Positions 1-64,000 of a stretch of 64,000 bases of DNA are shown one piece after another. Numbering within the stretch: the first letter of the stretch is position 1; the number at the start of each line of letters is the position of its first letter. Made by a program: the position numbers and the translations under genes. A model generated the notes under the pieces. It was not told the DNA's origin. It searched no databases and saw only the letters and a list, made by a program, of their open reading frames with translations. The DNA is taken from the IMG/VR virus record IMGVR_UViG_3300017917_003727. One strand, written 5' to 3'. This DNA comes from a virus (Duplodnaviria > Heunggongvirae > Uroviricota > Caudoviricetes).

Positions 1-182
1 TAATTAGTCAAAATGGTACTTTACCATGTAATACCGCGGTTGTAGATGCTTACATATCACTCTCAGTAGGATTTAACGGACCATCAATAAGTAATGGTTG
101 TTCAACTTTACAAGTTCTAACCCCACCAAATAATCAATCTTACAGTCAACTATATCAACCATATTACAATCAACAACAATAA
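1..182 (+). CDS. 3' end of a Ser/Thr/Asn/Gln-rich protein (partial; continues left of window)
   Basis: Frame 3 is open from the window edge to TAA at 180-182; composition resembles the following 734-aa protein. Confidence 0.35.
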   Translation, partial: ISQNGTLPCNTAVVDAYISLSVGFNGPSISNGCSTLQVLTPPNNQSYSQLYQPYYNQQQ

Positions 183-206
183 TTCACAATTCAATATTTA
201 TAAAAA

Positions 207-2411
207 ATGGCATATATAATTAAAGATACCACAGCACTTGTAAACACACAACTTACCGACGTAGGTAGAAGAAGAATATCTCAAGGTAACTTCAACATTG
301 CCTATTTTCAGTTGGGTGACAGTGAAGTATGTTATGATTGTATTAGTGGCTCCAATAGTTCACAACAACAAATAATAGTACCTGAATATAACTATCAAAA
401 CGATACTGGGGTACCACAAAGCAATAAAATGGGAATTAAATACCCAATATTTCTTTCAAGTTCAACAGGAGATACAAGTACTTTTGGAATACCTTTTCAA
501 GATTCACAAGTTGTACCAATATTTAATACACCAGAACCCAGAGGATTTTTCACTGGTTCTACAGGGGCTTTTTCAGCGTTTACATCATCAGCCTTAACCA
601 TAACCGCAAATTATACATTTAGTTTGTCTTCATTAACAAGTGGTAATACATTTATTATAAAAACAGGAAGTACTTGTGACGCAACAATTACTGCCACGCC
701 ACAAAATAATCAATTTGTTACATTATTTTTAGATAATGATGGTGGTTGCGGTCAAATTGATTATCCTTTCCCTGTACTTACATACAAAGTTGTAAATGTT
801 ACGGGAACTACCGTAACTGTTGATAGAGTTTTACCTGATTTTACTTCATTTACAGGAACGGGTAGAGCAATTTTCTATCCATCAGGTATGACACCATACT
901 ACGATAGTTACACACCAACCCCATATTATGATGGTGGAGTTTTTTCATTCGAACAAAACTGTGAAATACAACAACAAGATGTTAAAGTTTGGAATATGAA
1001 TCAACCTTGGACTGAAAATCCTGCGGGACTTTCACCCGATGTTTACAAAGGTTTTGAGGAATTTGGTTCTACTGCTTACACATCGACAAAACAATTCTTG
1101 GGATATCAAAGTAACTCAGGACAGACATTTCAAGACGTTAATTATAATTCAATAACTTCAGACACATTTTACTATAATTCATTCGGTGAAAAAATTTATG
1201 TACAACCAAATGAACAAAAAGTTATTTCATTAATTCACTATACAAATCAAGGAATTGATAATTTCTATGGTGAAAAATTTGCAACAGAACCATTTGATTT
1301 GGCTCAGTCGGGCGCGACTGGTCAGGCAAGAAATTTTAAATTAGAGGTACCAACTCTAATGTGGCACAAATCCAAAACAGGTGTAATTGGTGAAACATTT
1401 TACATAGACCCTGCTGGTTTTGACGATTTAAACTTGTTAAGTCCAAATTATATGATATCATCTAAAAATGATAACATGAACTTACCTGGTTTGAGATATT
1501 ATCATCTTTGGGATACACACGCAAATTTAGATGGTTATCCAAGTAGAGTAGGTAAAGTATTTCCTGATTTGAAAATGGTTGTTATTGATGATGAAGAATT
1601 GTGTGCGGCGATGTCATATAAATCCAATAGAAATTATACGTTACCCGCTCCAAGATTGGGATTAGTTGTTCCTAATACATTTAATCAAAACGTTTCAGCA
1701 ACAAGTGGTATATTGAGTGCTAATACTGAGGTAATGTATGTAACATATAGATTCCAAAACACTGGGTCAACAAACGGAATACATTGTAATTATTATTCAT
1801 CAATAAGTGGCTCAACTGTATCAGGACAAACAGATGACGTAATTGTTAGATTTGGTAATGAGTTTCCATTTTTGATAGAAGACATGGGTAATCAACCATC
1901 AGGATTTACATGTACAAATGTTAAATTGATTTGTCAAAAAGTTACCGATGGTACAAGACCTGACCCGACTTTGTGGAGAGAAATAGATGTAACTTCAGCA
2001 ATCACTGCAAACACTGGTTCAATAAACATTGGACCTATGGAAATAAGTGGTACAACCTTCCAAATAACCAAAAATTTATACGACAATGCAGGATATTATA
2101 GACTAGACCAAGTTGTTAATTTACCACTACTAAATTTGAATACAGGTATGACTTTTGGTGAAGAATATTTTTTCTATGGTACCTTAAAAACAGACGTTCA
2201 GGCGACTATCTACGAAATGAGGTATCTAATTAACTTAGCAACCAGTCAATATATTCGTTCATCCAATCCAACATGGAATTTAGGTAAAGATATGTATTTT
2301 TCTGAGGTCGGACTGTTCAATTCAGACAAAGAAATGTTGTTTGTTACAAAACTACAAAGTCCTGAAAAAAGACAGGGAGTCCAACAAATCGTCGTAAAAT
2401 ACGATTTTTAA
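207..2411 (+). CDS. Large hypothetical protein, Ser/Thr/Asn/Gly-rich; possible virion structural/adhesin-like protein
   Basis: 734-aa ORF with no catalytic motif recognised; low-complexity T/S/N-rich segments typical of fibre/structural proteins. Confidence 0.4.
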   Translation: MAYIIKDTTALVNTQLTDVGRRRISQGNFNIAYFQLGDSEVCYDCISGSNSSQQQIIVPEYNYQNDTGVPQSNKMGIKYPIFLSSSTGDTSTFGIPFQDSQVVPIFNTPEPRGFFTGSTGAFSAFTSSALTITANYTFSLSSLTSGNTFIIKTGSTCDATITATPQNNQFVTLFLDNDGGCGQIDYPFPVLTYKVVNVTGTTVTVDRVLPDFTSFTGTGRAIFYPSGMTPYYDSYTPTPYYDGGVFSFEQNCEIQQQDVKVWNMNQPWTENPAGLSPDVYKGFEEFGSTAYTSTKQFLGYQSNSGQTFQDVNYNSITSDTFYYNSFGEKIYVQPNEQKVISLIHYTNQGIDNFYGEKFATEPFDLAQSGATGQARNFKLEVPTLMWHKSKTGVIGETFYIDPAGFDDLNLLSPNYMISSKNDNMNLPGLRYYHLWDTHANLDGYPSRVGKVFPDLKMVVIDDEELCAAMSYKSNRNYTLPAPRLGLVVPNTFNQNVSATSGILSANTEVMYVTYRFQNTGSTNGIHCNYYSSISGSTVSGQTDDVIVRFGNEFPFLIEDMGNQPSGFTCTNVKLICQKVTDGTRPDPTLWREIDVTSAITANTGSINIGPMEISGTTFQITKNLYDNAGYYRLDQVVNLPLLNLNTGMTFGEEYFFYGTLKTDVQATIYEMRYLINLATSQYIRSSNPTWNLGKDMYFSEVGLFNSDKEMLFVTKLQSPEKRQGVQQIVVKYDF

Positions 2412-2412
2412 T

Positions 2413-2443
2413 TTGGCACTTTCAAAAAATTGTTGTAACTTTG
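2413..2443 (+). promoter_or_regulatory. Promoter TTGGCA-N17-TAACTTTG
   Basis: Matches the Bacteroidetes-type -33 TTG / -7 TAnnTTTG consensus; ATG of a small ORF 7 nt downstream. Confidence 0.5.
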
Positions 2444-2450
2444 TATTGTT

Positions 2451-2582
2451 ATGGAAAACAAAGATTGGAAACAGGGTTTATCAAACGGACACATAGCTCA
2501 GATAGTTCGTAGAAAGAATGTTGTTAGAGTTGTAGCTTCCAAGAAAGTCTATGATAGAAAAAAAGTTGAAAAAGTTTGGTAA
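2451..2582 (+). CDS. Small basic hypothetical protein (43 aa), leaderless-type start
   Basis: ATG immediately after a conserved promoter module; translation MENKDWKQGLSNGHIAQIVRRKNVVRVVASKKVYDRKKVEKVW; below the ORF-track size cutoff. Confidence 0.3.
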   Translation: MENKDWKQGLSNGHIAQIVRRKNVVRVVASKKVYDRKKVEKVW

Positions 2583-2606
2583 TTTGTTGGTTTTACCGTA
2601 ACTTTG
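2576..2606 (+). promoter_or_regulatory. Promoter TTGGTA-N17-TAACTTTG driving a non-coding unit
   Basis: Same conserved module as eight other sites; no ATG follows within the transcribed segment. Confidence 0.5.
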
Positions 2607-2611
2607 AATAT

Positions 2612-2736
2612 CGGTAGGTCACACCACAGAAATGAAACGAGACCGTAGCCCTTCACGTTGTTAGGGATTGGTAAGACACTACCACGGACCAAGTGAGACG
2701 GAAAACAGGTTGACAGGGGAGTAATCCCCTTTTTTA
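2612..2736 (+). ncRNA. Candidate ~125-nt small RNA or cis-regulatory leader
   Basis: Promoter module upstream, no ORF, GC-enriched relative to surroundings, ends in GGGGA-GTAAT-CCCC hairpin plus T-run. Confidence 0.4.
2716..2736 (+). terminator. Rho-independent terminator
   Basis: GGGGAGTAATCCCC hairpin followed by TTTTTT. Confidence 0.6.
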
Positions 2737-2757
2737 TTTTATAGGTATTTATTATTA

Positions 2758-3279
2758 ATGAAATTACTTAAATCACTCATTAACCTGATATCTGAAAGTA
2801 GAGGTAGAGAATATAGATTATTTCCTAATATCAGAAAAGGTAAAAAAACAATTATTTTTTTTGAAAGTGCGCACCAAAAATTTGATAGGAGTGGTGATTT
2901 AGATATTTTTGCACCTGAAAACAGACATATCTATGCAAAGATGATGGAAGGTTTTTGGAGGAGTGGTTTACCTACTGATATTATAAGAAAAAATATTGAA
3001 GAAAATTTTGACAAAATATGGGATGAGAGTACTAAGTATTTAGAGACTTGTCAAGAAGATTGTAGAATCTTATTTAAATCAAGGGATAGCGATTTAGAAA
3101 AAATTGAGTACGTAATTGCAATGTATAAATTAGACGATAACGTGATTAAGTTTGTGGTTGTTACTTCATACTTAAGTTACGATAAAGACTATCTCAGAAC
3201 TTTAAAAAGGAATGACCCAACAGTGGTTATATCTGAAAGTATTATGGACTTTGAAAAAATCAAAGTTGTTTACTTATAA
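2758..3279 (+). CDS. Hypothetical protein
   Basis: 173-aa ORF; no recognisable motif. Confidence 0.4.
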   Translation: MKLLKSLINLISESRGREYRLFPNIRKGKKTIIFFESAHQKFDRSGDLDIFAPENRHIYAKMMEGFWRSGLPTDIIRKNIEENFDKIWDESTKYLETCQEDCRILFKSRDSDLEKIEYVIAMYKLDDNVIKFVVVTSYLSYDKDYLRTLKRNDPTVVISESIMDFEKIKVVYL

Positions 3280-3312
3280 GATTTTGTATCTAATTTCTTA
3301 AAAAAACCATAG

Positions 3313-3918
3313 ATGGCTAAAAAACAAGATTTAAAAAATTCGCCCAAAGTTTTAGGATTAGACATTTCAACCAAAACCATAGGATGGGCGTTGTTTGACA
3401 TTCAATCGCACAAACTTTTAGAACTTACACATTTTTCCCCAATCATTAAACCACAACCTGAAGACAAGGTTGAAGAAATGATTTTAAAGGTTAACGCTTT
3501 TATAAAAAAACTTGAAGATTATAAAAATTTGGGAATATCCAAAATTATAATTGAGGAACCACTTTTAGGTTCTAATAATATCCATACAGTTGGAACACTT
3601 ATGAGATATAATGCAATGATTACCAAAGCAATATACGATGTATTGGGAATTGTGCCAAACTATATCTCAACATACAACTCAAGAAAATTTGCTTGGCCAA
3701 AATTAATGGGTAAGAATGATAAAAATCGTGAAACGCTTTTTGGAGGTTACCCCAAAGACATAGACAAAAAACAAGTGATTTGGGAATTTGTTTCTAAACA
3801 AGAACCACAAATTGTTTGGTTATATACTAAAAACATGACACTTAAGAAAGAGTGTTTTGACCAAGCGGATGCATATACCTGTGTTAGAGGGTATATGAAA
3901 ATGAATTCCTTTTGGTAA
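3313..3918 (+). CDS. RuvC-like Holliday junction resolvase
   Basis: N-terminal LGLDISTKTIGWALFD motif (RuvC/YqgF RNase-H-like fold) with downstream acidic residues (IIEEP, DQAD). Confidence 0.6.
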   Translation: MAKKQDLKNSPKVLGLDISTKTIGWALFDIQSHKLLELTHFSPIIKPQPEDKVEEMILKVNAFIKKLEDYKNLGISKIIIEEPLLGSNNIHTVGTLMRYNAMITKAIYDVLGIVPNYISTYNSRKFAWPKLMGKNDKNRETLFGGYPKDIDKKQVIWEFVSKQEPQIVWLYTKNMTLKKECFDQADAYTCVRGYMKMNSFW

Positions 3919-3953
3919 TTTGATATTCCCTTTATTTTTATTATCTTTCTAAC

Positions 3954-4877
3954 ATGGAAGATAATGCAATGTTAGTTGAACTACTCGAAGGAGTATTTGG
4001 TAAATACAAACTGCATTATCCATCCAAAGGACAGATTTCATTTGACTGTCCAGTATGTTCCTACGATATTAAAGGTCTTGATAAGACAGATGGAAAAGGA
4101 AACCTTGAAATCAATTATGCGGAGCACGTGTTCAAATGTTGGGCTTGTGGTGAGACACATAATACAAGAGGACATTTAGGTTATCTTATTGATAGGTACG
4201 GTAAGAAAAAAGAGAAAGAACTTTATGACTTGATTCGTCCCGACGAGTTTAAAAGAGTCGAAAAACAATACGAAAAGTTAAGATTACCCAAAGATTTCAG
4301 ACTTGCAACCGATGGTAGTATTTATCACATCCCATTCAGGGAGATGAGAAACTATCTTAAAAAACGTGGTGTAACCGATGAAATGATTACCAAGCATAAT
4401 ATTGGTTATTCTTTGGAAGGTGACTATGCTTTTAGGATTATAATACCATCATATGATGAGAACGGAAATTTAAATTATTATACGGGTCGTTCTTGGAATC
4501 CTAACACAAAGTCAAAATACAAAAACCCTGAGGCTGAAAAACAGATTGTAATTTTTAATGAAAGTTTGATTAATTGGAATGAAGATATACACATATGTGA
4601 GGGACCTTTTGATGCGCTTTTTCTAAACAACTCAATTGCACTTTTAGGTAAAAAGATGTCAGATGTGTTGTTTGAAACTTTATATGAAAAAGCAAAAAAA
4701 GACATCATAATTGTTTTGGACTCAGACGCTTGGGAAGACTCAAAAAAACTATACTTTAAACTGAGTGGGGGTAGATTATACGGAAGAATAAAAGTGGTAA
4801 AACTACCTGATGGTAAAGATATAGCAGACCTGAAAGGTGAGATATTACCCGAATACTTTATACAATTAGAAAAATAA
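3954..4877 (+). CDS. DNA primase (zinc-ribbon plus TOPRIM domain)
   Basis: CPVC...CWAC zinc ribbon N-terminally; TOPRIM-like ICEGPFDALF ... IVLDSDAWED acidic motifs C-terminally. Confidence 0.6.
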   Translation: MEDNAMLVELLEGVFGKYKLHYPSKGQISFDCPVCSYDIKGLDKTDGKGNLEINYAEHVFKCWACGETHNTRGHLGYLIDRYGKKKEKELYDLIRPDEFKRVEKQYEKLRLPKDFRLATDGSIYHIPFREMRNYLKKRGVTDEMITKHNIGYSLEGDYAFRIIIPSYDENGNLNYYTGRSWNPNTKSKYKNPEAEKQIVIFNESLINWNEDIHICEGPFDALFLNNSIALLGKKMSDVLFETLYEKAKKDIIIVLDSDAWEDSKKLYFKLSGGRLYGRIKVVKLPDGKDIADLKGEILPEYFIQLEK

Positions 4878-5662
4878 TGGACACAATTTTAGAATTAGCA
4901 AAATTTAATGAGGTAAAATATTTTGATGAACCACATAAGTACTATGCTCGTGGTAAAGAATATGTTTCAGCGACTACATTTATTGGTAAATTTAAACCAA
5001 AGTTTGAAACTCAAAGACTAGCAGAACAATATGCGGAAAGAAGAGGATTAAATGTTGATGATGTAATTGCCGACTGGGATTTAAAACGAGACATCTCAAC
5101 GGTAAAAGGTACTTTGGTACATAACATGGCGGAAAATTGGTGGAATAATAAAGCATTCCCTTATGACCCAACAATACCTGTAAAAAGTTTTGGTCACGAT
5201 ATTATAAAAGAAAAATATGAAAAGTGTGAACTACTTTTTAAAAAATTTTGGGCTGACGCATCGGAAAATTTAATTCCTGTTAAAATGGAATTAGTTGTTT
5301 GTGACCATGACTATGAGTTGGCGGGTATGGTTGACTGTTTGTTCTACAACAAAAAATCAGGAATGTTGGAAATTTGGGATTACAAAACCAACAAAGAAAT
5401 TAAAAAGAAAAATGATTATGGTCAAATGTTTAAAGACCCAATATCACATTTAGACGTTTGTGAGATTAATACATACTCACTCCAACTGTCTTTATATAAA
5501 CATATTATAGAAAAGAATACAAATCTTAATATTGGAAATTGTTATTTAATTTGGATAAATGAAAGTAGTGATAATTATAAGATATTCACTTGTAAGGATT
5601 TACAAGCGGAAATTAAACTAATGATTGAACACTATGAAAATAGCAAGAATAAGAAAGGGTAA
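4877..5662 (+). CDS. PD-(D/E)XK family nuclease (Cas4/RecB/YqaJ-like exonuclease)
   Basis: MVDCLF ... LEIWDYKT gives a D...E.K catalytic triad; N-terminal HKYY...G motif common in phage recombination exonucleases. Confidence 0.5.
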   Translation: MDTILELAKFNEVKYFDEPHKYYARGKEYVSATTFIGKFKPKFETQRLAEQYAERRGLNVDDVIADWDLKRDISTVKGTLVHNMAENWWNNKAFPYDPTIPVKSFGHDIIKEKYEKCELLFKKFWADASENLIPVKMELVVCDHDYELAGMVDCLFYNKKSGMLEIWDYKTNKEIKKKNDYGQMFKDPISHLDVCEINTYSLQLSLYKHIIEKNTNLNIGNCYLIWINESSDNYKIFTCKDLQAEIKLMIEHYENSKNKKG

Positions 5663-5770
5663 GAAAAGAGAACAAATCATGTTTTTAAAAAACGTTTTTA
5701 AGAAATTTCAAAATCACCCTACAGTAAAATTACCAAAACACATATTCCATTTGATTAAGTAAGTTTTTTT

Positions 5771-6001
5771 TTGTATATTTTTAATATGCAAGAATCACAA
5801 ATGAAAATCGACTTAAGGGAACAACCTTCAGTTAAGTGTGAAAAATGTGAGAGTCTTTTTTTTGAAGAAGTCACAATGATTAAAAAAGTTTCACGACTTA
5901 TGACAGGTTCCCCTCAGGACACTATTGTCCCTTTTCCAACTTACAGATGCGCGGATTGTAAACATATTAACGAAGAATTTAAGATATTTGATGATAAATA
6001 A
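5771..6001 (+). CDS. Small zinc-ribbon protein
   Basis: CEKCE ... CADCKH pairs of CxxC. Confidence 0.4.
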   Translation: MYIFNMQESQMKIDLREQPSVKCEKCESLFFEEVTMIKKVSRLMTGSPQDTIVPFPTYRCADCKHINEEFKIFDDK

Positions 6002-6773
6002 AATAGTACATTTTTCGGATTTACACATTCGTCTTTTTAAGGACCACGACTTGTATCGCGACATTTTACGCAGTATGTTGTCTCGATTTGAAGAGCTCAA
6101 ACCAGATAGAATTGTGTTTACAGGTGATTTGGTACACTCAAAGAATCAGATGACACCTGAACTAATTGAGATGGTGTCTTGGGTCTTAACGGAGTGTTCT
6201 AAGATTGCTAAAACCGTATTAATTATTGGTAATCACGACTTCTTAGAAAACAATGTGTCAAGATTGGATGCTTTAACACCAATTATTGATTCGTTACAAA
6301 ATGAAAATATTTATTACTACAAAAAAAGAGGTGTATATGCAGACGAAAACATTGATTGGGTGGTATACTCACTTTACGACCACAATATTACTCCCGAAAT
6401 TGATTCAAGTTCTAATAACCTTAAGATTGGGTTATTTCACGGTCCTGTTGTTGGACTTTCTACAGACGTGGGTTATAAATTTGAAGAGGGTTTTGATACA
6501 CATAGGTTCATGGGTTGCGACCTTGTTCTTTGTGGTGATATCCATAAGCGCCAAATCTTTGATATTCCCAATAAAAAGAAAGCTTACATGGTTGGTTCGA
6601 CGATTCAACAAAACTTTGGGGAAACAGTAACTAAACACGGATTTGGTGTTTACGATGTATCTAATGATAAGTATGAGTTTGTTGACTTGGAAAATCCAAA
6701 ACCATTTTTAGTATTCAAGATAGACGATTATTCTGTGATTGAAACAGGTAAAGAAAAACTAAAAAACTATTAA
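5991..6773 (+). CDS. SbcD/Mre11-like nuclease (calcineurin-like phosphoesterase; T4 gp47 analogue)
   Basis: HFSDLHI, TGDLVH and GNHD phosphoesterase motifs; ATG at 5991 overlaps the upstream stop; ORF-track start 5925 is probably too far upstream. Confidence 0.6.
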   Translation: MINKIVHFSDLHIRLFKDHDLYRDILRSMLSRFEELKPDRIVFTGDLVHSKNQMTPELIEMVSWVLTECSKIAKTVLIIGNHDFLENNVSRLDALTPIIDSLQNENIYYYKKRGVYADENIDWVVYSLYDHNITPEIDSSSNNLKIGLFHGPVVGLSTDVGYKFEEGFDTHRFMGCDLVLCGDIHKRQIFDIPNKKKAYMVGSTIQQNFGETVTKHGFGVYDVSNDKYEFVDLENPKPFLVFKIDDYSVIETGKEKLKNY

Positions 6774-6774
6774 A

Positions 6775-7446
6775 ATGTATTCTATTGAAATAAAAGATAA
6801 TAAAGATGTTTATGAGTATTGCCGACTGAACGGAATTACCGATATAAACAAATTCATTCAAGAGTGTTTCAAACAAGGATACGACATAAAAAAATATGGA
6901 TTAATAGGAAATACGGGCGGGATTGAAGAAAAACGGGTGGAAATTGAGGTAATTCGTGAAAAACGGGTAGAAGTACCAGTTGAAATAATTAAGGAAGTTG
7001 AAAAAATTGTTGAAGTTCCTATTGAGATAATTAAGGAAATCCCCGTTGATAAAGTTGTGGTTAAAGAAGTGGTAAAAGAAATACCTGTTGAAAAAATTGT
7101 TACAAAAATAGAATATATTAGTGACAATTCACAAGTTGAAGATTTACTTAAAAAGATTGAAGATTTAGAGTCAGATAAGAAAATATTTTCCACTAAGATA
7201 GAAGAATTAGAGGAAGAGAATAAAAAATTTTCCACTATAATCAAAGAAAAAGAAAATATTTTCCAAAATAATGATAAAACACAACAGTTACAAACAACAA
7301 TTCAAACACTAATGAGTAAGATTAGAGAAAAAGATAAAGAAATAACTGACTTAAAAGAACAGGTAAAAAATACAAGAACAAATGATGATGTAAAACCAGC
7401 GGTGTATTTACGTTCATCAAATTTAGGTGATAATTTATACAAATAA
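6775..7446 (+). CDS. Repeat-containing coiled-coil hypothetical protein
   Basis: Tandem peptide repeats (EKRVEIEV / VEVPVEIIKE / KKIFSTKIEEL); repeats also visible at DNA level. Confidence 0.45.
   Translation: MYSIEIKDNKDVYEYCRLNGITDINKFIQECFKQGYDIKKYGLIGNTGGIEEKRVEIEVIREKRVEVPVEIIKEVEKIVEVPIEIIKEIPVDKVVVKEVVKEIPVEKIVTKIEYISDNSQVEDLLKKIEDLESDKKIFSTKIEELEEENKKFSTIIKEKENIFQNNDKTQQLQTTIQTLMSKIREKDKEITDLKEQVKNTRTNDDVKPAVYLRSSNLGDNLYK
6927..7110 (+). repeat. Imperfect in-frame tandem repeats inside a CDS
   Basis: gaaaaacgggtRgaa and gttgaaataattaaggaa units repeated. Confidence 0.4.
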
Positions 7447-7455
7447 TAATATAAT

Positions 7456-7791
7456 ATGTGGTTAACAATTTGGATTTTGATGGCTTATGGAATGAGTCAA
7501 ATTTTAGTTTACGGTTCGATATTCGAATCATTTAGGAATGGTATTCATAAATGGGGTAACGATGAATATGCACCATTTCAAGGAATAGGAAAATTTTTAT
7601 CAGGACTAATATCCTGTATGATGTGTACATCAACATGGGTTGGATTTTTTATGAGCTTAGTTCTTTTTTCTCCAACAGAGTATTGTTTTAATACTCACAT
7701 TGTAATTTCAACATTTTTTGACGGAATGTTGGGCTCAGGTTCGGTTTGGGCACTAAATGCAATAATCGAATGGTTTGAATCTAAAAAATAA
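7456..7791 (+). CDS. Small membrane protein
   Basis: Two to three hydrophobic helices; CMMCTSTWVGFF segment. Confidence 0.4.
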   Translation: MWLTIWILMAYGMSQILVYGSIFESFRNGIHKWGNDEYAPFQGIGKFLSGLISCMMCTSTWVGFFMSLVLFSPTEYCFNTHIVISTFFDGMLGSGSVWALNAIIEWFESKK

Positions 7792-7809
7792 TTTTATTAT
7801 AATTAAGTT

Positions 7810-8016
7810 ATGCCAGTTTCAAGAAATAGAAAAAATCACAAAAAGAAAGTTGCACAAAGGAACAAGCAACACAAACAACAAGTTAAAAAAGCTCAAGAGT
7901 TATACAATCAAAAAATAATTGAGCATTTAAAACAAATGCACGAAGAATACGTAAAGTCATCAGGTGATACCGAAAACAATGGACCTGTTCAATCCACCCC
8001 TAACACCGAACTATAA
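7810..8016 (+). CDS. Small highly basic protein
   Basis: 68 aa, rich in K/R/H/Q; possible nucleic-acid binding. Confidence 0.35.
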   Translation: MPVSRNRKNHKKKVAQRNKQHKQQVKKAQELYNQKIIEHLKQMHEEYVKSSGDTENNGPVQSTPNTEL

Positions 8017-8020
8017 GTAC

Positions 8021-10345
8021 ATGTCTCACGATTTAGATGTAAGTAAACTTGAAAATCCATACATACAAGTTGTTTGGGAAGACACGGCCGAAAATTTTAC
8101 ACAGGAGCGTGTTAAGAGTGTACGCAGTTACTTTTCAAAAAAATATAATTCAACAAATGTAAATGTTTTAACTAAAGTTAAGACTACAGAGGATGTTCAA
8201 CAAACAGTTGATGTTTCCGTGAACATTATGGACCGAAATTATCAGTTGGAATTACTTAAAGAGTTATTAAAACAAAAAGGTCAAGAAAAACTTCATGAAG
8301 ATGTAATTAAGTTGGACAATATTGTAGAATCCAAATTATCATCCGAAGACATCCAAGCATTCAAAAAATGGTACATAAAGAAGATTGAATTTAGTAATTT
8401 TTTGTCATATGGAGAAAATCAAGTTTTAGATTTTGAGAAGTGTAATGGAATTAGTGTGATTGAATCCAACCCACCAAACTTTGGCGGTAAGACAGTACTA
8501 ACGGTAGACCTACTTTTATTTCTATTCTTCAATACAACTACCAAAACATCTAAAGCTGAGGAAATATTTAATAGATTTTCAGACAAAGACAAAGTGTCTG
8601 TAAGAGGAGAAATTAGTATTGATGGTGACGACTACATTTTAGTTAGACAAATAACACGAAAATTAGCTAAGTCAGGTGAATGGAATGTAAAAACAGAACT
8701 TGATTTTTTTAAGAAACTACCAACAGGTGAGTTACAAAACTTCACTGGTGAGCAACGTAGAGAAACAGAGGCTTTTATTAAGAATTCCATAGGAAACATG
8801 GATGACTTTTTGATGACTATTTTAACTACGGCTTCTAATCTTGAAGATTTATTAGAAGCAAAACCAACTGCAAGAGGACAGGTTCTATCAAGATTTTTGG
8901 GATTAGAATTTCTTAAAAGAAAAGAAGAAATAGGTAAAGAACTATATTCCATGTTTAGTAAGTCTATGATTTCAAACGTTTATAATACAGAGACGTTAAA
9001 AGAAAATATTCAAGAACTTATTAATAAAATTGATACTCACAAACAAGAAAACCAAACACTTGAGGACAACATTAAAGAATCTTTGGAGAAATTAGAAAAA
9101 GGTAAAAAGTTCAAAGAGGATTTATTGGCACAAAAATACACGGATATTGACCATGAATTATTAGTTTTAAATCCTAATTCTGTTAATGGAGAGGTCGAAC
9201 TAATTCGTCGTAAAATAAATGAGTTGAATTCTAACATCCAACAGGTTAAGGTTGTTGAACCTAAAGAATATTATCATGAGGACCAACACGATAAAGTTAA
9301 GGATAATGTCAATGAGGTATATAAACAAATAGTACAAATTGATACTGAGATTTCATCAATCAATAAACTAAAGTCTGAAGTTTCTGGTGGAATCAAGTGT
9401 GAACATTGTGGTATTGAACTTATGAACGCGGCAATTACCAACGCCAAAATTGCCGAACTTGATGGATTTATTCAACAAAAAGACCAAAAAACTAAGTTAA
9501 TGCAGGATTTAACCAGCAAAGAACAAGGTTTTACACAACTTAAGAGAGACTTTGACGAGTATGAGAAAAATAAGTTAATTAGAGAAAAATATGAACTTAG
9601 TCTTGAATCCGAAAACTTAAAATTAGAAAAAAACTTAGATAAATTAAAAAGATATCAAGACGTTCAAGAAAAGATTCAAAAGAACAAACTAATTGAAGAA
9701 AAATTAATTAAAGCGAATCTTCGTATCGATGAAATTGAACGTGAAAAAAATCAATACACTAACAAAATTTCATCTAACAACACAATGATTGGTAATTTTG
9801 AAAAAGAAATTGAATCAAAGAATGAAAAGATTTTAAAGATTGCGGAAGAGTTTGAAAAGGAAAAGGTCTACAAAACCTACTTAGAAATATTTGGAAAGAA
9901 TGGAATCTCAAAAATGATTATGAAAACTATGATGCCATTGATTAATGACGAATTACAAAGACTACTTCAAGACAGTGCATTCTTTAAATTAGAAGTTAGA
10001 ATCAGTGATAAAAATGAGGTTGAATTTGTTATGATAGATAATTCTACAGGTATTGAAAAATTGATGTCGAGTGGTTCAGGGTTTGAAAGAACAATAGCCT
10101 CTTTAGCGTTAAGGGCGGTATTATCCAAGATTTGTTCTTTACCAAAGCCAAATATAATTGTATTCGATGAGGTTTTTGGTAAAGTGTCAAACGACAATTT
10201 GGATATGGTTGGTGAATTTTTCACAAAGATTAAGGAATACTTTGAAAAAATATTTGTAATTACACATAACCCACTAGTGTCCAATTGGGCTAACAATATA
10301 GTTAGAATTACAAAGGTAGATAATATATCAAGAGTAAGTCAATAA
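8021..10345 (+). CDS. SbcC/Rad50-like ATPase (T4 gp46 analogue)
   Basis: Degenerate Walker A (NFGGKT), long coiled coil with CEHCG zinc hook, Walker B IIVFDEV, H-loop ITHN; paired with the SbcD-like gene; start could be 7964 (in frame). Confidence 0.55.
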   Translation: MSHDLDVSKLENPYIQVVWEDTAENFTQERVKSVRSYFSKKYNSTNVNVLTKVKTTEDVQQTVDVSVNIMDRNYQLELLKELLKQKGQEKLHEDVIKLDNIVESKLSSEDIQAFKKWYIKKIEFSNFLSYGENQVLDFEKCNGISVIESNPPNFGGKTVLTVDLLLFLFFNTTTKTSKAEEIFNRFSDKDKVSVRGEISIDGDDYILVRQITRKLAKSGEWNVKTELDFFKKLPTGELQNFTGEQRRETEAFIKNSIGNMDDFLMTILTTASNLEDLLEAKPTARGQVLSRFLGLEFLKRKEEIGKELYSMFSKSMISNVYNTETLKENIQELINKIDTHKQENQTLEDNIKESLEKLEKGKKFKEDLLAQKYTDIDHELLVLNPNSVNGEVELIRRKINELNSNIQQVKVVEPKEYYHEDQHDKVKDNVNEVYKQIVQIDTEISSINKLKSEVSGGIKCEHCGIELMNAAITNAKIAELDGFIQQKDQKTKLMQDLTSKEQGFTQLKRDFDEYEKNKLIREKYELSLESENLKLEKNLDKLKRYQDVQEKIQKNKLIEEKLIKANLRIDEIEREKNQYTNKISSNNTMIGNFEKEIESKNEKILKIAEEFEKEKVYKTYLEIFGKNGISKMIMKTMMPLINDELQRLLQDSAFFKLEVRISDKNEVEFVMIDNSTGIEKLMSSGSGFERTIASLALRAVLSKICSLPKPNIIVFDEVFGKVSNDNLDMVGEFFTKIKEYFEKIFVITHNPLVSNWANNIVRITKVDNISRVSQ

Positions 10346-10372
10346 AAAAACCCCGAGAAATCGGGGTTTTTA
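10344..10372. terminator. Bidirectional intrinsic terminator between convergent genes
   Basis: AAAAAA-CCCCGA-GAAA-TCGGGG-TTTTT. Confidence 0.65.
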
Positions 10373-10373
10373 T

Positions 10374-10889
10374 TTATTTCATTTTTTCTTTTATTTTTTC
10401 TAATCTATCCTGAAGACTGTCACCATATATTAAATATAGTTTTTCTAAAACACCTTTTGGGTTCTTTCTCATGTATCTTAAAACATCGTTAGGTATGTCT
10501 TCACCATATTTACCAAACACAGTACCCAATTCATATTCACGTGGCATCTTCTTAACGTTCGGCTCAACAGTAAAATCTTCATCATCCATATCACCCTCTT
10601 GAACCATGTTAGGTTCATTTACCGTGTTCATCATAAAATCAAAAACTTGGTCCATATTATTTTTAGCCTCAGATATATGGTCAACAGCCCAATCATGTTG
10701 CTTTAAAATATTATCAACCATATTAGTATCTAATTCCATCAACATGGATGTTTGTCTGTTAATCTGTTCTAAATTACCAAAAAACATGTAGTTTTCTACA
10801 CCCATATCATTACCCTCATTCAATTTGGTTTTTTGAAGTTTTTTAACTAACTTTGCTAACTGAGATTCATTTACAATTATATTTCTCAT
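10374..10889 (-). CDS. Hypothetical protein
   Basis: 171-aa ORF on minus strand, convergent with the SbcC-like gene. Confidence 0.4.
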   Translation of the reverse strand: MRNIIVNESQLAKLVKKLQKTKLNEGNDMGVENYMFFGNLEQINRQTSMLMELDTNMVDNILKQHDWAVDHISEAKNNMDQVFDFMMNTVNEPNMVQEGDMDDEDFTVEPNVKKMPREYELGTVFGKYGEDIPNDVLRYMRKNPKGVLEKLYLIYGDSLQDRLEKIKEKMK

Positions 10890-10909
10890 AAAATAACTTT
10901 ACTATAAAT

Positions 10910-11449
10910 ATGAATAAACAAAGAAAAGAAACAGTAGGGACCAAGTATTTACTAATTGGTTTTGGGGATTTCAAAGGAAATCAGAAACTAATAACACAAT
11001 TATTCAATCAATTCACACCCATACTTTCATCTAGTTTCCTAAAATTTCATTTTGGTGATGATTATGTGATTGCTCATTTTGAAACAGAAGAAACTCAAAA
11101 AAACGTGAGAGAATTTTGTAATATGGTATTACAAAACACAATTTGTAATTTTATTTTACTTCCACACAATAAAAATGTCATGGTTTCGTTACCAAAAGAA
11201 CTTCAAGACTTTTTATTCAATTTAGACCAACAAGACCAAATAATTACTGACAATTTGTCTGATAATGTTGAGGAAGAAGACGAAAGAGATTTTATGGAAC
11301 AATTGTTGGAAAAATTAAATACACCAAAAACACAAGAAGAAACAAAATTGTCGCTCGACGAACTACTAGATAAAATTCAACAAAAAGGTATTGACCAACT
11401 AACACAGAAAGAAAAACAACAACTATATGACTATTCAAAAGGAATCTAA
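10910..11449 (+). CDS. Hypothetical protein with acidic C-terminus
   Basis: 179-aa ORF immediately upstream of and overlapping the sigma factor gene. Confidence 0.4.
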   Translation: MNKQRKETVGTKYLLIGFGDFKGNQKLITQLFNQFTPILSSSFLKFHFGDDYVIAHFETEETQKNVREFCNMVLQNTICNFILLPHNKNVMVSLPKELQDFLFNLDQQDQIITDNLSDNVEEEDERDFMEQLLEKLNTPKTQEETKLSLDELLDKIQQKGIDQLTQKEKQQLYDYSKGI

Positions 11450-12248
11450 AACAATCACCAAAAACACTGGCATTATTAATCAGGAAGAAATATCATCTTA
11501 TCTGAAAGACATTCGTAAACTAAAAGTTATGACTGTCGATAGAGAAAAAGAACTATCTGAAAAAATGTTATCAGGTACTTGTACTGAAAAAGAAAAACAA
11601 GAAATATATTCCGAGTTACTCGAAGGTAATTTACGTTTTGTAATCACAGTTGCAAAACAATACCAAAATCAGGGATTGGATTTACCTGATTTGATTGCTG
11701 AGGGTAATTTAGGATTGATGAAAGCAATTCATAATTTTGATTGGACCAAAAAACTTAGATTTATCTCCTACGCAGTTTGGTGGGTTAAACAATCAATTCT
11801 CCAATCTCTTAATGAGAACGCAAGAACTATTCGACTTCCCGTAAACGTAGTTCAAGAATTACACAGGGCAAAAAAAGAACTTGAAAAGGGTATTACAGAA
11901 CTTGATGATAAGTTTGCAATGTTACCAACAACGGTAAATTTAGAGTCTACAATAAATGAAGACGGTGACACTCTTTTAGACATGATTGAGAATCCAAACG
12001 CAATTATGCCTGATGAAGGATTGAATAGTCAAGACAAGTTGAAAGACAAACTATTATCCATCATGAACATATTGGATGATAGAGAGAAAGTCATTGTTGA
12101 AGATTATTTTGGTTTAACTGGTACACCAAGAACTTTGGAAGATATCGGTGAAGACTTCAATCTTACCAAAGAAAGAGTTAGACAAATTAAGGAAAAAGCA
12201 TTACGTAAACTACGTAACGAATCATCTACACTATTTGATTATTTATAA
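11427..12248 (+). CDS. RNA polymerase sigma-70 family factor
   Basis: Region 2 (DLIAEGNLGLMKAIHNFD ... FISYAVWWVKQSI) and region 4 (TLEDIGEDFNLTKERVRQIKEKALRKLR) signatures. Confidence 0.75.
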   Translation: MTIQKESKTITKNTGIINQEEISSYLKDIRKLKVMTVDREKELSEKMLSGTCTEKEKQEIYSELLEGNLRFVITVAKQYQNQGLDLPDLIAEGNLGLMKAIHNFDWTKKLRFISYAVWWVKQSILQSLNENARTIRLPVNVVQELHRAKKELEKGITELDDKFAMLPTTVNLESTINEDGDTLLDMIENPNAIMPDEGLNSQDKLKDKLLSIMNILDDREKVIVEDYFGLTGTPRTLEDIGEDFNLTKERVRQIKEKALRKLRNESSTLFDYL

Positions 12249-12277
12249 TATTTTTGTATTTATAAATTAAAAGCAGT

Positions 12278-12562
12278 ATGAAAATTTTAGATTTTTTAAA
12301 AAAATACCAACAACAAATTTTGGTAGTATTATTTATCTTCTTACTTTTCCGTTCATGCGGAACAGGTTCAGAAGTTACTAGATTAAGAAAAGAAGTTGAA
12401 TCGCAGAAAACATTATTGGAAAATCTACCAACCAAAAAAGATATTCAAATCGAAGGTTTAAAAGTAGAAAAAAGAATGATTCAAGCGACCGATAGAAAAC
12501 TACTCGACGTTCAAAGACAAAACGAAATTGAAAAAGAAATTGATAAACTACAAAACAAATAA
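12278..12562 (+). CDS. Small membrane-anchored coiled-coil protein
   Basis: N-terminal TM helix then charged coiled coil. Confidence 0.4.
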   Translation: MKILDFLKKYQQQILVVLFIFLLFRSCGTGSEVTRLRKEVESQKTLLENLPTKKDIQIEGLKVEKRMIQATDRKLLDVQRQNEIEKEIDKLQNK

Positions 12563-12564
12563 AC

Positions 12565-13347
12565 ATGAGACAGTGGTTATCAAAAAATTTGAACGCAGTA
12601 ATTATCGGTAGTTTTTTAATTCCGATATTATTGGTTGCATTTGTGTCAATTTCACATGTAACAACATTTTATAATTTAGCGAACCCATTCACATGGGCTG
12701 TATATCTTTCAGTTGCTGTCGAAGTTGCTGCGTTGGCAGCTTTGGCGGGTGTGTCGGCTAAATTCGGTAAATTTATTTATATACCATTTGGTATTGTAAC
12801 TTTCATTCAGTTAATTGGTAATTTCTTTTTTTCCTACACTTGGATTGATGTTAATTCAAAAGAGTTCAAAGATTGGGTTGATATGGTAGGTGCAATTTTG
12901 GAACCTATGGGGATTGATTCTTCAGACCCCACAAGTCAAAGAAGGGTATTAGGGTTTCTTACGGGAGGTCTATTACCTTTTATTTCTTTGACTTTTGCAC
13001 ATATGTTAATTGTTTATTCGAACAAAATTAAAGACACAGATAACGTTGTACCTGTTGAATCTCTAACAGATAAAGATATTGAAGAATTATCTAAAGAAGC
13101 GGGTAAAAAAGAAAAAGAACGTGACGAGAATATAAAACCATACGTACCATCAGAAGATGAACTAATAAAATTACAAGAACTTTTTGAAAAAAAATATGGT
13201 GAACAGAAACAAGAATTTGATGTAACTGTTACTCCTCAACCAACAGAAAGTCCAACACCAACTCCTGAACCGTTATATTTTGTTGATGACCAACCAGTTG
13301 TGGAAGAAAATAAATCCTCTCGTTTGGTTTATACAAAAAATGAGTGA
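12565..13347 (+). CDS. Multi-pass membrane protein (holin-like candidate)
   Basis: About four predicted TM helices followed by a charged C-terminal tail; sits upstream of the amidase-like gene. Confidence 0.35.
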   Translation: MRQWLSKNLNAVIIGSFLIPILLVAFVSISHVTTFYNLANPFTWAVYLSVAVEVAALAALAGVSAKFGKFIYIPFGIVTFIQLIGNFFFSYTWIDVNSKEFKDWVDMVGAILEPMGIDSSDPTSQRRVLGFLTGGLLPFISLTFAHMLIVYSNKIKDTDNVVPVESLTDKDIEELSKEAGKKEKERDENIKPYVPSEDELIKLQELFEKKYGEQKQEFDVTVTPQPTESPTPTPEPLYFVDDQPVVEENKSSRLVYTKNE

Positions 13348-13897
13348 ATATACCCAAAAAACTCAAATCGTTTTAATCCACACCTCAAGAGTGGCGGAGG
13401 ATTATTTAAAGTCACTAGAATTTAGATATGACGGTAAATATGATAAAAAACCACATTATGTTATATTAAAATCTGGTGAAGTTGTAAATGTCCTTAACGA
13501 TACGGATGAAACAAATCTTTTTAACAAAGAAAATCCGAACAAAAATTCAATTGTAATCTGTTTGGAAAATTTAGGTTGGGTAAATAAAAATACTCTGTCT
13601 ACAACATTTTCTAATTGGATAGGAAACAAGATAGAACTTGTAAAAGAAAAAAAATGGAGGTCTAAGTTTTTTTGGGATTTTTACACCCAAGAACAAACTT
13701 CTTCTTTAGTTGAGTTATGTGAAAAACTTTGTGAAAAACATAACATACCAAAAAAATTTATTGGAACAAACACAAGAATTTCAGGTTCCGAAAATTACGA
13801 AGGAATTATTACAAGAAGTAATTTCGACGAAGATTACACAGATTTGTCGCCAGCTTTCAACTTCGTATATTTATTAGAAAAGTTTAATGATGATTAA
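13340..13897 (+). CDS. N-acetylmuramoyl-L-alanine amidase-like (Amidase_2/PGRP fold) protein, possibly non-catalytic
   Basis: IVLIHTS, PHYVILKSGEV, NSIVICLENLG and YTQEQ..L align to T7-lysozyme/PGRP blocks; the second His and the Cys zinc ligands are not evident; ATGA overlap start at 13340. Confidence 0.4.
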   Translation: MSEYTQKTQIVLIHTSRVAEDYLKSLEFRYDGKYDKKPHYVILKSGEVVNVLNDTDETNLFNKENPNKNSIVICLENLGWVNKNTLSTTFSNWIGNKIELVKEKKWRSKFFWDFYTQEQTSSLVELCEKLCEKHNIPKKFIGTNTRISGSENYEGIITRSNFDEDYTDLSPAFNFVYLLEKFNDD

Positions 13898-14426
13898 CGA
13901 ATACGATGAAATAAAAAATCTACTTAAGAAAAGTAGATTATTGACAGAACAACCTACACCAGGTCCTATCAATTTAGCTAAAGACATTGAAAAGTCTGCT
14001 GAAGATAGTATGAACAAAGACGAAAACAACCCAAGAGAGAAAACAAAAAAATATAGAATCTCAGGAGGTATATTAACAATCAATGGGGACAGCTCAACAG
14101 AGGTGCAACTTACTACCGATGATAAAATCGCATTTCAAGAAACCATGGATGAGTTTGTTTCTGAGGTTTCAGATTTAGTTGATTTTGGTCCACTTAATCT
14201 ATATAAGAACTCAGTTGAGTGGAGTGGAAAGATTGTAGATTTTGATGTAGAATTTTTTATGACAATAGGGGAACAGAACGGTGTATACATAAATGGTAAT
14301 CAATTAAAGTTAGATGAAAAATTTATGGATACTATATCTAAATTAGTAACCTATTACGAAAAATTCAAATCAAAGTGGGCTAAAGTCATTGCATCAAGAA
14401 AGAAAACAAAAGTAAAAACAAGCTAA
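13887..14426 (+). CDS. Hypothetical protein
   Basis: 179-aa ORF. Confidence 0.4.
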   Translation: MMINEYDEIKNLLKKSRLLTEQPTPGPINLAKDIEKSAEDSMNKDENNPREKTKKYRISGGILTINGDSSTEVQLTTDDKIAFQETMDEFVSEVSDLVDFGPLNLYKNSVEWSGKIVDFDVEFFMTIGEQNGVYINGNQLKLDEKFMDTISKLVTYYEKFKSKWAKVIASRKKTKVKTS

Positions 14427-14773
14427 TGGATTTTGTAAAAAAGATATTGATGTTTCTTGGTATAATCTGTCCTATTATACTTTTTTACCTGTTAACAAAA
14501 CCAGTTGATAATTCAAACATAGAATTATTGGAGAATAAATGTGATTCATTACAAAATGAAATACAACTAACAACAATAAAAATTGATAGTTTTAATTTGG
14601 AGACAAAAAAATTGGTTGAAAAAAGTGTAGTTCTCAAGAATGAACTAACAACACTAAACAAAAAAACTAAAGAGCTTAAAAAACAACATGAAAAAGATAT
14701 TAATTACATTAATAGTCTCTCTAACAATGATGTTGCCGACGTATTCGCAAACGAATTCAAAGACATCGAGTGA
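14426..14773 (+). CDS. TM plus coiled-coil protein (i-spanin-like candidate)
   Basis: N-terminal TM helix followed by coiled coil. Confidence 0.35.
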   Translation: MDFVKKILMFLGIICPIILFYLLTKPVDNSNIELLENKCDSLQNEIQLTTIKIDSFNLETKKLVEKSVVLKNELTTLNKKTKELKKQHEKDINYINSLSNNDVADVFANEFKDIE

Positions 14774-15095
14774 TAGTTGTATTGTTCCCGTTTCAACACT
14801 AAGAAACGCATTAATAATAAAATCACAAAGAGATTTATTAAAAAAAGAAATTGAAATCACAAGAGACTCAATTTCTAAACTTACTGAACTTGTAGATGTA
14901 AAAGATTCAATAATTAAGAATCAAGAAGAGATAATTTTATTATACAAACAAAATTTAGAAAGATGTCAGGAAGTTGTTAAGACTAAAGATTCCATAATTG
15001 AAGAGTGGAAAAAAAAGTATAAAAAACAAAGAAATTTAAAATTGGCTGGTTTCGGAACTGGCATACTCGGAATATTTATTGCAATCATTAAATAA
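14688..15095 (+). CDS. Signal-peptide coiled-coil protein with C-terminal TM (overlapping, out-of-frame with previous)
   Basis: N-terminal signal-like MKKILITLIVSLTMMLP, coiled coil, C-terminal LAGFGTGILGIFIAII. Confidence 0.3.
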   Translation: MKKILITLIVSLTMMLPTYSQTNSKTSSDSCIVPVSTLRNALIIKSQRDLLKKEIEITRDSISKLTELVDVKDSIIKNQEEIILLYKQNLERCQEVVKTKDSIIEEWKKKYKKQRNLKLAGFGTGILGIFIAIIK

Positions 15096-15879
15096 TATGA
15101 ACGTAGTTACAAAACAATTTAAAGATGCACTAAGTAAAAAATTACCAGAAGTGACAGACATTAAAGGAAAACAAGACATAAGTAAACTCATGGCTAAAAT
15201 AGGTGGTGAAACTAAAGAAGCAACAACAACTGGAGGAGGAACGTTTGAACCACCAGCATTTTCTCTATTTTCAAACGAGGCACCCAAAAAAACCAAACCT
15301 AAAGGTGGGGAAGTTGGAGAATCTGAAAAAATAAAAGGAGGACTTGCAGATAACAAGACTCTTGAAAATATTGCAAAAAAACATGATAAAAAAGGATATT
15401 ATCATGTTAACAATATGATATCATCATTAAAAAAACAACTTACTAAAGGTATTGAAGTTGAGATGGAACATACCAAGGATAGAAAAAAGGCCGAGGAAAT
15501 TGCAATGGACCATTTATTTGAAGACCCAAACTATTATACAAAACTTAGTAAAATAGAAAAAGGAGAATTTAAAGAGGCAACTACTTCAGCATCATCAGGC
15601 TCGTTTGTTGGGGCGTCTTTTTTGGCTAAATCTCAAAATAAAAAAGATTGGAGAGGAGCAGCAAAACCACTATATAAAGGTGGTAAGTTTGTTAGAGTTA
15701 AGAAAAAATGTAAAACATTCCCATATTGTAATCAGGGAGATATAAAAGCTCTTGAATTGTGGGAGGATGATAAATTAACCGAGGCAATTAAAAAAGTTGC
15801 TAAAGATAAAAATATTCACGAAAATGTAATCCGAGCTATAGTTTTACATGAAATTGAGGAAAAACTTTTTGGTGAATAA
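15079..15879 (+). CDS. Hypothetical protein with conserved GIEVEMEHT...AMDHLFEDPNYY block (DUF5661-like)
   Basis: 266-aa ORF; start may be ATG 15097 just after the upstream stop. Confidence 0.4.
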   Translation: MQSLNNMNVVTKQFKDALSKKLPEVTDIKGKQDISKLMAKIGGETKEATTTGGGTFEPPAFSLFSNEAPKKTKPKGGEVGESEKIKGGLADNKTLENIAKKHDKKGYYHVNNMISSLKKQLTKGIEVEMEHTKDRKKAEEIAMDHLFEDPNYYTKLSKIEKGEFKEATTSASSGSFVGASFLAKSQNKKDWRGAAKPLYKGGKFVRVKKKCKTFPYCNQGDIKALELWEDDKLTEAIKKVAKDKNIHENVIRAIVLHEIEEKLFGE

Positions 15880-15896
15880 AACTATTTATATGTAAT

Positions 15897-17246
15897 ATGA
15901 AAAACATTGAAAGAAACATTTCGAAATTAGTTAATAGATTTATAAAAGAATCATTCGTCGATATCACAGATATGGACACAGATGCCGCAGTTGAGGAGGT
16001 AACAGAAAAAACTCACGGCAAAGATAAAAAGTTTGGTGACGGTAGAGACAAAATCGACGTTGCAAAACCAAAAGGTAAAATCACAGGTGCCGATTTCAGA
16101 AAACTACAGAGTATGAAGAAAAGGGAAATGGACGAGAATTACGGTATGGAAGATGAAATGGGTGGAGGATATTACAAATATGATAATCCTAATAGACATA
16201 AAGCGTCTAAATTAGCTGACCGTTTTCCTGGCGTTACTTTTAGTGATGACGATTTAAATAAGAGCGAAGACGAACTAACTGCAGATTATGAAAAAATCAT
16301 GGGTAAAAGAAAAAGATTTGATATAAACGACCCTAATTTTAGAAGTCCAGGTGGTTTTAAGGCTGGTGAATTAGTTTTCGAGGAAGGTGAAACTGAGGAG
16401 GGTAACGAATTCACAGGTGCTTTAGCTAAAGCTAAGGAAGAAGGTAAGGATACATTCACCGTTGATGGAAGAGAATATAATGTAACAAAAGAATCAGTTA
16501 ACAGAAAAATTGAAAGAATTCTTGAAAGAAGAAGAAGTAAAGTAAACGAAAGAAAAGAAAGAACAAATCAAAACAAAGTTGTTTTCACTGAGTCTGAATT
16601 GATTGACTTTATTGAAAGAATTGTTGAATCGGAAATTAAGACAGATAAAGATACAACTAACGCATTATCAAAAACCAAGAAAGTCAATTCTGATGCAACT
16701 AAAGAAGTTGTAGAAAAAATGAAAGACTATATGAAAAACATGGGAATGGAATATAAAGAAAATGCTGAAGAGTTCCCAAAAGGAAATAAAAAAATGTCTA
16801 GAGAAGATTATGGTAAATCAACAACAGACGAGAAGAAAAAAGCTTACAAAGCTTCAAATTCTGTAGAAGAATATATTGACCAAATTGCGAGAAGTGGTGG
16901 TATGGAAGTTTTAGAATACGACCAAATAAAACCAAACGAAGAGTGGATGGACATGAACATAGAAGGCTCTTCAAAAACAGGTAATTCTCAGGAATACGCA
17001 AATGCGGTACCAACTGATGTTAATAAAAATGTAAACAGAAGAAGAAAATTAAACATCTTAAACAAATTAAAGAAACAATCTTATCAAAAGGCTGAACAAC
17101 CTGTTTATGATGTTGCTGGTGAAGATACACACTTGGACAAAATGTTAGGTATAGAAGAATCTGTAGAAAATAGAAAAGATAAAAAAATCAACGAAGATAT
17201 GGAAAAAATGAAAAAGTTGATTAATTACGCTCAGAAGACACAATAA
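15897..17246 (+). CDS. Highly charged (K/E/D-rich) hypothetical protein
   Basis: 449-aa ORF, low complexity, no motif. Confidence 0.4.
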   Translation: MKNIERNISKLVNRFIKESFVDITDMDTDAAVEEVTEKTHGKDKKFGDGRDKIDVAKPKGKITGADFRKLQSMKKREMDENYGMEDEMGGGYYKYDNPNRHKASKLADRFPGVTFSDDDLNKSEDELTADYEKIMGKRKRFDINDPNFRSPGGFKAGELVFEEGETEEGNEFTGALAKAKEEGKDTFTVDGREYNVTKESVNRKIERILERRRSKVNERKERTNQNKVVFTESELIDFIERIVESEIKTDKDTTNALSKTKKVNSDATKEVVEKMKDYMKNMGMEYKENAEEFPKGNKKMSREDYGKSTTDEKKKAYKASNSVEEYIDQIARSGGMEVLEYDQIKPNEEWMDMNIEGSSKTGNSQEYANAVPTDVNKNVNRRRKLNILNKLKKQSYQKAEQPVYDVAGEDTHLDKMLGIEESVENRKDKKINEDMEKMKKLINYAQKTQ

Positions 17247-17293
17247 GAAAAAAAATATTTTCTTTATTTGGTCCATGTTTATATTTCATTATA

Positions 17294-17779
17294 ATGGAAA
17301 TGAAGTATAACATGGACCAATTTTTTAATTGGTTGGCAAAACCGATGTTACCTGAGGAAATTGACGCTTGGTATAAGTCAAATAATATCATTCCTGAGAT
17401 GAGTGATTTATTCAGGGATTTTTGTTTCTCATTATTAAAATTAGTCGATGAAACTTATTTAGGTAATGATGAAGATTCAAAGGAAACAAAAATAGGATTA
17501 ACTCAAGAAGACAAATTGGCTCATTTTGTTTGGTGTTGGAACAAAACAGTGAATAACTTTGAAAAAGAAAATATTGTATTCATCAAAAACGAAGAAACTT
17601 TTAACTACTTTAAAAACTTCTTCATGGAGGTATATTATAACCAAGAACAAGACTTTATACGAAAATCACTCAGTGATTTTTTTATTCAAATTTTCAATAG
17701 GAACAATAAACATAGTAAATCAGATATTGAGATGTTTACTGAACTTTATAAACTATTAGAAAAGAGTTTACAACATTAA
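17294..17779 (+). CDS. Hypothetical protein
   Basis: 161-aa ORF. Confidence 0.4.
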   Translation: MEMKYNMDQFFNWLAKPMLPEEIDAWYKSNNIIPEMSDLFRDFCFSLLKLVDETYLGNDEDSKETKIGLTQEDKLAHFVWCWNKTVNNFEKENIVFIKNEETFNYFKNFFMEVYYNQEQDFIRKSLSDFFIQIFNRNNKHSKSDIEMFTELYKLLEKSLQH

Positions 17780-17794
17780 TTAAACCTATTTCTA

Positions 17795-17824
17795 TTTACA
17801 ATAAACCACAAAAAATTAACTTTT
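17795..17824 (+). promoter_or_regulatory. Promoter TTTACA-N16-TAACTTTT (variant of the conserved module)
   Basis: Upstream of a small basic-protein gene. Confidence 0.35.
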
Positions 17825-17841
17825 AATAAAAATAAGAAAAA

Positions 17842-18018
17842 ATGGAAACACTAGAAAAAATCAAAGCGATTATTGAAAATCTATCTGTAGATGCTACTAA
17901 ATTCTACCAAGGAAATAAATCCGCAGGTACAAGAGCTAGAAAACACTGTCAAGATTTGAAAGCTTTAGCTCAACAATTAAGAGGCGAAATATTGGAAGCA
18001 AAAAAAGATGATAAGTAA
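17842..18018 (+). CDS. Small basic histone H1-like / nucleoid-associated protein (58 aa)
   Basis: METLEKIKAIIENLSVDATKFYQGNKSAGTRARKHCQDLKALAQQLRGEILEAKKDDK resembles the short GNKAAGTR-containing 'histone H1-like' proteins common in Bacteroidetes; below the ORF-track cutoff. Confidence 0.4.
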   Translation: METLEKIKAIIENLSVDATKFYQGNKSAGTRARKHCQDLKALAQQLRGEILEAKKDDK

Positions 18019-18156
18019 TTTATTATCACATATAAGTCTTTTTATATTTGTTTTTTCAGTATTATCATTACTGAGACTCACCTTTTTATTTATAAGTTCT
18101 CTCATTTCGTATAAAAATTTAAAATTAGAAATGAGGGAACTTATTTTTTATGGTAT

Positions 18157-18594
18157 TTGTCTTTCATATTTTATATCTTATATTGTATCTATATGAGTTT
18201 TTACAAGGAAGTTGAAAAAATAATAGAATATACAAACTCAATAAGAAAATTAGAAAATTATTTGAGTTTCGATTTATTGTTTCCCGCAAGTTGGTCAATA
18301 CTAAAAAGTCAAGTAGATGAAACTAAAACAGTTTTTCATAAAACTGATGATAAAGGAAAAACGGTTTCCTTTTTATCGGAAATAAATGAAACATCAATTA
18401 CCGAAACGGTGCAAACAATTGAAAAAATAATTCATTTCAATAAAGAAAAAGAAGAAAAACAAAGATTATTCAACGAAAAAGTAAATGAGTTGAAAAATTT
18501 ATTCGAGAAAGAAAGTTTAACAGAATTAAAGGCTTTAAAATTCGATATAGATGAAACACCAAAACTTGAAGGAACCGAAGAGTCAATATCTTGA
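18157..18594 (+). CDS. Hypothetical protein (start may be ATG 18193)
   Basis: 145-aa ORF; N-terminal 12 aa hydrophobic. Confidence 0.35.
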   Translation: MSFIFYILYCIYMSFYKEVEKIIEYTNSIRKLENYLSFDLLFPASWSILKSQVDETKTVFHKTDDKGKTVSFLSEINETSITETVQTIEKIIHFNKEKEEKQRLFNEKVNELKNLFEKESLTELKALKFDIDETPKLEGTEESIS

Positions 18595-18778
18595 TAGATT
18601 GTTGACGTGGTATGATAAAACCAAAAAGATTGACGAAGTTGAGGTCAAAAAACAAAAAGAAGAGTTTATCGAACAAATTAAAAAATTTAAAAAACAAGAT
18701 ATTAAAAACTCAACTAATGAACCACCTGAGGGTATATCAATATGGATGAGAATAAAGAAAACGTTAGGGATTGGTTAA
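18551..18778 (+). CDS. Small hypothetical protein
   Basis: 75-aa ORF. Confidence 0.3.
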   Translation: MKHQNLKEPKSQYLDRLLTWYDKTKKIDEVEVKKQKEEFIEQIKKFKKQDIKNSTNEPPEGISIWMRIKKTLGIG

Positions 18779-18966
18779 ATGATTTGGGATTGATTGTTGA
18801 ATCTATTGAAAAAACATTTATTTCAGAAAACTGTAAAATAGTTGTAGAGTTGGAAGAGGATAAATTTAGAAAGTTCCAAAGAAACTTTAGAGAAATTGAC
18901 AGAACTAGAAACGAAATTGTTGTTGTTATAGATAATATCGAGTTTACTTTTTTTCTGAAAAAGTAG
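18742..18966 (+). CDS. Small hypothetical protein
   Basis: 74-aa ORF. Confidence 0.3.
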   Translation: MDENKENVRDWLNDLGLIVESIEKTFISENCKIVVELEEDKFRKFQRNFREIDRTRNEIVVVIDNIEFTFFLKK

Positions 18967-19585
18967 TAGACTGTCTGTAAAGTTTTTTCTTATCAAAACC
19001 ATTATCTTCTAATAATTTATATAGGTATTTTCTATGTACCGTATTTGAATCACTAACAAAGATAGCGTCAGCTCTTTTTTTATCAATCATATAATTTTGT
19101 AATACTGAAATGAATCTTTTAGATTCATTTTTGTTTTTTAACGAGAAAAGATTAACCAAATCATCATTCTGAACTACAACTTTGTTATTGACTGTAAAAA
19201 TGTTTTTTAAACCAGAGGTATTAACATACTTTAAACAAAACTCTTCAAAATCTATTCTTTTGTTTTGTTTCCAATCAAATATTTTTTCAGGTAAATTATA
19301 TTTTTGTAGTCTTATAATTTTATAATCTGAGTCCGTCATTTCTATTTTTACGTTTCTACCCATATCATCTTGTTTAAAAAGTACCATTTGAGTGTCATCC
19401 AAAACAGATATTATTGATATTTCATATGTAACTTTATTGGCGTTTTCAACAACTACTTCAAACTGTACCTTGTTAGATTCGTCAATACATTTGTTAAAAA
19501 ACAATTCCGCCTTATTTTTTCTTACAAAAGATTTGATGATTTTTTTTCTTTTCTTATTTTTAAACAATACAACCAAATAGTTCAT
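18944..19585 (-). CDS. Hypothetical protein
   Basis: 213-aa minus-strand ORF abutting the dnaJ start. Confidence 0.4.
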
Positions 19586-20576
19586 GTCTAAAGATTACTA
19601 TAAAATATTAGGAGTTAAAGAGAATGCCTCTCAAGAAGAAATAAAAAAGGCATATAGAAACCTATCTAAAAAATATCACCCAGACGTAAATCCTGAGGGT
19701 AAAGAGATGTTTCAAAACATTTCAGAAGCTTACGAGAATGTTGGAGACCCAAAAAAAAGAGAACAATATGATTTCAATAGAAATAATCCTTTTGCCAATA
19801 GCGGACCTGATTTAGGTGATTTATTTGACCTATTTAACAGAGGACAGAATCCTTTTTCACAAAGAAGAAGACAGAACGCTCCTGATAAAGTTGTTATTCT
19901 AAACTTAACACCATTTGAGTCATACTTAGGAGTTACAAAAGATTTGACATATCAAAGAAAAGAATCGTGTAAGATTTGTAATGGTCAAGGGGGTGAAAGG
20001 ATGACTTGTAACACTTGTCACGGTAGAGGTGTATTACAACAACAATTTGAATTTGGGGGTGCAATACACATTCAAAACACCAACTGCCCATCTTGTAGAG
20101 CCAACGGTTATGTTTTGACTCAAGTTTGTTATAATTGTTCGGGTCATGGCTCGAAAACTAATCTTCATAAAATTACCGTTGATATTCCTAAGTCAGTTGA
20201 TGATGGGGATTTTCTTAGAATACCAAATTCTGGAGATTTTACAACTAATGTTGGAATTGGAGATTTAGTCGTACAAATAAAATTAATTAACGATGGTGTT
20301 TATCAAAAAATAGGTCAAAATTTGTACATGAATTATAAATTGGCACCAGAGTCTTTCTTTATTAAGGATGATATAAAACTTGAACACCCTGATGGAACCT
20401 TAATGGTAAAGTTCCCACAAAACTTCAACACGGTAACACCAATAAGATTACGAGGTAAGGGATTTCAAATCGGTCAAAACTACGGTGATTTTATAATCAA
20501 GTTTGAAATAGACGGCTCACTGAGTACACTAAATGAAGAAAAAATTAGTAAAATTATAGAAACATTAAAAGAATGA
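19584..20576 (+). CDS. dnaJ: DnaJ-like co-chaperone (J domain plus CxxCxGxG zinc-finger domain)
   Basis: DYYKILGV ... YHPDVNP (HPD motif) J domain; CKICNGQG / CNTCHGRG / CPSCRANG / CYNCSGHG repeats. Confidence 0.75.
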
Positions 20577-20924
20577 TAATATATATTTCACTATGGTAAC
20601 AACACCAACTGTTGAGGTTACAAGTACAAATATAGATATTGGCCAAGCAATTTTGTTGTAACTACTCAAACTCCTTTTTTTACATTTTTTACATTCAGTC
20701 ATAATATTTATAAATATGAATAACATAATTTTAGAGGTATTACGTCAATACGTAAATGAAAAAGAGACTAAAAAATTCAAAAAACCTAGAAAATATAGTA
20801 AATCATACTGCAACTCAACACCATGTAATAAAATGGGTTTCACACAAAAAGCTTCTTGCAGACCATATAAAAATTGTTATAAATAACATTTGCTTTTTAC
20901 AATTTTTTTTCTTATACTTTTACT

Positions 20925-21764
20925 ATGTTAAGTTATATTGGCGGTAAAAGTAAAATAGGTAAATGGATAGTGGACTATTATCCAACAGAAATGGAAACAT
21001 ATGTAGAGACGTTTGGTGGTATGTTTTGGTGTTATTTCAATATGGATTTAAAAAAATACCCAAACCTAAAAAGAGTTGTCTATAATGATTTCAACCCTTT
21101 AAACTATAATTTGTTTATGTGTCTACAGGACCCGTCAACACTTTTGATGGCAATTAATAGAATACCGTGTCAACAATTAGGTGTTGAGAACACTCCTTTG
21201 GTTTATAAAGAACAATTTGGTGAATTCCAACAAGAATTGTTTGGTAGTGGATTTACAATTAACTATCCTGACTATGATGTCGCCGCCAAGTATGCATACA
21301 TACTTACTTCTATTTTCAGTGGTTCAAAACCAGAATCATCAGGATTTATTGACTTAAAAGGTAAATATAAGTCAAAGTTTTTAACTTTTAGAGATAAATT
21401 ATCAAAACCTGATTGGATTACACATTTTAACAAAATAACTCATTTTAGGCGAGGGGATTTCCAAAATGTAATTGAAGAGTTTGATAGTCCGACAACATAT
21501 TTTTATGTTGACCCACCATATTGGAAGACGGAAAATTATTACTCAAACCATGATTTTGATAGAGATGACCATGAAAGACTAGCCAAATCACTTAACTTAA
21601 TTCAAGGTAAATTTTCATTATCATATTATGACTTTGATTTGTTACATGAATGGTTTCCTGAACCACAATTTACTTGGGAAAAAAAACAATTTGCTAAGGC
21701 CGCAGCTGCTAAAAAAGGTAAGACTCAGAACATGGGTGAAGAATTGTTGATTATGAACTATTAA
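20925..21764 (+). CDS. DNA N6-adenine methyltransferase, Dam/D12 class
   Basis: N-terminal IGGKSK, FGGMF and catalytic DPPY (FYVDPPYW) motifs. Confidence 0.65.
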   Translation: MLSYIGGKSKIGKWIVDYYPTEMETYVETFGGMFWCYFNMDLKKYPNLKRVVYNDFNPLNYNLFMCLQDPSTLLMAINRIPCQQLGVENTPLVYKEQFGEFQQELFGSGFTINYPDYDVAAKYAYILTSIFSGSKPESSGFIDLKGKYKSKFLTFRDKLSKPDWITHFNKITHFRRGDFQNVIEEFDSPTTYFYVDPPYWKTENYYSNHDFDRDDHERLAKSLNLIQGKFSLSYYDFDLLHEWFPEPQFTWEKKQFAKAAAAKKGKTQNMGEELLIMNY

Positions 21765-21806
21765 TTTTATAATATTCCTAATATTTATCATTAAACATAT
21801 TTAAAA

Positions 21807-23081
21807 ATGAAGTTTACAGAGGTATTAAAGAATATTATTTCAGAAGATGTTCGAGCAGAACTTTTTATTAAAAAGTTTACCGAACCTACTGTCGATAAAA
21901 AAACAGGTAAGAAAGCTAATCCTGTACTAACCAAGGAAGAATTATTGACTTTGATTAAGAATGACCCAACATCAAGAGTTAGCGATGATGCAACTTCTAT
22001 GGAAGAAGTTAAAAAGACTGGTGGTTATGTACAATGGATGATTAATCAAGTAAAAAGATTACGTCCTGATGGTGTCGGTAAAGGTGGTTCTCGTGAATCA
22101 TCAGAAAGAATAAATTTATTCTTTGAAGATTTATACAAAACAAAAGAAGATTTAATTAAATTCGAAAGATTCAAAAACCAAATACCTGTTGATAAGAGAG
22201 ATATCAACAAGTTAACCTCTGATGAACTTTACGACCTTGTAAAAGACTTTTCTTTGGAAAAGGCAACAACAACAAAGGCAGAGAGAAAAGATGCCAAATA
22301 CGCTCATCCTGGTGGAGAATATATTTTGGAAACTCCAACATATGTTGTAACCAAGATTACAAGAACAGATGCGTTAGGTAAAGAAGCGGCTTGTTTCTAT
22401 GGTGGTAACAACAAAGAAACAAGGTGGTGTACTTCAGCACCTGGTCTTTCTTACTTTGATAGGTACATTAAAGATGGTCCTTTATACCAAGTTTTTGATA
22501 AAACATCTGAAATTTCAAAAGAAACAGGACTACCATCTAAGAGATACCAATTCCACTTCCCATCAAGTCAATTCATGGATAAAGATGATAGACAGATTGA
22601 TTTGATTGAATTCTTGAATAATGCCGAACCTGAAGTAAAAGAATATTTCAAACCTGAATTTATGAAAGGGTTACTTTCAGGAGGTTCTGCAGGTAAGAGT
22701 ATAGAAGTTGAATTCCCAAGAAGTCCTGCGGCTAAATTTATTGCTCTTTATGGTTTCGACGAATTCTTTGAAACTATCCCAACGGATGTTACAAGAATGG
22801 ATATTTCAGGACCTGGCTCATCTTCTTTCAAATTACCAGATGCAATTGGTAACTTAACAAACTTGACAGGTATTCACATTGATGGTCTTGTTTCTGAATT
22901 ACCTGAATCTATGTGTAAATTGGACAAATTAAGATATTTGTCTTTACCAAACAACACACAATTGAAAAGATTACCAGCTTGTTTGGCTAATTTACCAAAT
23001 CTAAAGTTGATTAATACAAAAGGTTGTTCAAATCTTCAGGTCCCTGATGAGTTGAAGACAAAAGTAAAAGTTTGGGGGTAA
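21807..23081 (+). CDS. Hypothetical protein: central 'TKWC' paralog domain plus C-terminal leucine-rich repeats
   Basis: C.FYGGNNKETRWCTS...Y...LYQVFDK block shared with ORFs 28977 and 55260; C-terminal LxxLxxLxLxxN repeats. Confidence 0.45.
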   Translation: MKFTEVLKNIISEDVRAELFIKKFTEPTVDKKTGKKANPVLTKEELLTLIKNDPTSRVSDDATSMEEVKKTGGYVQWMINQVKRLRPDGVGKGGSRESSERINLFFEDLYKTKEDLIKFERFKNQIPVDKRDINKLTSDELYDLVKDFSLEKATTTKAERKDAKYAHPGGEYILETPTYVVTKITRTDALGKEAACFYGGNNKETRWCTSAPGLSYFDRYIKDGPLYQVFDKTSEISKETGLPSKRYQFHFPSSQFMDKDDRQIDLIEFLNNAEPEVKEYFKPEFMKGLLSGGSAGKSIEVEFPRSPAAKFIALYGFDEFFETIPTDVTRMDISGPGSSSFKLPDAIGNLTNLTGIHIDGLVSELPESMCKLDKLRYLSLPNNTQLKRLPACLANLPNLKLINTKGCSNLQVPDELKTKVKVWG

Positions 23082-23103
23082 TTTGTAATTACCCCTTTTT
23101 TTT
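23075..23103 (+). terminator. Rho-independent terminator
   Basis: GGGGTAATT-tgt-AATTACCCC hairpin then T8. Confidence 0.65.
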
Positions 23104-23113
23104 CGTAACTTTG
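23083..23113 (+). promoter_or_regulatory. Promoter TTGTAA-N17-TAACTTTG, ATG 4 nt downstream
   Basis: Conserved module; overlaps the terminator stem. Confidence 0.45.
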
Positions 23114-23117
23114 TGGT

Positions 23118-23393
23118 ATGGATGTTGACGTTCAAATCTACATATCAAATCTGAAACAATTTTTTAAAAACAATCCAAATGACCTTATGGTCTTAATTGG
23201 TGATGCCAACCATGATAAGTTTTTTGAGTTGGTTGAAAAACAAGTTTTAGAAAATCAAAAAAATGGTGATGGTCTTGAATTGACCAAAAAACAAATCATA
23301 GATATTGTACTTATTCTTACAAAAGAAGAAGACAAAGAAAAGGTGGAGAGTTATATTATGAAAGGTCCTTTTGGTAACATAAATCTAAATTAA
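23118..23393 (+). CDS. Hypothetical protein (leaderless-type start)
   Basis: 91-aa ORF. Confidence 0.4.
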   Translation: MDVDVQIYISNLKQFFKNNPNDLMVLIGDANHDKFFELVEKQVLENQKNGDGLELTKKQIIDIVLILTKEEDKEKVESYIMKGPFGNINLN

Positions 23394-23394
23394 A

Positions 23395-25056
23395 ATGGCT
23401 AAAGAAACACTATTCAAACTTGTTGTAAAAACCTATCAAACAACACATAATCGTGACCATAACGATATTGATTTGATTAAAGATATGCGTCCTAAAGACA
23501 AGGAGATTTATTTAAAATATCCTCTATTCACATTTGAAAGACATGGTGAAAAAACTGAACAGGAGTTTGTAGAAAATTATGGTAATCCTTTGGCAGAAGT
23601 GCTTCAGGTTAATAATCAGTTGATTGTGGAAGAAGAAGGTGATAAATTATCATTAAAGAAATTTACATCAACATATTACAGGAAAGTTGGTAGGAAATAT
23701 TTTGAGAAGAAGAAACACATGAGCTTCTTTACCATCAACAAAAAAACATTTGAATTCTATGTTGGTGGTATTGAAAACTATCAAAACAAAATCAAAGTCA
23801 AAAAAAGAGTTAGGAGAAACCCAGTAACTTCACCAAATTATTTAAAGAATGAATTGAGTGTATATTTTAATTATTTGTTGGCTAAAGCTCCTGAAATGAT
23901 TGGGGAATTTGTACAAGTAATTTCAGACAAATTGAAAATTAATTTTGTTGACTATGATACCATGGCAAAACAAGTAATTATTAATTTTTATAACAAAAGA
24001 GGTATTAAATTACCCGACAACATTGAGTCATTTTTAGGGGAACAACATGAGTTTATTCCAAAAACAAAGGAATTCAAGAAACATAAAAATAAGTTTATTG
24101 ACACCTTTATGTCTTTTTTCCAACTCAAAGGTAATGAGATTAAAAAAGCACTTCATTTAACTACCAATGTTAATGTCTACGGACTTAAATCATTGATAGA
24201 CATTTTTGGATACGATTTGTTATATAATGAAAAACTTATCCAACCAATCTTGGATATGCATCATTCTAAAAACTACTTCAACGTGATTCCACACAGAGCA
24301 ACAAAGAAGGAGATGAAAGACCTATTGAATTATTTTAAGTGGTTAATTATTGATGGTCAAATCAACGCTCCAACTCTTTCTGACCACATCAGATATTTTA
24401 ATCAACTCAGGTCTTTAGGTGAGGAAATAAGTTTTGATGCAAAAACCATTGATGATTTTGTTGTGGAACATGCTAACTGGTCAACAAGGGTTGCTAAGTA
24501 CCAAAATGGTGACCACGTAAGAAACTACCCACAATCGTTCAAAGAAACTATCGACCAACCTATCTTTAGTATGGATGGCGTGACATATCATCCAATACTA
24601 CTTACAACCTCAGAAGAGTATAACATGGAAAGTACAATTCAGAGTAACTGTGTTCGAAATTACATTCAAACAGCATCTGCAATTATTGTTTCAGTTCGAC
24701 TTGGTGATGAAAATTCAAAAGAAAGAGCAACGGTTGAGTATAGAGTAATGTATGATTCAACCAATCGTAAATTCATAGCAAAAAGAGTTCAATACTTGGG
24801 TAGATATAATAAAAATCTTCCCGAAACATGGAACACTGTTTTAGAGATTTTGGACCAAAGAGTAAACGAGGAAATTGAACAAAAAGACTTTAAAGTATCT
24901 ATTAAGACAACTTTCAGTAATCAAAAAGTACTCACAAGAGAATTAGTGTTTGGTGATTCTCACAGAAATGAGCAAGGAAACTACCAAGCACCAGTATTTT
25001 GGGACAAAGAAATTAATAAAGTTCACCCAAATAATTTTGATTATTTAAATTTTTAA
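23395..25056 (+). CDS. Large hypothetical protein
   Basis: 553-aa ORF; no motif recognised. Confidence 0.4.
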   Translation: MAKETLFKLVVKTYQTTHNRDHNDIDLIKDMRPKDKEIYLKYPLFTFERHGEKTEQEFVENYGNPLAEVLQVNNQLIVEEEGDKLSLKKFTSTYYRKVGRKYFEKKKHMSFFTINKKTFEFYVGGIENYQNKIKVKKRVRRNPVTSPNYLKNELSVYFNYLLAKAPEMIGEFVQVISDKLKINFVDYDTMAKQVIINFYNKRGIKLPDNIESFLGEQHEFIPKTKEFKKHKNKFIDTFMSFFQLKGNEIKKALHLTTNVNVYGLKSLIDIFGYDLLYNEKLIQPILDMHHSKNYFNVIPHRATKKEMKDLLNYFKWLIIDGQINAPTLSDHIRYFNQLRSLGEEISFDAKTIDDFVVEHANWSTRVAKYQNGDHVRNYPQSFKETIDQPIFSMDGVTYHPILLTTSEEYNMESTIQSNCVRNYIQTASAIIVSVRLGDENSKERATVEYRVMYDSTNRKFIAKRVQYLGRYNKNLPETWNTVLEILDQRVNEEIEQKDFKVSIKTTFSNQKVLTRELVFGDSHRNEQGNYQAPVFWDKEINKVHPNNFDYLNF

Positions 25057-25066
25057 CGTAACTTTG
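25037..25066 (+). promoter_or_regulatory. Promoter TTGATT-N16-TAACTTTG
   Basis: Conserved module upstream of a small basic ORF. Confidence 0.4.
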
Positions 25067-25100
25067 TATAAAATATCACATAATTAAAAAATAAATAGAA

Positions 25101-25253
25101 ATGGCAAAGAAACCCGCAAAATCAAGTTCAAGCTTCTCTTCCAAGTACAGAGAAAAGGCAAAGGTAAGTCGTCCTGGTATTCACGCAAAAACTAAGAGCT
25201 CGAACCATAAACGCTCAAAAAATTACGTGAAGAAATCTCGTGGACAAGGATAA
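25101..25253 (+). CDS. Small very basic Ser/Lys-rich protein (50 aa)
   Basis: MAKKPAKSSSSFSSKYREKAKVSRPGIHAKTKSSNHKRSKNYVKKSRGQG; promoter upstream; below the ORF-track cutoff. Confidence 0.3.
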   Translation: MAKKPAKSSSSFSSKYREKAKVSRPGIHAKTKSSNHKRSKNYVKKSRGQG

Positions 25254-25569
25254 AGATTTTATTATTCCAAAACACATCCTTGAACTTTATTCTCAAGTTC
25301 ATACAGGTAAACCATTCCCATCTATATGGGATTTTGGTTTTGTAGATAAATCAGTTTTAGAATCAACCAAAGTCAAACCGTATTTTGAACAACTTGATAC
25401 AACTGGTAAACAAAAGGAAATTTATCTACACACTCCTGAATATGATATTTACTTGCTTAATCTTATAGATACATTTGAGATGTATTTTCTCTATGATTCT
25501 GAAATAAAAGATTCAGTATTAATAGCAGCAAGTAAACTAAAAAAATATAAAGTAAAATTCGAAGACTAA
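25240..25569 (+). CDS. Hypothetical protein (ORF-track start is GTG; true start uncertain)
   Basis: 109-aa ORF in +1 frame relative to the preceding small ORF, overlapping it by 14 nt. Confidence 0.3.
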   Translation: MDKDKDFIIPKHILELYSQVHTGKPFPSIWDFGFVDKSVLESTKVKPYFEQLDTTGKQKEIYLHTPEYDIYLLNLIDTFEMYFLYDSEIKDSVLIAASKLKKYKVKFED

Positions 25570-25570
25570 A

Positions 25571-25885
25571 ATGGAACTATCATCAGAACAACTAAAAGAA
25601 AAGTTGGAATCAAACGAGAAATTTATATTGGACCTCTACGCTTCTTGGTGCGGTCCCTGTAAAGTTTTATCACCAATACTTGAAAGAGTAGAAACACAAC
25701 TTAATCAACAAAACTCAGACGTTAAAGTCTATAAATTCAACATCGAAAGTGACCCACAACTTGTGAGCTCTTTAGGTGTAAGAGCTGTACCAACAATTAA
25801 ATTTTATTCAGGTGGTCAGAATACAAAAACTAATGTTGGTATGATGACAGAATCGGCTCTACTTACTGAAGCTTCAGTTTTGTAA
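25571..25885 (+). CDS. Thioredoxin
   Basis: WCGPC active site and thioredoxin-fold spacing. Confidence 0.75.
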   Translation: MELSSEQLKEKLESNEKFILDLYASWCGPCKVLSPILERVETQLNQQNSDVKVYKFNIESDPQLVSSLGVRAVPTIKFYSGGQNTKTNVGMMTESALLTEASVL

Positions 25886-26172
25886 TGATAAAAGTTTATT
25901 TGTTTACTATGGATGGTTGTCCACATTGTCAAGAAATGAAAGACATGTTGGATGAAAGTGGGATTGAATATACAGTCAAAGATATTGATAAAGATGAAGA
26001 TGAATACGCAGAATATCAGACTTTAGTGGAGGGTAACGAATATGTACCAGCTTTTCTATGTGTTGAACTAGAAAAGAATAAAGTCAAAAGATACGGAGCA
26101 TTTGCACCCGACAGGGACTACATGGAACTATCAGAGGCTTTAGATAAAGTCAAAGGTTTTATCGCAGGGTAA
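25885..26172 (+). CDS. Glutaredoxin/NrdH-like redoxin
   Basis: CPHC active site near N-terminus of a ~95-aa thioredoxin-fold protein. Confidence 0.6.
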   Translation: MIKVYLFTMDGCPHCQEMKDMLDESGIEYTVKDIDKDEDEYAEYQTLVEGNEYVPAFLCVELEKNKVKRYGAFAPDRDYMELSEALDKVKGFIAG

Positions 26173-26195
26173 AATCTGTTTTTTTTCATTGTAAA

Positions 26196-26223
26196 GGGGG
26201 ATTTTTTAATTCCCCTTTTTTTA
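26196..26223 (+). terminator. Rho-independent terminator
   Basis: GGGGA-ttttttaat-TCCCC then T8. Confidence 0.5.
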
Positions 26224-26236
26224 TTATATTTGTATC

Positions 26237-26761
26237 ATGGACTTATCATATAAAGAAAAAGGTAAAAACGTAAGACACAATCCACTTAAACATTATGCAA
26301 TGGAAGACGGAACTTTGGTTGCAATATATCAGGGATTTAGAGGTGGGAATCCATTGTTAGATTTTATAGTGAAATATAAGAGTAAAGGTCAAAGACTCAG
26401 GACACCCAGTCATACTCATTGGATTGTAGACCTTCTTGTTAAATGTGAATACAGTAAAGAGGTTGTTGGTGAGTATGTTCAGACTATGTTGAACTTCTAT
26501 GATACAACACAACCATTTAGAAATGTTACAGAAAGAGATACATATGAATTATCATTGTATGGTACTTTCGATTATGATTGTTTAGACACACACGGATATT
26601 ATTCTATTGAAACACTAACAGCGTTTATTGAATTGTTTTCAAAGTGTGAAAAACAAACAGAAGGTGCATTTATGTTCAGAACCCTGTTACAGTTAGTTAA
26701 AGACTACTGTGACGGTAAGAAAGATTTCTATCAAGTAGTGGGATATTCTAAAAGAGTTTAA
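26237..26761 (+). CDS. Hypothetical protein
   Basis: 174-aa ORF preceded by TATATTTG-tatc-ATG. Confidence 0.4.
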   Translation: MDLSYKEKGKNVRHNPLKHYAMEDGTLVAIYQGFRGGNPLLDFIVKYKSKGQRLRTPSHTHWIVDLLVKCEYSKEVVGEYVQTMLNFYDTTQPFRNVTERDTYELSLYGTFDYDCLDTHGYYSIETLTAFIELFSKCEKQTEGAFMFRTLLQLVKDYCDGKKDFYQVVGYSKRV

Positions 26762-27624
26762 AGAAGTATAATTTCTTTTACTCGGTCTCTATTCTTCCAA
26801 GGGTAGTTTTCATTTACAACTAATATCTCATTTGCGAAGTCATAACTATCTAAGTTCAAATGGGATATTAGTTTTTCAGGTTCAAAGTCAAATATATCTA
26901 AAACCAAACTTTCAACCCATTTTTTTGTAGTAATTAAAGATTCACTATCGATTGTCAGATTTATATTTTCCCAAGATATATTATTTAATTCAGCGTCTGT
27001 TGATATGTGAATGTCTAAGGTCTTGCATAGGTTCTTTTCAAACAAGTTGTGAGTGATGTATCTTGAAAGTATGTAAAGGTATTTTTCACTTCTAATGTCT
27101 TTACCATATATTGGTTCGGATTTATATGTCCTTTTGGAGATAAGTAATTCCGTGTATTCTTTTGGTATTTCTAATTCATTTTCATTACTTATCACATTGA
27201 TGTACTGAGTGGTTCCAAAGTGTCTTAGATTTGCAAATAAACCCTTTTTATTCCACTCTAATAACTTTTTATAGTCTGTGAAGTTTTCGTGATAATTAGA
27301 TTTGTATTTTGTAAAAAAATGGTTATATAATATTGTTGTACTTTCTCTTTCTTTTCCATACTCAATCATATCAAAAACCTTCACCAAAATTTTCATTGAT
27401 TCAGGTACTGTTTCCATAAACGATTCAAAAATTTCAGTCAGGTTTAATCTTTCTTCAAGTGAAGTCTTACCAAAAACAATCAAGAATTGATTTACATTTG
27501 TTACTGAAATATCAACGTAATGTTTGGGGTCAATGAGTTTTATTTTTTCTACAATTGAATTTACTAAAAGATTACAGAGATTCGTCCCGAAGTAGGGATT
27601 ATAAATAATATTTTCGTTAGACAT
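26758..27624 (-). CDS. Hypothetical protein
   Basis: 288-aa minus-strand ORF. Confidence 0.4.
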   Translation of the reverse strand: MSNENIIYNPYFGTNLCNLLVNSIVEKIKLIDPKHYVDISVTNVNQFLIVFGKTSLEERLNLTEIFESFMETVPESMKILVKVFDMIEYGKERESTTILYNHFFTKYKSNYHENFTDYKKLLEWNKKGLFANLRHFGTTQYINVISNENELEIPKEYTELLISKRTYKSEPIYGKDIRSEKYLYILSRYITHNLFEKNLCKTLDIHISTDAELNNISWENINLTIDSESLITTKKWVESLVLDIFDFEPEKLISHLNLDSYDFANEILVVNENYPWKNRDRVKEIILL

Positions 27625-27654
27625 GTTATAAATCTAACAATTAAATTTTATTAG

Positions 27655-28689
27655 TTAAATGTTATCTGAGAAATGTGAGTTATAAATTTCTTTTAAATTG
27701 TTCCAATCAGGATAAACGTAGTCAAGGTAAAGACTTGGTAATCTTGTTTCATCTTTTAAATAGCTTTCCAAACCACCATGATAATCAATTAATCTATTAT
27801 CTTCGTCCCAATAACTTACGTCTGCTATTGAACTTTCTATGGCTTCCTCAAATATTTTATCTGCGTTTACTAAATACTGTTCTTTTGCAACTACAGAACC
27901 ATTATATCTTGTAATATTAATAGTTCTCCATTTTCCTAATTCATTTGGAGAAACTCCAAAATATGCTGCAATTTCACCAATAGTTTTTTCATAAATTTTA
28001 TCAACACTTGCTTGGTCGTGAGCCCAATTAAAAAACCTGTTCATATCATCTTTGAGTTCCTCGAAGTTATCAGATTCACTCAATAATTCGTATAATCCAT
28101 CTCTTTGTGTGATTATTTGATTTAGTCTCTCAGTTGTTAAAATAAATGTGGAAGAATTGCCATCCGCTTCAATAAAAGACTCAATTAAATCATCACTACC
28201 ATTAAATTCAATTTCTTTATTTAGGCCATCTTCTTTTATTTTTTCAATTAATCTTTGTTTGTTTTCAGGTGTTAGGTCATCGACTAAATCACTCCCAATA
28301 TTTTGCATATCTGTATAATAATCGGCATCACCACTTAAAACTGATTCTATATATTTTTGACCTGCAGAATTTCTACCCGAATCAAAGAATTCAGACAACT
28401 CTGAGATGTCATCTAAAATCATGTAATATTTTCCATCTTCTTCAATAACGTCAGATAATTTATCTGAAACGTATTTTTTTACGGCATCTTTACTTACGTT
28501 ATAGTAGTAGTAATTCAAGTATTGGATTGGAAATAATTCAGCTAATGTGGTATCAAACTTTTCTTTACTAGATAGACCCTCATCAATTACATAATTGAAA
28601 AATAACTCACTATCACCATTAAAATATTTTTTAATAATGTCTTTTAATTCCTCAGTGTCACCGTCATTTAAAAGTTCTTCTATGTCCAT
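27655..28689 (-). CDS. Acidic hypothetical protein
   Basis: 344-aa minus-strand ORF, D/E-rich. Confidence 0.4.
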   Translation of the reverse strand: MDIEELLNDGDTEELKDIIKKYFNGDSELFFNYVIDEGLSSKEKFDTTLAELFPIQYLNYYYYNVSKDAVKKYVSDKLSDVIEEDGKYYMILDDISELSEFFDSGRNSAGQKYIESVLSGDADYYTDMQNIGSDLVDDLTPENKQRLIEKIKEDGLNKEIEFNGSDDLIESFIEADGNSSTFILTTERLNQIITQRDGLYELLSESDNFEELKDDMNRFFNWAHDQASVDKIYEKTIGEIAAYFGVSPNELGKWRTINITRYNGSVVAKEQYLVNADKIFEEAIESSIADVSYWDEDNRLIDYHGGLESYLKDETRLPSLYLDYVYPDWNNLKEIYNSHFSDNI

Positions 28690-28753
28690 TACTGTATAAA
28701 TATAAAAAAAGGGAAGATTTTACTTCCCTTTTACAACGCAACCAAATTTTTAT

Positions 28754-28885
28754 TATTTTTTAACAGTCTTTTGATAGTATTTTTCAACTGTCTTTTTAAC
28801 TGCATTTACTACGGCTTCGTTGGTTGCCTGACTAGTTTGAACTGGTTGTGTTGGTTGTTGTGGTTTTTTACATCCGCATCCCATG
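28754..28885 (-). CDS. Small protein (43 aa) with MGCGCKK N-terminus
   Basis: Minus-strand ATG at 28885; followed on the minus strand by a GGGAAGTAAAATCTTCCC hairpin plus T-run; below the ORF-track cutoff. Confidence 0.25.
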
Positions 28886-28976
28886 GTATTGTTACTTAAT
28901 TAAGTTTATTACTATAAATATTGTCTTATGATATATTATATCAACAAACAAATATTTATCAATATAAAATTGTACA

Positions 28977-30776
28977 ATGTCTTTAATTCAAATTATATCA
29001 GAAAGTAGAAAAGATACTTTTACTTCAAAGTTTTCTAACAAGTTCACAACAGAACAATTGGAATCCATTGTTCAAAACTCAGAAAAAATACCAGGACAAA
29101 ACAAATATCTTATGTTTATGGGTAATACAATAAACCCTAAAAACTTCAAAGACGATTTGTCTATTGTTACTAAACTATTAGAAAGGTTTTCATCTGTTGG
29201 AAGTAACTTACCACTCAAAGATATTAATCAGTATAAAAATATTGCTGAACTTAGAAACGCTCTAAATGAATATGACAATAGAGTTAGAAGAGAGATAAAA
29301 ACAGTAGATGATGCAGATGTTGTTTATGAAGACGACACTCTTACTGTTGTAATGCCAAAGACTTATAAAGCTTCATGTCAATTCGGTGCGGGTACAAAAT
29401 GGTGTACAACTTCATCAGACACTTATTTTAGAAGATACAATGAAGAAGCGAAATTGTTTTATTTTATTGATAAAAAAAGACCTACTTCAGACCCATTATA
29501 TAAAGTCGCTTTACTACAAAAATTCAATGGAGACAAGACATACTTTAACGCTAAGGATGATGCGTTCACAACGGGTTGGATATTTGGTTCAGAAAAACTT
29601 GAAAAGATATTAAATCGTATTAACACCTACATAAGAACAACATTCCCTGAAGAACTTAAAATTTGGAATGACAAGGAAGCTGCAGAACAAGAAAGAAGAA
29701 GACTAAGAGCTCAGGAAGAGGCAAGAAGACAGGCCGAGAGATTAGAAGGAATACAACAAAGAAGAGAGGAGGGACACTTTGATTTGGCACAATATCCAAA
29801 TGATAGTGATACCATAAGAGCAAACGCCCTATTCCAACATTTAGTTACTATTGCTGAATTGGATGTAATGTCAGATGAAGACAAAGAAGAACTTCAAAGA
29901 ATGCAAACAAATTTAGAGGAACTAAATACAAGATATGAAAATGGTGAAGAAGACCTTGTAGATGAGATATCTGACTTAGAACAAGAAATACAAGATTTCC
30001 AAAGTAATTATCAAGACATATACGATTTAGTTCCCGAAGGATGGACACACTATGGTCTCCAAGTATTTTCTTTTGATGGCGCTGAATACGCGGTAGGTAG
30101 TGAACGCGAAATGGATGTTGCTGCTTGGGATTATGTGGACAATTTAATTGATGAGATTGGAATTGAAGGATTTAATGCTGGTTTTGTATCAAACTATGTA
30201 AATGACAGTGAGGTTGAAGATTATATTAGAGATTTTTTTGAGAGTGATGTTTATGAAAACCCTGAATCTTATTTAAGTGATGAAGATAGAACATTAAGTG
30301 GTCAACAAGAACAAGAAATCGAAGATTTAAGAAGAGAAGAAAAAGAATTAGAAGCTCAAAGAGACGCACTTGAAACTCAAAAAGACGCACTTGATACTGG
30401 TGATGAAAATTGGGAAGAACAATATGACGCATTTAATGATAAAATTTCTGAAATAGAAGACAGACTTTTAGAAATTCCTGATGAAATTGATGAAATAGAA
30501 AATAATCCTGATGGTGATTATGATACATCAAAATTAGATGATATTGTTGAAGATAGAGTTAGTTGGTATAGTGATAATCCTGAAAGATTTGTGTCTGAAT
30601 ATATTGGAGAAGAATATTCAACATGGGTTATTAATAATAATTTTGTAGATAGAAGTGAATTTATTCAGGGTGTTATTGACTCTGACGGATGGGGAACTTT
30701 GTTAAACCCATATGACGGTACATATGAAGAAGAAACTGTCAATGATAGAAGTTATTACATAGTTAGGGTAAATTAA
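28977..30776 (+). CDS. Hypothetical protein: 'TKWC' paralog domain plus long acidic/charged coiled-coil C-terminal region
   Basis: SCQFGAGTKWCTT...Y...LFYFIDKK block; ERRRLRAQEEARRQAERLE coiled coil; very acidic tail. Confidence 0.45.
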   Translation: MSLIQIISESRKDTFTSKFSNKFTTEQLESIVQNSEKIPGQNKYLMFMGNTINPKNFKDDLSIVTKLLERFSSVGSNLPLKDINQYKNIAELRNALNEYDNRVRREIKTVDDADVVYEDDTLTVVMPKTYKASCQFGAGTKWCTTSSDTYFRRYNEEAKLFYFIDKKRPTSDPLYKVALLQKFNGDKTYFNAKDDAFTTGWIFGSEKLEKILNRINTYIRTTFPEELKIWNDKEAAEQERRRLRAQEEARRQAERLEGIQQRREEGHFDLAQYPNDSDTIRANALFQHLVTIAELDVMSDEDKEELQRMQTNLEELNTRYENGEEDLVDEISDLEQEIQDFQSNYQDIYDLVPEGWTHYGLQVFSFDGAEYAVGSEREMDVAAWDYVDNLIDEIGIEGFNAGFVSNYVNDSEVEDYIRDFFESDVYENPESYLSDEDRTLSGQQEQEIEDLRREEKELEAQRDALETQKDALDTGDENWEEQYDAFNDKISEIEDRLLEIPDEIDEIENNPDGDYDTSKLDDIVEDRVSWYSDNPERFVSEYIGEEYSTWVINNNFVDRSEFIQGVIDSDGWGTLLNPYDGTYEEETVNDRSYYIVRVN

Positions 30777-30814
30777 TATTCATTTTAATATAAAAATGAA
30801 TTAGATTAGGATAT

Positions 30815-31540
30815 ATGAAGACAGATTGGATGATAGATGAGCCGATTGATTTTGAGTACCAAGAGTACAAGATGTTGGCTTATTTTCAAAAAGTATCTCA
30901 AGACTTAGACAATTTTAAACTATATCCACATTTTAGAGATATATCACTTCATTATGCCAATTTTTCAAACTTAAAATCCAAAGACAAATATATTGTTCTG
31001 AGAAGTGAAATGGAAGATGTGGATGATGAAATATTGTTGACTGATTTGGAGTTTGCAGAAATTCCTAAAATGTCACCACAAGAATATTCAGAATATAGAA
31101 CAATAGTTGATTTTGCTGAGGATAAATTTAAAGATTATTTTTTGGTTGCCAAATCTGTTTGGACAATTATATATGAGTCACTGTGGGTTAGTTTGTTAGA
31201 GAATGACGACCAATTAAAAAGAGGTAGAGGATATGTGTTTTTTGATTATGGAGATTTGAACTACCTTTACAGATTCGAGCAAAAACCTTTCAAAAGAAAT
31301 AAAAAAGAAAAAAAAATGACTCTTACACCAATTAAAATAACACAAGAGTCTTTAGATATTCCAAAATTAATTTCAGAGGATAAATACGAAATAAAAAAAC
31401 CAGGACATCCAATATTTGTTATTAAAATTAAGAAGAACACAGATACTTTTGTACCTTTGGAAGAAACAATATTACCACTAATTAAAAGAAGAATTAATTC
31501 TTTTGTTCAACAAGCGAAACCAATTAAAACTTTGAAATAA
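30815..31540 (+). CDS. Hypothetical protein
   Basis: 241-aa ORF. Confidence 0.4.
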   Translation: MKTDWMIDEPIDFEYQEYKMLAYFQKVSQDLDNFKLYPHFRDISLHYANFSNLKSKDKYIVLRSEMEDVDDEILLTDLEFAEIPKMSPQEYSEYRTIVDFAEDKFKDYFLVAKSVWTIIYESLWVSLLENDDQLKRGRGYVFFDYGDLNYLYRFEQKPFKRNKKEKKMTLTPIKITQESLDIPKLISEDKYEIKKPGHPIFVIKIKKNTDTFVPLEETILPLIKRRINSFVQQAKPIKTLK

Positions 31541-31558
31541 TTTTATTATATTTGTACT

Positions 31559-31951
31559 ATGAAACATAGTCAAGAAAACGGAGATAAATCCCGTAACGGT
31601 AATAAATTGGAAAAATATTTTACCGAACAAACTGGGTTGAGTAAGATTAAAAAGACTCAAAAACCAAGTTTTGTTAATTCTTTTGGTAGAAAACAAATAA
31701 TTGATTTTGATTTTCATAAAAATGTTGACGGTGTTGACATTTATATGGATTTAACGACAACATATAGGACTGACAGATTAAAACAAAAAGCTTATAATGC
31801 TGTAATGTACAAAAACAATTTCAAAACACCATGTAAATTTTATATGGTTGTAGGGTCTTTGACAGAACACGGTAAAACAAAAAAACCAATCTTAATTGAG
31901 GGTATTGATGGTGTTGTAGAAATAAGTGATGCAATTAAAATGTTGGTTTGA
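31559..31951 (+). CDS. Hypothetical protein
   Basis: 130-aa ORF preceded by TATATTTG-tact-ATG. Confidence 0.4.
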   Translation: MKHSQENGDKSRNGNKLEKYFTEQTGLSKIKKTQKPSFVNSFGRKQIIDFDFHKNVDGVDIYMDLTTTYRTDRLKQKAYNAVMYKNNFKTPCKFYMVVGSLTEHGKTKKPILIEGIDGVVEISDAIKMLV

Positions 31952-31981
31952 GTTATCAAATAATTTTACTATCTTTGCATT

Positions 31982-32584
31982 ATGAAAGTTATATTCCTTG
32001 ACCACGATGGCGTAATTTGCCTTTCTTCCGAGTGGGGAGGTCGTTTTAAAAAAGAAAAAAAATTTAGAGAAAAAACGGGTGTTGAAAGAAAATTAAGTTC
32101 ACCGCATTACGGACTGCCAGTTGAATGTAGGTTTGACAATTTTAATAAAAAAGCAATTAACGTTCTTAATGAAATTTTAAAAGAAACAGGTGCTGAGATA
32201 GTTGTATCGTCAGATTGGAAAAGATGGGCAAATGTAGAAGAAATGGGTGAATACTATGAGTCACAGGGTATTGTTAAAAAACCAATTGCATTTACAAAAA
32301 GTCTACAAGATTGTACTCATCATAATGAGAAAACGTTTATTTGGTCAAGAGATTGGGACCTTGAACAATCAAGAAGTGTTGAAATCAAACAATACTTAAT
32401 TGACCATCCTGAAATTACACATTGGGTTGCAATTGATGACCTTAATATGGGAAAAACAGGGTTACATTATGGTATGGAATTCGAACACGATTGGGGGTTA
32501 GACAACTTTGTTTACACACCACTTTCAAATGAAGGTATCAAACAAAACGGAGTTAAAGAAAAAATTTTAAAACATTTGTCATGA
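31982..32584 (+). CDS. HAD-superfamily phosphatase (polynucleotide 3'-phosphatase / nucleotidase-like)
   Basis: N-terminal FLDHDGVI (DxDG motif I) and downstream SSDW / IDD acid motifs. Confidence 0.5.
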   Translation: MKVIFLDHDGVICLSSEWGGRFKKEKKFREKTGVERKLSSPHYGLPVECRFDNFNKKAINVLNEILKETGAEIVVSSDWKRWANVEEMGEYYESQGIVKKPIAFTKSLQDCTHHNEKTFIWSRDWDLEQSRSVEIKQYLIDHPEITHWVAIDDLNMGKTGLHYGMEFEHDWGLDNFVYTPLSNEGIKQNGVKEKILKHLS

Positions 32585-32793
32585 AAATAGGAAAAAATAA
32601 ATTTGCATTACGTTTTGTGAAAAACATAAATAAAGAATTTGGTTTTGCTCAATATGAGATATTACCATCACTTACATTCATTAAGACAGAAAAGTATATA
32701 GAAACAGGTGTTACATTACCCATGTATTTACTTTCATTATCATTTTTATGTTATGAAGTTTATTTGGAATTTACACCAAACGATATTGATTAA
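32581..32793 (+). CDS. Small hypothetical protein
   Basis: 70-aa ORF. Confidence 0.3.
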   Translation: MKIGKNKFALRFVKNINKEFGFAQYEILPSLTFIKTEKYIETGVTLPMYLLSLSFLCYEVYLEFTPNDID

Positions 32794-32820
32794 GAAAAAA
32801 CAAACATTTATATTTTTGAT

Positions 32821-33066
32821 ATGAAAACAATAAGGAATACAAAGACAGGAGAAATCAAACGTCTTAACGACAAAGAAGCTCACAAAGCAGTGACATTACA
32901 AGGTTACTTAGGGTGGAGTTATGTTCCAAAAGAAGTGTGGAAGAATGAAGTCAGAGGTCCCGTAGGAAAAAAAGAACAAAACAAAACCAATAATTTAAAA
33001 AATGAAACTGACACCACAACAAGAAAAACTTCTAACGTCAAAACTAAGAAGACCAGTTCACGTTAA
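32821..33066 (+). CDS. Small basic hypothetical protein
   Basis: 81-aa ORF. Confidence 0.3.
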   Translation: MKTIRNTKTGEIKRLNDKEAHKAVTLQGYLGWSYVPKEVWKNEVRGPVGKKEQNKTNNLKNETDTTTRKTSNVKTKKTSSR

Positions 33067-33208
33067 TTACATTGCACATTTATTAAGATGTGAAATTAAT
33101 GAGGCTGAAAACCTGATGTTAGATTGGGTCGAAAAAGGTATTGTAGAAGAATACGACCCGAAAATTGCGAAACAATATTATGTTTTGAAAAATCAAATAA
33201 AACCTTAA
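33002..33208 (+). CDS. Small hypothetical protein (overlaps previous)
   Basis: 68-aa ORF. Confidence 0.25.
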   Translation: MKLTPQQEKLLTSKLRRPVHVNYIAHLLRCEINEAENLMLDWVEKGIVEEYDPKIAKQYYVLKNQIKP

Positions 33209-33215
33209 ATAATTT

Positions 33216-34409
33216 ATGTTAACAAAATTAGAATACGTTTGGTTAGACGGTTATACACCTGAACCAAACCTCAGAAGTAAAGTAAAAGTATGTAGACTTG
33301 ACAGTTGGAGTGTTGAAAGATTGCCCGAATGGTCCTTTGATGGTTCATCAACGAAACAAGCTGAAGGACACTTTTCAGATTGTATTTTGAAACCTGTGAG
33401 AGTTTACGAAAATCCATTAAACAAAGGTACAATTCGTTCTTTGTTGGTACTATGTGAGGTAATGAATCCCGATGGTACGCCACACAGTACAAACACAAGA
33501 GCTAAAATTGGTGAAGAGCAAGAAGATTTGTGGTTTGGTTTTGAACAAGAATATACCATTATGAAAGATGGTAGACCATTGGGTTTCCCTGATAATGGAT
33601 ACCCTGAACCACAAGGTAAATACTATTGTGGCGTTGGTAATGGACAGGTTCATGGTCGTGAGTTTGTAGATAAACACATGGAGTATTGTATCAAAGCGAA
33701 CATTGATATTACAGGTACAAACGCTGAAGTTCTTTTAGGTCAGTGGGAATACCAAGTATTTTCAAAGGGTAAACTTAAAGCTGGAGACGACCTATGGGTG
33801 TCAAGATACATTCTTCAACAAATGTCAGAAGATTACGGATTTAAAATTGAGTTCCATCCAAAACCTGTTCAAGGTGATTGGAATGGTTCAGGACTACATT
33901 GTAACTTCTCAAACAATAGAATGAGAAATGAGGGTGGTGAAGAATACTTCAAAAACATATTTAGAGCTTTTGATGTTAGACATGAATTACACATTGAAAA
34001 TTATGGTTCAGATAATCATCTTCGTTTAACTGGTAAACATGAAACCCAATCAATCGATAAATTCAGTTGGGGGGTTTCAGACAGAGGTTCGTCAATAAGA
34101 GTTCCATTGTCAACAGCTAAAGAGTGGAAAGGATATGTCGAAGACCGCAGACCAGCATCAAATGGTGACCCATATAAAATCGTTAATGTAATTTCAAGTT
34201 CTATTGAGTTTGCAGAAGTATTAGACAAAACAAATTCAAACATTACTAACAACATAGATTTGTTAAATATCTCTAAAAAATACGGTACTTTAACTGATGA
34301 AGAACTTTTGGCGGAATTTGTAAAAGATACTGAATTTGATATGAGTGAAACCATGGCCCACACCAATGAAACAATAACTGAAATTAAGTTTAATCCTGAA
34401 AATAATTAA
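33216..34409 (+). CDS. Glutamine synthetase type II (eukaryote-like GlnII) homologue with C-terminal extension
   Basis: EYVWLDG...LRSKVKV N-terminus, GKYYCGVGNGQVHGREFVDKH, TGTNAEVLLGQWEYQV, FHPKPVQGDWNGSGLHCNFS blocks align to GS-II catalytic motifs. Confidence 0.7.
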   Translation: MLTKLEYVWLDGYTPEPNLRSKVKVCRLDSWSVERLPEWSFDGSSTKQAEGHFSDCILKPVRVYENPLNKGTIRSLLVLCEVMNPDGTPHSTNTRAKIGEEQEDLWFGFEQEYTIMKDGRPLGFPDNGYPEPQGKYYCGVGNGQVHGREFVDKHMEYCIKANIDITGTNAEVLLGQWEYQVFSKGKLKAGDDLWVSRYILQQMSEDYGFKIEFHPKPVQGDWNGSGLHCNFSNNRMRNEGGEEYFKNIFRAFDVRHELHIENYGSDNHLRLTGKHETQSIDKFSWGVSDRGSSIRVPLSTAKEWKGYVEDRRPASNGDPYKIVNVISSSIEFAEVLDKTNSNITNNIDLLNISKKYGTLTDEELLAEFVKDTEFDMSETMAHTNETITEIKFNPENN

Positions 34410-34410
34410 T

Positions 34411-34596
34411 ATGTCAGAAGAAGTTAAAGAAACCGAAAAATGTATCATGTGTGGAATTGATACAGGAATCGTTAAACAAAAACCAATTCAAGATAGACTG
34501 GCATATATCGAAGGTGCTGGCCAAATGTGTAGTAAATGTTTTTTAGATTTTTATAAAAAGGTTCACATAAACGATGACACTAAATCGAAGCCATAA
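34411..34596 (+). CDS. Small zinc-ribbon protein
   Basis: CIMCG ... CSKCF. Confidence 0.35.
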   Translation: MSEEVKETEKCIMCGIDTGIVKQKPIQDRLAYIEGAGQMCSKCFLDFYKKVHINDDTKSKP

Positions 34597-35068
34597 AAGA
34601 ACAATTCTTGTCGGCAAAGCTGGTTCAGGAAAAGACTTTCTTAGAAAAAAATTTGAAGGTCGTGGGTTTAAATATGCAATAAGTTATACCACAAGACCAC
34701 CAAGAGAAGGTGAAGTTCATGGTAAAGACTATTATTTTATATCCGAAGACGAGGCTAAAGTTTTAATTGAGTCAGGATTTTTTTATGAATATGTAATCTT
34801 TAACGGATGGATTTATGGAACATCATTAACACAATTCTACAGTGATGATTTATTCATAATGACACCCAAAGGTATTTCAAGAATAAAAGAAGAAGATAGA
34901 GAAAATTCTTTTATTATTTATCTTGATATTCCAACAAATGTTAGAATTAAAAGATTGGGTAAAAGAGAAATGCCTGGTGATTCATTAAGAAGAAGAATTG
35001 AAGCTGATGAAATAGACTTTGATGATTTTATTGATTATGATTTAAGAATAACAAACCCTGATTTCTAA
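34574..35068 (+). CDS. Guanylate kinase-like nucleoside monophosphate kinase
   Basis: P-loop GKAGSGKD and YTTRPPREGEVHGKDYYF signature. Confidence 0.6.
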   Translation: MTLNRSHKRTILVGKAGSGKDFLRKKFEGRGFKYAISYTTRPPREGEVHGKDYYFISEDEAKVLIESGFFYEYVIFNGWIYGTSLTQFYSDDLFIMTPKGISRIKEEDRENSFIIYLDIPTNVRIKRLGKREMPGDSLRRRIEADEIDFDDFIDYDLRITNPDF

Positions 35069-35934
35069 TGGAAGAACTGAAAGAATATTTAAATAGAATC
35101 ACAGTAGGTAACTGTATAGACGTTATGTCTGACCTACCTCAAAACTCAATTGACTTATTGGTTACATCTCCACCATATAATGTTGGTATTGAATATGACC
35201 AACATGACGATAGGATGAGTATGAACGAATATTGGCAGTTTACTGAAGATTGGTTAAAAGAATCGTTCAGAGTATTAAAAGATGATGGTAGGATTGCTAT
35301 TAATATTCCTTATGAAGTTAACGTACAAGATAGAGGTGGTAGAGTTTTGTTTATGGCTGAGTTTTGGGCAATAATGAAGAAAGTTGGATTTAAATTCTAC
35401 GGTTTAGTAGATTTGAACGAAGATTCTCCTCATAGAAGTAAAACTACGGCTTGGGGTTCTTGGATGTCACCCTCTTCACCATACATTTATAATCCAAAAG
35501 AATGTGTAATCTTGGCCTATAAGAACCTATCTAAAAAGGTCGTTAAAGGAGTTCCACAATGGCAACCTGAGTATGTGGAGAAAGAAGATGGTAAACTAAA
35601 GGCAACATATACTGAAAATGAAAAGAAAGAATTCATGAGTTTGGTTTATGGTCAGTGGGATTATTTTGCCGACACAAAACAAATGACTAAAGCAACATTT
35701 TCTATGGATATACCAACCAAAGCTATTAAAATTTTAACATATAAGGGTGATATTGTTTTAGACCCATTCATGGGTTCAGGAACATCAGCTTTAGCCGCTG
35801 AATTTTTGGGAAGACATTGGATTGGTATTGAGTTAAGTGAATCTTATGTTGAAGTTGCAAATAGGAGAGTTGGTGAATATCGAGCCAAACTATTACAAAC
35901 AAAATTACAATTAGAAGAGGTTAGCAAGTTCTAA
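35068..35934 (+). CDS. DNA methyltransferase (N6-adenine or N4-cytosine, beta class)
   Basis: Catalytic SPPY (LLVTSPPYNVG) precedes AdoMet motif LDPFMGSGTS. Confidence 0.65.
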   Translation: MEELKEYLNRITVGNCIDVMSDLPQNSIDLLVTSPPYNVGIEYDQHDDRMSMNEYWQFTEDWLKESFRVLKDDGRIAINIPYEVNVQDRGGRVLFMAEFWAIMKKVGFKFYGLVDLNEDSPHRSKTTAWGSWMSPSSPYIYNPKECVILAYKNLSKKVVKGVPQWQPEYVEKEDGKLKATYTENEKKEFMSLVYGQWDYFADTKQMTKATFSMDIPTKAIKILTYKGDIVLDPFMGSGTSALAAEFLGRHWIGIELSESYVEVANRRVGEYRAKLLQTKLQLEEVSKF

Positions 35935-35948
35935 CCTCTTTTTTTTTT
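35917..35948 (+). terminator. Rho-independent terminator
   Basis: GAGGTTAG-caagtt-CTAACCTC then T10. Confidence 0.65.
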
Positions 35949-35967
35949 CTACTGAGTATTTATTAGT

Positions 35968-36756
35968 ATGGAAAATGTATCAGAAGTAGTTGCTGGATTA
36001 CAGGAACTTTTTAATCAAGTGAAATACTTTCACTGGCAAACTAAATCATTTGCTCAACACGAAGCATTCGGAAAAGTATTTGACTCTTTATCAGATTTAA
36101 TTGATGAATTTGTTGAAGTCTCAATGGGTAAATACGGTAGACCATCAACCAAAGGTCAAGAATTAGAGATGTTTGACCTAGAAGATGTAGATATAATGGA
36201 TTGGACTTCAGGTGTTGTTGATTACTTAATATCATTTGATGATATTTTAGATGATGTTGAAGATACTGACCTATTGAACATACGTGATGAAATGATGGCA
36301 CAATTTAATAAATTAAAATACCTATTAACGCTTAAGGAAAGTAAAAGAAAAAAAGTAATAAAACTTACTGAGGCTGATTTATATAGAATTGTTAAAAGAG
36401 TTATAACGGAAGAAAATGAAACTGCGAAAAAACAAATTGTTGGTAGTTTAATGTCAACAGATGGTCAATATGTTAATAGAGTAATAAAAAGTCTTGGACA
36501 AAATTTAAAAACAGAATTATTTAGAATTGTTTATGTTAGTGGTAAAGTAATTAGACAAAAGAACAAACAAATTGCATCTAGAGACATGTACATCGATAAA
36601 AACGAAAATTTTATATTTGTTCCTAAATCAAGTATTACCGTCGCTCTCTTCAAAAAGAAAACTGACCCAAAAAATCCTACAGATTATCCTACAGTACAAC
36701 TTAATTTTGGGGCTGACGAATCAGGTAAACTATACGTAGAAGGTGTTGGGGCATAA
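35968..36756 (+). CDS. Hypothetical protein
   Basis: 262-aa ORF. Confidence 0.4.
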   Translation: MENVSEVVAGLQELFNQVKYFHWQTKSFAQHEAFGKVFDSLSDLIDEFVEVSMGKYGRPSTKGQELEMFDLEDVDIMDWTSGVVDYLISFDDILDDVEDTDLLNIRDEMMAQFNKLKYLLTLKESKRKKVIKLTEADLYRIVKRVITEENETAKKQIVGSLMSTDGQYVNRVIKSLGQNLKTELFRIVYVSGKVIRQKNKQIASRDMYIDKNENFIFVPKSSITVALFKKKTDPKNPTDYPTVQLNFGADESGKLYVEGVGA

Positions 36757-38168
36757 TGGGAAAAACACTAATTAGGGAATCGGGAATTAGAGAAATTAAG
36801 GAACTAGCAAAAAGATATCCTAAAGCTAGAATATATTTTCACCAAGATTTGGATGGTGTTACCACCGCAATTGCAATGAAAAAATATCTTGAATCTAATG
36901 GTATCCAAGTTTCTGGTGTTGAAGTTATACAATATGGTGAAAGAGAATTTGCAATTAGTAAAGTAGATGCTGAAGGTGATACAATGCCAGTTTTAGTTGA
37001 TTTTGCACACGGTAAACCAATGTTCAAAATACATACCGACCACCATGATACTCAAGTAGGTGCTGGCGATACAAAGGCAACATCATTTAAAGAATCACCA
37101 TCAAACGTTAGAACAATTTCACAAGTATTATCACCACGTGATATATTCACAGATACCGATATTAATCTAATATCAACCGTAGACTCGGCTAAATTTAAGG
37201 GATTAAAACCTAAAGATATTATGAATTTTGTTTTCAGACTAGACAAAGAAGCTGGTTTGGAAAAAAACAAATTTGCTATGGGTTTAGTTGCTAACAAACT
37301 TCTTTTAGCGTATAAAAACAAAAAAGGTTTTTTGGAATACTTGGTTATGAATTCTGCACCATCCCTATATTCAATATTAAATAATATTAAAAAATACGCA
37401 CAGGAAAATAATCTATTATCTGTTGATGATATGATTAAAAACCAAGAAAAATATATTGAACAACAAAGAACCAGTGAAGACATAAAGTATGATGATGGTA
37501 TTATAGTACAATATGGTACGGGTTACTTAAGAACTGGTTCATATGATAGATACACACCATTTGAATTACACCCTGATGCTGACTTCTTGGTTATATCATA
37601 CCTCAATGGTATGGTTCAATCATCGTGTAACCCATTTAAAGAAAACAGGGCTTTACCTGGTATTAATTTAAAAAAAATCGCTGATGATGTATTGGAATCG
37701 GGAAGGTCTTGGTTTGAATCTAAGATTGTTCCTATCACAACAATTAAATGGGTTAGTGAAAGTGCTGCAGAAGCCGCGACTTCTGTTGGTTTTACTAGCA
37801 AAGATTTGGAAGCTTTTTATCCTCAAATTGTTACAAAAATTAAAAAAGCAGGTGAAAATGTTTGGGAAATATTTAGTAAGATTATGGACAAACCATATTC
37901 TTTATTAACTGAAAATGAATTAACAGTTTTAGATAGATTTGGGATACCACTTTGGGACATTATTAAAACTAACTCAGGTGGACACAGATGTATTACTAAT
38001 ATATCTGGTTTGAATTACTATGGTAGAGCAAGAAGAAGACCTGTGAAAACTTCATACAAGAGAGTAAAAGATGAAAATGATGAAGGTACTCCATATATTA
38101 GATTGATTAAAAATATACAACAACAATTTGCTGATAAGCTAAGAGAAGAAGTTAAATCGTCAACTTAA
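36756..38168 (+). CDS. DHH/DHHA1-family phosphoesterase (NrnA/RecJ-like)
   Basis: HQDLDG, HTDHHD and C-terminal SGGH motifs. Confidence 0.55.
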   Translation: MGKTLIRESGIREIKELAKRYPKARIYFHQDLDGVTTAIAMKKYLESNGIQVSGVEVIQYGEREFAISKVDAEGDTMPVLVDFAHGKPMFKIHTDHHDTQVGAGDTKATSFKESPSNVRTISQVLSPRDIFTDTDINLISTVDSAKFKGLKPKDIMNFVFRLDKEAGLEKNKFAMGLVANKLLLAYKNKKGFLEYLVMNSAPSLYSILNNIKKYAQENNLLSVDDMIKNQEKYIEQQRTSEDIKYDDGIIVQYGTGYLRTGSYDRYTPFELHPDADFLVISYLNGMVQSSCNPFKENRALPGINLKKIADDVLESGRSWFESKIVPITTIKWVSESAAEAATSVGFTSKDLEAFYPQIVTKIKKAGENVWEIFSKIMDKPYSLLTENELTVLDRFGIPLWDIIKTNSGGHRCITNISGLNYYGRARRRPVKTSYKRVKDENDEGTPYIRLIKNIQQQFADKLREEVKSST

Positions 38169-38505
38169 TATTCTGACCCTCTTCGATTCCACACTCATCA
38201 CAAGTACCTGCGGGTAATTCTAAAACATATTGACCTGAACCATTATAATGTTCACAAGGTTCAGTATTACAAGGTTGACAGTTTTTGTGAATCGAAGTTA
38301 TTTTTCTACTTGGGTCAACAAAAATAATATCCAAAGGTGTTATACAGTTTTTCATCCAAAAACTTTGTTCACCATTTTCAGGCATCATAAATAACATACC
38401 ATTAAAATCTTGGTTAAAATTTTGACCCATCATACCTTTTTGAATAGTCTCAGGTGTCATACAAACTCTAACTTTAAAGATATTATCATTTACTAGTACT
38501 CTCAT
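38152..38505 (-). CDS. DUF192-family protein with Cys-rich C-terminus
   Basis: GMLFMM...FWMKN...PLDIIFVD resembles the DUF192 (COG1430) core. Confidence 0.4.
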   Translation of the reverse strand: MRVLVNDNIFKVRVCMTPETIQKGMMGQNFNQDFNGMLFMMPENGEQSFWMKNCITPLDIIFVDPSRKITSIHKNCQPCNTEPCEHYNGSGQYVLELPAGTCDECGIEEGQNIKLTI

Positions 38506-38525
38506 ATTTATTATAAATATAATGT

Positions 38526-38915
38526 ATGAGTAAATACGCTGGTGTAATTGTTAGGTTTGAGAATAAATGTCTTTTGTGTAAAAGGTCACCACATAACGAC
38601 TTTTTACCAAATGTTTGGTCTATACCTTCAGGACACGTTGAAGAAGATGAAAGTGATATATCCGCAGCGGCAAGAGAGTTCTACGAGGAGACAGGATACA
38701 AAGCTAAAAACTTGAGATACATTTCAAAGATGGAAAGTGCTAATGGTAAAGGTGATGTTGCTCTTTTTTTAATGGACGTGAAAAAACCAATTTACCCTGA
38801 TTTAATGGAAGCTAAAGATGGTCATGAACACAGTGAATGTGATTATTTTTCACTTAAAACAATACCACGTACAACAAAGGAACTTAAAAAAGTTTTAGAA
38901 ATTTTGTTGACGTGA
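38526..38915 (+). CDS. NUDIX hydrolase
   Basis: Nudix box GHVEEDESDISAAAREFYEETG. Confidence 0.65.
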   Translation: MSKYAGVIVRFENKCLLCKRSPHNDFLPNVWSIPSGHVEEDESDISAAAREFYEETGYKAKNLRYISKMESANGKGDVALFLMDVKKPIYPDLMEAKDGHEHSECDYFSLKTIPRTTKELKKVLEILLT

Positions 38916-38992
38916 TTTGACTTTTCAAAAATAAAGCTATATTTATTTATCACAATCCCAAAAAGATTTCTTAAAAAAGTTTTCAGGGGGAC

Positions 38993-39023
38993 TTGACAAA
39001 ATCAAAATCCCGTCGTAACTTTG
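38993..39023 (+). promoter_or_regulatory. Promoter TTGACA-N17-TAACTTTG (best match of the conserved module)
   Basis: Perfect -35-like hexamer, 17-nt spacer, -7 box; no ORF downstream for ~1 kb. Confidence 0.55.
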
Positions 39024-39029
39024 TAATCC

Positions 39030-39977
39030 AATTAAGGGAAAATGTTCTTTAACTTATGAATATGTCCAACACAGGACAAAATATAATGGACCCCTCCATC
39101 TATTTCGTTCAGTGTTGATAACAGACATAATTCGGCGGTTTAGCGTCGATACAAGATAACCCCAGCAATGGGACTATAGGGGCGAGAGTTTCAACAGAAC
39201 GGGTAGCTCGGTGTCACGAAAGTGGCTCACAACTAAACAGATTACCTACGGGTAGGTCCTCATGGGCAACAGCTGAGAGGAAATATTCATTCTGACTACG
39301 TGAGGTGTCAGGATTGAGGTGGAGACACCAACAGGAAAAGGTAAAGGGAATGGTTCGACTCAGACGCCAATCTGATGTAGGGCTAGGTCGCCAGTTCATC
39401 ACAGGTATCCAAAGGGTAACCTACCGATATCAAGTTGAACCGTAGTCTTGGCGGATTACAGAAAGGTGAGTGGTATTTCCTTCTTCAAAAGAGAAGCTAG
39501 CCACCTCAGAGCTCATCTTTCATTACACTCACTATGTTGATTTAATTATGAAAAATTAAAACTACAGAAAAGGAAAAGTCTCTGAGCGGTTAAGCTGAAA
39601 GTCACCTAATTCCTCGAGTGGCGACACTAACGGGGAAATTGACAGGACCCCAAGTCCTTCAGTTTTGACTAAGAAAGTCCTAGTACCTGGGCACGGGTTT
39701 AGGGAGTCCGCAAGATTCCATAGAGACGAGTAAAAGTTGAGTAGGATTAACCGATACGAGTGATTGACGTAAACAATCGGTGATGACTCAATACAGATGG
39801 CAACATTTGTGGACAATGTGAAGAACCTCTAGTAAAGGATAATGTCACGAAAGATGGGTCAAGAATACGTGTAGTCTCAGCGTTTCAGCCTTACCACCCC
39901 TTGGATAGTATCTTTGGGCCGACTTCGAAGTTTCAAATGTACACCCCACGATAAACCAATTTCGTGGGGTTTTTTTA
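39030..39977 (+). ncRNA. Candidate large (~950 nt) structured non-coding RNA of unknown class
   Basis: ORF-free on the sense strand, GC ~50% in a 33% GC genome, consensus promoter and intrinsic terminator on the same strand; not recognised as rRNA, tmRNA, RNase P or group II intron by motif inspection. Confidence 0.5.
39944..39977 (+). terminator. Rho-independent terminator
   Basis: CCCCACGA-taaaccaatt-TCGTGGGG then T8. Confidence 0.65.
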
Positions 39978-39987
39978 TTTTATTATC

Positions 39988-40016
39988 TTGACAATGCGAT
40001 AAATAAGAAATATAAT
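39988..40016 (+). promoter_or_regulatory. Sigma-70-consensus-like promoter TTGACA-N17-TATAAT (followed by TAACTTAG)
   Basis: Exact hexamers at exact spacing, 50 nt upstream of the DGQHR gene. Confidence 0.4.
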
Positions 40017-40066
40017 TAACTTAGAAATTTAAAGACCGATTTTGATTGGTAAAAAAATAAATTAAA

Positions 40067-40924
40067 ATGCTTATGACACAATTAATAAATACTGAGGGGG
40101 CTATTGAGTCCCAGTTTAAAGTGGTTGGTCAAGTTTACGAAACTGACAATTATTCACTTTTTGGTTACATCAAAGGTAACCGCGAAATTAGTTCTTCGAA
40201 CCTAAAAAAAGTTACAGAATCACTAAAGAAAAGAAGAATCAAAGAAACTTCAATTCTTGTTGGTTATGTTCCTGATGACAAGGATGGAAAAATCTTCCAT
40301 ATTTTGGACGGACAACATAGATTTGAGTCCTGTAAAAAATTAGGATTACCTATCAGTTTTGTCGTATATGAGGATTATAATCCAAGTGATATGGATAAAT
40401 CTTTGGGTGTTATTGAACTATTAAACACAGCATCCAAAACTTGGGATGTTAGTAACTTTATGATTTCCAAGGCAATTATTGGAAACGTAAATTATCAAAG
40501 ATATGCGGAACTTTACAATAAGTACCCAATCGAACATGAAGTAATTTTCTACATCTTTGCTGAAATTACAAAAAAGAAAACCAACTTTAACGAGTTCAAA
40601 GAAGGAAAATTTGAACTAACTGAAGAACAAGCGAAAAAGATTGATGAAAAACTTAAGTTTTTGACTAATTTTTCCGCTAAAATAGCAAATAAATCAGGTA
40701 AAAGATATTACTACAAAGCTTTAATAGATGCTTCTATGTCCCCTAATTTATTGGTAGACCGACTTATCGAAAGATTCAACGATGAAAAATTTGACCCATC
40801 ACCTGTCACCAAAATATGTGAAGCTATCAAAATAATTCGTAAAAGATACAATGGTAGAGACAGTCATAAAATGGAACTGATAACTGGTAAACACGATAGA
40901 TTAAAACCAATATTTGTTGGTTAA
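40067..40924 (+). CDS. DGQHR-motif ParB-like domain protein (DndB-related fold)
   Basis: HILDGQHRFES motif in a ParB/Srx-like N-terminal domain. Confidence 0.5.
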   Translation: MLMTQLINTEGAIESQFKVVGQVYETDNYSLFGYIKGNREISSSNLKKVTESLKKRRIKETSILVGYVPDDKDGKIFHILDGQHRFESCKKLGLPISFVVYEDYNPSDMDKSLGVIELLNTASKTWDVSNFMISKAIIGNVNYQRYAELYNKYPIEHEVIFYIFAEITKKKTNFNEFKEGKFELTEEQAKKIDEKLKFLTNFSAKIANKSGKRYYYKALIDASMSPNLLVDRLIERFNDEKFDPSPVTKICEAIKIIRKRYNGRDSHKMELITGKHDRLKPIFVG

Positions 40925-40931
40925 AATAAAA

Positions 40932-40956
40932 CCCCTCACAAACGAGGGGTTTTTTA
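40932..40956 (+). terminator. Rho-independent terminator
   Basis: CCCCTC-acaaac-GAGGGG then T6. Confidence 0.6.
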
Positions 40957-40957
40957 T

Positions 40958-40988
40958 TTGGTAATATCAAAACTTTTTTATAACTTTG
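40958..40988 (+). promoter_or_regulatory. Promoter TTGGTA-N17-TAACTTTG, ATG 4 nt downstream
   Basis: Conserved module. Confidence 0.5.
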
Positions 40989-40992
40989 TATT

Positions 40993-41259
40993 ATGACTCA
41001 CTACCAACTCAATTTTGTACATCCTGTGTTAGGTGAATTGACATCTCCAACATTCACCGACCAAACACAATTCCGTATATTCTGTAAGATGGTTCAGGCT
41101 TCCTTGGCTTTGAAACAAGACCTTACAACCTATGACGCACAGGATTTGTTTATCCATATTCCTTACAAGGTATTGGTTGAATCTGTTGTTGTATCTAAAG
41201 TAAATGGGTTGAACTTGGCTGACTACGTAAAAGAAAAAGCAAAGATAGCTACTCAATAA
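40993..41259 (+). CDS. Hypothetical protein (leaderless-type start)
   Basis: 88-aa ORF. Confidence 0.4.
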   Translation: MTHYQLNFVHPVLGELTSPTFTDQTQFRIFCKMVQASLALKQDLTTYDAQDLFIHIPYKVLVESVVVSKVNGLNLADYVKEKAKIATQ

Positions 41260-41986
41260 TGAACGGTATTTCATTACGATAGGGTCTTGTTAATTCTGGG
41301 TCCGTCATTCCTACATGGTGACTATCACCATAGTCAGTATCTCGATGGTCTGGATTATAATTCCAAAAGTCATCTTTAATTTTTTCAACAAACTCGTCAA
41401 GAAGTTCTTGATTGTCCGCTTCGGCTGAAAAATCAACGCTCCAAAATGCGTATTCTGTTTGTTCTCTTTCTTCAATCCAATTAAACGAATATCTTATAAA
41501 TCTTGAAATAGGTGTTGAAGTTGATATTTCTTTACCATAATTGTCATTAGCACATAACACATATTGCATGTAAGCATCATCATCGGCTCCCCTATTACCA
41601 ATATTCAAATATCTTTTCAAACTTTTAAGTACTGATATTGAATGTCCTTTTAAATAATCACCATTATAGTAACTTTCACTAAGTTGTGATAGTTCTTCCT
41701 GACTGTAATTGTCCAAAAAAAACTCAACTATAAAAACTTCTTTTTCGGTAAGTGTGGGTCTACTTGAAGACTCAGATTCAAGTAAAGAAACCATAGACAT
41801 TGGTTTTGTCTTTCTTTGTTTGTTTACCAATTTAAATGTATCACTTTCAGTTATTTCAATATTTTGACCTGAGAACATATCTCTACCAATCCATACATTA
41901 TTATTACTTTCAACAAGTTTTACAACCCTTGAACCTTTGGATTCACAAAACAATACATCATTTTTTCTTAAACTTCCGAAACTCAT
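41249..41986 (-). CDS. Hypothetical protein
   Basis: 245-aa minus-strand ORF. Confidence 0.4.
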   Translation of the reverse strand: MSFGSLRKNDVLFCESKGSRVVKLVESNNNVWIGRDMFSGQNIEITESDTFKLVNKQRKTKPMSMVSLLESESSSRPTLTEKEVFIVEFFLDNYSQEELSQLSESYYNGDYLKGHSISVLKSLKRYLNIGNRGADDDAYMQYVLCANDNYGKEISTSTPISRFIRYSFNWIEEREQTEYAFWSVDFSAEADNQELLDEFVEKIKDDFWNYNPDHRDTDYGDSHHVGMTDPELTRPYRNEIPFIIE

Positions 41987-41999
41987 TTCATATAAATAT

Positions 42000-42030
42000 T
42001 TGACTATTCAATAAATGTTTAATAACTTTG
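42000..42030 (+). promoter_or_regulatory. Promoter TTGACT-N17-TAACTTTG, ATG 4 nt downstream
   Basis: Conserved module. Confidence 0.5.
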
Positions 42031-42034
42031 TATT

Positions 42035-42307
42035 ATGAGAGACCTAACCATACAAGACGTAATGGACAAAAGAATGGTTCACCCTTTGGGTGGATACCAA
42101 TCTCGATTTGAGGTTGGCGAATATGAAGTGTCAGTTGTTGGTGGAAGACACGGATTATACGGTGATTTTGAAACCACTTTCGAACTTGCAATTTTTGACA
42201 AAAATGGTGAATTTGTCACGGAAGAATTTGTAAAGAGAGGAAATGGTGACGTTGAGGGTTGGCTCGACAAGGAACAGTTGATGGATATAATTAACTCAAT
42301 TCCTTAA
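42035..42307 (+). CDS. Hypothetical protein (leaderless-type start)
   Basis: 90-aa ORF. Confidence 0.4.
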   Translation: MRDLTIQDVMDKRMVHPLGGYQSRFEVGEYEVSVVGGRHGLYGDFETTFELAIFDKNGEFVTEEFVKRGNGDVEGWLDKEQLMDIINSIP

Positions 42308-42362
42308 GTTTCTTGTTTCTTAAAAACAAGTGGTGGAATCTGAACTATCCGTTCAGCCCTAA

Positions 42363-42388
42363 GGGTGGAATTATTCCACCCTTTTTTT
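42363..42388 (+). terminator. Rho-independent terminator (third of three tandem hairpins, 42312-42388)
   Basis: GGGTGGAAT-t-ATTCCACCC then T7; preceded by CTTGTTT/AAACAAG and CTGAAC/GTTCAG hairpins. Confidence 0.55.
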
Positions 42389-42401
42389 ATATTTATATGT
42401 A

Positions 42402-42812
42402 ATGGAAAATGAAAATGTAGTTGTATATCCAAGTCAGTTTGACCCGAGTATTCAGGTTATGGTTATATTTCCTGGTCATGAAAACTATGACGGGTTAAAA
42501 CCTTTGTTTGATGAATTAGGTTTTGGGTTTGTTGCACCTGAGGAAAACCTTGTTATTATTAATGGTGATATATTAGGTTCAGAAGATAATTTGGATATAG
42601 ATATTTTGAGATTTATTGAAGCTCACGAACTAGCTCACACAATGTTAAAACACAATACAAGAAATCCTGATGATGAAAAAGATGCTGACCTTTATGCTTT
42701 TATATTATTGGGTGGAAAGAACTACGACACAGCTCAGGAGTATTTGGTTGACAGTTTTGAAGAAAGACATGGTGAACCATTTGATATATCCATGATTGAA
42801 AAATTCAGGTAA
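42402..42812 (+). CDS. Putative zincin-like metallopeptidase (HExxH; ImmA/IrrE or SprT-like)
   Basis: HELAHTMLKH motif in a 136-aa protein. Confidence 0.3.
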   Translation: MENENVVVYPSQFDPSIQVMVIFPGHENYDGLKPLFDELGFGFVAPEENLVIINGDILGSEDNLDIDILRFIEAHELAHTMLKHNTRNPDDEKDADLYAFILLGGKNYDTAQEYLVDSFEERHGEPFDISMIEKFR

Positions 42813-42829
42813 TTTATTATATTTCTTGT

Positions 42830-43255
42830 ATGGAAGAAAGTGAAATCTGTTTAGATTTTATAAAGAATTTTTATTGGATTACAGTTACATCTGATGGTGA
42901 CAAGATGATAATTTTTCACGACTGTTTAGAAGTGTCCAAGACAAATAAATTAAAGTGGATTGGTGCGGTAATGGGTGTTGATATATTTTTGATTTGGGAT
43001 AAAGCAGAAAAGATTACAACAATTAATATTGATAGAAAAGATAATGTAAAAACAATATCGGCAATCACTAAAAGTTTTAAGAACCCTCAAACATTCTCAT
43101 TTATAAAATATTTGATTGATAGTTTTGATAAATACAACAGAAAAGTTTCAATGCCGTTAGAAGAAATTAAAGAAGAATTTCCTTTATTGTTTTTAGGTGA
43201 AGAAATAAAAGAAAATCCAATATTCTTTAGTGATATTATCAGAGATTATGCTTAA
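42830..43255 (+). CDS. Hypothetical protein
   Basis: 141-aa ORF preceded by TATATTTC-ttgt-ATG. Confidence 0.4.
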   Translation: MEESEICLDFIKNFYWITVTSDGDKMIIFHDCLEVSKTNKLKWIGAVMGVDIFLIWDKAEKITTINIDRKDNVKTISAITKSFKNPQTFSFIKYLIDSFDKYNRKVSMPLEEIKEEFPLLFLGEEIKENPIFFSDIIRDYA

Positions 43256-43876
43256 TTATTTATCTTCAGTGATATTGTAATAAAAACTATCCGTATCTTC
43301 TGTAACCCATCTGTCGGCAACATTTTCGATTGACGGTAATTTTGTATCCACTTTAAATTGTTTTAAATTTGTTGGTAATTGTTTGGTGACCCAATTAGAA
43401 TCTTTCCAAAAAATTCTGTTGTTTGGCATACACAAAAGATAACCATCATCACTTTTTAAAATGTGACCACATTTATAATCTGATGGTTCATCACTATATG
43501 GATTATCAAACCAATCAACTGTGAACATGTATTCACACCATACTTTATTACCATCCCTTAAAACTACTTGTGCTCTGTGATATTTTAAAAAATCATATGT
43601 AACTACATTTACATTTTCAGAAAAACAATCCCATAACTGTTTGTAAAAAAATGGGACATCATTTTTTGGTTCCTCAATATATATTTCCGATAAAGGAACT
43701 CTACTCCTTACCATTCCGTGGTCAGTCATTACATGAAATGTTAATATTTTACCTGTTATTGATTGTACTCCGAAACAATAAACATCATAAAATTCTGTGT
43801 CTTCCTCATTCTTTGTAAAGTAAGATTTTTTTACTTTGGCCTTGAATTGAGGTATATTTGAATTTAGTTTACTCAT
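43256..43876 (-). CDS. Hypothetical protein
   Basis: 206-aa minus-strand ORF. Confidence 0.4.
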   Translation of the reverse strand: MSKLNSNIPQFKAKVKKSYFTKNEEDTEFYDVYCFGVQSITGKILTFHVMTDHGMVRSRVPLSEIYIEEPKNDVPFFYKQLWDCFSENVNVVTYDFLKYHRAQVVLRDGNKVWCEYMFTVDWFDNPYSDEPSDYKCGHILKSDDGYLLCMPNNRIFWKDSNWVTKQLPTNLKQFKVDTKLPSIENVADRWVTEDTDSFYYNITEDK

Positions 43877-44138
43877 AAAATTGTATTTTAATTTTTAAGT
43901 CATCTGACCCACGTTTTATTCTGTGATAAATACCTTTTGGTATTTTGATTTCATCTCCAACTTTAAGAGTTATTGGTAAGTCATCATCCATTTGAAATTG
44001 CCAATTAGTTCCTTCAAGTATTGTCACTTTTCTGTTTTCATTGTCAAAGTGCCATTTTAACTCATCAGTTTCAACATCTTTAGAAAAGATGCGTATCCAA
44101 TAGTTCTCAAACTTTTCTTGTGAGAATGGTAGTTCCAT
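43869..44138 (-). CDS. Small hypothetical protein (possible cupin-like fold)
   Basis: 89-aa ORF; W.HFD...ILEG...GDEIKIPKGIYHRI pattern. Confidence 0.3.
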   Translation of the reverse strand: MELPFSQEKFENYWIRIFSKDVETDELKWHFDNENRKVTILEGTNWQFQMDDDLPITLKVGDEIKIPKGIYHRIKRGSDDLKIKIQFYE

Positions 44139-44156
44139 AAATAAATTATAATTCGA

Positions 44157-44789
44157 TTACCAAGAAGCTGAAGACTTCAATCCAAGTTGTTTGGCATATC
44201 TACCAACGTTACACGCCCAATAACCTGCAGTTGTCCTGTCTTTCTTTTGGTCACATTTGTGACGAGCTCTAAATGATTTAGCGGCTTTCTTATTTGCGTT
44301 TCTAACTCTAAGACCAGGGTAACCAAAAGTAACCTTTTTTACGTTACCTCCTTTACTCTTTACGTATACCGCAAATTTCTTTGGACCACCTGGTGTTCTA
44401 AACGGCCTATTTAATGTAACTTTTTTACCTCTGTGTAATGCTTCACTCAACCATTCAACATCTTCTTCAGTAACAACCTCTTCAATAAAAGGAGCATCCA
44501 AATAAATTACCGAACCATCTTTCAATACTACCGACTCACCTAAATCAGTTTCAATTAAACCTAAGTCATCTTCGTTTAATTTAATTAGACCCTCATTATG
44601 AAGTTCTCTTACTTCATTAACAAGTTCAAAGTATTTTTTTGAATATACTCTAAATACGTTTTCAGTTAATGATAGATTTTCTTGGATGTGGTATCTTAAA
44701 TTATCAGATACATCAATATCTTCTGTTAATACTAAAGATTTGTTTTGTTCTTTTAGTAATGATTCGTGTAATATTTGTTTTAGGTTCAT
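44157..44789 (-). CDS. Hypothetical protein with basic C-terminal region
   Basis: 210-aa minus-strand ORF. Confidence 0.4.
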   Translation of the reverse strand: MNLKQILHESLLKEQNKSLVLTEDIDVSDNLRYHIQENLSLTENVFRVYSKKYFELVNEVRELHNEGLIKLNEDDLGLIETDLGESVVLKDGSVIYLDAPFIEEVVTEEDVEWLSEALHRGKKVTLNRPFRTPGGPKKFAVYVKSKGGNVKKVTFGYPGLRVRNANKKAAKSFRARHKCDQKKDRTTAGYWACNVGRYAKQLGLKSSASW

Positions 44790-44790
44790 A

Positions 44791-45366
44791 TTATAATAGC
44801 TCTTTAATTTTTTTATCTACAAGTTCTTTCATCATAAATAGTTTCTTAAGTTTATCTTCTCTACTTTCAGAAACATTTTCTATTGATTCTTTCAAATCTT
44901 TAATCTCTTCAAATTTAAATATATTCCAATCATTTATTTCATAATGTGCATCTTCCTCGTTAATAAACTCTCCGTCATTTGGATAGAAATCGCCAGTATC
45001 ATAGTGCCACCACAATGAATTTATTGAGAATAACTCTTTTTGGTAACGATAGTATTCATAACCTGATTTATGAAAAGTACATTCTGTTTCTATTTTAAAT
45101 GCTTTTAATTCAGGAATTTTTATGTTATTTTCTGTTAAGTTACCATTTTTAATTAAATCGTAGTTATCAAGATAAACATGATATATAAAATCGACATCGG
45201 CCTCATACAAATCAAAAACTCTTCTTGTAGTTCTGATTTGGTTATTAAATTCATCAATAGACATTCTTTCGTACTTACTAATTTTGTTAAACATATCAGG
45301 AGTTATTCCGTCCTCCTCGATTAAGAATTCTATGATTGAAATTATGTTATCCTTAGATAAATCCAT
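44791..45366 (-). CDS. Hypothetical protein
   Basis: 191-aa minus-strand ORF. Confidence 0.4.
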   Translation of the reverse strand: MDLSKDNIISIIEFLIEEDGITPDMFNKISKYERMSIDEFNNQIRTTRRVFDLYEADVDFIYHVYLDNYDLIKNGNLTENNIKIPELKAFKIETECTFHKSGYEYYRYQKELFSINSLWWHYDTGDFYPNDGEFINEEDAHYEINDWNIFKFEEIKDLKESIENVSESREDKLKKLFMMKELVDKKIKELL

Positions 45367-45387
45367 AATGATAAATATTTAATAAGT

Positions 45388-46164
45388 ATGGAATTTCCAC
45401 TTGACGAATTAATAGAGATATTTTCATCTGAACTACACCCAAATAATGACCTAAGAACGGTTAAAGATTTAATCTTTAGGCACCCTCTGATGAAGAGTGA
45501 ATATCAAAGTATGTCACTTGAGCAATTGGCACTATTGATATACAGTGTATATTTTGTTTCCAACGGTAGAAAAGTTGAAGTATTAAACAGATTAAGAGAA
45601 AATATAGTTTTTTACATCGTTTGTGACTTTGATTATAGTTACCCAAAAACTGTAAGTTGTGATACTTGCGACGGTGATGGTTATACAGATTGTAGTGGAT
45701 GTGACGGAAGTGGTGAAGTTTCATGTAGTGAATGTGATGGTGAAGGAAGTAGGGAGGTTGAAGATGATGAATGGGAAGATTGTGAGGTATGTAACGGTAA
45801 TGGTGAAGTTTCATGTAGAGAATGTAACGGAAGTGGTAAAGAAACTTGTTATGACTGTGATGGAAATGGTGAGATAGAAAGAGGTGAAGAAATTGATTAT
45901 AGAAATTTATTATATGTGTCAATATTACCTTTATCTGTTATAGAAAAAATGAAACAACAGGATGGAGACCTAACAACTGAATTCAACGAAGAGTTTGAAC
46001 AAGTGTCCAGACTAACTCTAATTTTAGATAGAGACGCATACTCCCGTGCTATTGATGATGATAGTTATTATTGGAGGGATGTGGAAGAAGGTACCGAAAT
46101 GTTTTATGGAGTTGTAGATGGAGAACTAAAAGTAACTGAAGTAGATTATCCAGAATTTAATTAA
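45388..46164 (+). CDS. Protein with six tandem CxxCxGxG (DnaJ-type zinc-finger) motifs
   Basis: CDTCDGDG, CSGCDGSG, CSECDGEG, CEVCNGNG, CRECNGSG, CYDCDGNG; internal near-exact DNA duplication. Confidence 0.5.
   Translation: MEFPLDELIEIFSSELHPNNDLRTVKDLIFRHPLMKSEYQSMSLEQLALLIYSVYFVSNGRKVEVLNRLRENIVFYIVCDFDYSYPKTVSCDTCDGDGYTDCSGCDGSGEVSCSECDGEGSREVEDDEWEDCEVCNGNGEVSCRECNGSGKETCYDCDGNGEIERGEEIDYRNLLYVSILPLSVIEKMKQQDGDLTTEFNEEFEQVSRLTLILDRDAYSRAIDDDSYYWRDVEEGTEMFYGVVDGELKVTEVDYPEFN
45711..45825 (+). repeat. Intragenic direct duplication (ggtgaagtttcatgtagNgaatgt)
   Basis: Two ~25-nt near-identical copies 90 nt apart, in frame. Confidence 0.45.
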
Positions 46165-46577
46165 TAGATATCCATCTTAATCCAAGGAATAATGTGCGGC
46201 ATCCTAAAAAACTCAAAAAATAATTTAATTTCTGCGTACAGTTGATTTTGCCAATTATATTTGACAATAGAGTCGGATATAATATCTGCAAATTTTTCTT
46301 TATCTATTTTATCAACTTTCATGAGATTCGAAAAACTAATTTTAAGAAAAACAGTTGAATCTTTACTCCAAACACTAATGGGCACATACTGAAAAGTTTT
46401 GTACTTTTCAAGTTCTTCGTCAATTTGTTCAAAATAATTACCCATAGTAATTTCGCCAACCTCAAAAAGGTCTCCATAATTATCAGAAAAATATTCTTTT
46501 ATAAAGTCTTTATAAGCTTGAACAAACTCTTCTTTATCTAAGTTAGCGTATTCTTCTCTATTTAAGTTTTTTGCCAT
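46161..46577 (-). CDS. Hypothetical protein
   Basis: 138-aa minus-strand ORF. Confidence 0.4.
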   Translation of the reverse strand: MAKNLNREEYANLDKEEFVQAYKDFIKEYFSDNYGDLFEVGEITMGNYFEQIDEELEKYKTFQYVPISVWSKDSTVFLKISFSNLMKVDKIDKEKFADIISDSIVKYNWQNQLYAEIKLFFEFFRMPHIIPWIKMDIY

Positions 46578-46710
46578 ATCTTTATAAATATAGAAAAAAA
46601 TAGTATATTTGTATTATGGCTGATATAGTTTTAGTAAGTGCGTTAACATTATTTCATCTATACATGTTGTCGGCAGTAAAAGACAAAGAAAAACGTTAAT
46701 ATTTATTGTT

Positions 46711-46992
46711 ATGAATCCAGAGATAGAACAAAAATACACAGGTGATACTGAAGACAGAGTAATGAATTATTTACGCAGAAATCATCCTGTCCATGAAATA
46801 AGATTGAAAGGATTCGAAAAACCATTCAAATCAATATCGATTGATGATAAACTCAGACCTTTAAACAGTAAAAAATATATAGTAAACTTACTGTTTCAAG
46901 AAATAGAATATTCTGAAAAATTCAAAGATGTTGAAGAAAGAGTAATCAGGAGAACAATCAAAAAATATATAGATTATTTGATGCTTGATTAA
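46711..46992 (+). CDS. Hypothetical protein
   Basis: 93-aa ORF. Confidence 0.35.
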   Translation: MNPEIEQKYTGDTEDRVMNYLRRNHPVHEIRLKGFEKPFKSISIDDKLRPLNSKKYIVNLLFQEIEYSEKFKDVEERVIRRTIKKYIDYLMLD

Positions 46993-47019
46993 GTAAATTC
47001 TTTTTTTTAGAATTGGAAC

Positions 47020-47247
47020 ATGGCTAAACCAATTCTTATTGTACGATTCCCACATATTGAAGGACAAAATTTTGATTTACATTTAAAACATTTATATGAA
47101 CACCAAATTGCAAGTGAATATCATGTATTGGTGACAAAGGAAAATGGTGTTAGTAGAGTTGAATTTGAAACCCATAATGTTTTAAACGCAACCGATATTG
47201 ATTTGGAACAACTTAGAAACGAATTACAAGAACAATTTAATAAATAA
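47020..47247 (+). CDS. Hypothetical protein
   Basis: 75-aa ORF. Confidence 0.35.
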   Translation: MAKPILIVRFPHIEGQNFDLHLKHLYEHQIASEYHVLVTKENGVSRVEFETHNVLNATDIDLEQLRNELQEQFNK

Positions 47248-47251
47248 TACT

Positions 47252-47518
47252 ATGCCTGAATTTGAAACTTACGTAGACGTTGACATTGATGACTTTTTGA
47301 ACGCTTGCTCTAACAGAGAAAGAGACGACCTGATTGATGCTTTGGAAGAAGATGGTTGGGTTAAAAGAGTTGCAAGAAGAGGTGCCAAAACTAATGAACA
47401 AGGACCATCCATTTTAGAAATGGAATGGCAAGAAATGTGTAACAAGTTGTCCGATATTAGATTACGTATTTCACGTGATGACGAAGAAACAATTAAAACA
47501 ATTTTAGAAAGATATTAA
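47252..47518 (+). CDS. Acidic hypothetical protein
   Basis: ATG 47252 just after the upstream stop; ORF-track start 47198 is probably too far upstream. Confidence 0.35.
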   Translation: MPEFETYVDVDIDDFLNACSNRERDDLIDALEEDGWVKRVARRGAKTNEQGPSILEMEWQEMCNKLSDIRLRISRDDEETIKTILERY

Positions 47519-47519
47519 T

Positions 47520-47822
47520 ATGGAACTTAAAACAAAAGAAAGATTATTTTTTACAGGTTTATTCCTGTGGGTAGTTATGATGATATTTGTAGCGCTTACA
47601 TTTACAAGTTGTCAGAACAAAACAAGAGTTAAATCGGTTGATACCGAAACATTAATCATAGATTCAATTTGGGTTAAAAAACCTGGTGAAATTAATACTA
47701 TGCAAACAGACTATAGATATTTTGCAAGACTCACAAATGGAAAAGAAATTATGGTAAATAGTTTTACAAAGGTTGGAGATACAGTACACTTTGTTTTTTA
47801 TAATTTGGAAAAATACAAATAA
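47520..47822 (+). CDS. Small membrane-anchored protein
   Basis: N-terminal TM helix. Confidence 0.35.
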   Translation: MELKTKERLFFTGLFLWVVMMIFVALTFTSCQNKTRVKSVDTETLIIDSIWVKKPGEINTMQTDYRYFARLTNGKEIMVNSFTKVGDTVHFVFYNLEKYK

Positions 47823-47835
47823 TTCGGTAACTTTG
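47805..47835 (+). promoter_or_regulatory. Promoter TTGGAA-N17-TAACTTTG, ATG 4 nt downstream
   Basis: Conserved module. Confidence 0.45.
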
Positions 47836-47839
47836 CATT

Positions 47840-47998
47840 ATGAAAACAATAATTGTATTAGTTATTCTTTGTTGCAACTCACAAAGTGAAAGTGGCTACA
47901 AGTATGAAGCGAAGAATTTGACCACAAATCAAACAGGTGATTTTTACACCAAAGTTAAATATAACGAAGGTGATACGGTAAAAATAGAAATAAAATAA
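47840..47998 (+). CDS. Small putative lipoprotein (52 aa)
   Basis: MKTIIVLVILCCNSQSE signal/lipobox-like N-terminus; below the ORF-track cutoff. Confidence 0.3.
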   Translation: MKTIIVLVILCCNSQSESGYKYEAKNLTTNQTGDFYTKVKYNEGDTVKIEIK

Positions 47999-47999
47999 G

Positions 48000-49013
48000 A
48001 TGGAAAGAAAATTAGCAACAATCAGGATTATTACGGACATCAGACCTATTGAAGGTGCTGATAAGATTGAACTTGCCAGTGTTGGCGGTTGGAATGTTGT
48101 TGTTGCCAAAGATGTTGGACATAAGGTTAACGATATGGTAATTTATTGTGAGATTGATTCTTTTCTTCCAATTAGAGAAGAGTTTGAATTCTTACGTAAA
48201 TCGTCTTACAAGAAAATGGGTGACCAAGAAGGTTTCCGTCTGAAAACTATTAAACTTCGTGGTCAGGTTTCTCAGGGACTTATTCTTCCTATTCACGTTT
48301 TACCTTTGGGTGAAATGGTTCACGAAGGTCAGGATGTAACCGAAATGTTGGGTATTGTTAAATATGAACCACCAATTCCTGCAGAACTTGCTGGTAAAGT
48401 TAAAGGTCAGTTCCCATCATTCTTACAAAAGACCGATGAAGAAAGGGTTCAAAACTTGGTTGGTGAATATGAGAAATATAAATTAACTTCTTCTCATCAG
48501 TTTTATGTTACTGAAAAACTTGATGGTTCATCCTCAACATTCTACATCAAAGATGGTGAGTTCGGTGTATGTTCTCGTAATTTAGAATTACTTGAAACGG
48601 AAGGTAACACGTTTTGGAAAGTAGCTCGTGAAATGAACTTGGAAGAAAAACTTAAATCAACAGGTAAAAACATTTGTTTACAAGGTGAACTGATTGGTGA
48701 AGGCATTCAAGGAAATCCATACAAGATTAAAGGTCATAGAGTTATGTTCTTCAACGCCTTTGATATTGATAAACACCAAAGAATGACCATGCCTCAGTTC
48801 TTAGAACTTATGGAAAGTTTAGAACTCCAACACGTACCATGTTTAGAATTACCTTTCTTGTTACCAAGTACAGTTGAAGGTATGTTAAAATATGCTGAGG
48901 GAACATCTGTACTTAACAGACAGACTGAAAGGGAAGGTGTTGTAGTAAGGTCTTACGATAATAAGATTAGTTTCAAAGCAATTTCTAACAAATTTTTGTT
49001 GGAGGAAAAATAA
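48000..49013 (+). CDS. ATP-dependent RNA ligase, Rnl5-like (N-terminal OB-like domain plus nucleotidyltransferase)
   Basis: KxDG motif I (VTEKLDGSSSTFY) and N-terminal IRII...ADKIELASVGGWNVVV domain as in DraRnl/NgrRnl-type ligases. Confidence 0.55.
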   Translation: MERKLATIRIITDIRPIEGADKIELASVGGWNVVVAKDVGHKVNDMVIYCEIDSFLPIREEFEFLRKSSYKKMGDQEGFRLKTIKLRGQVSQGLILPIHVLPLGEMVHEGQDVTEMLGIVKYEPPIPAELAGKVKGQFPSFLQKTDEERVQNLVGEYEKYKLTSSHQFYVTEKLDGSSSTFYIKDGEFGVCSRNLELLETEGNTFWKVAREMNLEEKLKSTGKNICLQGELIGEGIQGNPYKIKGHRVMFFNAFDIDKHQRMTMPQFLELMESLELQHVPCLELPFLLPSTVEGMLKYAEGTSVLNRQTEREGVVVRSYDNKISFKAISNKFLLEEK

Positions 49014-49014
49014 A

Positions 49015-49206
49015 ATGATTACATTTGAATTAAACGAAAAACAAGAAAAAGAACTTAAAGAATGGCAAGAGGCAATTAAAAAAGTATTCGGCGAATACGG
49101 TTCATTTGATTATATCTTTACACCTACTGGTATAGGTAATTGTGTTAAAGTTTATAGTCACTTAGCCAAAACAGAATTGGAATTGACAGATGTTGACTCT
49201 TGGTAA
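49015..49206 (+). CDS. Small hypothetical protein
   Basis: 63-aa ORF. Confidence 0.3.
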   Translation: MITFELNEKQEKELKEWQEAIKKVFGEYGSFDYIFTPTGIGNCVKVYSHLAKTELELTDVDSW

Positions 49207-49228
49207 AAAATTTAATATAATTAACATT

Positions 49229-49666
49229 ATGAACATAAAACAAGCATTGAAAGAAAAAAACAAATTGGCGAAGAAGATTACCGATTTGATGGACAGAGTG
49301 AACAGATATAACTCAATTGATGAGGGTGGTGTTCGTTCATACGAGCCTGAGACAACATTGAGAGTTGCAACCGATTACGTTGAAGAATTGGTTGAACTTA
49401 AAACAAAAATTCACAAAGCAAATGCTGAGGTATATGAGAAGATTTTCCGTATGTCTGAGTACAAGTCATTTGTGAAATATTTGAGGTCTTTGAACTGTAC
49501 CGAAGGAACTTTAGTTCAAAGAGGGTATGGTGACACAACCACTCGTCAAATGACCACAGTAATCACTGAGGTTCAAAGAGACCAAATGGTTGAAAGATAT
49601 GAGTCAATGATTGACCAAATTCAATCTGAGTTGGATGCTCACAATGCAACCACTCAGATAGATTAA
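49229..49666 (+). CDS. Hypothetical protein
   Basis: ATG 49229; ORF-track start 49190 is probably too far upstream. Confidence 0.4.
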   Translation: MNIKQALKEKNKLAKKITDLMDRVNRYNSIDEGGVRSYEPETTLRVATDYVEELVELKTKIHKANAEVYEKIFRMSEYKSFVKYLRSLNCTEGTLVQRGYGDTTTRQMTTVITEVQRDQMVERYESMIDQIQSELDAHNATTQID

Positions 49667-49851
49667 GACCTTGTGGTTGTTGTCAGTGTGTAAGTTTTTA
49701 TAGGTATCCACCTATTTACATCATTCTACTAGACATGTGATATTTGAAACTGATACGTATTCAACATTCAGAAGTTCAACAGGTCAACAGATTCATTCCT
49801 CAATAACCTCAAAACTCTTTTGGAATAATTTATAACACGGACAGCCACAGA

Positions 49852-49878
49852 CCCTCACCCAAAAGGTGGGGGTTTTTT
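49852..49878 (+). terminator. Rho-independent terminator, 'CCCTCAC...GTGGGGG' family copy 1
   Basis: CCCTCACC-caaaa-GGTGGGGG then T6. Confidence 0.65.
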
Positions 49879-49889
49879 AAATAAACTAA

Positions 49890-49918
49890 TTGACAATAAA
49901 ATAAAAAAATACTATAAT
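49890..49918 (+). promoter_or_regulatory. Sigma-70-consensus-like promoter TTGACA-N17-TATAAT
   Basis: Exact hexamers and spacing, 10 nt upstream of the YceI gene. Confidence 0.45.
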
Positions 49919-49928
49919 TTAAACACTT

Positions 49929-50453
49929 ATGAAAAGAATGACAATTGACAACACCCACTCAGAGATTGGGTTTAAAGTAAGACATCTTATGATTTCAACA
50001 GTTAAAGGTAATTTTAATACTTTTTCTGGTGGAATACAAGAAGACGGAAACGTATTTGTATCCATAAACGTTGGTTCAATCAATACAGGTAACGTAGACC
50101 GAGATAATCATCTTAAGTCTGCCGATTTCTTCAACTCTGAAGAATACCCTACAATTAATTTTGGAGGTAAGATGAGTGAAGACATGTCTACTGTTACAGG
50201 TGAGATTACAATCAAAGGGATAACCAAAGAAGTTACACTTAACACCGAATATAACGGTATGGGTGTTGACCCTTGGGGAAACACAAAGCACGGATGGGAA
50301 ATTACAGGTTCAATCAACCGTAATGATTTTGGTCTTACATGGAACGCTCCACTTGAAACAGGTGGTGTATTGTTAAGTGAAGAAGTTAAACTTAGCATTG
50401 ACGTTCAGATGGTAGAAGTTGTGGAAGAAATGGCTGTAGAATCAGCTGAATAA
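49929..50453 (+). CDS. YceI-family protein (moron-like insert)
   Basis: YceI-like blocks (FKVRHLMISTVKGNF, SINTGNVDRDNHLKSADFF, RNDFGLTWN); own promoter and terminators on both sides. Confidence 0.6.
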   Translation: MKRMTIDNTHSEIGFKVRHLMISTVKGNFNTFSGGIQEDGNVFVSINVGSINTGNVDRDNHLKSADFFNSEEYPTINFGGKMSEDMSTVTGEITIKGITKEVTLNTEYNGMGVDPWGNTKHGWEITGSINRNDFGLTWNAPLETGGVLLSEEVKLSIDVQMVEVVEEMAVESAE

Positions 50454-50477
50454 TCTTCACTCAATTAAAACATTAAA

Positions 50478-50504
50478 ACCCTCACTCAAAAGGTGGGGGT
50501 TTTT
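50478..50504 (+). terminator. Rho-independent terminator, family copy 2
   Basis: CCCTCAC-tcaaaa-GGTGGGGG then T5. Confidence 0.65.
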
Positions 50505-50516
50505 GTATTTATAGAC

Positions 50517-50708
50517 ATGAAGGAATTCATCAAATTTTTAATTATTTGGATTGCTAGTAACCTTTCAATACCCTTTTGGGTTATTGGACATGTTCATTTA
50601 ACCATGAATATTTATCAAGATATCTACGAGATTATTGCTTCTTTTGGTATGAATATTATTGTTGCTTTAGGTTTTTGGTTAGATTGGAAATCACAGAAAA
50701 AAACATAA
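50517..50708 (+). CDS. Small membrane protein
   Basis: Two hydrophobic helices; ATG 50517 in frame within ORF-track 50493. Confidence 0.35.
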   Translation: MKEFIKFLIIWIASNLSIPFWVIGHVHLTMNIYQDIYEIIASFGMNIIVALGFWLDWKSQKKT

Positions 50709-50775
50709 CATATTGTTAATATTTAATTAACACTATTACAAGATTTTTTTACTACTTATTGGTGGTAAAAAATTT

Positions 50776-53007
50776 ATGTCATTACTATACATAGCACTAT
50801 TCAACCTAATACCAGGTCCGATAGACACAGCAAAAGCTGAAACCATTGGTCAAGTTACCGTCAAGGCTTCGTCAAAAAAAGAAACAGTATCTTCTGTAAT
50901 TAATATTCAAAGAAAGAGTTTAACAATAATGGATGCAGTGTCATCCGAATCAATTAAAAAAACACCTGACAGAACAATTGGGGATGTTTTAAAAAGAGTT
51001 GGTGGTACATCAATACAAAATGATAAGTTTGTAGTTGTTAGGGGTCTTGCTGATAGATACAATTCGGTTTTAGTAAATGGTTCAATCATAGGTTCAACAG
51101 AACCTGATAGGAAATCATTTTCATTTGATTTAATACCATCAAATACAATTGATAATTTAGTTGTTTACAAAACCGCATCACCTGATTTACCTGGTGATTT
51201 TTCAGGTGGAGTAATAAAACTAACAACTAAAGTGGTAGACTCAAAATCAAAATCATTTGATTTTGGATTAGGATATGGAACGTTAAGTTCTTTTAGAAAT
51301 TCTTGGCAAATATCATCATATGTTTTACCTAATAATTTTTTAACTACCAAAGAATTTAGAGCATTATCAAGTGAGGCAAGACACGTAGAGTCACAAAAAA
51401 TAACACAATCTTTTAACCCAACACAAGGATTTAATATCCCTAATTTGACTCTTGTTTATAATCAGGGTAACATGACCAAAAAGTTTTCTTATTTGACAAA
51501 TTTTACATTAAGAAATTCACATAATATTACCACAACACAAAGAAAAGATTATATGTCGGGTAATGATTTAATGTATGATTATACCGACAAGATTTATACT
51601 AACACAACAAGTTTTGGTGGAATTGTAAATTTGAAGTATAAAAAATATGATTTTAAAAATAATATTAATTATTTGAATGAAAATTCTATTACAAATAGAA
51701 ACGGAATTAACTTTGATAATGAACAGTTAATTACAAGTAGTAGTTCTAATCACAATAGAAAGTTTATTTTGATGTCACAATTTGTGACCCCAAAGTACTC
51801 ATTTAATTATACATTGTTACACAGAAGTCAGCCAGATTATAGAGTTAATCCATTTGCCAAGAACATCACATCAAATGGTGATAGTTCGTTTGTATGGAGA
51901 GATTCTTACAGGTTTTGGAGTACCATGAACGAACACACTTTTGGTGGTTATTACAACGATACGATTGGTAAATTCAAATATGGTTTCTACGAACAATTAA
52001 AATACAGAAATTTTGGAGCGAGAGTTTTCAGATACGAACCAAATTACATTTTAAGTGAAATTACGAACAACACCGACAAGTATAATGCATATTCTAACTT
52101 ACTTTCAGGATATGGAATGTATTCTAAAACTTATAATAAGTTTACTACATCAGGTGGAATAAGAATTGAAAATCAAATATTCAAAGTTAATACATATGAT
52201 TTTAGTGGGAGACCACAACAAGTTAATAGAAATTATCTTGATGTATTACCATCATTAAACTTAATCTATGGTGTTAGGAATAATAAAAATATTAGAGCTT
52301 CAGTTAGTAGGACAGTTGCTAGACCTGAGTTTAGAGAAGTAAGTAATTTCTCTTTCTATGACTTTGTTAGAAACGCACAAGTAATTGGAAACCCAAAGTT
52401 ATTAAGAACACAAATAACTAATATTGATTTAAGATACGAGATATATCCATCATCAAAAGAAATTATCACATTCTCAACATTCTATAAAAAATTTACAAAT
52501 CCAATTGAACAAATTGTTGATAATGGTTCGGTACCAAGCAACTTAATTTTAACATTATCTAACCCTAAACAAGCAACAATATACGGTGGAGAATTGGAAA
52601 TAAGGAAATCAATTAATAACAATTTCACAATATATTCCAACTTGTCTTATTTTAAATCTGAAGTTAATATTCAAGGGAGAACAAGACAATTGCAAGGACA
52701 ATCACCATACATTATCAACACAGGATTGTATTATACAAAAGGAAAGTACTCTGTTAATATGTTCTATAATAGAATTGGAGAAAGAATATCGGCAGTAGGA
52801 TTTCAAGGGTATCCCGACATTTATGAAAATGCAAGGGATGTAATTGACTTGACAATTCAATACCAAACAAAGAAGATATCAATTAAATTTGGTGTGTCAG
52901 ACTTGTTAGGGCAATACTCAAAGTTTTATCAAAATAATCAAAATAGAACATTAATTAAAACAAATAACGAACAAACAATAAATCTAAATATAAATTACAA
53001 ATTATGA
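50776..53007 (+). CDS. TonB-dependent receptor-like outer-membrane protein (plug plus beta-barrel)
   Basis: Plug-domain blocks (VRGLADRYNSVLVNGS, RKSFSFDLIPS, VYKTASPDLPGDFSGGVIKLTTK); long Y/N/T-rich barrel-like remainder; atypical N- and C-termini. Confidence 0.55.
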   Translation: MSLLYIALFNLIPGPIDTAKAETIGQVTVKASSKKETVSSVINIQRKSLTIMDAVSSESIKKTPDRTIGDVLKRVGGTSIQNDKFVVVRGLADRYNSVLVNGSIIGSTEPDRKSFSFDLIPSNTIDNLVVYKTASPDLPGDFSGGVIKLTTKVVDSKSKSFDFGLGYGTLSSFRNSWQISSYVLPNNFLTTKEFRALSSEARHVESQKITQSFNPTQGFNIPNLTLVYNQGNMTKKFSYLTNFTLRNSHNITTTQRKDYMSGNDLMYDYTDKIYTNTTSFGGIVNLKYKKYDFKNNINYLNENSITNRNGINFDNEQLITSSSSNHNRKFILMSQFVTPKYSFNYTLLHRSQPDYRVNPFAKNITSNGDSSFVWRDSYRFWSTMNEHTFGGYYNDTIGKFKYGFYEQLKYRNFGARVFRYEPNYILSEITNNTDKYNAYSNLLSGYGMYSKTYNKFTTSGGIRIENQIFKVNTYDFSGRPQQVNRNYLDVLPSLNLIYGVRNNKNIRASVSRTVARPEFREVSNFSFYDFVRNAQVIGNPKLLRTQITNIDLRYEIYPSSKEIITFSTFYKKFTNPIEQIVDNGSVPSNLILTLSNPKQATIYGGELEIRKSINNNFTIYSNLSYFKSEVNIQGRTRQLQGQSPYIINTGLYYTKGKYSVNMFYNRIGERISAVGFQGYPDIYENARDVIDLTIQYQTKKISIKFGVSDLLGQYSKFYQNNQNRTLIKTNNEQTINLNINYKL

Positions 53008-54224
53008 AAAAATTGATTCCATTTATCATGGTATTATTATTGGGTTTGGGTTCATGTAAACCCGAAGAACCAATAGTTCCAACTGCAAACACTGAACTTG
53101 TTGGAACATTAACTGAAAACAAAACTTTAACTGCGGACAAAGTTTGGAGTCTTAAAGGTTATGTTTATGTACCTGAAGGTATTACATTAACTATTGAAGC
53201 GGGAACCAAAATTGTTAGTGACGTTACTGAAAAAGGTGCATTGTGTATTGAAAGAGGTGCTAAAATTTATGCTAATGGAACTGCGGACCAACCAATTATT
53301 TTTACATCAGGACAGTCTTCACCAAAACCTGGTGATTGGGGTGGATTGATAATTTTAGGAAACGCTCCAACTAATAAACCAAATCCAACAATTGAAGGTG
53401 GTGTAGGTAGACCCTATGGTGGTGTTGATGAAAGTGACAACAGTGGTGTGTTAAAGTATGTAAGAGTTGAATACGCTGGTATCGCGGCATTTCCTGGTTC
53501 TGAAATTAACGCATTCACATTTGGTGGTGTAGGAAAAGGAACTGTAGTTGATTACTGTGAATCTTACTACGCTAATGATGACGCATTTGAATTCTTTGGT
53601 GGTAATGTAAACTGTTCACATTTAGTGGCTGTTGGAACTGCTGATGATGATTATGATTTTGACTTTGGATATACAGGTACAATAAAATTTGCAATATCAA
53701 AAAGAGACCCATTATTTGTTGATATGGCAGATGCGGGTAATGGTATTGAGTGTGATAATGATGGTACTGGTTCCGTTGCAATTCCAATAACAAAACCTAA
53801 TTTACAAAATTTCACTCTTATTGGTCCTATAGAGTCAACATCTTTATCAAATCACAACTTAGCAATGAGATGGAGAAGAGGAACTGCATTTAATGTTCAA
53901 TATTCTATTTTCTATGGATACATGAAAGGTGGTTTTAGTATTGAATCTGACATCACCGCAGGGTATTTTAATACAGGTATGAGTACAATGTTCAATAATT
54001 ACATATCATCTGTGGATACCGTAAATACAATAAAAACAAGTTCAACATTATTAACAAAAGAAAACATGTTAGCTCTTTGTAGTAAACAAGGAACAATAAT
54101 AACAAGCTCACAAGTTAAACCTTTTGATAATAATTTCCAAACAATTTCAAGTGTGGTAAATGGACAGTGGGGAGCAATCCCTTCGGGTTCCTCAATTTGG
54201 ACTTTGGGTTGGACAAAATTTTAA
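53004..54224 (+). CDS. Lipoprotein, beta-helix-like
   Basis: Signal plus lipobox (LLLGLGSC); G/T/N-rich repetitive beta-strand composition. Confidence 0.45.
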   Translation: MKKLIPFIMVLLLGLGSCKPEEPIVPTANTELVGTLTENKTLTADKVWSLKGYVYVPEGITLTIEAGTKIVSDVTEKGALCIERGAKIYANGTADQPIIFTSGQSSPKPGDWGGLIILGNAPTNKPNPTIEGGVGRPYGGVDESDNSGVLKYVRVEYAGIAAFPGSEINAFTFGGVGKGTVVDYCESYYANDDAFEFFGGNVNCSHLVAVGTADDDYDFDFGYTGTIKFAISKRDPLFVDMADAGNGIECDNDGTGSVAIPITKPNLQNFTLIGPIESTSLSNHNLAMRWRRGTAFNVQYSIFYGYMKGGFSIESDITAGYFNTGMSTMFNNYISSVDTVNTIKTSSTLLTKENMLALCSKQGTIITSSQVKPFDNNFQTISSVVNGQWGAIPSGSSIWTLGWTKF

Positions 54225-54342
54225 AAAAAAATATTTTTGTATTGATACTTTATAATTGTCAAATATATTTATTTCTGATGAAAAAATTGAGACGACATAA
54301 TTATCGAACACAAATAAACAATATTAATATATTATCATTTAA

Positions 54343-54372
54343 ATCCCTTCTCTAATGAAGGGATTTTTTTTG
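54343..54372 (+). terminator. Rho-independent terminator
   Basis: ATCCCTTC-tctaat-GAAGGGAT then T8. Confidence 0.6.
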
Positions 54373-54383
54373 CCCATACGAAT

Positions 54384-55214
54384 ATGAAAAACACAGAAAT
54401 ATATAACGAACTAGTACAGAAGATGAGAGAATTCTTCTTAAAGAGAAATTTCAAAGAAGTTCCTACACAAAGTAGACTATCAATCTTGGCGGCTTGTGAA
54501 AACCCACATTCAGTAAAAACATTTGAATATGGTGGATTACAATGGCCATTACCACAAACAGGCCAAATGTGGTTGGAACATGAACTATTAAAAAACCCTG
54601 AATGGGACGGAGTATTTTGTATTTCAACTTCTTACAGGGAAGAAAAAAATCCAATTGAAGGAAGACACGAAATGATATTCCCAATGTTTGAATTCGAATC
54701 AAAAGGAACTATGAGAGAACTTCACCAACTTGAAGTTAGATTACTTGAACATTTAGGTTTTGAAACACCAGCAATTTGTAAATACGATGATGTTTGTCAA
54801 GAGTATGGTGGTGTTGAAATACTTGAAAACGAACATGAACAAAGAATGTGGGAAGAAAAAGGACCTGTAGTTTCATTACAAAACTTTCCATTAAGAACAA
54901 ACCCATTTTGGAATATGAAACATGGTGGAAATAACATTTATAATAAAATTGATGTTATTCTTTACGGTCAAGAAACAATTGGTTCTGCAGAGAGAAGTTG
55001 TGATGTTGAAGAAATGAAAAACAATTTTTACACAATTGAAAATGGTGCTTACTGTGCAAAGTTGTTTGAATTGTTTGGAAAAGAAAGAGTAGAGAAAGAA
55101 CTTGAAGAATTCTTATCGCTTAATTTCTTCCCGAGATTTGGTGGAGGTATTGGAATGACAAGAATGGCTCGGGCTTACGAATTGATGAAACAAGAACAAC
55201 TACAGATGGTGTAA
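54384..55214 (+). CDS. Class II aminoacyl-tRNA-synthetase-like ligase (AsnA/aspartate-ammonia-ligase-like or EpmA-like)
   Basis: Motif 2 YREEKNPIEGRHEMIFPMFEFE and motif 3 GGGIGMTRM of the class II core; no anticodon-binding domain. Confidence 0.5.
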   Translation: MKNTEIYNELVQKMREFFLKRNFKEVPTQSRLSILAACENPHSVKTFEYGGLQWPLPQTGQMWLEHELLKNPEWDGVFCISTSYREEKNPIEGRHEMIFPMFEFESKGTMRELHQLEVRLLEHLGFETPAICKYDDVCQEYGGVEILENEHEQRMWEEKGPVVSLQNFPLRTNPFWNMKHGGNNIYNKIDVILYGQETIGSAERSCDVEEMKNNFYTIENGAYCAKLFELFGKERVEKELEEFLSLNFFPRFGGGIGMTRMARAYELMKQEQLQMV

Positions 55215-55222
55215 AAATAACA

Positions 55223-55249
55223 AACCCTCACTTAACGGTGGGGGTTTTT
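55223..55249 (+). terminator. Rho-independent terminator, family copy 3
   Basis: CCCTCAC-ttaac-GGTGGGGG then T6. Confidence 0.65.
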
Positions 55250-55259
55250 TATTTAAAAA

Positions 55260-56132
55260 ATGTTTCTTACACTTACCAAAACTATTATGAGTAGGTTAGA
55301 AAAAATAAAGGAACAACACCCTGAGTTGAATGTTACAATCATTGACTTGTTGGCAAGTATGGACCCAACTGATTCATACAAATACTTGGAGTTTTTGGTA
55401 AAAAGACTCAAAGATTATTATCAAGAAGAAAAGGAACAATTAGGTTTACACATTGCCATTGATTTGATAGGTACTGAAAACACCAAGACACTTAATGAGT
55501 ATGAAAAACATTGTAAAGCCAACAGGATTGAGAAAAATGATATAACTCAAATTAAGACTTGGCAAGAAATGAAAAGTGAGGTTAAAAAAGCCGAAGCAAT
55601 TGAAGAACAGAAAAAGAATGAGAAACAAATAAAGAAAATTTTTGAAAATGAAAATTACAAAATTTTAATTCCTCTTTCTTATGAAGCTTGTAAGATTTAT
55701 GGTTCAAATACAAAATGGTGTATAACACAAAAAAGTCATTGGGACACATATTCCAAAAGCTATAACATCTTATTTGTAATTGATAAATTATCAAATAAAA
55801 AATACGCCATTTCAAGAAAGAAAGGTGAACAGACAATTGATGCTTGGGATGAAAAGGATGTTCAAATGAGTCCTTTATTGTTGAAACTTCCACATGAAAT
55901 TATGGATAAGATTGTTGAGACAATATCAAAGGAAAAAACTATTGTTGAAATGGCTAAAAACTTAGTTAAGAAAGAAGAACCAAAACAAAAAAAGATGGAC
56001 GATTATCTACCTTATTTCAACCCAAATAATAGTATCTATTATGATGAAAATCTTATTGGTGAGTTATTTTCAAAATGGATAGACTCAAGTAAAATTCCTA
56101 CAAGTTATTTTTACACTAAAGGAGACGAATAA
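55260..56132 (+). CDS. Hypothetical protein: 'TKWC' paralog domain plus K/E-rich N-terminal region
   Basis: EACKIYGSNTKWCIT...Y...LFVIDK block shared with ORFs 21807 and 28977. Confidence 0.45.
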   Translation: MFLTLTKTIMSRLEKIKEQHPELNVTIIDLLASMDPTDSYKYLEFLVKRLKDYYQEEKEQLGLHIAIDLIGTENTKTLNEYEKHCKANRIEKNDITQIKTWQEMKSEVKKAEAIEEQKKNEKQIKKIFENENYKILIPLSYEACKIYGSNTKWCITQKSHWDTYSKSYNILFVIDKLSNKKYAISRKKGEQTIDAWDEKDVQMSPLLLKLPHEIMDKIVETISKEKTIVEMAKNLVKKEEPKQKKMDDYLPYFNPNNSIYYDENLIGELFSKWIDSSKIPTSYFYTKGDE

Positions 56133-56133
56133 T

Positions 56134-56508
56134 ATGAAATTTGCACTTATAGCACACGACGGAAAAAAGGCGGACATGGTTGCCTTTGTAATGAAAAGAT
56201 TAGAATTCTTCAACAGGGAAGATGTTGAAATATATGCTACAGGAACAACAGGTAAAAGAATTGTTCATGCTGGTGTTGAAAAGGTTGTAACCCTAAACTC
56301 AGGACCAATGGGTGGTGATGCGGAAATTGGAGCCATGGTTGCCAAAGGTGAATTGGAAGGAGTAATATTCTTCAGGGACCCACTTGATAAACACCCACAT
56401 GAACCCGATGTTCAAATGCTAATGAGACTATGTGATGTCCACGATGTACCACTAGCAACAAACTATAAAAGTGGACATATTATGGTTAAGTATTACTCAG
56501 AAAAATAA
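56134..56508 (+). CDS. mgsA: Methylglyoxal synthase
   Basis: FALIAHDGKK, YATGTTG, SGPMGGD, VIFFRDPL...PHEPDV blocks align closely to bacterial MgsA. Confidence 0.7.
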   Translation: MKFALIAHDGKKADMVAFVMKRLEFFNREDVEIYATGTTGKRIVHAGVEKVVTLNSGPMGGDAEIGAMVAKGELEGVIFFRDPLDKHPHEPDVQMLMRLCDVHDVPLATNYKSGHIMVKYYSEK

Positions 56509-56514
56509 AATCAT

Positions 56515-56907
56515 ATGAAAACAAAAATATATTTCAAAGGAGAATTTGAGGGATATGGTGTTGTCATATCTTGGGATAAAAGTAGGAATGATAAAAAGTA
56601 TCAAAATTTTTCATTTAGTAGAGTTCCATCAGCCCGTGAGAATGGATACAAGACAAGAGAATTGAGTTACAATCAAATTGCTGGTGGACAATACACAACC
56701 AAAGAAATCACAAGATACCTTGTAACAGGTTCGTTTGGTTCTTGGATTACTCACAAAACTGAATTGATGGATGAATTTGAAAAAGTAATTAATATTTGTG
56801 TTGACGAATTTATAAAAGATGTCAACAATGAATATTCACTTGACGGAATGATTGGAAGAATATTTATACAACCTTTTGAGAAATTTTTTGACTGGTTAAA
56901 AAAATAA
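56515..56907 (+). CDS. Hypothetical protein
   Basis: 130-aa ORF. Confidence 0.4.
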   Translation: MKTKIYFKGEFEGYGVVISWDKSRNDKKYQNFSFSRVPSARENGYKTRELSYNQIAGGQYTTKEITRYLVTGSFGSWITHKTELMDEFEKVINICVDEFIKDVNNEYSLDGMIGRIFIQPFEKFFDWLKK

Positions 56908-56918
56908 TTGTATATTTG
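56888..56918 (+). promoter_or_regulatory. Promoter TTGACT-N17-TATATTTG, ATG 4 nt downstream
   Basis: Conserved module; overlaps the end of the upstream gene. Confidence 0.45.
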
Positions 56919-56922
56919 CAAC

Positions 56923-57198
56923 ATGATTAAACTATTTAAAGAAAAATTTTTACAGTTGGATTTTGGTATTCAGATGATAATAGTTACACTAACTATTTTA
57001 ATATCAAATCAACTATTGTCCTTCACAACTAAGTTGATGAATTATTCCGACACGTTCGCATTTAATACTGGTCTCATTCTAACCTTTACTTTATTTGTAT
57101 TCCAAGCTTTATTCATATTTTTGGGTATAAAGTCAGTGATAAATTACATAAGAAAAACAAAACAAAATAATATAAATAACAATGAGCAATCTAACTAA
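56923..57198 (+). CDS. Small membrane protein
   Basis: ATG 56923 (ORF-track 56908 is a TTG); three hydrophobic helices. Confidence 0.4.
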   Translation: MIKLFKEKFLQLDFGIQMIIVTLTILISNQLLSFTTKLMNYSDTFAFNTGLILTFTLFVFQALFIFLGIKSVINYIRKTKQNNINNNEQSN

Positions 57199-58048
57199 AT
57201 TCTTGCTTGGACTATCAGTTGTAGTCCTTATGATTTTCAGTTTCACGGGATGTGAGCGTATCGACGCTGGTCACGTTGGAGTAAAAGTAAACCTTTATGG
57301 TAACGGAAAAGGCGTTGATGATGTGACAGAAGTTACTGGTTGGGTATTTTATAACCCAATTTCAACAAAAATTGTTGAGTTTCCAACCTATGTTCAACAC
57401 AAAGAATACAAAGCGATTATGGAAGACGGAAAAGTTGTATCTGACGAATCTTTTGTAATCAACTCAAAAGACGGTTCCGAGTTTCATGTTTCACCACTTC
57501 TTAACTATTCAGTTAAACGTGAAAAAGTTCCTTACATTTTCAACAAATACCGTGTAACACTCGGACAAATTGAAGAAGGATTTCTTAAAACTGCAGTATA
57601 CGATGCGTTTCGTGTTGTTGCTAACTCATATACTGCCGATGAATTGATATCTAATCGTGAATTATTTGAAATAAAAGTAAGAAAAAACCTTGAGGAACAC
57701 CTTGCACCCGAGGGATTTGTCTTGGCACAATTTACTTCTAATCTTGTTTATCCCACTACGTTTAAAAATGCGATTGAAGCTAAGAATAACGCAGTTCAAA
57801 AAGCTTTGACCGCTGAGAATGAAGTTAAAACTGCTGAGGCTCAGGCAAGGATTAAAGTGGCAACCGCAGAAGGTGAAGCGAAGGCGATGTTAACATCCGC
57901 AAAGGCTGAAGCTGAATCTAACAGGTTGAGACAACAAACATTGACACCACTTCTTCTACAACAAATGTGGATTGAAAAATGGAATGGTGGTCTTCCATCC
58001 ACGATGCTGGGTCAAGGACAAAATTTAATGTTCGGACTTAATAAGTAA
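57182..58048 (+). CDS. SPFH/band-7 (prohibitin/HflK-C-like) lipoprotein
   Basis: Lipobox FSFTGC; SPFH core with C-terminal Ala/Glu-rich coiled coil. Confidence 0.6.
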   Translation: MSNLTKFLLGLSVVVLMIFSFTGCERIDAGHVGVKVNLYGNGKGVDDVTEVTGWVFYNPISTKIVEFPTYVQHKEYKAIMEDGKVVSDESFVINSKDGSEFHVSPLLNYSVKREKVPYIFNKYRVTLGQIEEGFLKTAVYDAFRVVANSYTADELISNRELFEIKVRKNLEEHLAPEGFVLAQFTSNLVYPTTFKNAIEAKNNAVQKALTAENEVKTAEAQARIKVATAEGEAKAMLTSAKAEAESNRLRQQTLTPLLLQQMWIEKWNGGLPSTMLGQGQNLMFGLNK

Positions 58049-58058
58049 GACTAACAAA

Positions 58059-58086
58059 ACCCTCACAGAAATGTGGGGGTTTTTTA
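58059..58086 (+). terminator. Rho-independent terminator, family copy 4
   Basis: CCCTCAC-agaaat-GTGGGGG then T6. Confidence 0.65.
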
Positions 58087-58129
58087 TTTGAAATATATAC
58101 TAAAATAAAAATAAAATTATATTGTTAAT

Positions 58130-58375
58130 ATGTTTAAAAAATTTAAATATTTAGATAACACACAAAAATCATTTCTGATTATTGTTACATTATTTTTATC
58201 AAGTAAATTGACTGATTATACGACTCCCATGTTAACTAAAACAGAACCAATAGTACTATATACTGGTTTAGGTTTAACTGTACTTTTGCTACTTATACAG
58301 GGAGTAGCATTATATTTCGGAATAAAAATATTGTTTAAATTGTTTGAAGATTTTAAATCCAACTTCAAGATTTAA
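58130..58375 (+). CDS. Small membrane protein
   Basis: 81 aa, two TM helices. Confidence 0.35.
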   Translation: MFKKFKYLDNTQKSFLIIVTLFLSSKLTDYTTPMLTKTEPIVLYTGLGLTVLLLLIQGVALYFGIKILFKLFEDFKSNFKI

Positions 58376-59120
58376 TTTTCGGTTCACACTTATGACAAGT
58401 GTAAGGGTCATCACCACCCTCAGATAGTTTCCAAGACCAACCACAATCTTCACAAGTTACCATACCATCATCTACAGAAACAGATTCATAAATTTTATTG
58501 GTATCGTTTTTAATCACATAATCATTAATTGCGGTAATATAAAAATCATCAAATACCCCATGATGTCCTTTATAAAATAAATTATTTAATGTGTTTACAA
58601 AATGAGTATGATTAAAAGCCAATCCATCTTCAACGTTCTTATCAATAAAAATTATCAATTCGGCTCTTCGTAAATTTGAAATAATTTTAAATTTCAAATT
58701 TGGATAATGATAGTCTCGAGAATAAACTTTCATTGCTTTTTCTAACATTGGTTTTGCAATTTCGGCGACTTTATCAGAATTTTTGTGAAAATAAACAGTA
58801 ACTTGATACTGTAATTCATCACCAAAATATTTGTCAGTTAATGTGTAAATCTTATCATCTAATCCATTTACGAAATCCCAATAACTTTCATCATAATTTG
58901 GTGAAACCATATGATACATAGATGAATCTATTGTTGCCTCAACACTAAAACCAACAGAGTTTTCTTCTTCGTAATTAAATTCAAGAACACTTTTATATTG
59001 AATGTTTCCGTCAAATGATAACATTGTATTTAACAAGTCATCAACCAAATCTAACTTATCCTGTGCAGATTCGCACATTAATTTTCTTGACCTAAACAGT
59101 TGTTCTTGAAGTATCATCAA
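58365..59120 (-). CDS. Hypothetical protein with C-terminal zinc ribbon
   Basis: CEDCGWSWKLSEGGDDPYTCHKC. Confidence 0.4.
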   Translation of the reverse strand: MMILQEQLFRSRKLMCESAQDKLDLVDDLLNTMLSFDGNIQYKSVLEFNYEEENSVGFSVEATIDSSMYHMVSPNYDESYWDFVNGLDDKIYTLTDKYFGDELQYQVTVYFHKNSDKVAEIAKPMLEKAMKVYSRDYHYPNLKFKIISNLRRAELIIFIDKNVEDGLAFNHTHFVNTLNNLFYKGHHGVFDDFYITAINDYVIKNDTNKIYESVSVDDGMVTCEDCGWSWKLSEGGDDPYTCHKCEPKIKS

Positions 59121-59185
59121 ATATAAATATCGTATTTTTTCCTTATAAGAATATATTTATCAATATTAAAATAATAACTTTAATT

Positions 59186-59497
59186 ATGCCAGCATCACAA
59201 ACACCAATAGCTACCCCAGCTTTACCAAACAAACACAGAGAGGAGATAGATTGGAACGAAAATTATGGACAGACATTTAAAGCTGTTATTGTTCCTGAAG
59301 AGTTAGAATCAATAGAAGATACTACCATGATTGTAACACCCAAAAACACGGTAGAATGGACAACATGGAATGAAGTTTCAGAAAAACATTTATGTACCAT
59401 GAAAAAAAATTGGAACATAATTCAAAAAAACCTCACAGAATACAAATACCAAGAGATATTAAGTTATATCAAAAACTTGGAAAAAACCTTTATTTGA
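59186..59497 (+). CDS. Hypothetical protein
   Basis: 103-aa ORF preceded by TAACTTTA-att-ATG. Confidence 0.35.
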   Translation: MPASQTPIATPALPNKHREEIDWNENYGQTFKAVIVPEELESIEDTTMIVTPKNTVEWTTWNEVSEKHLCTMKKNWNIIQKNLTEYKYQEILSYIKNLEKTFI

Positions 59498-59511
59498 TTA
59501 TATTTTACTCT

Positions 59512-59637
59512 ATGTGGGAGTTAATAATCATAAACAAAGACGACAAAGGTTATTTAGTTCAGGCACCAAATGGTGATACACATTGGATGTCAAAACAGGA
59601 CTATCAAAAGTATTTAGAAAAAATCAATAAAAATTAA
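59512..59637 (+). CDS. Small hypothetical protein (41 aa)
   Basis: ATG 59512 within ORF-track 59392; the upstream part overlaps the previous CDS. Confidence 0.25.
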
Positions 59638-60608
59638 TGTACGGCAATTCTAATCTTGATAAAGATTTTGTGGTTGATGATGACCTAATTAAACTTGCCG
59701 AGTTCGAAGCAAGAATCGCTGCGGGTGATAAGATTGAGCCAAAAGATTGGATGCCGAAAGAATATAGAAAACAACTTATCAGGATGATTGAACAACACGC
59801 TCATTCTGAAATTATTGGTTCTTTACCTGAAGGGACTTGGATTACAAGAGCACCAGGTTTTAGAAGAAAATTAGCATTGATGGCTAAAGTTCAGGACGAA
59901 GTCGGACATGCACAATTATTATATTCCGCAGCTGAAACATTGGGTAAAAGAAGAGAAGATATGGTTAATGATTTAATCAATGGCAAATCAAAATATTCAA
60001 ATGTCTTCAACTATCCAGCAAAGACTTGGGCTGATACCGCAATTATAGGTTGGTTAATTGATGCTGCGGCAATAGTTAATCAATTAGCAAACTCAAAAGG
60101 TTCATATGGTCCTTATTGTAGGGCTTTGGAAAGGATATGTTATGAGGAAAGTTTTCACCTAAAACAAGGTCATAGTAATTCTGTATACTTGGCAACAGGA
60201 ACAGAAAAACAAAGAGAGATGGTTCAAGATGCACTTAATCGTTGGTGGAAACCTGTGATACATTTCTTTGGACCACCTGATTCACAGTCAGTTCATTCAG
60301 AAAAGTTAATAAAATGGAAAGTTAAGATGATGACTAACGACCAAATGAGATTTCAATTCTTTGATATGTATGTCCCAAAGATTAGAGAATTAGGATTAGT
60401 AATCCCTGATGAAAAATTAAAAAGAAATGAAGATGGTACTTGGGATTACTCAGACCCTGATTGGAACGAATTCAAAGAAGTAATCAAAGGAAACGGACCA
60501 TGTAATAAAGAAAGATTGGCGGTTAGAAGGATGGCAGAAGAAAGAGGTAGATGGGTTAGAAAAGCTTTACTAAATAAAGATACTAATTATGTTACACCAC
60601 TAGCATGA
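59637..60608 (+). CDS. PaaA-like ferritin-fold di-iron protein (phenylacetyl-CoA epoxidase subunit A family)
   Basis: [25 protein letters not shown]...[13 protein letters not shown] di-iron carboxylate motifs. Confidence 0.55.
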
Positions 60609-60943
60609 ACGAAATTTTTACAATTACAGAAGCGGCTGAAAAACAATTAAAAAAATTAATGAGTGAAGATAAAAAAGTAACTCAGGAACACTTCCTTAGA
60701 GTTGGTGTAAAAGGTGGTGGGTGTTCAGGATTATCTTATGAATTAGCATTTGATAACTTAGAACAAGATGGTGATAATATTTTTGAAACTAACAATATTA
60801 AAGTTCATATAGATAAAAAATCATTCTTATACCTTTTTGGTACTGAACTTGATTTTACTGACGGATTAAACGGTAAAGGTTTTCAATTTATTAATCCAAA
60901 TGCAACAAGAACTTGCGGATGCGGTGAAAGTTTTGCTATTTAA
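60605..60943 (+). CDS. A-type iron-sulfur carrier (IscA/SufA/ErpA, HesB family)
   Basis: C-terminal CGCGESF motif and the upstream Cys. Confidence 0.6.
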
Positions 60944-60967
60944 TACTCTCTTTATATTTATTTAATA

Positions 60968-61561
60968 ATGAGAGAGCTTATTCGTCAAATCATACATGAA
61001 GAAATAGAAAAGAAAGTTGAACCTTCAGACAGGGTAATTAGAAGTATTTGTGATTCAAAAGAATTTTGTAAAGCTCAGGGTCCTATAACTTTTGGTCAAC
61101 TTAAATCTATAGTTGAAAGTGCTATGGGTAGAAGAATCGCTCTCCATGTTGGTGAAGGTGGATACAAAGCAACACTCAGACTATTACCTTGGTTTCTTCC
61201 ACAATTGGCAATTGCAGGATTCTTAGGTGCGACAATGAGAGCGATGAATAAGATATTCAAACCAATTATTACTGAAACAACAAATTACAAAACATGGTGG
61301 GGAAAAACAATATTAAAAATATTTGATTTAGTTGAGGGAGAGTTAAACCCAAGAGACCCATTTAGTAGAATCTTTTTCATATCTGATGGATTGATGAACA
61401 TGTTAGATGAGGAAAACAAAGTTAAGTTTGCAAGACACATAGCCGAAATAGCATCGGAAATGCCTGATGAGGAACCAGTACCTGATTTTTTTGTTGAAAA
61501 CGAATTAAGAAAATGGGTTAACCAAAGATTTTTATTGGACCCACCATTATCTTTGAAGTAA
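60968..61561 (+). CDS. Hypothetical protein
   Basis: 197-aa ORF. Confidence 0.4.
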   Translation: MRELIRQIIHEEIEKKVEPSDRVIRSICDSKEFCKAQGPITFGQLKSIVESAMGRRIALHVGEGGYKATLRLLPWFLPQLAIAGFLGATMRAMNKIFKPIITETTNYKTWWGKTILKIFDLVEGELNPRDPFSRIFFISDGLMNMLDEENKVKFARHIAEIASEMPDEEPVPDFFVENELRKWVNQRFLLDPPLSLK

Positions 61562-62017
61562 GTTCTTACTTTTATATCTATCCAAATGGTATTTCATCAT
61601 TTTTGATGCGTGAAATCTTAACCACGGCTCACAATATGTTAGATGATTCATAAAATCTAATTCATATTTGTAGGCACTATATTCTTCATAGTCAGGGTCT
61701 ATACCATATTTGTAACTCATTAAATGATATGATTCATGAATTATTACACAACTTATATTGTTCAAAGGAAAGTTCATGTCCTTTTGTGAAATCATAATTG
61801 AATTCGAATCTTCTGTGGTTGAAAAATCACCGTTCCAAAAAGTTATGTGATTACAATATTTAATAAGTGAGTCATATTTTGAACTATCATACAACTTTAT
61901 TGTTTGTAGTGATTGTTCTATTTTGTTCTTCCAATTATCTCCAACATCCTCTATGTGTATCTGAGACACTAATGTGTTAAAAAAAAGTAAAAAGGGTAGC
62001 AATACTAAGGTTTTCAT
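61547..62017 (-). CDS. Secreted putative zinc metalloprotease-like protein (HExxH)
   Basis: N-terminal signal peptide; IIHESYHL motif. Confidence 0.35.
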   Translation of the reverse strand: MKTLVLLPFLLFFNTLVSQIHIEDVGDNWKNKIEQSLQTIKLYDSSKYDSLIKYCNHITFWNGDFSTTEDSNSIMISQKDMNFPLNNISCVIIHESYHLMSYKYGIDPDYEEYSAYKYELDFMNHLTYCEPWLRFHASKMMKYHLDRYKSKNLLQR

Positions 62018-62050
62018 ATATTTATAAGTATTAAAAATAAACCCTTTACA

Positions 62051-63943
62051 ATGAAAAAAAACTTATTATTATTTTTGACTTTTGCAATGTCCATGCTTGG
62101 ATATTCGCAGACGTGTCCCACACCAACCACGTCGGGAGTTCACATCACGTTAGATTCTACCTATAAAATCGGGACTTATAGGTCGGGTAAAACGAGTGTC
62201 GGATTGTGTTTTTACAATAGCACATCTGAAAAAATCACAGCAGCACAATACAGAGTATTTTACGACAAATCTGCATTTGCTGGCGTAGACACTATAAAAA
62301 CAAAAAACTCATCATTCTCACAGTATCTTCAGTATGTAGATAATCCATCAGGTGGATTTGTAACTATTACAATTACTTACACTGGTACAAATTCGAGTTT
62401 CAATATTCCAAACGGAGCTTTGTTTGAAATTGTATTCAAACATACTTCAGCACTTGCAACAACTTATTTCTCACCAACTGATATGACATTTAATGGTGGT
62501 TCATCTTTTAGTCAAACAGCAACCAACCAAGCGGGTAACGACTACACTTTGACACTAACAAATTTCGGTGGTAAATTCGAGAAACAAAAAATGTCTTACA
62601 AGGGTAAATTTGTTAACGTTCAAGGCTCAGCAGCTAAAAACCTAACAGTATCTTTGGAAAAGAAATTGAAATCAGGTGGAAGTTGGAGTTATGTTCAAAC
62701 ATCGGTTACAAACACATCAGGTAGATTTAATTTTACAGATGTTGAAATCGATACAACTGCTTGGAATGTAAGAATTGCGGTTAAAGGTGATACTATGGGT
62801 GTAGGTTCTATTGTGTCTGTATCAGATGCTCAAAGAATCAACCAATACGTATTAGGAACTCAAACACCAACAGGATTTGATTTCTACACTTCAGATGCTA
62901 ACGGAGATGATAAGATTACAATATCAGACGTTTATAGTGTTTACGGTAGAGTTGGTGGAAGATTCACAGCATTCCCTAATTCAGTTCAAGACGTATTGTT
63001 CTTCACTGAATCTGAATACAACACAATTAATAATTCATCTACAAACTATACTTCAACAATTCAAGGTGTAACTAATTTTACATTTGATATTATTGCAGGT
63101 CAACCTGACTCAGTAACATATTATGTTGTATGTCCTGGTGATGCTAATGGAACAGGTTATCACATGGCTCGTATGATTCCTATTGAAATTGTAAATCCAA
63201 ATAATGCTCACAAACACATTATTGATGTTACAACTCACTACGACGACGAGACACTTAAGACTATTGAAGTTAACTATCCTAAATTAGGTGTTGATGCTGA
63301 AGACGTAGTTTCTATTCCTGTTAAAGTTAAAACAAACGGTATTGAATTAGGTTCATTACAATTGAGTATGAAATACGATTCTACCCTGTTAACATTTAAA
63401 GGTGTGAAAAATGAAAGTAAAACTTCTTATTGGATTTCTTTTGTTAACCCATCTGAAGGTGTTGTTGAGTGGGGTGGTTACGACCCTACAAATAACAAAC
63501 ACTTAATGAAAGATGGTGAGATGTTTTTTACTTTAGAATTCACCGCAAAGAAACCACAAAATGATTGGGGTAAAAGTCCTTTATATGTGACAAGAAAATT
63601 TGCTGGTAATGCATCCGCAACTGATTTAGTTATTACACCAACTGATGGAATTATTCAAGTTTTCAGAATGTCAGGACCAACCAACTTCAAAGATTTGGGA
63701 TTAAGTCCAAACCCTTCAGATAAAACAATGTACTTTACATTTAAAGTATATCAAGATGGTAAAACATCAATTAGTTTATACGACTTGATTGGTAAAGAAC
63801 AAGTAAAAGTAGTTGAAGGTTATTACCCTGTTGGAATCTACACAGAACCTAAAGACATCTCAATGTTATCACCAGGTATGTACTTGGCAATTTTGAGAAC
63901 TGAAGAGAAAGTGGTAGTAAAAAAAGCAATTAAAAACAATTAA
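62051..63943 (+). CDS. Secreted protein with type IX secretion system C-terminal sorting domain
   Basis: N-terminal signal peptide; C-terminal ~80 aa matches the Por/T9SS CTD pattern (KTSISLYDLIGKEQ...GMYLAILRTEEKVVVKKAIK). Confidence 0.6.
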   Translation: MKKNLLLFLTFAMSMLGYSQTCPTPTTSGVHITLDSTYKIGTYRSGKTSVGLCFYNSTSEKITAAQYRVFYDKSAFAGVDTIKTKNSSFSQYLQYVDNPSGGFVTITITYTGTNSSFNIPNGALFEIVFKHTSALATTYFSPTDMTFNGGSSFSQTATNQAGNDYTLTLTNFGGKFEKQKMSYKGKFVNVQGSAAKNLTVSLEKKLKSGGSWSYVQTSVTNTSGRFNFTDVEIDTTAWNVRIAVKGDTMGVGSIVSVSDAQRINQYVLGTQTPTGFDFYTSDANGDDKITISDVYSVYGRVGGRFTAFPNSVQDVLFFTESEYNTINNSSTNYTSTIQGVTNFTFDIIAGQPDSVTYYVVCPGDANGTGYHMARMIPIEIVNPNNAHKHIIDVTTHYDDETLKTIEVNYPKLGVDAEDVVSIPVKVKTNGIELGSLQLSMKYDSTLLTFKGVKNESKTSYWISFVNPSEGVVEWGGYDPTNNKHLMKDGEMFFTLEFTAKKPQNDWGKSPLYVTRKFAGNASATDLVITPTDGIIQVFRMSGPTNFKDLGLSPNPSDKTMYFTFKVYQDGKTSISLYDLIGKEQVKVVEGYYPVGIYTEPKDISMLSPGMYLAILRTEEKVVVKKAIKNN

Positions 63944-64000
63944 TAACTTGGGAGGTCACTGACCTCCCATAAGCCAAAAAAAAATAAACTAAAAATTAAA

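Follow-up and report, generated by a model that had tools for sequence, protein, structure and literature searches.

The 285-aa DGQHR-motif protein encoded directly downstream of the giant GOLLD RNA, in the 64,000-nucleotide phage sequence analysed here (hereafter the window), is best read as an orphan protein of the ParB-CTPase fold, carried by a cassette with its own transcription signals that occupies a hypervariable slot and adjoins GOLLD by position only, and acting as a putative NTP-gated DNA-binding switch. We assign this combined reading a probability of roughly 60%. Below, we describe the protein and its family, the cassette and the slot in which it lies, the relationship between the gene and GOLLD, and the other roles that could be considered for the protein.

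The open reading frame begins with ATG and encodes the sequence HILDGQHRF, in which the DGQHR motif extends from D81 to R85. It is present exactly where and as the earlier note places it. Among 5.8 billion proteins searched, 65 homologues were found, with 24-100% identity and lengths of ~230-305 aa (most of them 278-292 aa), which marks the gene as genuine. An alignment of 49 homologues shows no variation at G82, Q83, H84, R85, N120, W126 and Y143, and hardly any at G37-N38-R39. The protein is laid out as a predicted N-terminal NTP-binding core (~aa 20-108) that contains both the GNR (37-39) and DGQHR motifs, a helical middle and a basic C-terminal beta-hairpin. A blastn comparison of the locus with 50,697 phage records gave zero matches, and a scan of viral contigs with the single ParB-like sequence yielded nothing that could be confirmed, so that an alignment-based scan was needed to find them. 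This alignment-driven scan of IMG/VR contributed 80 further viral loci, taken out of at least 427 relatives. Members in cultured phages include gp147 of Enterococcus phage EFDG1, proteins of the Streptococcus Javan prophages and gp038 of Flavobacterium phage lillamy.

Structural comparisons bear out the ParB/sulfiredoxin fold that had been proposed for this protein, and the N-terminal domain is accordingly assigned to the ParB/Srx (ParB-CTPase) fold, with NTP binding itself a prediction. An AlphaFold2 model built from the family alignment (pLDDT 85) contains an alpha/beta core at residues ~20-108, a helical region at 109-262 and a terminal beta-hairpin. The top Foldseek matches in the PDB were Noc, ParB (M. 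xanthus, B. subtilis and C. crescentus), pNOB8 ParB-N and KorB, in alignments of ~245 columns, while sulfiredoxin, SerK and SbnI aligned over the ~90-residue core only. A viral structure library yielded full-length matches, with TM scores of 0.66-0.77, to proteins of ~250 aa from uncultured phages, and the best of these carries the annotation 'ParB/Sulfiredoxin'. The protein also matched phrog_12305 ('ParB-like partition protein'; E 2.3e-19), with residues 18-268 aligned to profile positions 5-239 of 271; a PDB sequence search with the single protein returned only noise. In a profile alignment to C. crescentus ParB, R39 of the GNR motif falls on the box-I arginine (the 'R' of PRRTF) and DGQHR falls on AGERR, indicating that both phosphate-binding arginines are retained. 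The protein thus combines a ParB/Srx fold with conserved phosphate-binding arginines (R39 and R85 being invariant or nearly so), and the position of the catalytic glutamate of AGERR is taken throughout the family by the invariant glutamine Q83.

At the level of the family, every Pfam and NCBIfam model tried on the ParB-like protein stays under its threshold, and PF02195 gives no match even at E<=10. A profile search of 1.84 billion cluster representatives (50%-identity clusters) retrieved 8,944 family members with a cut-off of E<=1e-3, of which 3,452 also pass E<=1e-30; nearly all are standalone, 235-290 aa long and matched end to end. When models were run over 48 diverse members, the NCBIfam-type models matched 31/48 (parB_part), 19/48 (Noc) and 2/48 (the DGQHR TIGRFAM, TIGR03187), and weak Pfam matches were seen to GmrSD_N in 14/48 (13-14 of 48-49 overall), to ParB_N in 7/48 and to DndB in 1/48 (2/49 in another set). 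The protein therefore belongs to a distinct and very large standalone clade of the ParB-CTPase fold, and this clade is nearest to ParB, Noc and KorB and farther from DndB or DUF262, since the ParB and Noc models match far more of its members than the DndB and DGQHR models do. The affinity to DndB suggested in the earlier note does not hold up against these counts, and neither the DndB (PF14072) nor the DGQHR (TIGR03187) model matches the window's protein even at E<=10.

The gene is furnished with transcription signals of its own (Table 1).

Table 1. Coordinates of the ParB-like cassette and of flanking features in the 64-kb window.
Feature	Position	Strand	Basis or remark
DHH-like (36756-38168, +), DUF192 (38152-38505, -) and NUDIX (38526-38915, +) block	36756-38915		Kept upstream of GOLLD in a phage group
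GOLLD RNA, conserved 3' domain (full Rfam model 1-416)	39461-39883	+	Rfam match
Terminator of the GOLLD unit, hairpin and T-run	39943-39975	+	9-bp stem, -16 kcal/mol, z -3.6
Sigma-70-type promoter, TTGACA-N17-TATAAT	39988-40016	+	Perfect 12/12 match
Gene-specific leader, TAGAAATTTAA (40022-40032) and hairpin ACCGAT-TTTG-ATTGGT (40035-40050)	40022-40050	+	Conserved upstream of homologues
ParB-like protein, 285 aa (putative NTP-binding)	40067-40924	+	phrog_12305 (E 2e-19), conservation, AF2 pLDDT 85, structure matches
Intrinsic terminator of the ParB-like gene	40928-40962	+	10-bp stem and T-run, -15.4 kcal/mol, z -3.7
orf88, right edge of the variable slot	40993-41259	+	Directly after GOLLD in syntenic phages without the ParB-like gene

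The earlier note had credited the gene with its own promoters, and one perfect TTGACA-N17-TATAAT is indeed present, the gene being framed by strong terminators at 39943-39970 and 40928-40953. Perfect matches of this kind occur twice in 64 kb against 0.17 expected; the second (49890-49918, +) lies upstream of an ORF at 49929-50450. Between the promoter and the ORF is a 50-nt leader that holds an 11-mer and a small hairpin. The 64-kb window contains a single copy of the 11-mer, as does each of L002-L009, and every copy lies a short way ahead of the homologue although the genes around it are unrelated; at other loci the leader lies at ~9960-9996 (L002), 5621-5650 (L004), 9949-9975 (L006), 9951-9978 (L008), ~3585-3610 (L125) and ~5245-5275 (L126). 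The two arms of the hairpin read ACCGAT/ATTGGT in the window and L125, GTCGAT/ATTGAC in L002, GTCG/CGAC in L004-L008 and L047, and GTTGT/ACAAC in L126, so that the stem changes among homologue loci are compensatory, as read directly from the leader sequences rather than from a formal covariation count. At -4.5 kcal/mol (z -1.3) the hairpin has little thermodynamic stability, and it is absent upstream of the relatives with 25-30% identity. Since the leader is conserved in otherwise unrelated loci, the gene travels with its own regulatory region, in which the element may act as an operator or at the mRNA level. We also considered TAGAAATTWAA as a generic phage promoter and rejected it, since the only copy in 64 kb, and the only copy at each homologue locus, is the one beside the ParB-like gene.

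Additional elements were seen upstream of some homologues. A perfect 14-bp palindrome, AACGTGCGCACGTT, precedes the jumbo-phage homologues (~5590-5605 in L004, and ~-79 from the ATG in L006, L007, L008 and L047), and in L126 (~-85 from the ATG) two symmetric substitutions turn it into AATGTGCGCACATT, which is still a palindrome; to judge by its sequence, this element looks like an operator. Distant homologues with 25-28% identity from Flavobacterium-phage-like loci (L044, L061, L069, L076 and L106) have a different motif, roughly CCGAAAA-N10-AGAGTAGG, at ~-60 to -25 from the ATG. The 64-kb window contains no over-represented 12-16-bp palindromes or parS-like repeats, and the leader hairpin sequence is unique there.

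The large RNA that had been noted directly upstream is a full-length GOLLD (RF02032), with 299.4 bits (E 1e-84) where the gathering score is 150. The non-coding gap in front of the ParB-like ORF measures 1.15 kb (38916-40066), the ORF begins 184 nt past the GOLLD match, and the variable 5' domain of the RNA probably occupies the part of the gap at 38916-39460. ARAGORN found no tRNA gene in the 64-kb window. Most relatives (L013, L015, L023, L028, L030 and L041) have a tRNA ~400-1,100 nt upstream of GOLLD; none is present in the window or in L002 and L003. GOLLD is a giant phage RNA that assembles as a 14-mer RNA-only cage and whose function and partners are unknown (PMC12286853).

The association between the gene and this RNA was examined in both directions. 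When the genomic context of 12 homologue loci was inspected, GOLLD was found in L002 and L003 only, where the protein is 57% identical to that of the window. Synteny between these two loci and the window is complete from GlnA to orf258, and the three therefore represent one lineage. GOLLD is missing from the available flanks (at most 10 kb to either side) of 12 other context loci (L001, L004-L012, L125 and L126), which encode homologues with 36-49% identity in several different contexts, including phage contigs of 180-735 kb. It is likewise absent from the three annotated cultured-phage loci (L042-L044), and an nhmmer model of GOLLD, which recovered all Rfam-verified GOLLDs including those at non-seed loci, detected none in 949 kb around the 80 IMG/VR loci. 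Overall, 0/95 other homologue loci (12 context, 3 cultured-phage and 80 viral) carry the RNA. In the opposite direction, searching with a conserved GOLLD pattern brought up 29 viral stretches, with Rfam confirming 15 of the 27 scanned and nhmmer adding 3, and the same pattern yielded 27 GOLLD-positive loci from metagenomes. Two HMMs of the ParB-like family found the gene in 0/45 of these other GOLLD loci, and in ~25 of them the sequence continues for 1.2 kb or more past the RNA. One metagenome contig, L175 (SXGQ01175889.1), has at 115-535 (-) a GOLLD whose nhmmer score equals that of the window (336.5 bits); the contig, which may be the source of the window or come from a near-identical phage, ends 114 nt past GOLLD, so that the position of the ParB-like gene is cut off. 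Co-occurrence is confined to one syntenic lineage, and the adjacency of the ParB-like gene to GOLLD is best read as positional, not functional.

Comparison of GOLLD loci shows what else is found at this position. Many of them share with the window the order DUF5856 - DHH-like - DUF192 - NUDIX - (tRNA) - GOLLD - orf88. In at least 4 syntenic contigs (L013, L028, L030 and L041), orf88 starts 60-80 nt past GOLLD with no gene between. The closest relative without the ParB-like gene, L035, has instead an unrelated 158-aa ORF (11402-11878, -), and L023 has an unrelated 153-aa ORF (340-801, -), neither with a Pfam match. The region just downstream of GOLLD in L040 (6086-7379, -) holds a T5orf172/MUG113 gene together with a 141-aa ORF that has HNH-like Cys/His motifs; the 141-aa ORF has no Pfam match and an orf88 homologue was not detected there. 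As the content between GOLLD and the orf88 homologue differs by phage, the position after the GOLLD terminator is a hypervariable accessory slot, and the ParB-like gene is one among several alternative occupants. The GOLLD terminator is nearly identical in L035 and homology between that locus and the window stops right past it, which defines the left edge of the slot. In L002, a 39-nt direct repeat of the terminator (97% identity; 9877-9915 and 10860-10898) brackets the ParB-like gene, the kind of trace that an insertion or recombination event at the GOLLD terminator would be expected to leave.

The surroundings of the slot are those of a particular phage group. The block from DUF5856 to orf88 (35968-41259) recurs at 32-57% protein identity in one group with contigs of up to 295 kb (L013, L015, L017, L022, L023, L028, L030, L040 and L041) and is absent at the GOLLD loci of other lineages (L019, L021, L024, L027 and L036). 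Within it, orf88 and NUDIX are steadier neighbours of GOLLD than the ParB-like gene is, a pattern that may reflect either shared ancestry or function. The NUDIX / DUF192 / DHH neighbourhood of the earlier note is borne out for NUDIX (66 bits) and DUF192 (95.6 bits), whereas the 470-aa DHH-like protein reaches only 21.6 bits, under the Pfam cut-off of 28.1. Farther upstream are DUF5856 and an N6/N4 DNA methyltransferase. PADLOC returned no match for the ParB-like, orf88, DHH-like and DUF192 proteins; the NUDIX protein matches a candidate defence model, PDC-S07 (E 8e-12). Auxiliary genes elsewhere in the window encode a TonB-dependent receptor/Plug/OMP beta-barrel, DnaJ, a sigma-70-family factor, an RNA ligase and a GlnA-like protein, as well as PaaA_PaaC-like, YceI, thioredoxin/glutaredoxin and class II tRNA-synthetase domain proteins. 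The receptor genes, together with missing Shine-Dalgarno sequences, hint at a Bacteroidota-type host.

Across the wider family, the recurrent neighbours are replication and recombination genes. Among 64 lineages (at 80% identity), a YqaJ exonuclease gene is directly adjacent in 12, and ERF (13), a DUF6291/Phg_2220_C protein (17) and a DnaA_C HTH protein (11) recur nearby, along with DnaB-type helicases and NinG. In Streptococcus Javan prophages and in Flavobacterium phage lillamy, the relatives have lysogeny or early genes on one side and replication genes on the other. C5-methyltransferase genes are found within 4 kb in 8/64 lineages, and in lillamy a methyltransferase gene is located 2 genes upstream. 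One jumbo-phage contig, L008, has a weak Pfam match to Acb1, an anti-CBASS phosphodiesterase, at 4191-4757 (+), ~5 kb upstream of its homologue. A literature search for an experimentally studied family member or an early-gene ParB-like phage protein found none that was relevant.

Among known systems, the protein is most like the orphan ParB-CTPase-fold proteins of phages and mobile elements described in a survey of this fold (Kaljevic et al., PNAS 2025, PMC12704722), which found orphans to be widespread on phages and able to bind CTP, ATP or GTP. Like them, it has a standalone NTP-binding fold (predicted in our case) outside a parAB operon, on a phage, with both phosphate-binding arginines conserved; it differs in that box II reads DGQHR, not GERR. 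It is an ordinary addition to this known group, although one that falls below the PF02195 threshold and so would escape a PF02195-based survey. KorB and Noc are regulators that act as CTP-dependent DNA clamps. The ParB-like protein is only 11-17% identical to them, has glutamine for the catalytic glutamate, shows no HTH or C-terminal dimerisation domain recognisable by sequence, and comes with no KorA-like or membrane-targeting partner and no known binding site. DndB, too, combines a literal DGQHR motif with the ParB/Srx fold, but the protein leaves PF14072 and TIGR03187 unmatched and dnd genes (dndCDE) are lacking within +/-6 kb and among the 25 of 33 window families listed. The DUF262 / GmrSD_N enzymes (GmrSD, BrxU, SspE and DndI) have a related DGQ(Q/H)R motif, and the protein gives a weak, sub-threshold GmrSD_N match of 14.5 bits (cut-off 33.2); in contrast to those enzymes, it has neither an above-threshold PF03235 match nor a C-terminal DUF1524/HNH nuclease. 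Finally, the ParB activators associated with phage 5mYOX enzymes (PMC13229309) are likewise phage-encoded ParB folds without ParA. Those activators lack a DNA-binding domain and adjoin their cognate dioxygenase, and here no such enzyme was found in the near neighbours or in the 25 of 33 window families listed.

These comparisons bear on several other roles that the protein might have. A functional RNA-protein pair, in which the protein would bind, process or regulate GOLLD RNA or load on GOLLD DNA, was raised in the earlier note and draws on the immediate same-strand adjacency and on its retention in L002 and L003 at 57% protein identity. With those loci belonging to the same lineage, co-occurrence essentially nil outside it in both directions (the 45 GOLLD loci without the gene including syntenic ones with an empty or otherwise-filled slot), a terminator and separate promoter between the two, and a GOLLD cage that assembles from RNA only (PMC12286853), we regard such a pair as extremely improbable. 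A role as an accessory that regulates or activates a phage DNA-modifying enzyme, in the manner of DndB or the 5mYOX ParB proteins, is distinctly unlikely. It could account for the DGQHR motif common to DndB, for the N6/N4 DNA methyltransferase 4 kb upstream and a D12 methyltransferase elsewhere in the window, and for the methyltransferases near some relatives, and phage ParB homologues do activate T-dioxygenases (PMC13229309); against this, DndB and DGQHR models match just 1-2 of 48-49 members, neither dnd genes nor a TET/JBP dioxygenase occur in the near neighbours or the 25 of 33 window families listed, and no modification enzyme is consistently adjacent across the family, the insertion into the slot indicating that the gene moves alone.

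The counter-defence role envisaged in the earlier note, or more broadly the action of a nuclease or NTP-consuming effector against host DNA or on nucleotide or signal pools, gathered no positive evidence: a PADLOC match is absent, neither a nuclease domain nor a metal-site motif could be recognised, members of the family share the layout of a ParB-N core and a helical domain over their whole length, and the family's contexts are replication modules, not anti-defence islands. We consider it unlikely. A small-molecule or protein kinase of the SerK/SbnI/sulfiredoxin type would fit the best PDB sequence-profile matches, which are to SbnI (E 2e-4 to 3e-5, over ~55 residues) and Srx, and the sole NCBIfam kinase-type lead, SerK (E 1e-3). 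These matches are limited to a core of ~50-90 residues, however, with SerK reaching 18.1 bits against a cut-off of 380 and no full-length profile match, and the ParB and Noc models match far more family members, which makes a kinase very improbable. As for a classical partition ParB of a ParABS system, the ParB-type fold and weak parB_part matches are what it has in its favour, and its chances appear close to negligible. The TIGR00180 score is 14.9 bits against 58.45, the ParA-binding motif (L/F/I)G(K/R)G(L/F/I) is absent, and the GERR catalytic glutamate is replaced by the invariant Q83. ParA was seen neither in the near neighbours (orf88 and orf245 flank the gene) nor at the examined homologue loci, repeated palindromes are lacking in the 64-kb window, and the setting is that of a large phage (related contigs reach 295 kb) with no ParA or plasmid-maintenance gene seen. 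Grouping with ordinary partition ParB proteins, which the earlier note had named as a finding that would count against it, is thus not what we observe.

The reading we favour remains that of an orphan ParB-CTPase-fold protein, most likely an NTP-gated DNA-binding switch expressed early. The gene is carried as an accessory cassette, in which a consensus host-type promoter and a short conserved leader precede the ORF and a dedicated terminator follows it; this cassette is seated between the GOLLD terminator and the conserved orf88 and is presumably transcribed independently. The N-terminal domain is predicted to bind a nucleoside triphosphate via R39 of box I and R85 of the DGQHR box II, and binding may gate a conformational switch of a DNA-binding protein that would act early in infection on phage or host DNA, like the ParB regulators of the KorB/Noc type and probably with no part in partition. 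We name no particular nucleotide, because specificity is not reliably predictable from sequence or AF3 (PMC12704722). A more speculative extension, which we hold to be rather unlikely, is that the leader (TAGAAATTWAA and hairpin, joined in the jumbo lineage by the palindrome) serves as the protein's own loading or operator site, and that the whole constitutes a self-regulating module of promoter, operator, ParB gene and terminator that moves horizontally and settles behind strong terminators such as that of GOLLD. A bolder variant still would have the protein recruited, in the lineage of the window alone, to work on the neighbouring GOLLD locus or on its RNA.

As the function of GOLLD is unknown and no dedicated partner has been established so far, a protein truly dedicated to this RNA would have offered a valuable way in; our analysis removes the ParB-like protein as a candidate. 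It also identifies the position just past the GOLLD terminator as a hotspot of accessory-gene turnover, and it flags a standalone phage ParB-fold family of ~9,000 clusters (at 50% identity) that lies under current Pfam and NCBIfam thresholds and has a conserved leader element.

Follow-up and report, generated by a model that had tools for sequence, protein, structure and literature searches.

Ligase gene and catalytic residues

We analysed a 64-kb window (the whole 64,000-nucleotide stretch of DNA, taken from an uncultured jumbo-phage-like genome), in which an ATG-to-stop open reading frame (ORF) of 337 aa at 48000..49013 on the + strand encodes what is, to judge from its sequence, a complete and catalytically intact Rnl5-family RNA ligase. 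The translation includes IRIITDIRPIEGADKIELASVGGWNVVVAKD...MVIYCEIDSFLP and KLDG at residues 173-176, so that the exact coordinates, quoted peptides and motif of the original prediction were all recovered. The distinctive OB-like module that had been described ahead of the KxDG motif corresponds to the Rnl5 signature module, an N-terminal OB domain at aa 5-98 (48012..48293, + strand; PF21189, 3.8e-35). It is followed by a nucleotidyltransferase (adenylyltransferase) domain at aa 167-327 (48498..48980, + strand; PF09414 RNA_ligase, 5.8e-25), which holds motif I (K173-L-D175-G), R193, E230, F251, E312 and K326. Lys173, encoded by the AAA codon at 48516..48518 (+ strand) and aligned with K170 of NgrRnl, is the predicted AMP-accepting nucleophile.

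Assignment to the DraRnl/NgrRnl family, also part of the original prediction, proved correct, with scores that lie far beyond chance. The protein scored 207.9 bits against the equivalog model TIGR02306 (RNA_lig_DRB0094; model positions 2-340 of 341), for which the cut-off is 151.15 bits, and matched phrog_968 at 2.2e-87. NgrRnl (PDB 5COT) matched over essentially the full length (9e-78; query residues 3-335, subject residues 5-336 of a 340-residue chain), with 47.5% identity over 326 aligned residues, and NgrRnl variants were the only solved structures found at E<=1 in a search of PDB sequences. When residues were mapped onto NgrRnl, motifs I, Ia, III, IIIa, IV and V were all intact, and with them the catalytic Lys, the Asp/Glu/Glu set that binds metal and the Lys of motif V: K173, D175, R193, E230, F251, E312 and K326 correspond to NgrRnl K170, D172, R190, E227, F248, E312 and K326, and R3, D53 and K121 of the OB module to R4, D53 and K121 (D53 lies within the PF21189 span, the ATP contacts R3 and K121 just beyond it). 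With T145, D146 and R149, these make up all 13 residues published for the active site and ATP contacts of NgrRnl, each identical in the window ligase; their NgrRnl equivalents bind ATP and metals by structure and mutagenesis (PMC7261155). Family membership and the integrity of the catalytic residues are demonstrated by these alignments, and the enzyme is apparently active.

Two Rnl5 enzymes have been characterised, NgrRnl of Naegleria gruberi (PDB 5COT/5COU) and DraRnl of Deinococcus radiodurans (DR_B0094, on which TIGR02306 was built). The window ligase resembles both in length (337 aa versus 339 and 342 aa) and in its N-terminal OB and C-terminal adenylyltransferase domains with, unlike Rnl1, Rnl2 and Rnl3, no domain appended after motif V, whose K326 sits 11 residues from the C-terminus. 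Unlike either, it is encoded in a jumbo-phage-like genome and not in a cellular one. Relative to NgrRnl it has 3 extra residues ahead of motif I and lacks 5 around residue 275, and it differs from DraRnl in that the DEDDh-like partner gene of the Deinococcus operon is absent here. T4 Rnl2 and the kinetoplastid RNA-editing ligases (the Rnl2 family) share the PF09414 nucleotidyltransferase family and the preference in vitro for duplex nicks with a 3'-OH RNA strand and a 5'-PO4 (PMC5397189), which for the window protein is a property of its family. Rnl2, however, carries a C-terminal domain where the window protein has its OB module and an end shortly past motif V. The ligase is a routine member of Rnl5, a family common in large phages.

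Neighbouring genes and structured RNA in the window

A GOLLD RNA lies upstream of the ligase, with its conserved 3' core at 39461..39883 (+ strand; Rfam RF02032, 299.4 bits, E 1e-84, full model). It occupies a 1.15 kb ORF-free gap (38916-40066), and alignment of the 3' flank shows a hairpin and a T7 run. GOLLD marks the structured-RNA island to which the ligase belongs; no tRNA genes were found in the 64-kb window.

The ORF at 31982..32584 (+ strand), named in the original prediction as a HAD phosphatase that might heal 3' ends, is indeed a standalone HAD-fold protein of the RNA-repair 'Swiss-army-knife' (SAK) family (PF18143, 9.4e-20; 71.8 bits versus a gathering score of 27.5), with intact motifs I (DHDGV), II (IVVSS) and IV (VAIDD). 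No significant relative was found among PDB sequences. Standalone SAK-HAD proteins have been reported for jumbo phages (PMC7824862), and the window protein is a candidate 3'-phosphate end-healing enzyme. Its tie to the ligase is loose in the window, where it lies 16 kb upstream; a homolog adjoins the ligase at one related locus (L020) and is 3 kb off at another (L016), and at two more (L085 and L099) the HAD-to-GOLLD offset resembles that in the window.

No gene of the window is functionally tied to the ligase, whose immediate neighbours are small ORFs. One of 63 aa (49015..49206, + strand) starts 2 nt past the ligase stop and has no Pfam or PHROG match. It is a recurrent close neighbour of Rnl5, with homologs that directly follow the ligase in L011 and L020, lie near it in L002 and separate Rnl5 from Rnl1 in L088 and L125. 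Travelling with it is a 158-aa ORF (49190..49666, + strand) for a faintly DUF6847-like coiled-coil protein (PF20935, 2e-4, under the cut-off), whose homologs lie near the ligase in L002, L018 and L020. No terminator was found between 46.7 and 49.7 kb, and a sigma-70 promoter scan around the ligase was uninformative, since it returned 18 sites versus 19.3 expected. Serglycin matches in Pfam were artefacts of the Gly-Ser linkers that joined concatenated ORFs.

As originally predicted, the window contains no detectable polynucleotide kinase. None appeared in Pfam searches of 88 plausible window ORFs (no Pnk/AAA_33-type match), in a Walker-A scan, or in PHROGs searches of ORFs at 31.5-33.1, 34.6-38.2 and 40-47.9 kb and of four at 49.0-55.2 kb. 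The only P-loop kinase detected was a guanylate-kinase-like ORF at 34574-35068, which we weighed as a disguised polynucleotide kinase and discarded, since its match to Guanylate_kin spans the full length and it scores 1.6e-34 against phrog_1815. Neither cREC, Rnl1 nor RtcB was found within the 64 kb, and when the cassette genes of relatives were compared with the whole window by tblastn (E<1e-3), the L020 HAD was the sole match; cREC, the Pyr_excise-like gene, metallophosphoesterase and Rnl1 had none, nor did the 200-aa membrane protein, M23, M20, ClpB and YqeY.

Relatives of the ligase locus

Identity to the window ligase was 57-86% in most of 22 IMG/VR loci (a few matches were lower or partial), which indicates purifying selection on the gene. 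The nearest relatives (up to 86%) are contigs of 195-295 kb, among them those of L002, L015, L016 and L017, and an identical protein was found elsewhere only on a JGI contig of 3.2 kb (sample 3300029932). Little of the gene order flanking the ligase is conserved, and L020 alone shares synteny with the window. Structured RNAs nonetheless recur: among 20 relatives, GOLLD lies less than 10 kb from the ligase in 11, on either side of the gene; arrays of 10-17 tRNA genes lie within a few kb in L004, L012, L014, L015 and L021, and a tmRNA is nearby in some. About half of the 20 (about 9-10) carry a cassette in the order cREC (1e-21), metallophosphoesterase (8e-8), Rnl5 and Rnl1-type ligase (4e-17), the PF09511 Rnl1-type gene following Rnl5 in about 10; a Pyr_excise-like (pyrimidine-dimer glycosylase-like) ORF in the cassette is a marginal match (1.7e-4). 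Because these relatives form one phage lineage, the neighbour associations are not independent.

The ligase has homologs in 348 records of cultured phages, and in 341 the match extends over at least 80% of the query. The family includes the phrog_968 ligases of Sinorhizobium phiM12, Synechococcus S-CREM1, Microcystis Mic1 and Burkholderia BcepSaruman, and its genes in cultured phages typically occur in genomes larger than 90 kb, in some cases close to phosphoesterase and tRNA-related genes; in phiM12, a metallophosphatase, a Macro domain and a peptidyl-tRNA hydrolase are encoded near Rnl5. The window ligase stands apart from them in sequence, with all identities below 60% and the best at 48%. 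Nor does it have a DNA-level relative in the phage collection: a megablast search with 44-52 kb of the window matched none of 50,697 phage records and so yielded no annotated close relative, and blastn of the window GOLLD against cultured phages was likewise without a match.

Putative function of the ligase

Our analysis suggests that the ligase probably reseals nicks in tRNAs or other structured RNAs cut during infection. Members of the Rnl5 family perform Mn2+/ATP-dependent sealing of 3'-OH/5'-PO4 nicks with ribonucleotides on the 3'-OH side (PMC5397189, PMC4408790), and both RNA as the 3'-OH strand and the OB domain are required (PMC5397189). By homology with DraRnl and NgrRnl, Lys173 would attack ATP in a two-metal (Mn2+) reaction aided by the N-terminal OB domain, giving a ligase-AMP intermediate; the AMP would be moved from the ligase to a 5'-PO4 end; and attack by the 3'-OH of the RNA strand would seal the nick in the duplex. 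The most likely substrate would be 3'-OH/5'-PO4 nicks in structured RNA, for which end healing is not needed, and the resealed sites would be base-paired stretches within these RNAs. Toprim/OLD-type metal-dependent nucleases leave 3'-OH and 5'-PO4 ends and so breaks that could be sealed without end healing; ligase by itself suffices to reseal a single 5'-P/3'-OH stem nick made by a P2-OLD mutant (PMC12445682). Where a break has a cyclic phosphate and a 5'-OH, by contrast, sealing would require the distant HAD phosphatase and a kinase absent from the window. Of nucleases that cut tRNA, P2-OLD H332A, with one nick in the anticodon stem, and PARIS AriB produce 5'-P/3'-OH ends, and PrrC and colicin-type enzymes cyclic-P/5'-OH ends. 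The suggestion in the original prediction that a system without a kinase might use a different end chemistry is consistent with that absence.

The ligase gene sits in a variable structured-RNA island with GOLLD inside it, where relatives also have tRNA arrays, tmRNA, cREC, metallophosphoesterase and an Rnl1-type ligase. The RNA-repair or counter-defence role originally proposed is supported only indirectly, by association: the relatives' context (tRNA arrays, tmRNA, GOLLD and the cassette) and the SAK-HAD family speak for it, whereas the window neighbours themselves do not. We infer the enzymatic activity, substrate and counter-defence role of the ligase. To our knowledge, no physiological substrate has been established for any phage Rnl5, which we count against the RNA-repair reading.

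RNA repair in jumbo phages with the same domains has already been described (PMC7824862). In T4, Rnl1 and Pnkp repair tRNAs and counter the PrrC anticodon nuclease. Like T4 and the jumbo-phage toolkits (Iyer et al. 2021, PMC7824862), the window encodes an ATP-dependent RNA ligase, and its relatives add end-healing phosphoesterases (cREC, calcineurin-like and SAK-HAD), another ligase, of the Rnl1 type, and large sets of tRNAs. Unlike T4 Rnl1, which seals anticodon loops, the window Rnl5 would seal nicks in duplexes, and the window lacks a polynucleotide kinase, Rnl1 and cREC and has a HAD protein that is standalone and distant.

Repair of tRNAs and other structured RNAs must be weighed against other uses of the same enzyme. 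The ligase might instead work in DNA repair or replication, sealing phage DNA nicks with at least two ribonucleotides at the 3' side, left for example by ribonucleotide patch synthesis; such a role has been proposed for DraRnl in Deinococcus after irradiation. The sole genetic study of the family, on DraRnl, points to DNA repair after irradiation, and Rnl5 tolerates DNA in the 5'-PO4 and template strands (PMC5397189); the marginal Pyr_excise-like ORF of the relatives' cassette and a pyrimidine dimer glycosylase annotated 6 kb from Rnl5 in S-CREM1 point in the same direction. We nevertheless regard a DNA role as unlikely: the recurrent neighbours are RNA-related (tRNAs, tmRNA, GOLLD, the cyclic-phosphate domain cREC, an Rnl1-type ligase), and the window's own DNA replication and repair genes (primase, Mre11/Rad50-like and nucleases) lie 38-45 kb from the ligase. 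Very improbable is the proposal that the ORF is functionally no RNA ligase at all, whether a DNA ligase, a capping enzyme or an inactive relic. Its weak Pfam matches to DNA_ligase_A_M (0.0057; 16.8 versus a cut-off of 26.2 bits) and mRNA_cap_enzyme (0.027; 14.8 versus 29.6 bits) stem from the shared nucleotidyltransferase fold. The original prediction could have been overturned by missing motif IV/V residues or by a DNA ligase or capping enzyme as best structural match; E312 and K326 are present, and since only NgrRnl structures matched and the other models fell far below their cut-offs, neither applies. Together with full-length agreement with family models and NgrRnl, intact catalytic residues and the conservation that reflects purifying selection, the comparisons effectively refute this proposal.

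A further explanation is that the ligase processes or maintains the phage's own structured RNAs, joining or circularising GOLLD or GOLLD-linked tRNA pieces, rather than mending host-inflicted damage. The proximity of GOLLD and ligase, seen in 11 of 20 relatives as well as in the window although protein synteny is almost lacking, would fit such a role, as would the link of GOLLD to tRNAs (PMC12286853). From the GOLLD side, however, the link is weak: in a motif scan of IMG/VR, where flanks were short (median about 10 kb total), Rnl5 was present, among the matches listed, at only 7 of the 47 GOLLD loci whose upstream flank reached 5.5 kb and at 2 of the 29 whose downstream flank reached 7 kb. The consistent neighbours of GOLLD among those matches were other genes (a 200-aa membrane protein, a 353-aa protein, an M20 peptidase and ClpB), and cassettes that lack Rnl5 exist among them. 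Moreover, phiM12 and S-CREM1 have Rnl5 with no GOLLD nearby, and unligated in vitro transcripts of GOLLD form its cage (PMC12286853). We therefore find processing of the phage's own RNAs improbable. Also improbable in our view is a broader arrangement, a functional RNA-maintenance island that would unite Rnl5 with the GOLLD nanocage RNA, phage tRNAs, tmRNA and variable end-healing enzymes and in which the ligase would act on RNAs associated with GOLLD, resealing for instance nicked tRNAs that are brought to the cage or tethered there.

Implications

Rnl5 ligases occur widely, in bacteria, archaea and protists as well as large phages, and the window ligase adds no new chemistry. Its region does offer a candidate protein neighbourhood for GOLLD; if the RNA-maintenance island were real, the ligase would be the first enzymatic partner of GOLLD, and Rnl5 would gain a first natural substrate. 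The lineage amounts to a natural experiment, in which the ligase occurs alone, beside a SAK-HAD phosphatase, or in a cREC/metallophosphoesterase/Rnl1 cassette. These varied contexts, in a region of tRNAs, tmRNA and GOLLD, could guide work on which RNA breaks Rnl5 repairs and on its possible action against RNA-nicking defences of the Toprim or PIN type.

A complete Rnl5-type RNA ligase

The plus-strand ORF at 48000–49013 (ATG to TAA) encodes a 337-aa protein that, judged from its sequence, is very probably an active RNA ligase of the Rnl5 family. Four independent libraries (Pfam, NCBIfam, PHROGs and PDB sequences) concurred in this assignment, which the original prediction had made by likeness to the characterised enzymes of Deinococcus radiodurans (DraRnl) and Naegleria gruberi (NgrRnl); the peptides it quoted were found in the translation, with KLDG at residues 173–176. 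Pfam placed the PHA02142 OB-fold domain (PF21189) at residues 5–98 (E 3.8e-35) and RNA_ligase (PF09414) at residues 167–327 (E 5.8e-25). The protein scored 207.9 bits over positions 2–340 of 341 of TIGR02306 ('RNA_lig_DRB0094'), an equivalog model with a cut-off of 151 bits, and matched phrog_968 'RNA ligase' at 2.2e-87. Among PDB sequences, the sole matches at E ≤ 1 were wild-type NgrRnl and its point mutants, the best being 5COT (E 9e-78; query 3–335 versus chain 5–336), with 155 of 326 aligned positions identical (47.5%).

Alignment to NgrRnl, corrected for a one-residue offset of the PDB chain, showed all 13 reference residues to be identical. R4, D53 and K121 of the NgrRnl OB domain correspond to R3, D53 and K121, and T145, D146, R149, K170 (the nucleophile), D172, R190, E227, F248, E312 and K326 of the nucleotidyltransferase domain correspond to T145, D146, R149, K173, D175, R193, E230, F251, E312 and K326. 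Two outcomes that the original prediction had named as counting against it, loss of motifs IV/V and closest resemblance to a DNA ligase or capping enzyme, are thereby excluded, given the identity of E312 and K326 and the match to 5COT. Pfam models for DNA ligase and capping enzyme scored 16.8 and 14.8 bits, far under their cut-offs, weak scores that arise because the nucleotidyltransferase fold is common to all. Since the protein ends 11 residues past motif V, it lacks the sort of C-terminal domain that Rnl1, Rnl2 and Rnl3 possess. At the level of sequence, family membership, an intact active site and the OB module are thus established.

The ligase lies within a tightly packed plus-strand gene run (~46.7 to 49.7 kb), inside which no terminator-like site was predicted. 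A 52-aa ORF stops 2 nt before its start codon, and the next ORF begins 2 nt past its stop.

Genome context

The window is 31% GC and densely coding, mainly on the plus strand, with many ORFs lacking a family match; no DNA-level match was found among 50,697 phage records. Of 22 IMG/VR loci with a match to the ligase, 20 carry a full-length counterpart at 52–86% identity and two a partial one; the exact protein occurred elsewhere only on one 3.2 kb JGI contig. Because several ligase-bearing contigs are 195–295 kb long, we take the window to belong to an uncultured jumbo phage. It encodes a primase, a PD-(D/E)XK nuclease, a Mre11/Rad50-like pair, a sigma-70 factor, an amidase, DnaJ, two DNA methyltransferases, thioredoxin and glutaredoxin, along with auxiliary genes (glutamine-synthetase-like, guanylate kinase, NUDIX, YceI, TonB-dependent receptor, SPFH protein, PaaA-like oxygenase and a protein with a T9SS sorting tail). 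A host among the Bacteroidota is a possibility suggested by just two genes: a 630-aa secreted protein (62051–63943) with a weak match to the T9SS C-terminal sorting domain (PF18962, 25.7 bits, just under the 27-bit Pfam cut-off), and a 743-aa TonB-dependent receptor-like outer-membrane protein with Plug and beta-barrel domains. It is unusual for a phage to carry the latter; a 406-aa lipoprotein-like ORF comes next (together 50776–54224), and in L002 and L020, two of the IMG/VR loci, homologs of this second gene are found close to the ligase.

Several other genes were noted. A YceI-like gene (49929–50453; PF04264, 3.7e-42) lies between a sigma-70 promoter that matches the consensus at 12/12 positions (TTGACA-17-TATAAT, 49890–49918) and a terminator-like hairpin (50475–50503); the unit (49890–50503) looks like a self-contained moron. 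A 276-aa ORF (54384–55214) carries a class II aminoacyl-tRNA-synthetase-like catalytic domain (PF00152, 1.4e-10; phrog_29758, 8e-95) without an anticodon-binding domain, is 77–81% conserved in L018 and L020, and may be an amidoligase of the AsnA or EpmA type. Metabolic genes at 59637–60943 and 33216–34409 encode a PaaA/PaaC-like di-iron oxygenase subunit (5.5e-80), an Fe-S cluster biosynthesis protein and a short glutamine-synthetase-like protein. A 258-aa ORF (45388–46164), distinct from the full-length DnaJ gene (19584–20576), contains a run of CxxCxGxG-type zinc-finger repeats like those in the central part of DnaJ, with a Pfam score under the cut-off. An SPFH/Band-7 protein is found ~0.5–9 kb downstream of Rnl5 in the window (57182–58048), two IMG/VR relatives (L008 12836–13663; L022 10767–11558) and cyanophage S-CREM1 (15860–16678).

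Repair partners in the window and its relatives

The HAD phosphatase of the original prediction (31982–32584, 16 kb from the ligase) was borne out and placed in a narrower family, the 'Swiss Army Knife' RNA-repair HAD domain (SAK-HAD; PF18143, 9.4e-20), with motifs I, II and IV all intact. This family is described as the standalone 3'-phosphatase of jumbo-phage RNA repair (PMC7824862). No polynucleotide kinase, RtcB, 2H, cREC or Rnl1 was detected by Pfam in all 88 plausible window ORFs, or by PHROGs in the ORFs of 31.5–33.1, 34.6–38.2 and 40–47.9 kb and four ORFs between 49.0 and 55.2 kb. A Walker-A scan of the window likewise gave no polynucleotide kinase, in agreement with the original prediction, and the 64 kb contain no tRNA genes.

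Synteny around the ligase is nearly nil except in L020, and clustering of all ORFs in the loci revealed a cassette recurring in ~9–10 relatives (exemplar L015 7543–13407; also L001, L004, L007 and L009–L013). It comprises cREC_REC (PF20274, 1e-21), a Pyr_excise-like ORF, a calcineurin-like metallophosphoesterase (8e-8), a 64-aa Cys/His ORF, Rnl5, an Rnl1-type ligase (PF09511, 4e-17; motif EKMDGS), a 200-aa membrane protein and an M23 peptidase, past which lie the RNA GOLLD, tRNA-Met and tmRNA. The cassette thus holds two different RNA ligases in tandem; apart from Rnl5, none of its proteins matched the window by tblastn. The window, L020 and L002 share a second layout, with GOLLD ~8–9 kb upstream, small ORFs, Rnl5, and then 63-aa and 158-aa ORFs. 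In L020 a SAK-HAD homolog sits between these two ORFs and adjoins the ligase, and in L016 one lies 3 kb upstream of it. The cultured phage phiM12 encodes a metallophosphatase, a Macro domain and a peptidyl-tRNA hydrolase within 5.5 kb of Rnl5.

RNA genes also accompany the ligase of the relatives. In L004/L005, L012, L014, L015 and L021, ARAGORN identified arrays of 10–17 tRNA genes lying a few kb away from it, and Rfam identified tmRNA in seven loci (L001, L004, L007, L011, L013, L014 and L015). Some ARAGORN calls in the arrays are odd (L012 3026–3102; L014 84–174; L004 601–978): tRNA-like genes with a 4-base ('gaaa') or 2-base anticodon, unusually long tRNA-Pro and tRNA-Thr, and, in L004, a dubious tmRNA overlapping two tRNAs. 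A 'freshwater-1' RNA motif lies inside the L015 array (2853–2915), and the L017 ligase is followed, 6 kb downstream, by a self-cleaving ribozyme of the Pistol class (17160–17233; 47.7 bits).

GOLLD as a regional neighbor

The window carries a GOLLD RNA at 39461–39883 (plus strand; RF02032 full model, 299 bits, E 1e-84), inside an ORF-free gap (38916–40066) and 8.1 kb upstream of the ligase; the RNA coincides with a local GC peak. A hairpin and T7 run follow it in the window (~39950–39995), L020 and L002 (CCCCACGA...TCGTGGGG-TTTTTTT); in cassette-type relatives (e.g., L004, L007, L009, L010 and L013) tRNA-Met starts within ~10–20 nt of GOLLD instead. A minus-strand DUF192 protein and a NUDIX hydrolase ~0.5 kb upstream of the GOLLD core border the gap (38152–38915; L002 405–1158); one might speculate that the NUDIX protein makes 5'-monophosphate RNA ends.

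By Rfam, GOLLD occurs within ±10 kb of the ligase in 11 of 20 non-redundant relatives (L001, L002, L004, L007, L009–L013, L015 and L020), a frequency inflated by their common ancestry. Scanning IMG/VR with a 20-position fixed-spacing motif of the conserved core retrieved at least 120 GOLLD loci, and Rnl5 was present in at least 10 of those listed, six being contigs already seen. Among listed loci with at least 5.5 kb upstream (n = 47), Rnl5 occurred in 7, an Rnl1-type ligase in 10 and the 200-aa membrane protein in 21; among those with at least 7 kb downstream, Rnl5 occurred in 2 of 29. Four listed loci have the cassette without Rnl5 (L032, L048, L062 and L103), three of which (L032, L048 and L103) hold cREC, metallophosphoesterase and Rnl1 yet no Rnl5. 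These low counts and Rnl5-free cassettes indicate that Rnl5 is a facultative part of a variable RNA island and not an obligate GOLLD partner.

GOLLD's steadiest neighbors, in at least 30–41 of the at least 120 listed loci (L026–L145; L015 14706–20613), are not ligases: the 200-aa membrane protein upstream and, downstream, an opposite-strand tmRNA, a 353-aa protein without family match, an M20/M28-like peptidase and a ClpB-like ATPase. The 353-aa protein, M20 peptidase and ClpB were each found in 15 of the 29 listed downstream loci; together with the membrane protein they are candidate GOLLD-associated proteins. Our literature search found no GOLLD–RNA ligase connection, and the GOLLD cryo-EM paper mentions only nearness to tRNA islands, not ligases.

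Possible roles of the ligase

Rnl5 enzymes seal duplex 3'-OH/5'-PO4 nicks and depend on both Mn2+ and the OB domain. The strand that ends in 3'-OH has to be RNA (DraRnl needs two or more ribonucleotides there), and the other strands can be either DNA or RNA (PMC5397189). By analogy with its family, the window protein would act by three-step ATP/Mn2+ ligation via Lys-AMP on 3'-OH(RNA)/5'-PO4 nicks in duplex settings. Since this lineage's ligase lies in a region of tRNA, tmRNA, GOLLD and RNA-repair genes, its likely job would be to close nicks that arise during infection in the duplex stretches of tRNAs or other structured RNAs. The absence of a kinase from the window is not fatal to this idea, because breaks made by the Toprim nuclease P2-OLD end in 5'-phosphate and 3'-OH and require no healing, and T4 Rnl1 or Rnl2 alone reseals the single anticodon-stem nick made by P2-OLD H332A (PMC12445682). 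Cyclic-phosphate/5'-OH breaks would require both the HAD and a kinase, the latter of which may lie outside the window or be absent.

A role in RNA repair or counter-defence, as originally predicted, has somewhat better than an even chance, and the joint statement of an active Rnl5 ligase with such a role is reasonably probable. Repair of ribonucleotide-ended nicks in DNA, the role suggested for DraRnl and compatible with the family's tolerance of DNA strands, is unlikely here, the recurrent neighbors of the ligase in relatives being RNA genes and RNA-repair proteins. Dedication to GOLLD or phage tRNA processing fits the proximity of these RNAs in relatives and is quite improbable, given the loci that hold GOLLD without Rnl5; that the ORF is inactive or not an RNA ligase is highly improbable in view of its 13 conserved residues.

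Among cultured phages, 348 records contain an Rnl5 homolog; none reaches 60% identity to the window ligase, and 'RNA ligase' is their routine annotation. The RNA-repair repertoire of jumbo phages (ligases, cRec, SAK-HAD, calcineurin-like phosphatases and tRNAs) has been reviewed (PMC7824862). Rnl5 is a recognized family in bacterial viruses, with physiological functions described as uncharted (PMC5397189). What is modestly interesting is that one ligase occupies alternative genomic settings and has a regional association with GOLLD.

Follow-up and report, generated by a model that had tools for sequence, protein, structure and literature searches.

Four near-identical hairpins that look like terminators lie within 8.2 kb of a phage genome fragment, and a YceI-family gene unit held between the first two (HP1 and HP2, Table 1) is missing from seven close relatives, in which a single hairpin is left. 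It is probable that the four hairpins are terminators that punctuate a hyperplastic accessory region and also supply short recombination homology, and that the YceI moron was excised by recombination between HP1 and HP2. The fragment studied, hereafter the window, is 64,000 nucleotides long. It comes from an uncultured jumbo phage of fresh water that probably infects a member of Bacteroidota; the phage looks large and is probably lytic. Megablast found no GenBank phage match to the region from 49.0 to 58.5 kb, and exact-protein look-ups of the AsnA-like and 290-aa proteins returned no record.

Table 1. Hairpins, predicted promoter and variable segments in the accessory region (window coordinates)
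Feature	Coordinates	Strand	Sequence or content	Position	Predicted fold
HP1	49849-49878	+	GACCCTCACC-CAAAA-GGTGGGGG-T6	Left edge of YceI unit; 185 nt past stop of 158-aa gene (49190-49666)	-17.3 kcal/mol, z -3.5
YceI promoter, sigma-70 type (predicted)	49890-49918	+	TTGACA-17-TATAAT, 12/12 match to consensus	-10 element ends 10 nt before ATG	
YceI-family gene	49929-50453	+	174 aa; Pfam PF04264, E 4e-43	Cargo of variable unit	
HP2	50476-50504	+	AAACCCTCAC-TCAAAAG-GTGGGGG-T5	Right edge of YceI unit; 23 nt past YceI stop; GTATTTATAG directly 3′, then ATG of small membrane protein gene (50517)	-16.0 kcal/mol
Different terminator-like hairpin	54341-54366	+	AAATCCCTTC-TCTAAT-GAAGGGATTT-T7	Between lipoprotein gene and AsnA-like gene	
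HP3	55222-55250	+	AAACCCTCAC-TTAACG-GTGGGGG-T6	8 nt past stop of AsnA-like gene	-15.5 kcal/mol
HP4	58056-58085	+	AAAACCCTCACA-GAAA-TGTGGGGG-T6; GNRA tetraloop	8 nt past stop of SPFH/Band_7 gene	-17.2 kcal/mol
Variable m81 segment	58090-58385	+	81-aa membrane protein gene m81 (58130-58375)	Directly 3′ of HP4	

Sequence, position and predicted fold of the hairpins

The four hairpins all point the same way and have the core CCCTCAC-loop-GTGGGGG-T5-6 in common. Their first positions on the + strand are 49852, 50479, 55225 and 58060, within 0-3 nt of where the initial annotation had placed them, and a pattern search for CCCTCAC...GTGGGG puts them at 49852-49871, 50479-50498, 55225-55243 and 58060-58078. 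The G.U wobble that had been described as common to the copies is indeed found in 4/4, as a T.G at the fourth pair counted from the base. The literal consensus AAACCCTCAC-N-GGTGGGGG proposed at the same time fits copies 2 and 3 only, since copy 1 begins with GACCCTCAC and the 3′ arm of copy 4 is TGTGGGGG; likewise, the proposed T6 tail is present in copies 1, 3 and 4 and is T5 in copy 2. Near-identical sequence extends over about 18-27 nt in direct orientation, and the hairpins could thus serve as short homology tracts.

Within the window, GTGGGGGTTT matches these four sites only (0.01 matches expected by chance; four were never attained in dinucleotide shuffles). A fuzzy search of both strands, allowing up to six errors, found no further copy in the 64 kb, and the claim that this hairpin is missing from the first 49 kb is therefore correct. 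It could still be common in the part of the genome beyond the window. Other terminators composed of an A-tract, a GC stem and a T-tract, with different stems, are found in the first 49 kb at 10351, 23075, 26196, 28711, 35917, 40932 and 42363, among which the one at 40932 is a near cousin of the four-copy stem (CCCCTC/GAGGGG).

The core stem of 7-8 pairs is preceded by an upstream A-tract, is lengthened to 11-12 pairs by A-U pairing and is directly followed by T5-6. Predicted folds of the + strand range from -15.5 to -17.3 kcal/mol (z from -3.5 to -5.2), and those of the reverse strand, which have an internal C/A mismatch, from -10.8 to -12.9 kcal/mol. Three of the four hairpins are located 8-23 nt past a stop codon, and HP1 further from one (Table 1). 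Like intrinsic terminators, they combine a GC stem-loop and an immediate U-run downstream of, and co-oriented with, a gene. HP1-HP4 thus look like one-directional intrinsic (Rho-independent) terminators; that they terminate transcription, and that the YceI promoter is active, is predicted from the DNA sequence.

If the hairpins terminate efficiently, the expression of the genes 3′ of HP2 and HP3 is unexplained. Their start codons are 12-18 nt past the hairpins, leaving no space for a sigma-70 promoter. A sigma-70-type promoter is found 3′ of HP1 only among the four copies, and no promoter common to HP3 and HP4 was seen in their flanks. A start-associated motif found 3′ of HP2, TATTTATA, may serve expression downstream of that copy. 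The window also encodes an RpoD-like sigma factor (11427-12248). The close start codons, together with the placement of all genes from 46.7 to 58.4 kb on one strand, would suit a role at the RNA level, in which the hairpins stabilise 3′ ends or serve as sites of processing and so determine the stoichiometry of a long polycistronic transcript, read-through is normal and the cassettes do not form transcription units of their own. This account fits poorly with the full canonical terminator anatomy (GC stem, immediate T5-6, upstream A-tract) and with the consensus promoter of YceI directly after HP1, and we regard it as very unlikely. An RNA-level role is compatible with a role in recombination and does not replace it.

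Gene content and composition

The initial gene calls were largely supported by family scans: YceI, the TonB-dependent receptor (Plug and barrel), the MGS domain and SPFH/Band_7 were confirmed with Pfam, and MgsA scored above its NCBIfam cut-off. The exception is the AsnA-like protein, for which a class II aaRS-like core was all that the scans supported. PHROG matches in the window are to generic replication and repair proteins (primase, exonuclease, SbcCD-like, RNA ligase and sigma factor), and no T4 hallmark structural gene was found by PHROG in the 64 kb. A comparison of codon usage between cassette and core genes, proposed in the initial annotation, did not show the cassettes to be compositionally foreign: their GC3 is within about 1 SD of other genes and their codon distance within about 2 SD. 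A foreign origin of the cargo judged by composition was dropped as a strong signal. YceI itself differs mildly in GC content (0.371 versus a mean of 0.316, SD 0.031), with a GC3 of 0.291 versus 0.244 (SD 0.042) and a codon distance of +1.6 SD.

Presence and absence of the YceI unit between HP1 and HP2

The 627-bp YceI unit (49878-50504) is missing from seven contigs, L121 and L361-L366, which come from seven independent samples (JGI 3300029932, ERR14789926, SRR8894380, SRR23548135, SRR8942242, SRR35567240 and SRR23548131). These contigs share 94.3-99.3% identity with the window over the aligned left-hand stretch (at least 97.8% in six of the seven) and 99.0-99.5% over the 1-kb left flank (48800-49850). 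At the junction, window position 49877 is joined to 50478/50505 via a single hairpin. The surviving hairpin has an HP1-type loop (CCCAAAAGG) in L121 and L364 and an HP2-type loop (CTCAAAAGG) in L363, L365 and L366, and both types are expected from crossovers on either side of one polymorphic base. The longest exact repeat shared by HP1 and HP2, at 18 nt, is below the usual k-mers of assemblers, and the seven assemblies agree; an assembly chimera was therefore judged unlikely.

The filled site is found in the window and in two further contigs (L144 and L145), and the contigs without YceI group with the window at ≥99%. Strains further away, at 97.8% and 95.4% flank identity, have YceI at the same site, so loss of YceI by recombinational deletion between the two hairpins is the most parsimonious history. 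We infer both that recombination, and not another process, made the deletion and that the change was in the direction of loss. The unit between HP1 and HP2 would then be a self-contained moron made of a T-tail, the TTGACA-17-TATAAT promoter, YceI and a hairpin. Recombination of HP1 with HP2 would have excised YceI in wild relatives and left one chimeric hairpin, and the reverse reaction could insert the unit. In the same way, the four terminators would also provide short stretches of homology at which recombination can occur, and the occurrence of one stem at four sites would reflect lineage-specific spread or homogenisation by such exchanges, not independent invention.

The initial annotation had divided the region into three moron-like cassettes and had expected them to vary between conserved flanks in related phages. 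YceI conforms to this description, with a predicted promoter of its own, as had been claimed, which matches the consensus at 12/12 positions, a predicted terminator of its own, presence in some strains and absence from others, and a junction within the hairpin; it is also the only case of extra DNA separating genes that are neighbours in a related phage. Neither the second nor the third cassette behaves as a unit.

Outside this site, the YceI homologues of L156, L157 and L160 are preceded by an element resembling TTGACA-17-TATnAT, and a related wobble-containing hairpin is retained downstream of YceI in L153, L156, L159 and L160. In L154, YceI occurs in another genomic context and is again flanked by two similar hairpins. 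Judged from these sequences, the idea that a terminator travels with its gene seems partly true for YceI. For AsnA it was rejected, because the 3′ flanks of 80 orthologues contain many unrelated hairpins or none.

Variation in the rest of the region

Among close strains, the second and third cassettes vary gene by gene, partly at junctions without a hairpin, and the second is split by the different terminator at 54341-54366, which had been missed earlier. Indel breakpoints besides those of YceI adjoin HP3 and HP4. L376 has a 500-bp insertion with a 147-aa gene between AsnA and HP3, just 5′ of HP3, and L372 has an 85-bp deletion that ends at the 5′ edge of HP3. The m81 segment is missing in L146-L148, L370 and L376, and is present as a divergent allele in L150 and L151. 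Hairpin-free indel junctions are found in the same strains at about 44.14 kb and between MgsA and the 130-aa gene; at the latter, close strains have an inserted 87/88-aa gene and L370-type strains additionally a 220-aa gene. The YceI indel is the only one with hairpins at both ends. By a rough estimate for 49.6-58.4 kb, four of the five indel sites abut a hairpin, whereas hairpins are present at four of about 13 junctions (P about 0.03), an association that is suggestive only.

The hairpins could instead be ordinary intrinsic terminators and nothing more, with a convergently favoured stem and with indels nearby since both need intergenic DNA. The several indels of the same strains at hairpin-free junctions are in keeping with this explanation. 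The YceI junction is not, as it falls inside the 27-nt repeat in seven samples and in both chimeric forms.

The gene for the TonB-dependent receptor is by itself hypervariable. In a sliding-identity profile of L121, identity falls from 98.7% to 83% from the start of this gene, about 250 nt further on than HP2, and a mosaic breakpoint at the hairpin was therefore dropped as an argument. In distant relatives, gene order is shuffled, and the YceI, AsnA-like, MgsA, SPFH and lipoprotein genes are found in quite different neighbourhoods. At the sites that correspond to HP1, HP3 and HP4, L141 has hairpins of the same family, and the genes in between are different.

Distribution of the hairpin beyond the window

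The hairpin sequence is specific neither to this phage nor to its group. It was also found in viral contigs (at least 120) and in bacterial contigs (at least 120) from many phyla, with GC contents from 30% to 63%. It therefore gives no information on the host, and identification of the host via bacterial contigs with this terminator was abandoned as uninformative. The loops of matching stems elsewhere are mostly generic GNRA or UUCG tetraloops. Such a spread of the same stem, with A- and T-tracts and generic loops, is what ordinary terminators with a convergently favoured stem would produce. The local pattern points the other way. The exact hairpin occurs 4 times in 1.08 Mb and 3 times in 0.39 Mb of the wider clade and 4 times in 8.2 kb here, a density about 100 times higher, and at the position after AsnA in 80 relatives, where many different hairpins or none are found, this stem or a near variant is present in only 3. 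On balance, we consider it unlikely that the four copies are ordinary terminators alone.

In IMG/VR, the exact wobble stem was found in at least 120 stretches, the perfectly paired version in 71 and a version whose wobble is displaced by one position in 26; these counts are not de-replicated and the matches are mostly low-GC aquatic contigs, so common ancestry may inflate them. Unrelated phage contigs with many identical copies also exist (e.g., 13 copies in 14 kb in L058), and L159 has 5. The over-representation of the exact stem and the contigs with many copies could point to a small repeat that spreads selfishly or as a mobile element (REP- or MITE-like), or to a site used by a dedicated recombination enzyme (integron attC-like), with cargo carried along. 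We consider this highly improbable. The excess in IMG/VR may be inflated as stated, the element is only about 27 nt long, has terminal repeats only in the form of its stem and shows no target-site duplication, and family scans of the ten HP1-HP4 genes and r251 found no integrase, transposase or homing endonuclease. Integron attC sites are 57-141 bp long and have defined boxes. Both the integron and the REP/MITE readings were rejected, as their defining features are missing.

It is also conceivable, if distinctly unlikely, that the exact wobble hairpin is a portable terminator, spread horizontally among many otherwise unrelated aquatic phages and bacteria, that promotes recombination by offering the same short homology for the exchange of promoter-gene-terminator units from one genome to another. 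This would explain the excess of the exact stem in IMG/VR, its amplification in some lineages, such as this one with 4 copies, L159 with 5 and L058 with 13, and its position at indel junctions.

Comparison with known systems

The arrangement described here is a known route of gene shuffling in a new phage group, with no new mechanism. It resembles integrons in that a gene and an imperfect hairpin form a modular unit and the cassettes are co-oriented. It differs in that no integrase family match was found among the ten HP1-HP4 genes and r251 (the set scanned), in that the hairpin, with its T-run and its length of ~27 nt, is unlike an attC site of 57-141 bp, and in that YceI has a predicted promoter of its own, whereas integron cassettes are usually promoterless.

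Morons have reportedly been described in lambdoid and other phages (Juhala et al. 2000; Hendrix et al. 2000). The YceI unit is like a moron in being extra DNA between genes that are adjacent in close relatives, with its own predicted promoter and factor-independent terminator and a host-type auxiliary function. The classical moron is defined for temperate phages, with expression from the prophage, whereas this phage looks large and probably lytic; moreover, the composition of YceI is only mildly distinct (GC 0.371 versus 0.316), and a flanking direct repeat of the terminator lies outside the moron definition.

Together with classical morons, the closest precedents are the promoter-early stem-loop (PeSL) cassettes known in T4-type phages (Arbiol et al. 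2010, PMC2839356; Comeau et al. 2014, PMC4122927), for which a figure legend also marks G-T pairs within the stems (PMC2839356). In both cases, repeated intergenic stem-loops serve as terminators (here by prediction) and are concentrated in hyperplastic regions beside variable small or auxiliary genes, all four of ours being located in 49.8-58.1 kb. In both, sigma-70-type promoters are attached to the elements (here after HP1, possibly with TATTTATA after HP2), and where one phage has an ORF between two elements, a close relative has one chimeric element instead, here for YceI. The loss of YceI would thus match the logic of PeSL-mediated shuffling (PMC2839356). Differences from PeSL are also evident. 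The conserved repeat in the window is the ~27-nt hairpin only, with a sigma-70 promoter on one copy, whereas PeSL is a composite of promoter and stem-loop of about 100 bp; PeSL comes from T4-type phages, whereas PHROG matches in the window are only to generic proteins; and mini-circles and terminator and promoter activity belong to PeSL, whereas the elements here are known from sequence. The YceI unit offers a clean example from natural populations of accessory (auxiliary metabolic) genes entering and leaving phage genomes. It carries the logic of PeSL and morons beyond T4-type and lambdoid phages to uncultured freshwater jumbo phages, probably infecting Bacteroidota. In phage genomes from metagenomes, repeated terminators of this kind could mark cargo genes that were exchanged recently.

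A repeated terminator-like hairpin in the right-hand region

The core CCCTCAC-N(5-7)-GTGGGG has four matches in the window, all on the plus strand (HP1 to HP4); dinucleotide shuffles of the window gave 0.01 matches on average and never reached four. Within the window GTGGGGGTTT is confined to these four hairpin sites, and a fuzzy search of both strands allowing up to six errors recovered no further hairpin copies there. The four near-identical hairpins reported in the initial annotation are thus confirmed, although the literal consensus given for them describes only copies 2 and 3, since copy 1 begins with GACCC at its 5′ end and copy 4 has TGTGGGGG as its 3′ arm. The fuzzy search also bears out that this hairpin type is absent from the first 49 kb, where terminators with different stems do occur; one such hairpin inside the region itself, between the lipoprotein and AsnA-like genes, had been overlooked.

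The T·G wobble at the fourth pair is common to all four hairpins. Their predicted RNA folds on the plus strand range from −15.5 to −17.3 kcal/mol (z from −3.5 to −5.2), and those on the complementary strand contain an internal C/A mismatch and are weaker, at −10.8 to −12.9 kcal/mol. A T5-6 run lies directly 3′ of every stem, and the preceding stop codon is 8-23 nt away for three of the hairpins and 185 nt away for HP1. On the basis of the plus-strand folds, the stop-codon proximity and the T runs, the four hairpins have every structural hallmark of intrinsic terminators acting in one direction, with termination itself predicted. The window has a GC content of ~31%, and the genes from 46.7 to 58.4 kb are almost all on the plus strand. 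Strains show 96-100% conservation of the 185 nt of non-coding sequence that separate the 158-aa gene from HP1; together with HP1 this spacer has a predicted fold of −54 kcal/mol (z −2.7), and it may correspond to a 3′ UTR with secondary structure or to a small RNA.

Features of the window discussed in the text
Feature	Coordinates	Strand	Remark
HP1 core	49852-49871	+	CCCTCAC-N(5-7)-GTGGGG match
HP2 core	50479-50498	+	CCCTCAC-N(5-7)-GTGGGG match
HP3 core	55225-55243	+	CCCTCAC-N(5-7)-GTGGGG match
HP4 core	58060-58078	+	CCCTCAC-N(5-7)-GTGGGG match
Other terminator-like hairpins	10351, 23075, 26196, 28711, 35917, 40932, 42363		Different stems; first 49 kb
Other terminator-like hairpin	54341-54366		Different stem; between lipoprotein and AsnA-like genes
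Non-coding spacer	49667-49851	+	158-aa gene to HP1
L372 deletion	L372 5940-5975 vs window 55138-55224		Strain comparison
RpoD/RpoS-like sigma-70 family factor	11427-12248	+	273 aa; PHROG 351, E 1e-52
GOLLD RNA	39461-39883	+	Full-length; Rfam RF02032, 299 bits, E 1e-84
Host-type metabolic genes	33216-34409, 56134-56508, 59637-60608, 60605-60943
(A/G)TATTTATA examples	195, 12257, 15883, 20705, 42390, 50506, 62019	+
(A/G)TATTTATA examples	10903, 28695, 38512, 41991, 46583, 59122	-

Filled and empty sites of the YceI unit

The YceI gene between HP1 and HP2 had been proposed to form a unit with its own TTGACA-17-TATAAT promoter, and this is borne out: the predicted promoter matches the consensus at 12 of 12 positions, and the unit is missing from seven contigs. 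Upstream of HP1 lie the genes for an RNA-ligase protein and for a 158-aa protein. Both proteins are also encoded on short metagenome contigs, and where these contigs reach the junction they match the window at 94-99% identity across the alignment and at 99.0-99.5% in the 1 kb that flanks the site on the left. Seven, from seven different samples, span the junction (L121 and L361 to L366), and the site is empty in every one, window position 49877 being joined straight to 50478/50505 via a single hairpin. The absent segment is 627 bp (49878-50504) and consists of the HP1 T-tail, the promoter, YceI and HP2. In the residual hairpin, L121 and L364 retain the HP1 loop (CCCAAAAGG), whereas L363, L365 and L366 have the HP2 loop (CTCAAAAGG), and L361 and L362 have a variant stem that keeps the wobble (CCCTCCAC-GAAA-GTGGGGGG). 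The HP1-loop and HP2-loop forms match the expected products of crossovers on either side of a single polymorphic base. An assembler chimera could also produce an empty site, which we judged unlikely because the longest exact repeat shared by HP1 and HP2 is only 18 nt.

Besides the window, L144 (100% identical) and L145 (96.9% identical) carry the filled site, as do two more divergent strain groups, represented by L370 (left flank 97.8%) and L376 (95.4%). Recombination between HP1 and HP2 would delete the YceI unit and leave one hairpin, and the reverse reaction could insert it. Deletion by this route is the most parsimonious history of the empty site, since the contigs lacking the unit group with the window at 99% identity or more; insertion is the less likely alternative. 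In more distant phages, YceI homologs (73-81% amino-acid identity) lie in quite different gene neighbourhoods and usually retain a promoter of the TTGACA type and, downstream, a related hairpin with the wobble; in contig L154, YceI is flanked on both sides by similar hairpins. Because the neighbourhoods differ while promoter and hairpin are usually kept, YceI appears to be a self-contained, relocatable predicted transcription unit, that is, a moron by definition.

Gene-by-gene variation in the rest of the region

The long syntenic contigs L370, L372 and L376 keep HP1 to HP4 at the same places and differ gene by gene, so that the second and third "cassettes" of the initial annotation (HP2-HP3 and HP3-HP4) are not exchange units. 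L376 has an extra 147-aa gene between the AsnA-like stop codon and HP3. An 87/88-aa gene has been added between MgsA and the 130-aa gene, a junction that lacks a hairpin and has an additional 220-aa gene in L370. The 81-aa gene directly 3′ of HP4 is missing in L146-L148, L370 and L376, whereas L150 and L151 have a divergent allele in its place. At ~44.14 kb, a position that has no hairpin close by, two genes have been added. L372 has lost 85 bp up to the 5′ border of HP3, a deletion that joins the AsnA-like gene, at its 3′ end, directly to the hairpin; the lost coding stretch starts within GGTGGGGGT, which encodes a GGG motif and equals the hairpin 3′ arm. Indel breakpoints often coincide with hairpins: four of the five indel sites in 49.6-58.4 kb abut one, with hairpins at 4 of ~13 junctions (P ~0.03, a rough count). 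Variability among related phages holds for the YceI unit as a whole, and the other two cassettes vary by single genes. In composition, the cassette genes do not stand out as foreign relative to other genes. Taken together, the initial observation is confirmed and its interpretation partly supported. A more distant relative, L141, has hairpins of the same family at the HP1, HP3 and HP4 equivalents with different genes between them, a pattern that fits persistent punctuation with fluid content.

The TonB-dependent receptor gene (50776-53007) shows 62-81% nucleotide identity between strains, with flanks of 95-100% on both sides, and identity returns to 87-91% late in the adjoining lipoprotein gene (53004-54224). 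Such hypervariability is reminiscent of a surface protein under diversifying selection or subject to allelic replacement. The 81-aa (58130-58375) and 96-aa (56908-57198) membrane proteins are paralogs (30% identity, E 2e-5). A second paralogous pair consists of the 290-aa protein (55260-56132), which has a weak PcfJ-like match, and a 599-aa protein (28977-30776), which share an 88-residue domain (E 4e-7).

Distribution of the hairpin sequence

Stems identical to this one and accompanied by A- and T-tracts are found in at least 120 IMG/VR contigs of 30% to 63% GC with unrelated flanks, mostly with GNRA or UUCG tetraloops among the matches listed, and in at least 120 bacterial contigs of many phyla; given this spread, the hairpin is a generic terminator sequence and not a clade signature. 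The wobble stem CCCTCAC/GTGGGGG occurs in at least 120 IMG/VR stretches, the perfectly paired CCCTCAC/GTGAGGG in 71 and a control with the wobble moved by one position (CCTCCAC/GTGGGGG) in 26, an excess over both controls that is only a hint because the counts are not de-replicated. In the phage's own clade, exact copies of the hairpin are rare (4 in 1.08 Mb around AsnA orthologs and 3 in 0.39 Mb around RNA-ligase orthologs), and the 3′ flanks of AsnA orthologs carry many different hairpins or none. Owing to this rarity and variability, the four copies in 8.2 kb point to lineage-specific spread or homogenisation and not to a clade-wide standard.

Phage and host

As IMG/VR relatives reach ~320 kb, the window appears to be part of an uncultured freshwater jumbo phage. 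It has no tRNAs, and a GOLLD RNA, with local GC raised to ~37%, is its sole Rfam match. PHROG, Pfam and NCBIfam matches include primase, exonuclease, SbcC/SbcD-like proteins, RNA ligase, two DNA methyltransferases, and glutamine-synthetase-like and PaaA-like proteins. Host-type metabolic genes are dense (glutamine-synthetase-like, methylglyoxal synthase, the latter above the NCBIfam cut-off, and PaaA/PaaC-like), and the gene after the PaaA-like gene may be HesB/IscA-like, judging from its sequence alone. The sigma factor matches many NCBIfam RpoD models, all below cut-off, and could read YceI's canonical TTGACA/TATAAT promoter if host promoters differ. At the C terminus of a 630-aa protein (62051-63943, plus strand) there is a weak match to Por_Secre_tail, the sorting domain of type IX secretion (E 1e-5; 25.7 bits, below the cut-off of 27). 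From this match, the lipoprotein signal and the assignment of the receptor to the OMP_b-brl_3 family, we infer a Bacteroidota host.

The motif (A/G)TATTTATA occurs 22 times, and 14 of these copies precede the ATG of an ORF in the same orientation by 3-30 nt (mostly 3-6 nt); same-composition permutations average 19% in such positions. The motif probably serves as a promoter or start signal specific to the phage, and twice it stands directly 3′ of a terminator hairpin (42363-42381 and HP2), as a putative composite terminator/start unit.

Comparison with known systems

The four repeats are best described as predicted intrinsic terminators doubling as predicted short recombination substrates, and YceI as one clean putative moron caught filled and empty in nature; the YceI unit has the structure by which morons are defined. 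Read as integron, REP or MITE elements, the hairpins lack the defining features. PeSLs combine a stem-loop with a sigma-70 promoter in a motif that is repeated where T4-type phage genomes are hyperplastic, and are diagnosed by an ORF between two PeSLs in one phage versus a single chimeric PeSL in a relative, and recombination between PeSLs with excised mini-circles has been proposed (PMC2839356, PMC4122927). An unrelated phage contig of 36% GC, L058 (IMGVR_UViG_3300042197_000954), has 13 copies of CCCTCACC-GAAA-GGTGGGGG-T6 in 14 kb (415-14140), one with a GAAT loop, and a conserved motif, TTTTGTCTGGAAAA...GTATGAC, ~45-60 nt 3′ of most copies; this array looks like a PeSL-like terminator-promoter repeat on the same hairpin, with a predicted promoter. 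As with PeSLs, YceI lies between HP1 and HP2 in the window, whereas a single hairpin is found in the empty-site contigs. Unlike in PeSLs, the conserved repeat here is the hairpin alone, and a sigma-70-type promoter follows only HP1; moreover, PeSLs are known from T4-type phages, a type to which this phage may or may not belong. The YceI case thus shares the PeSL logic but falls outside the full PeSL definition.
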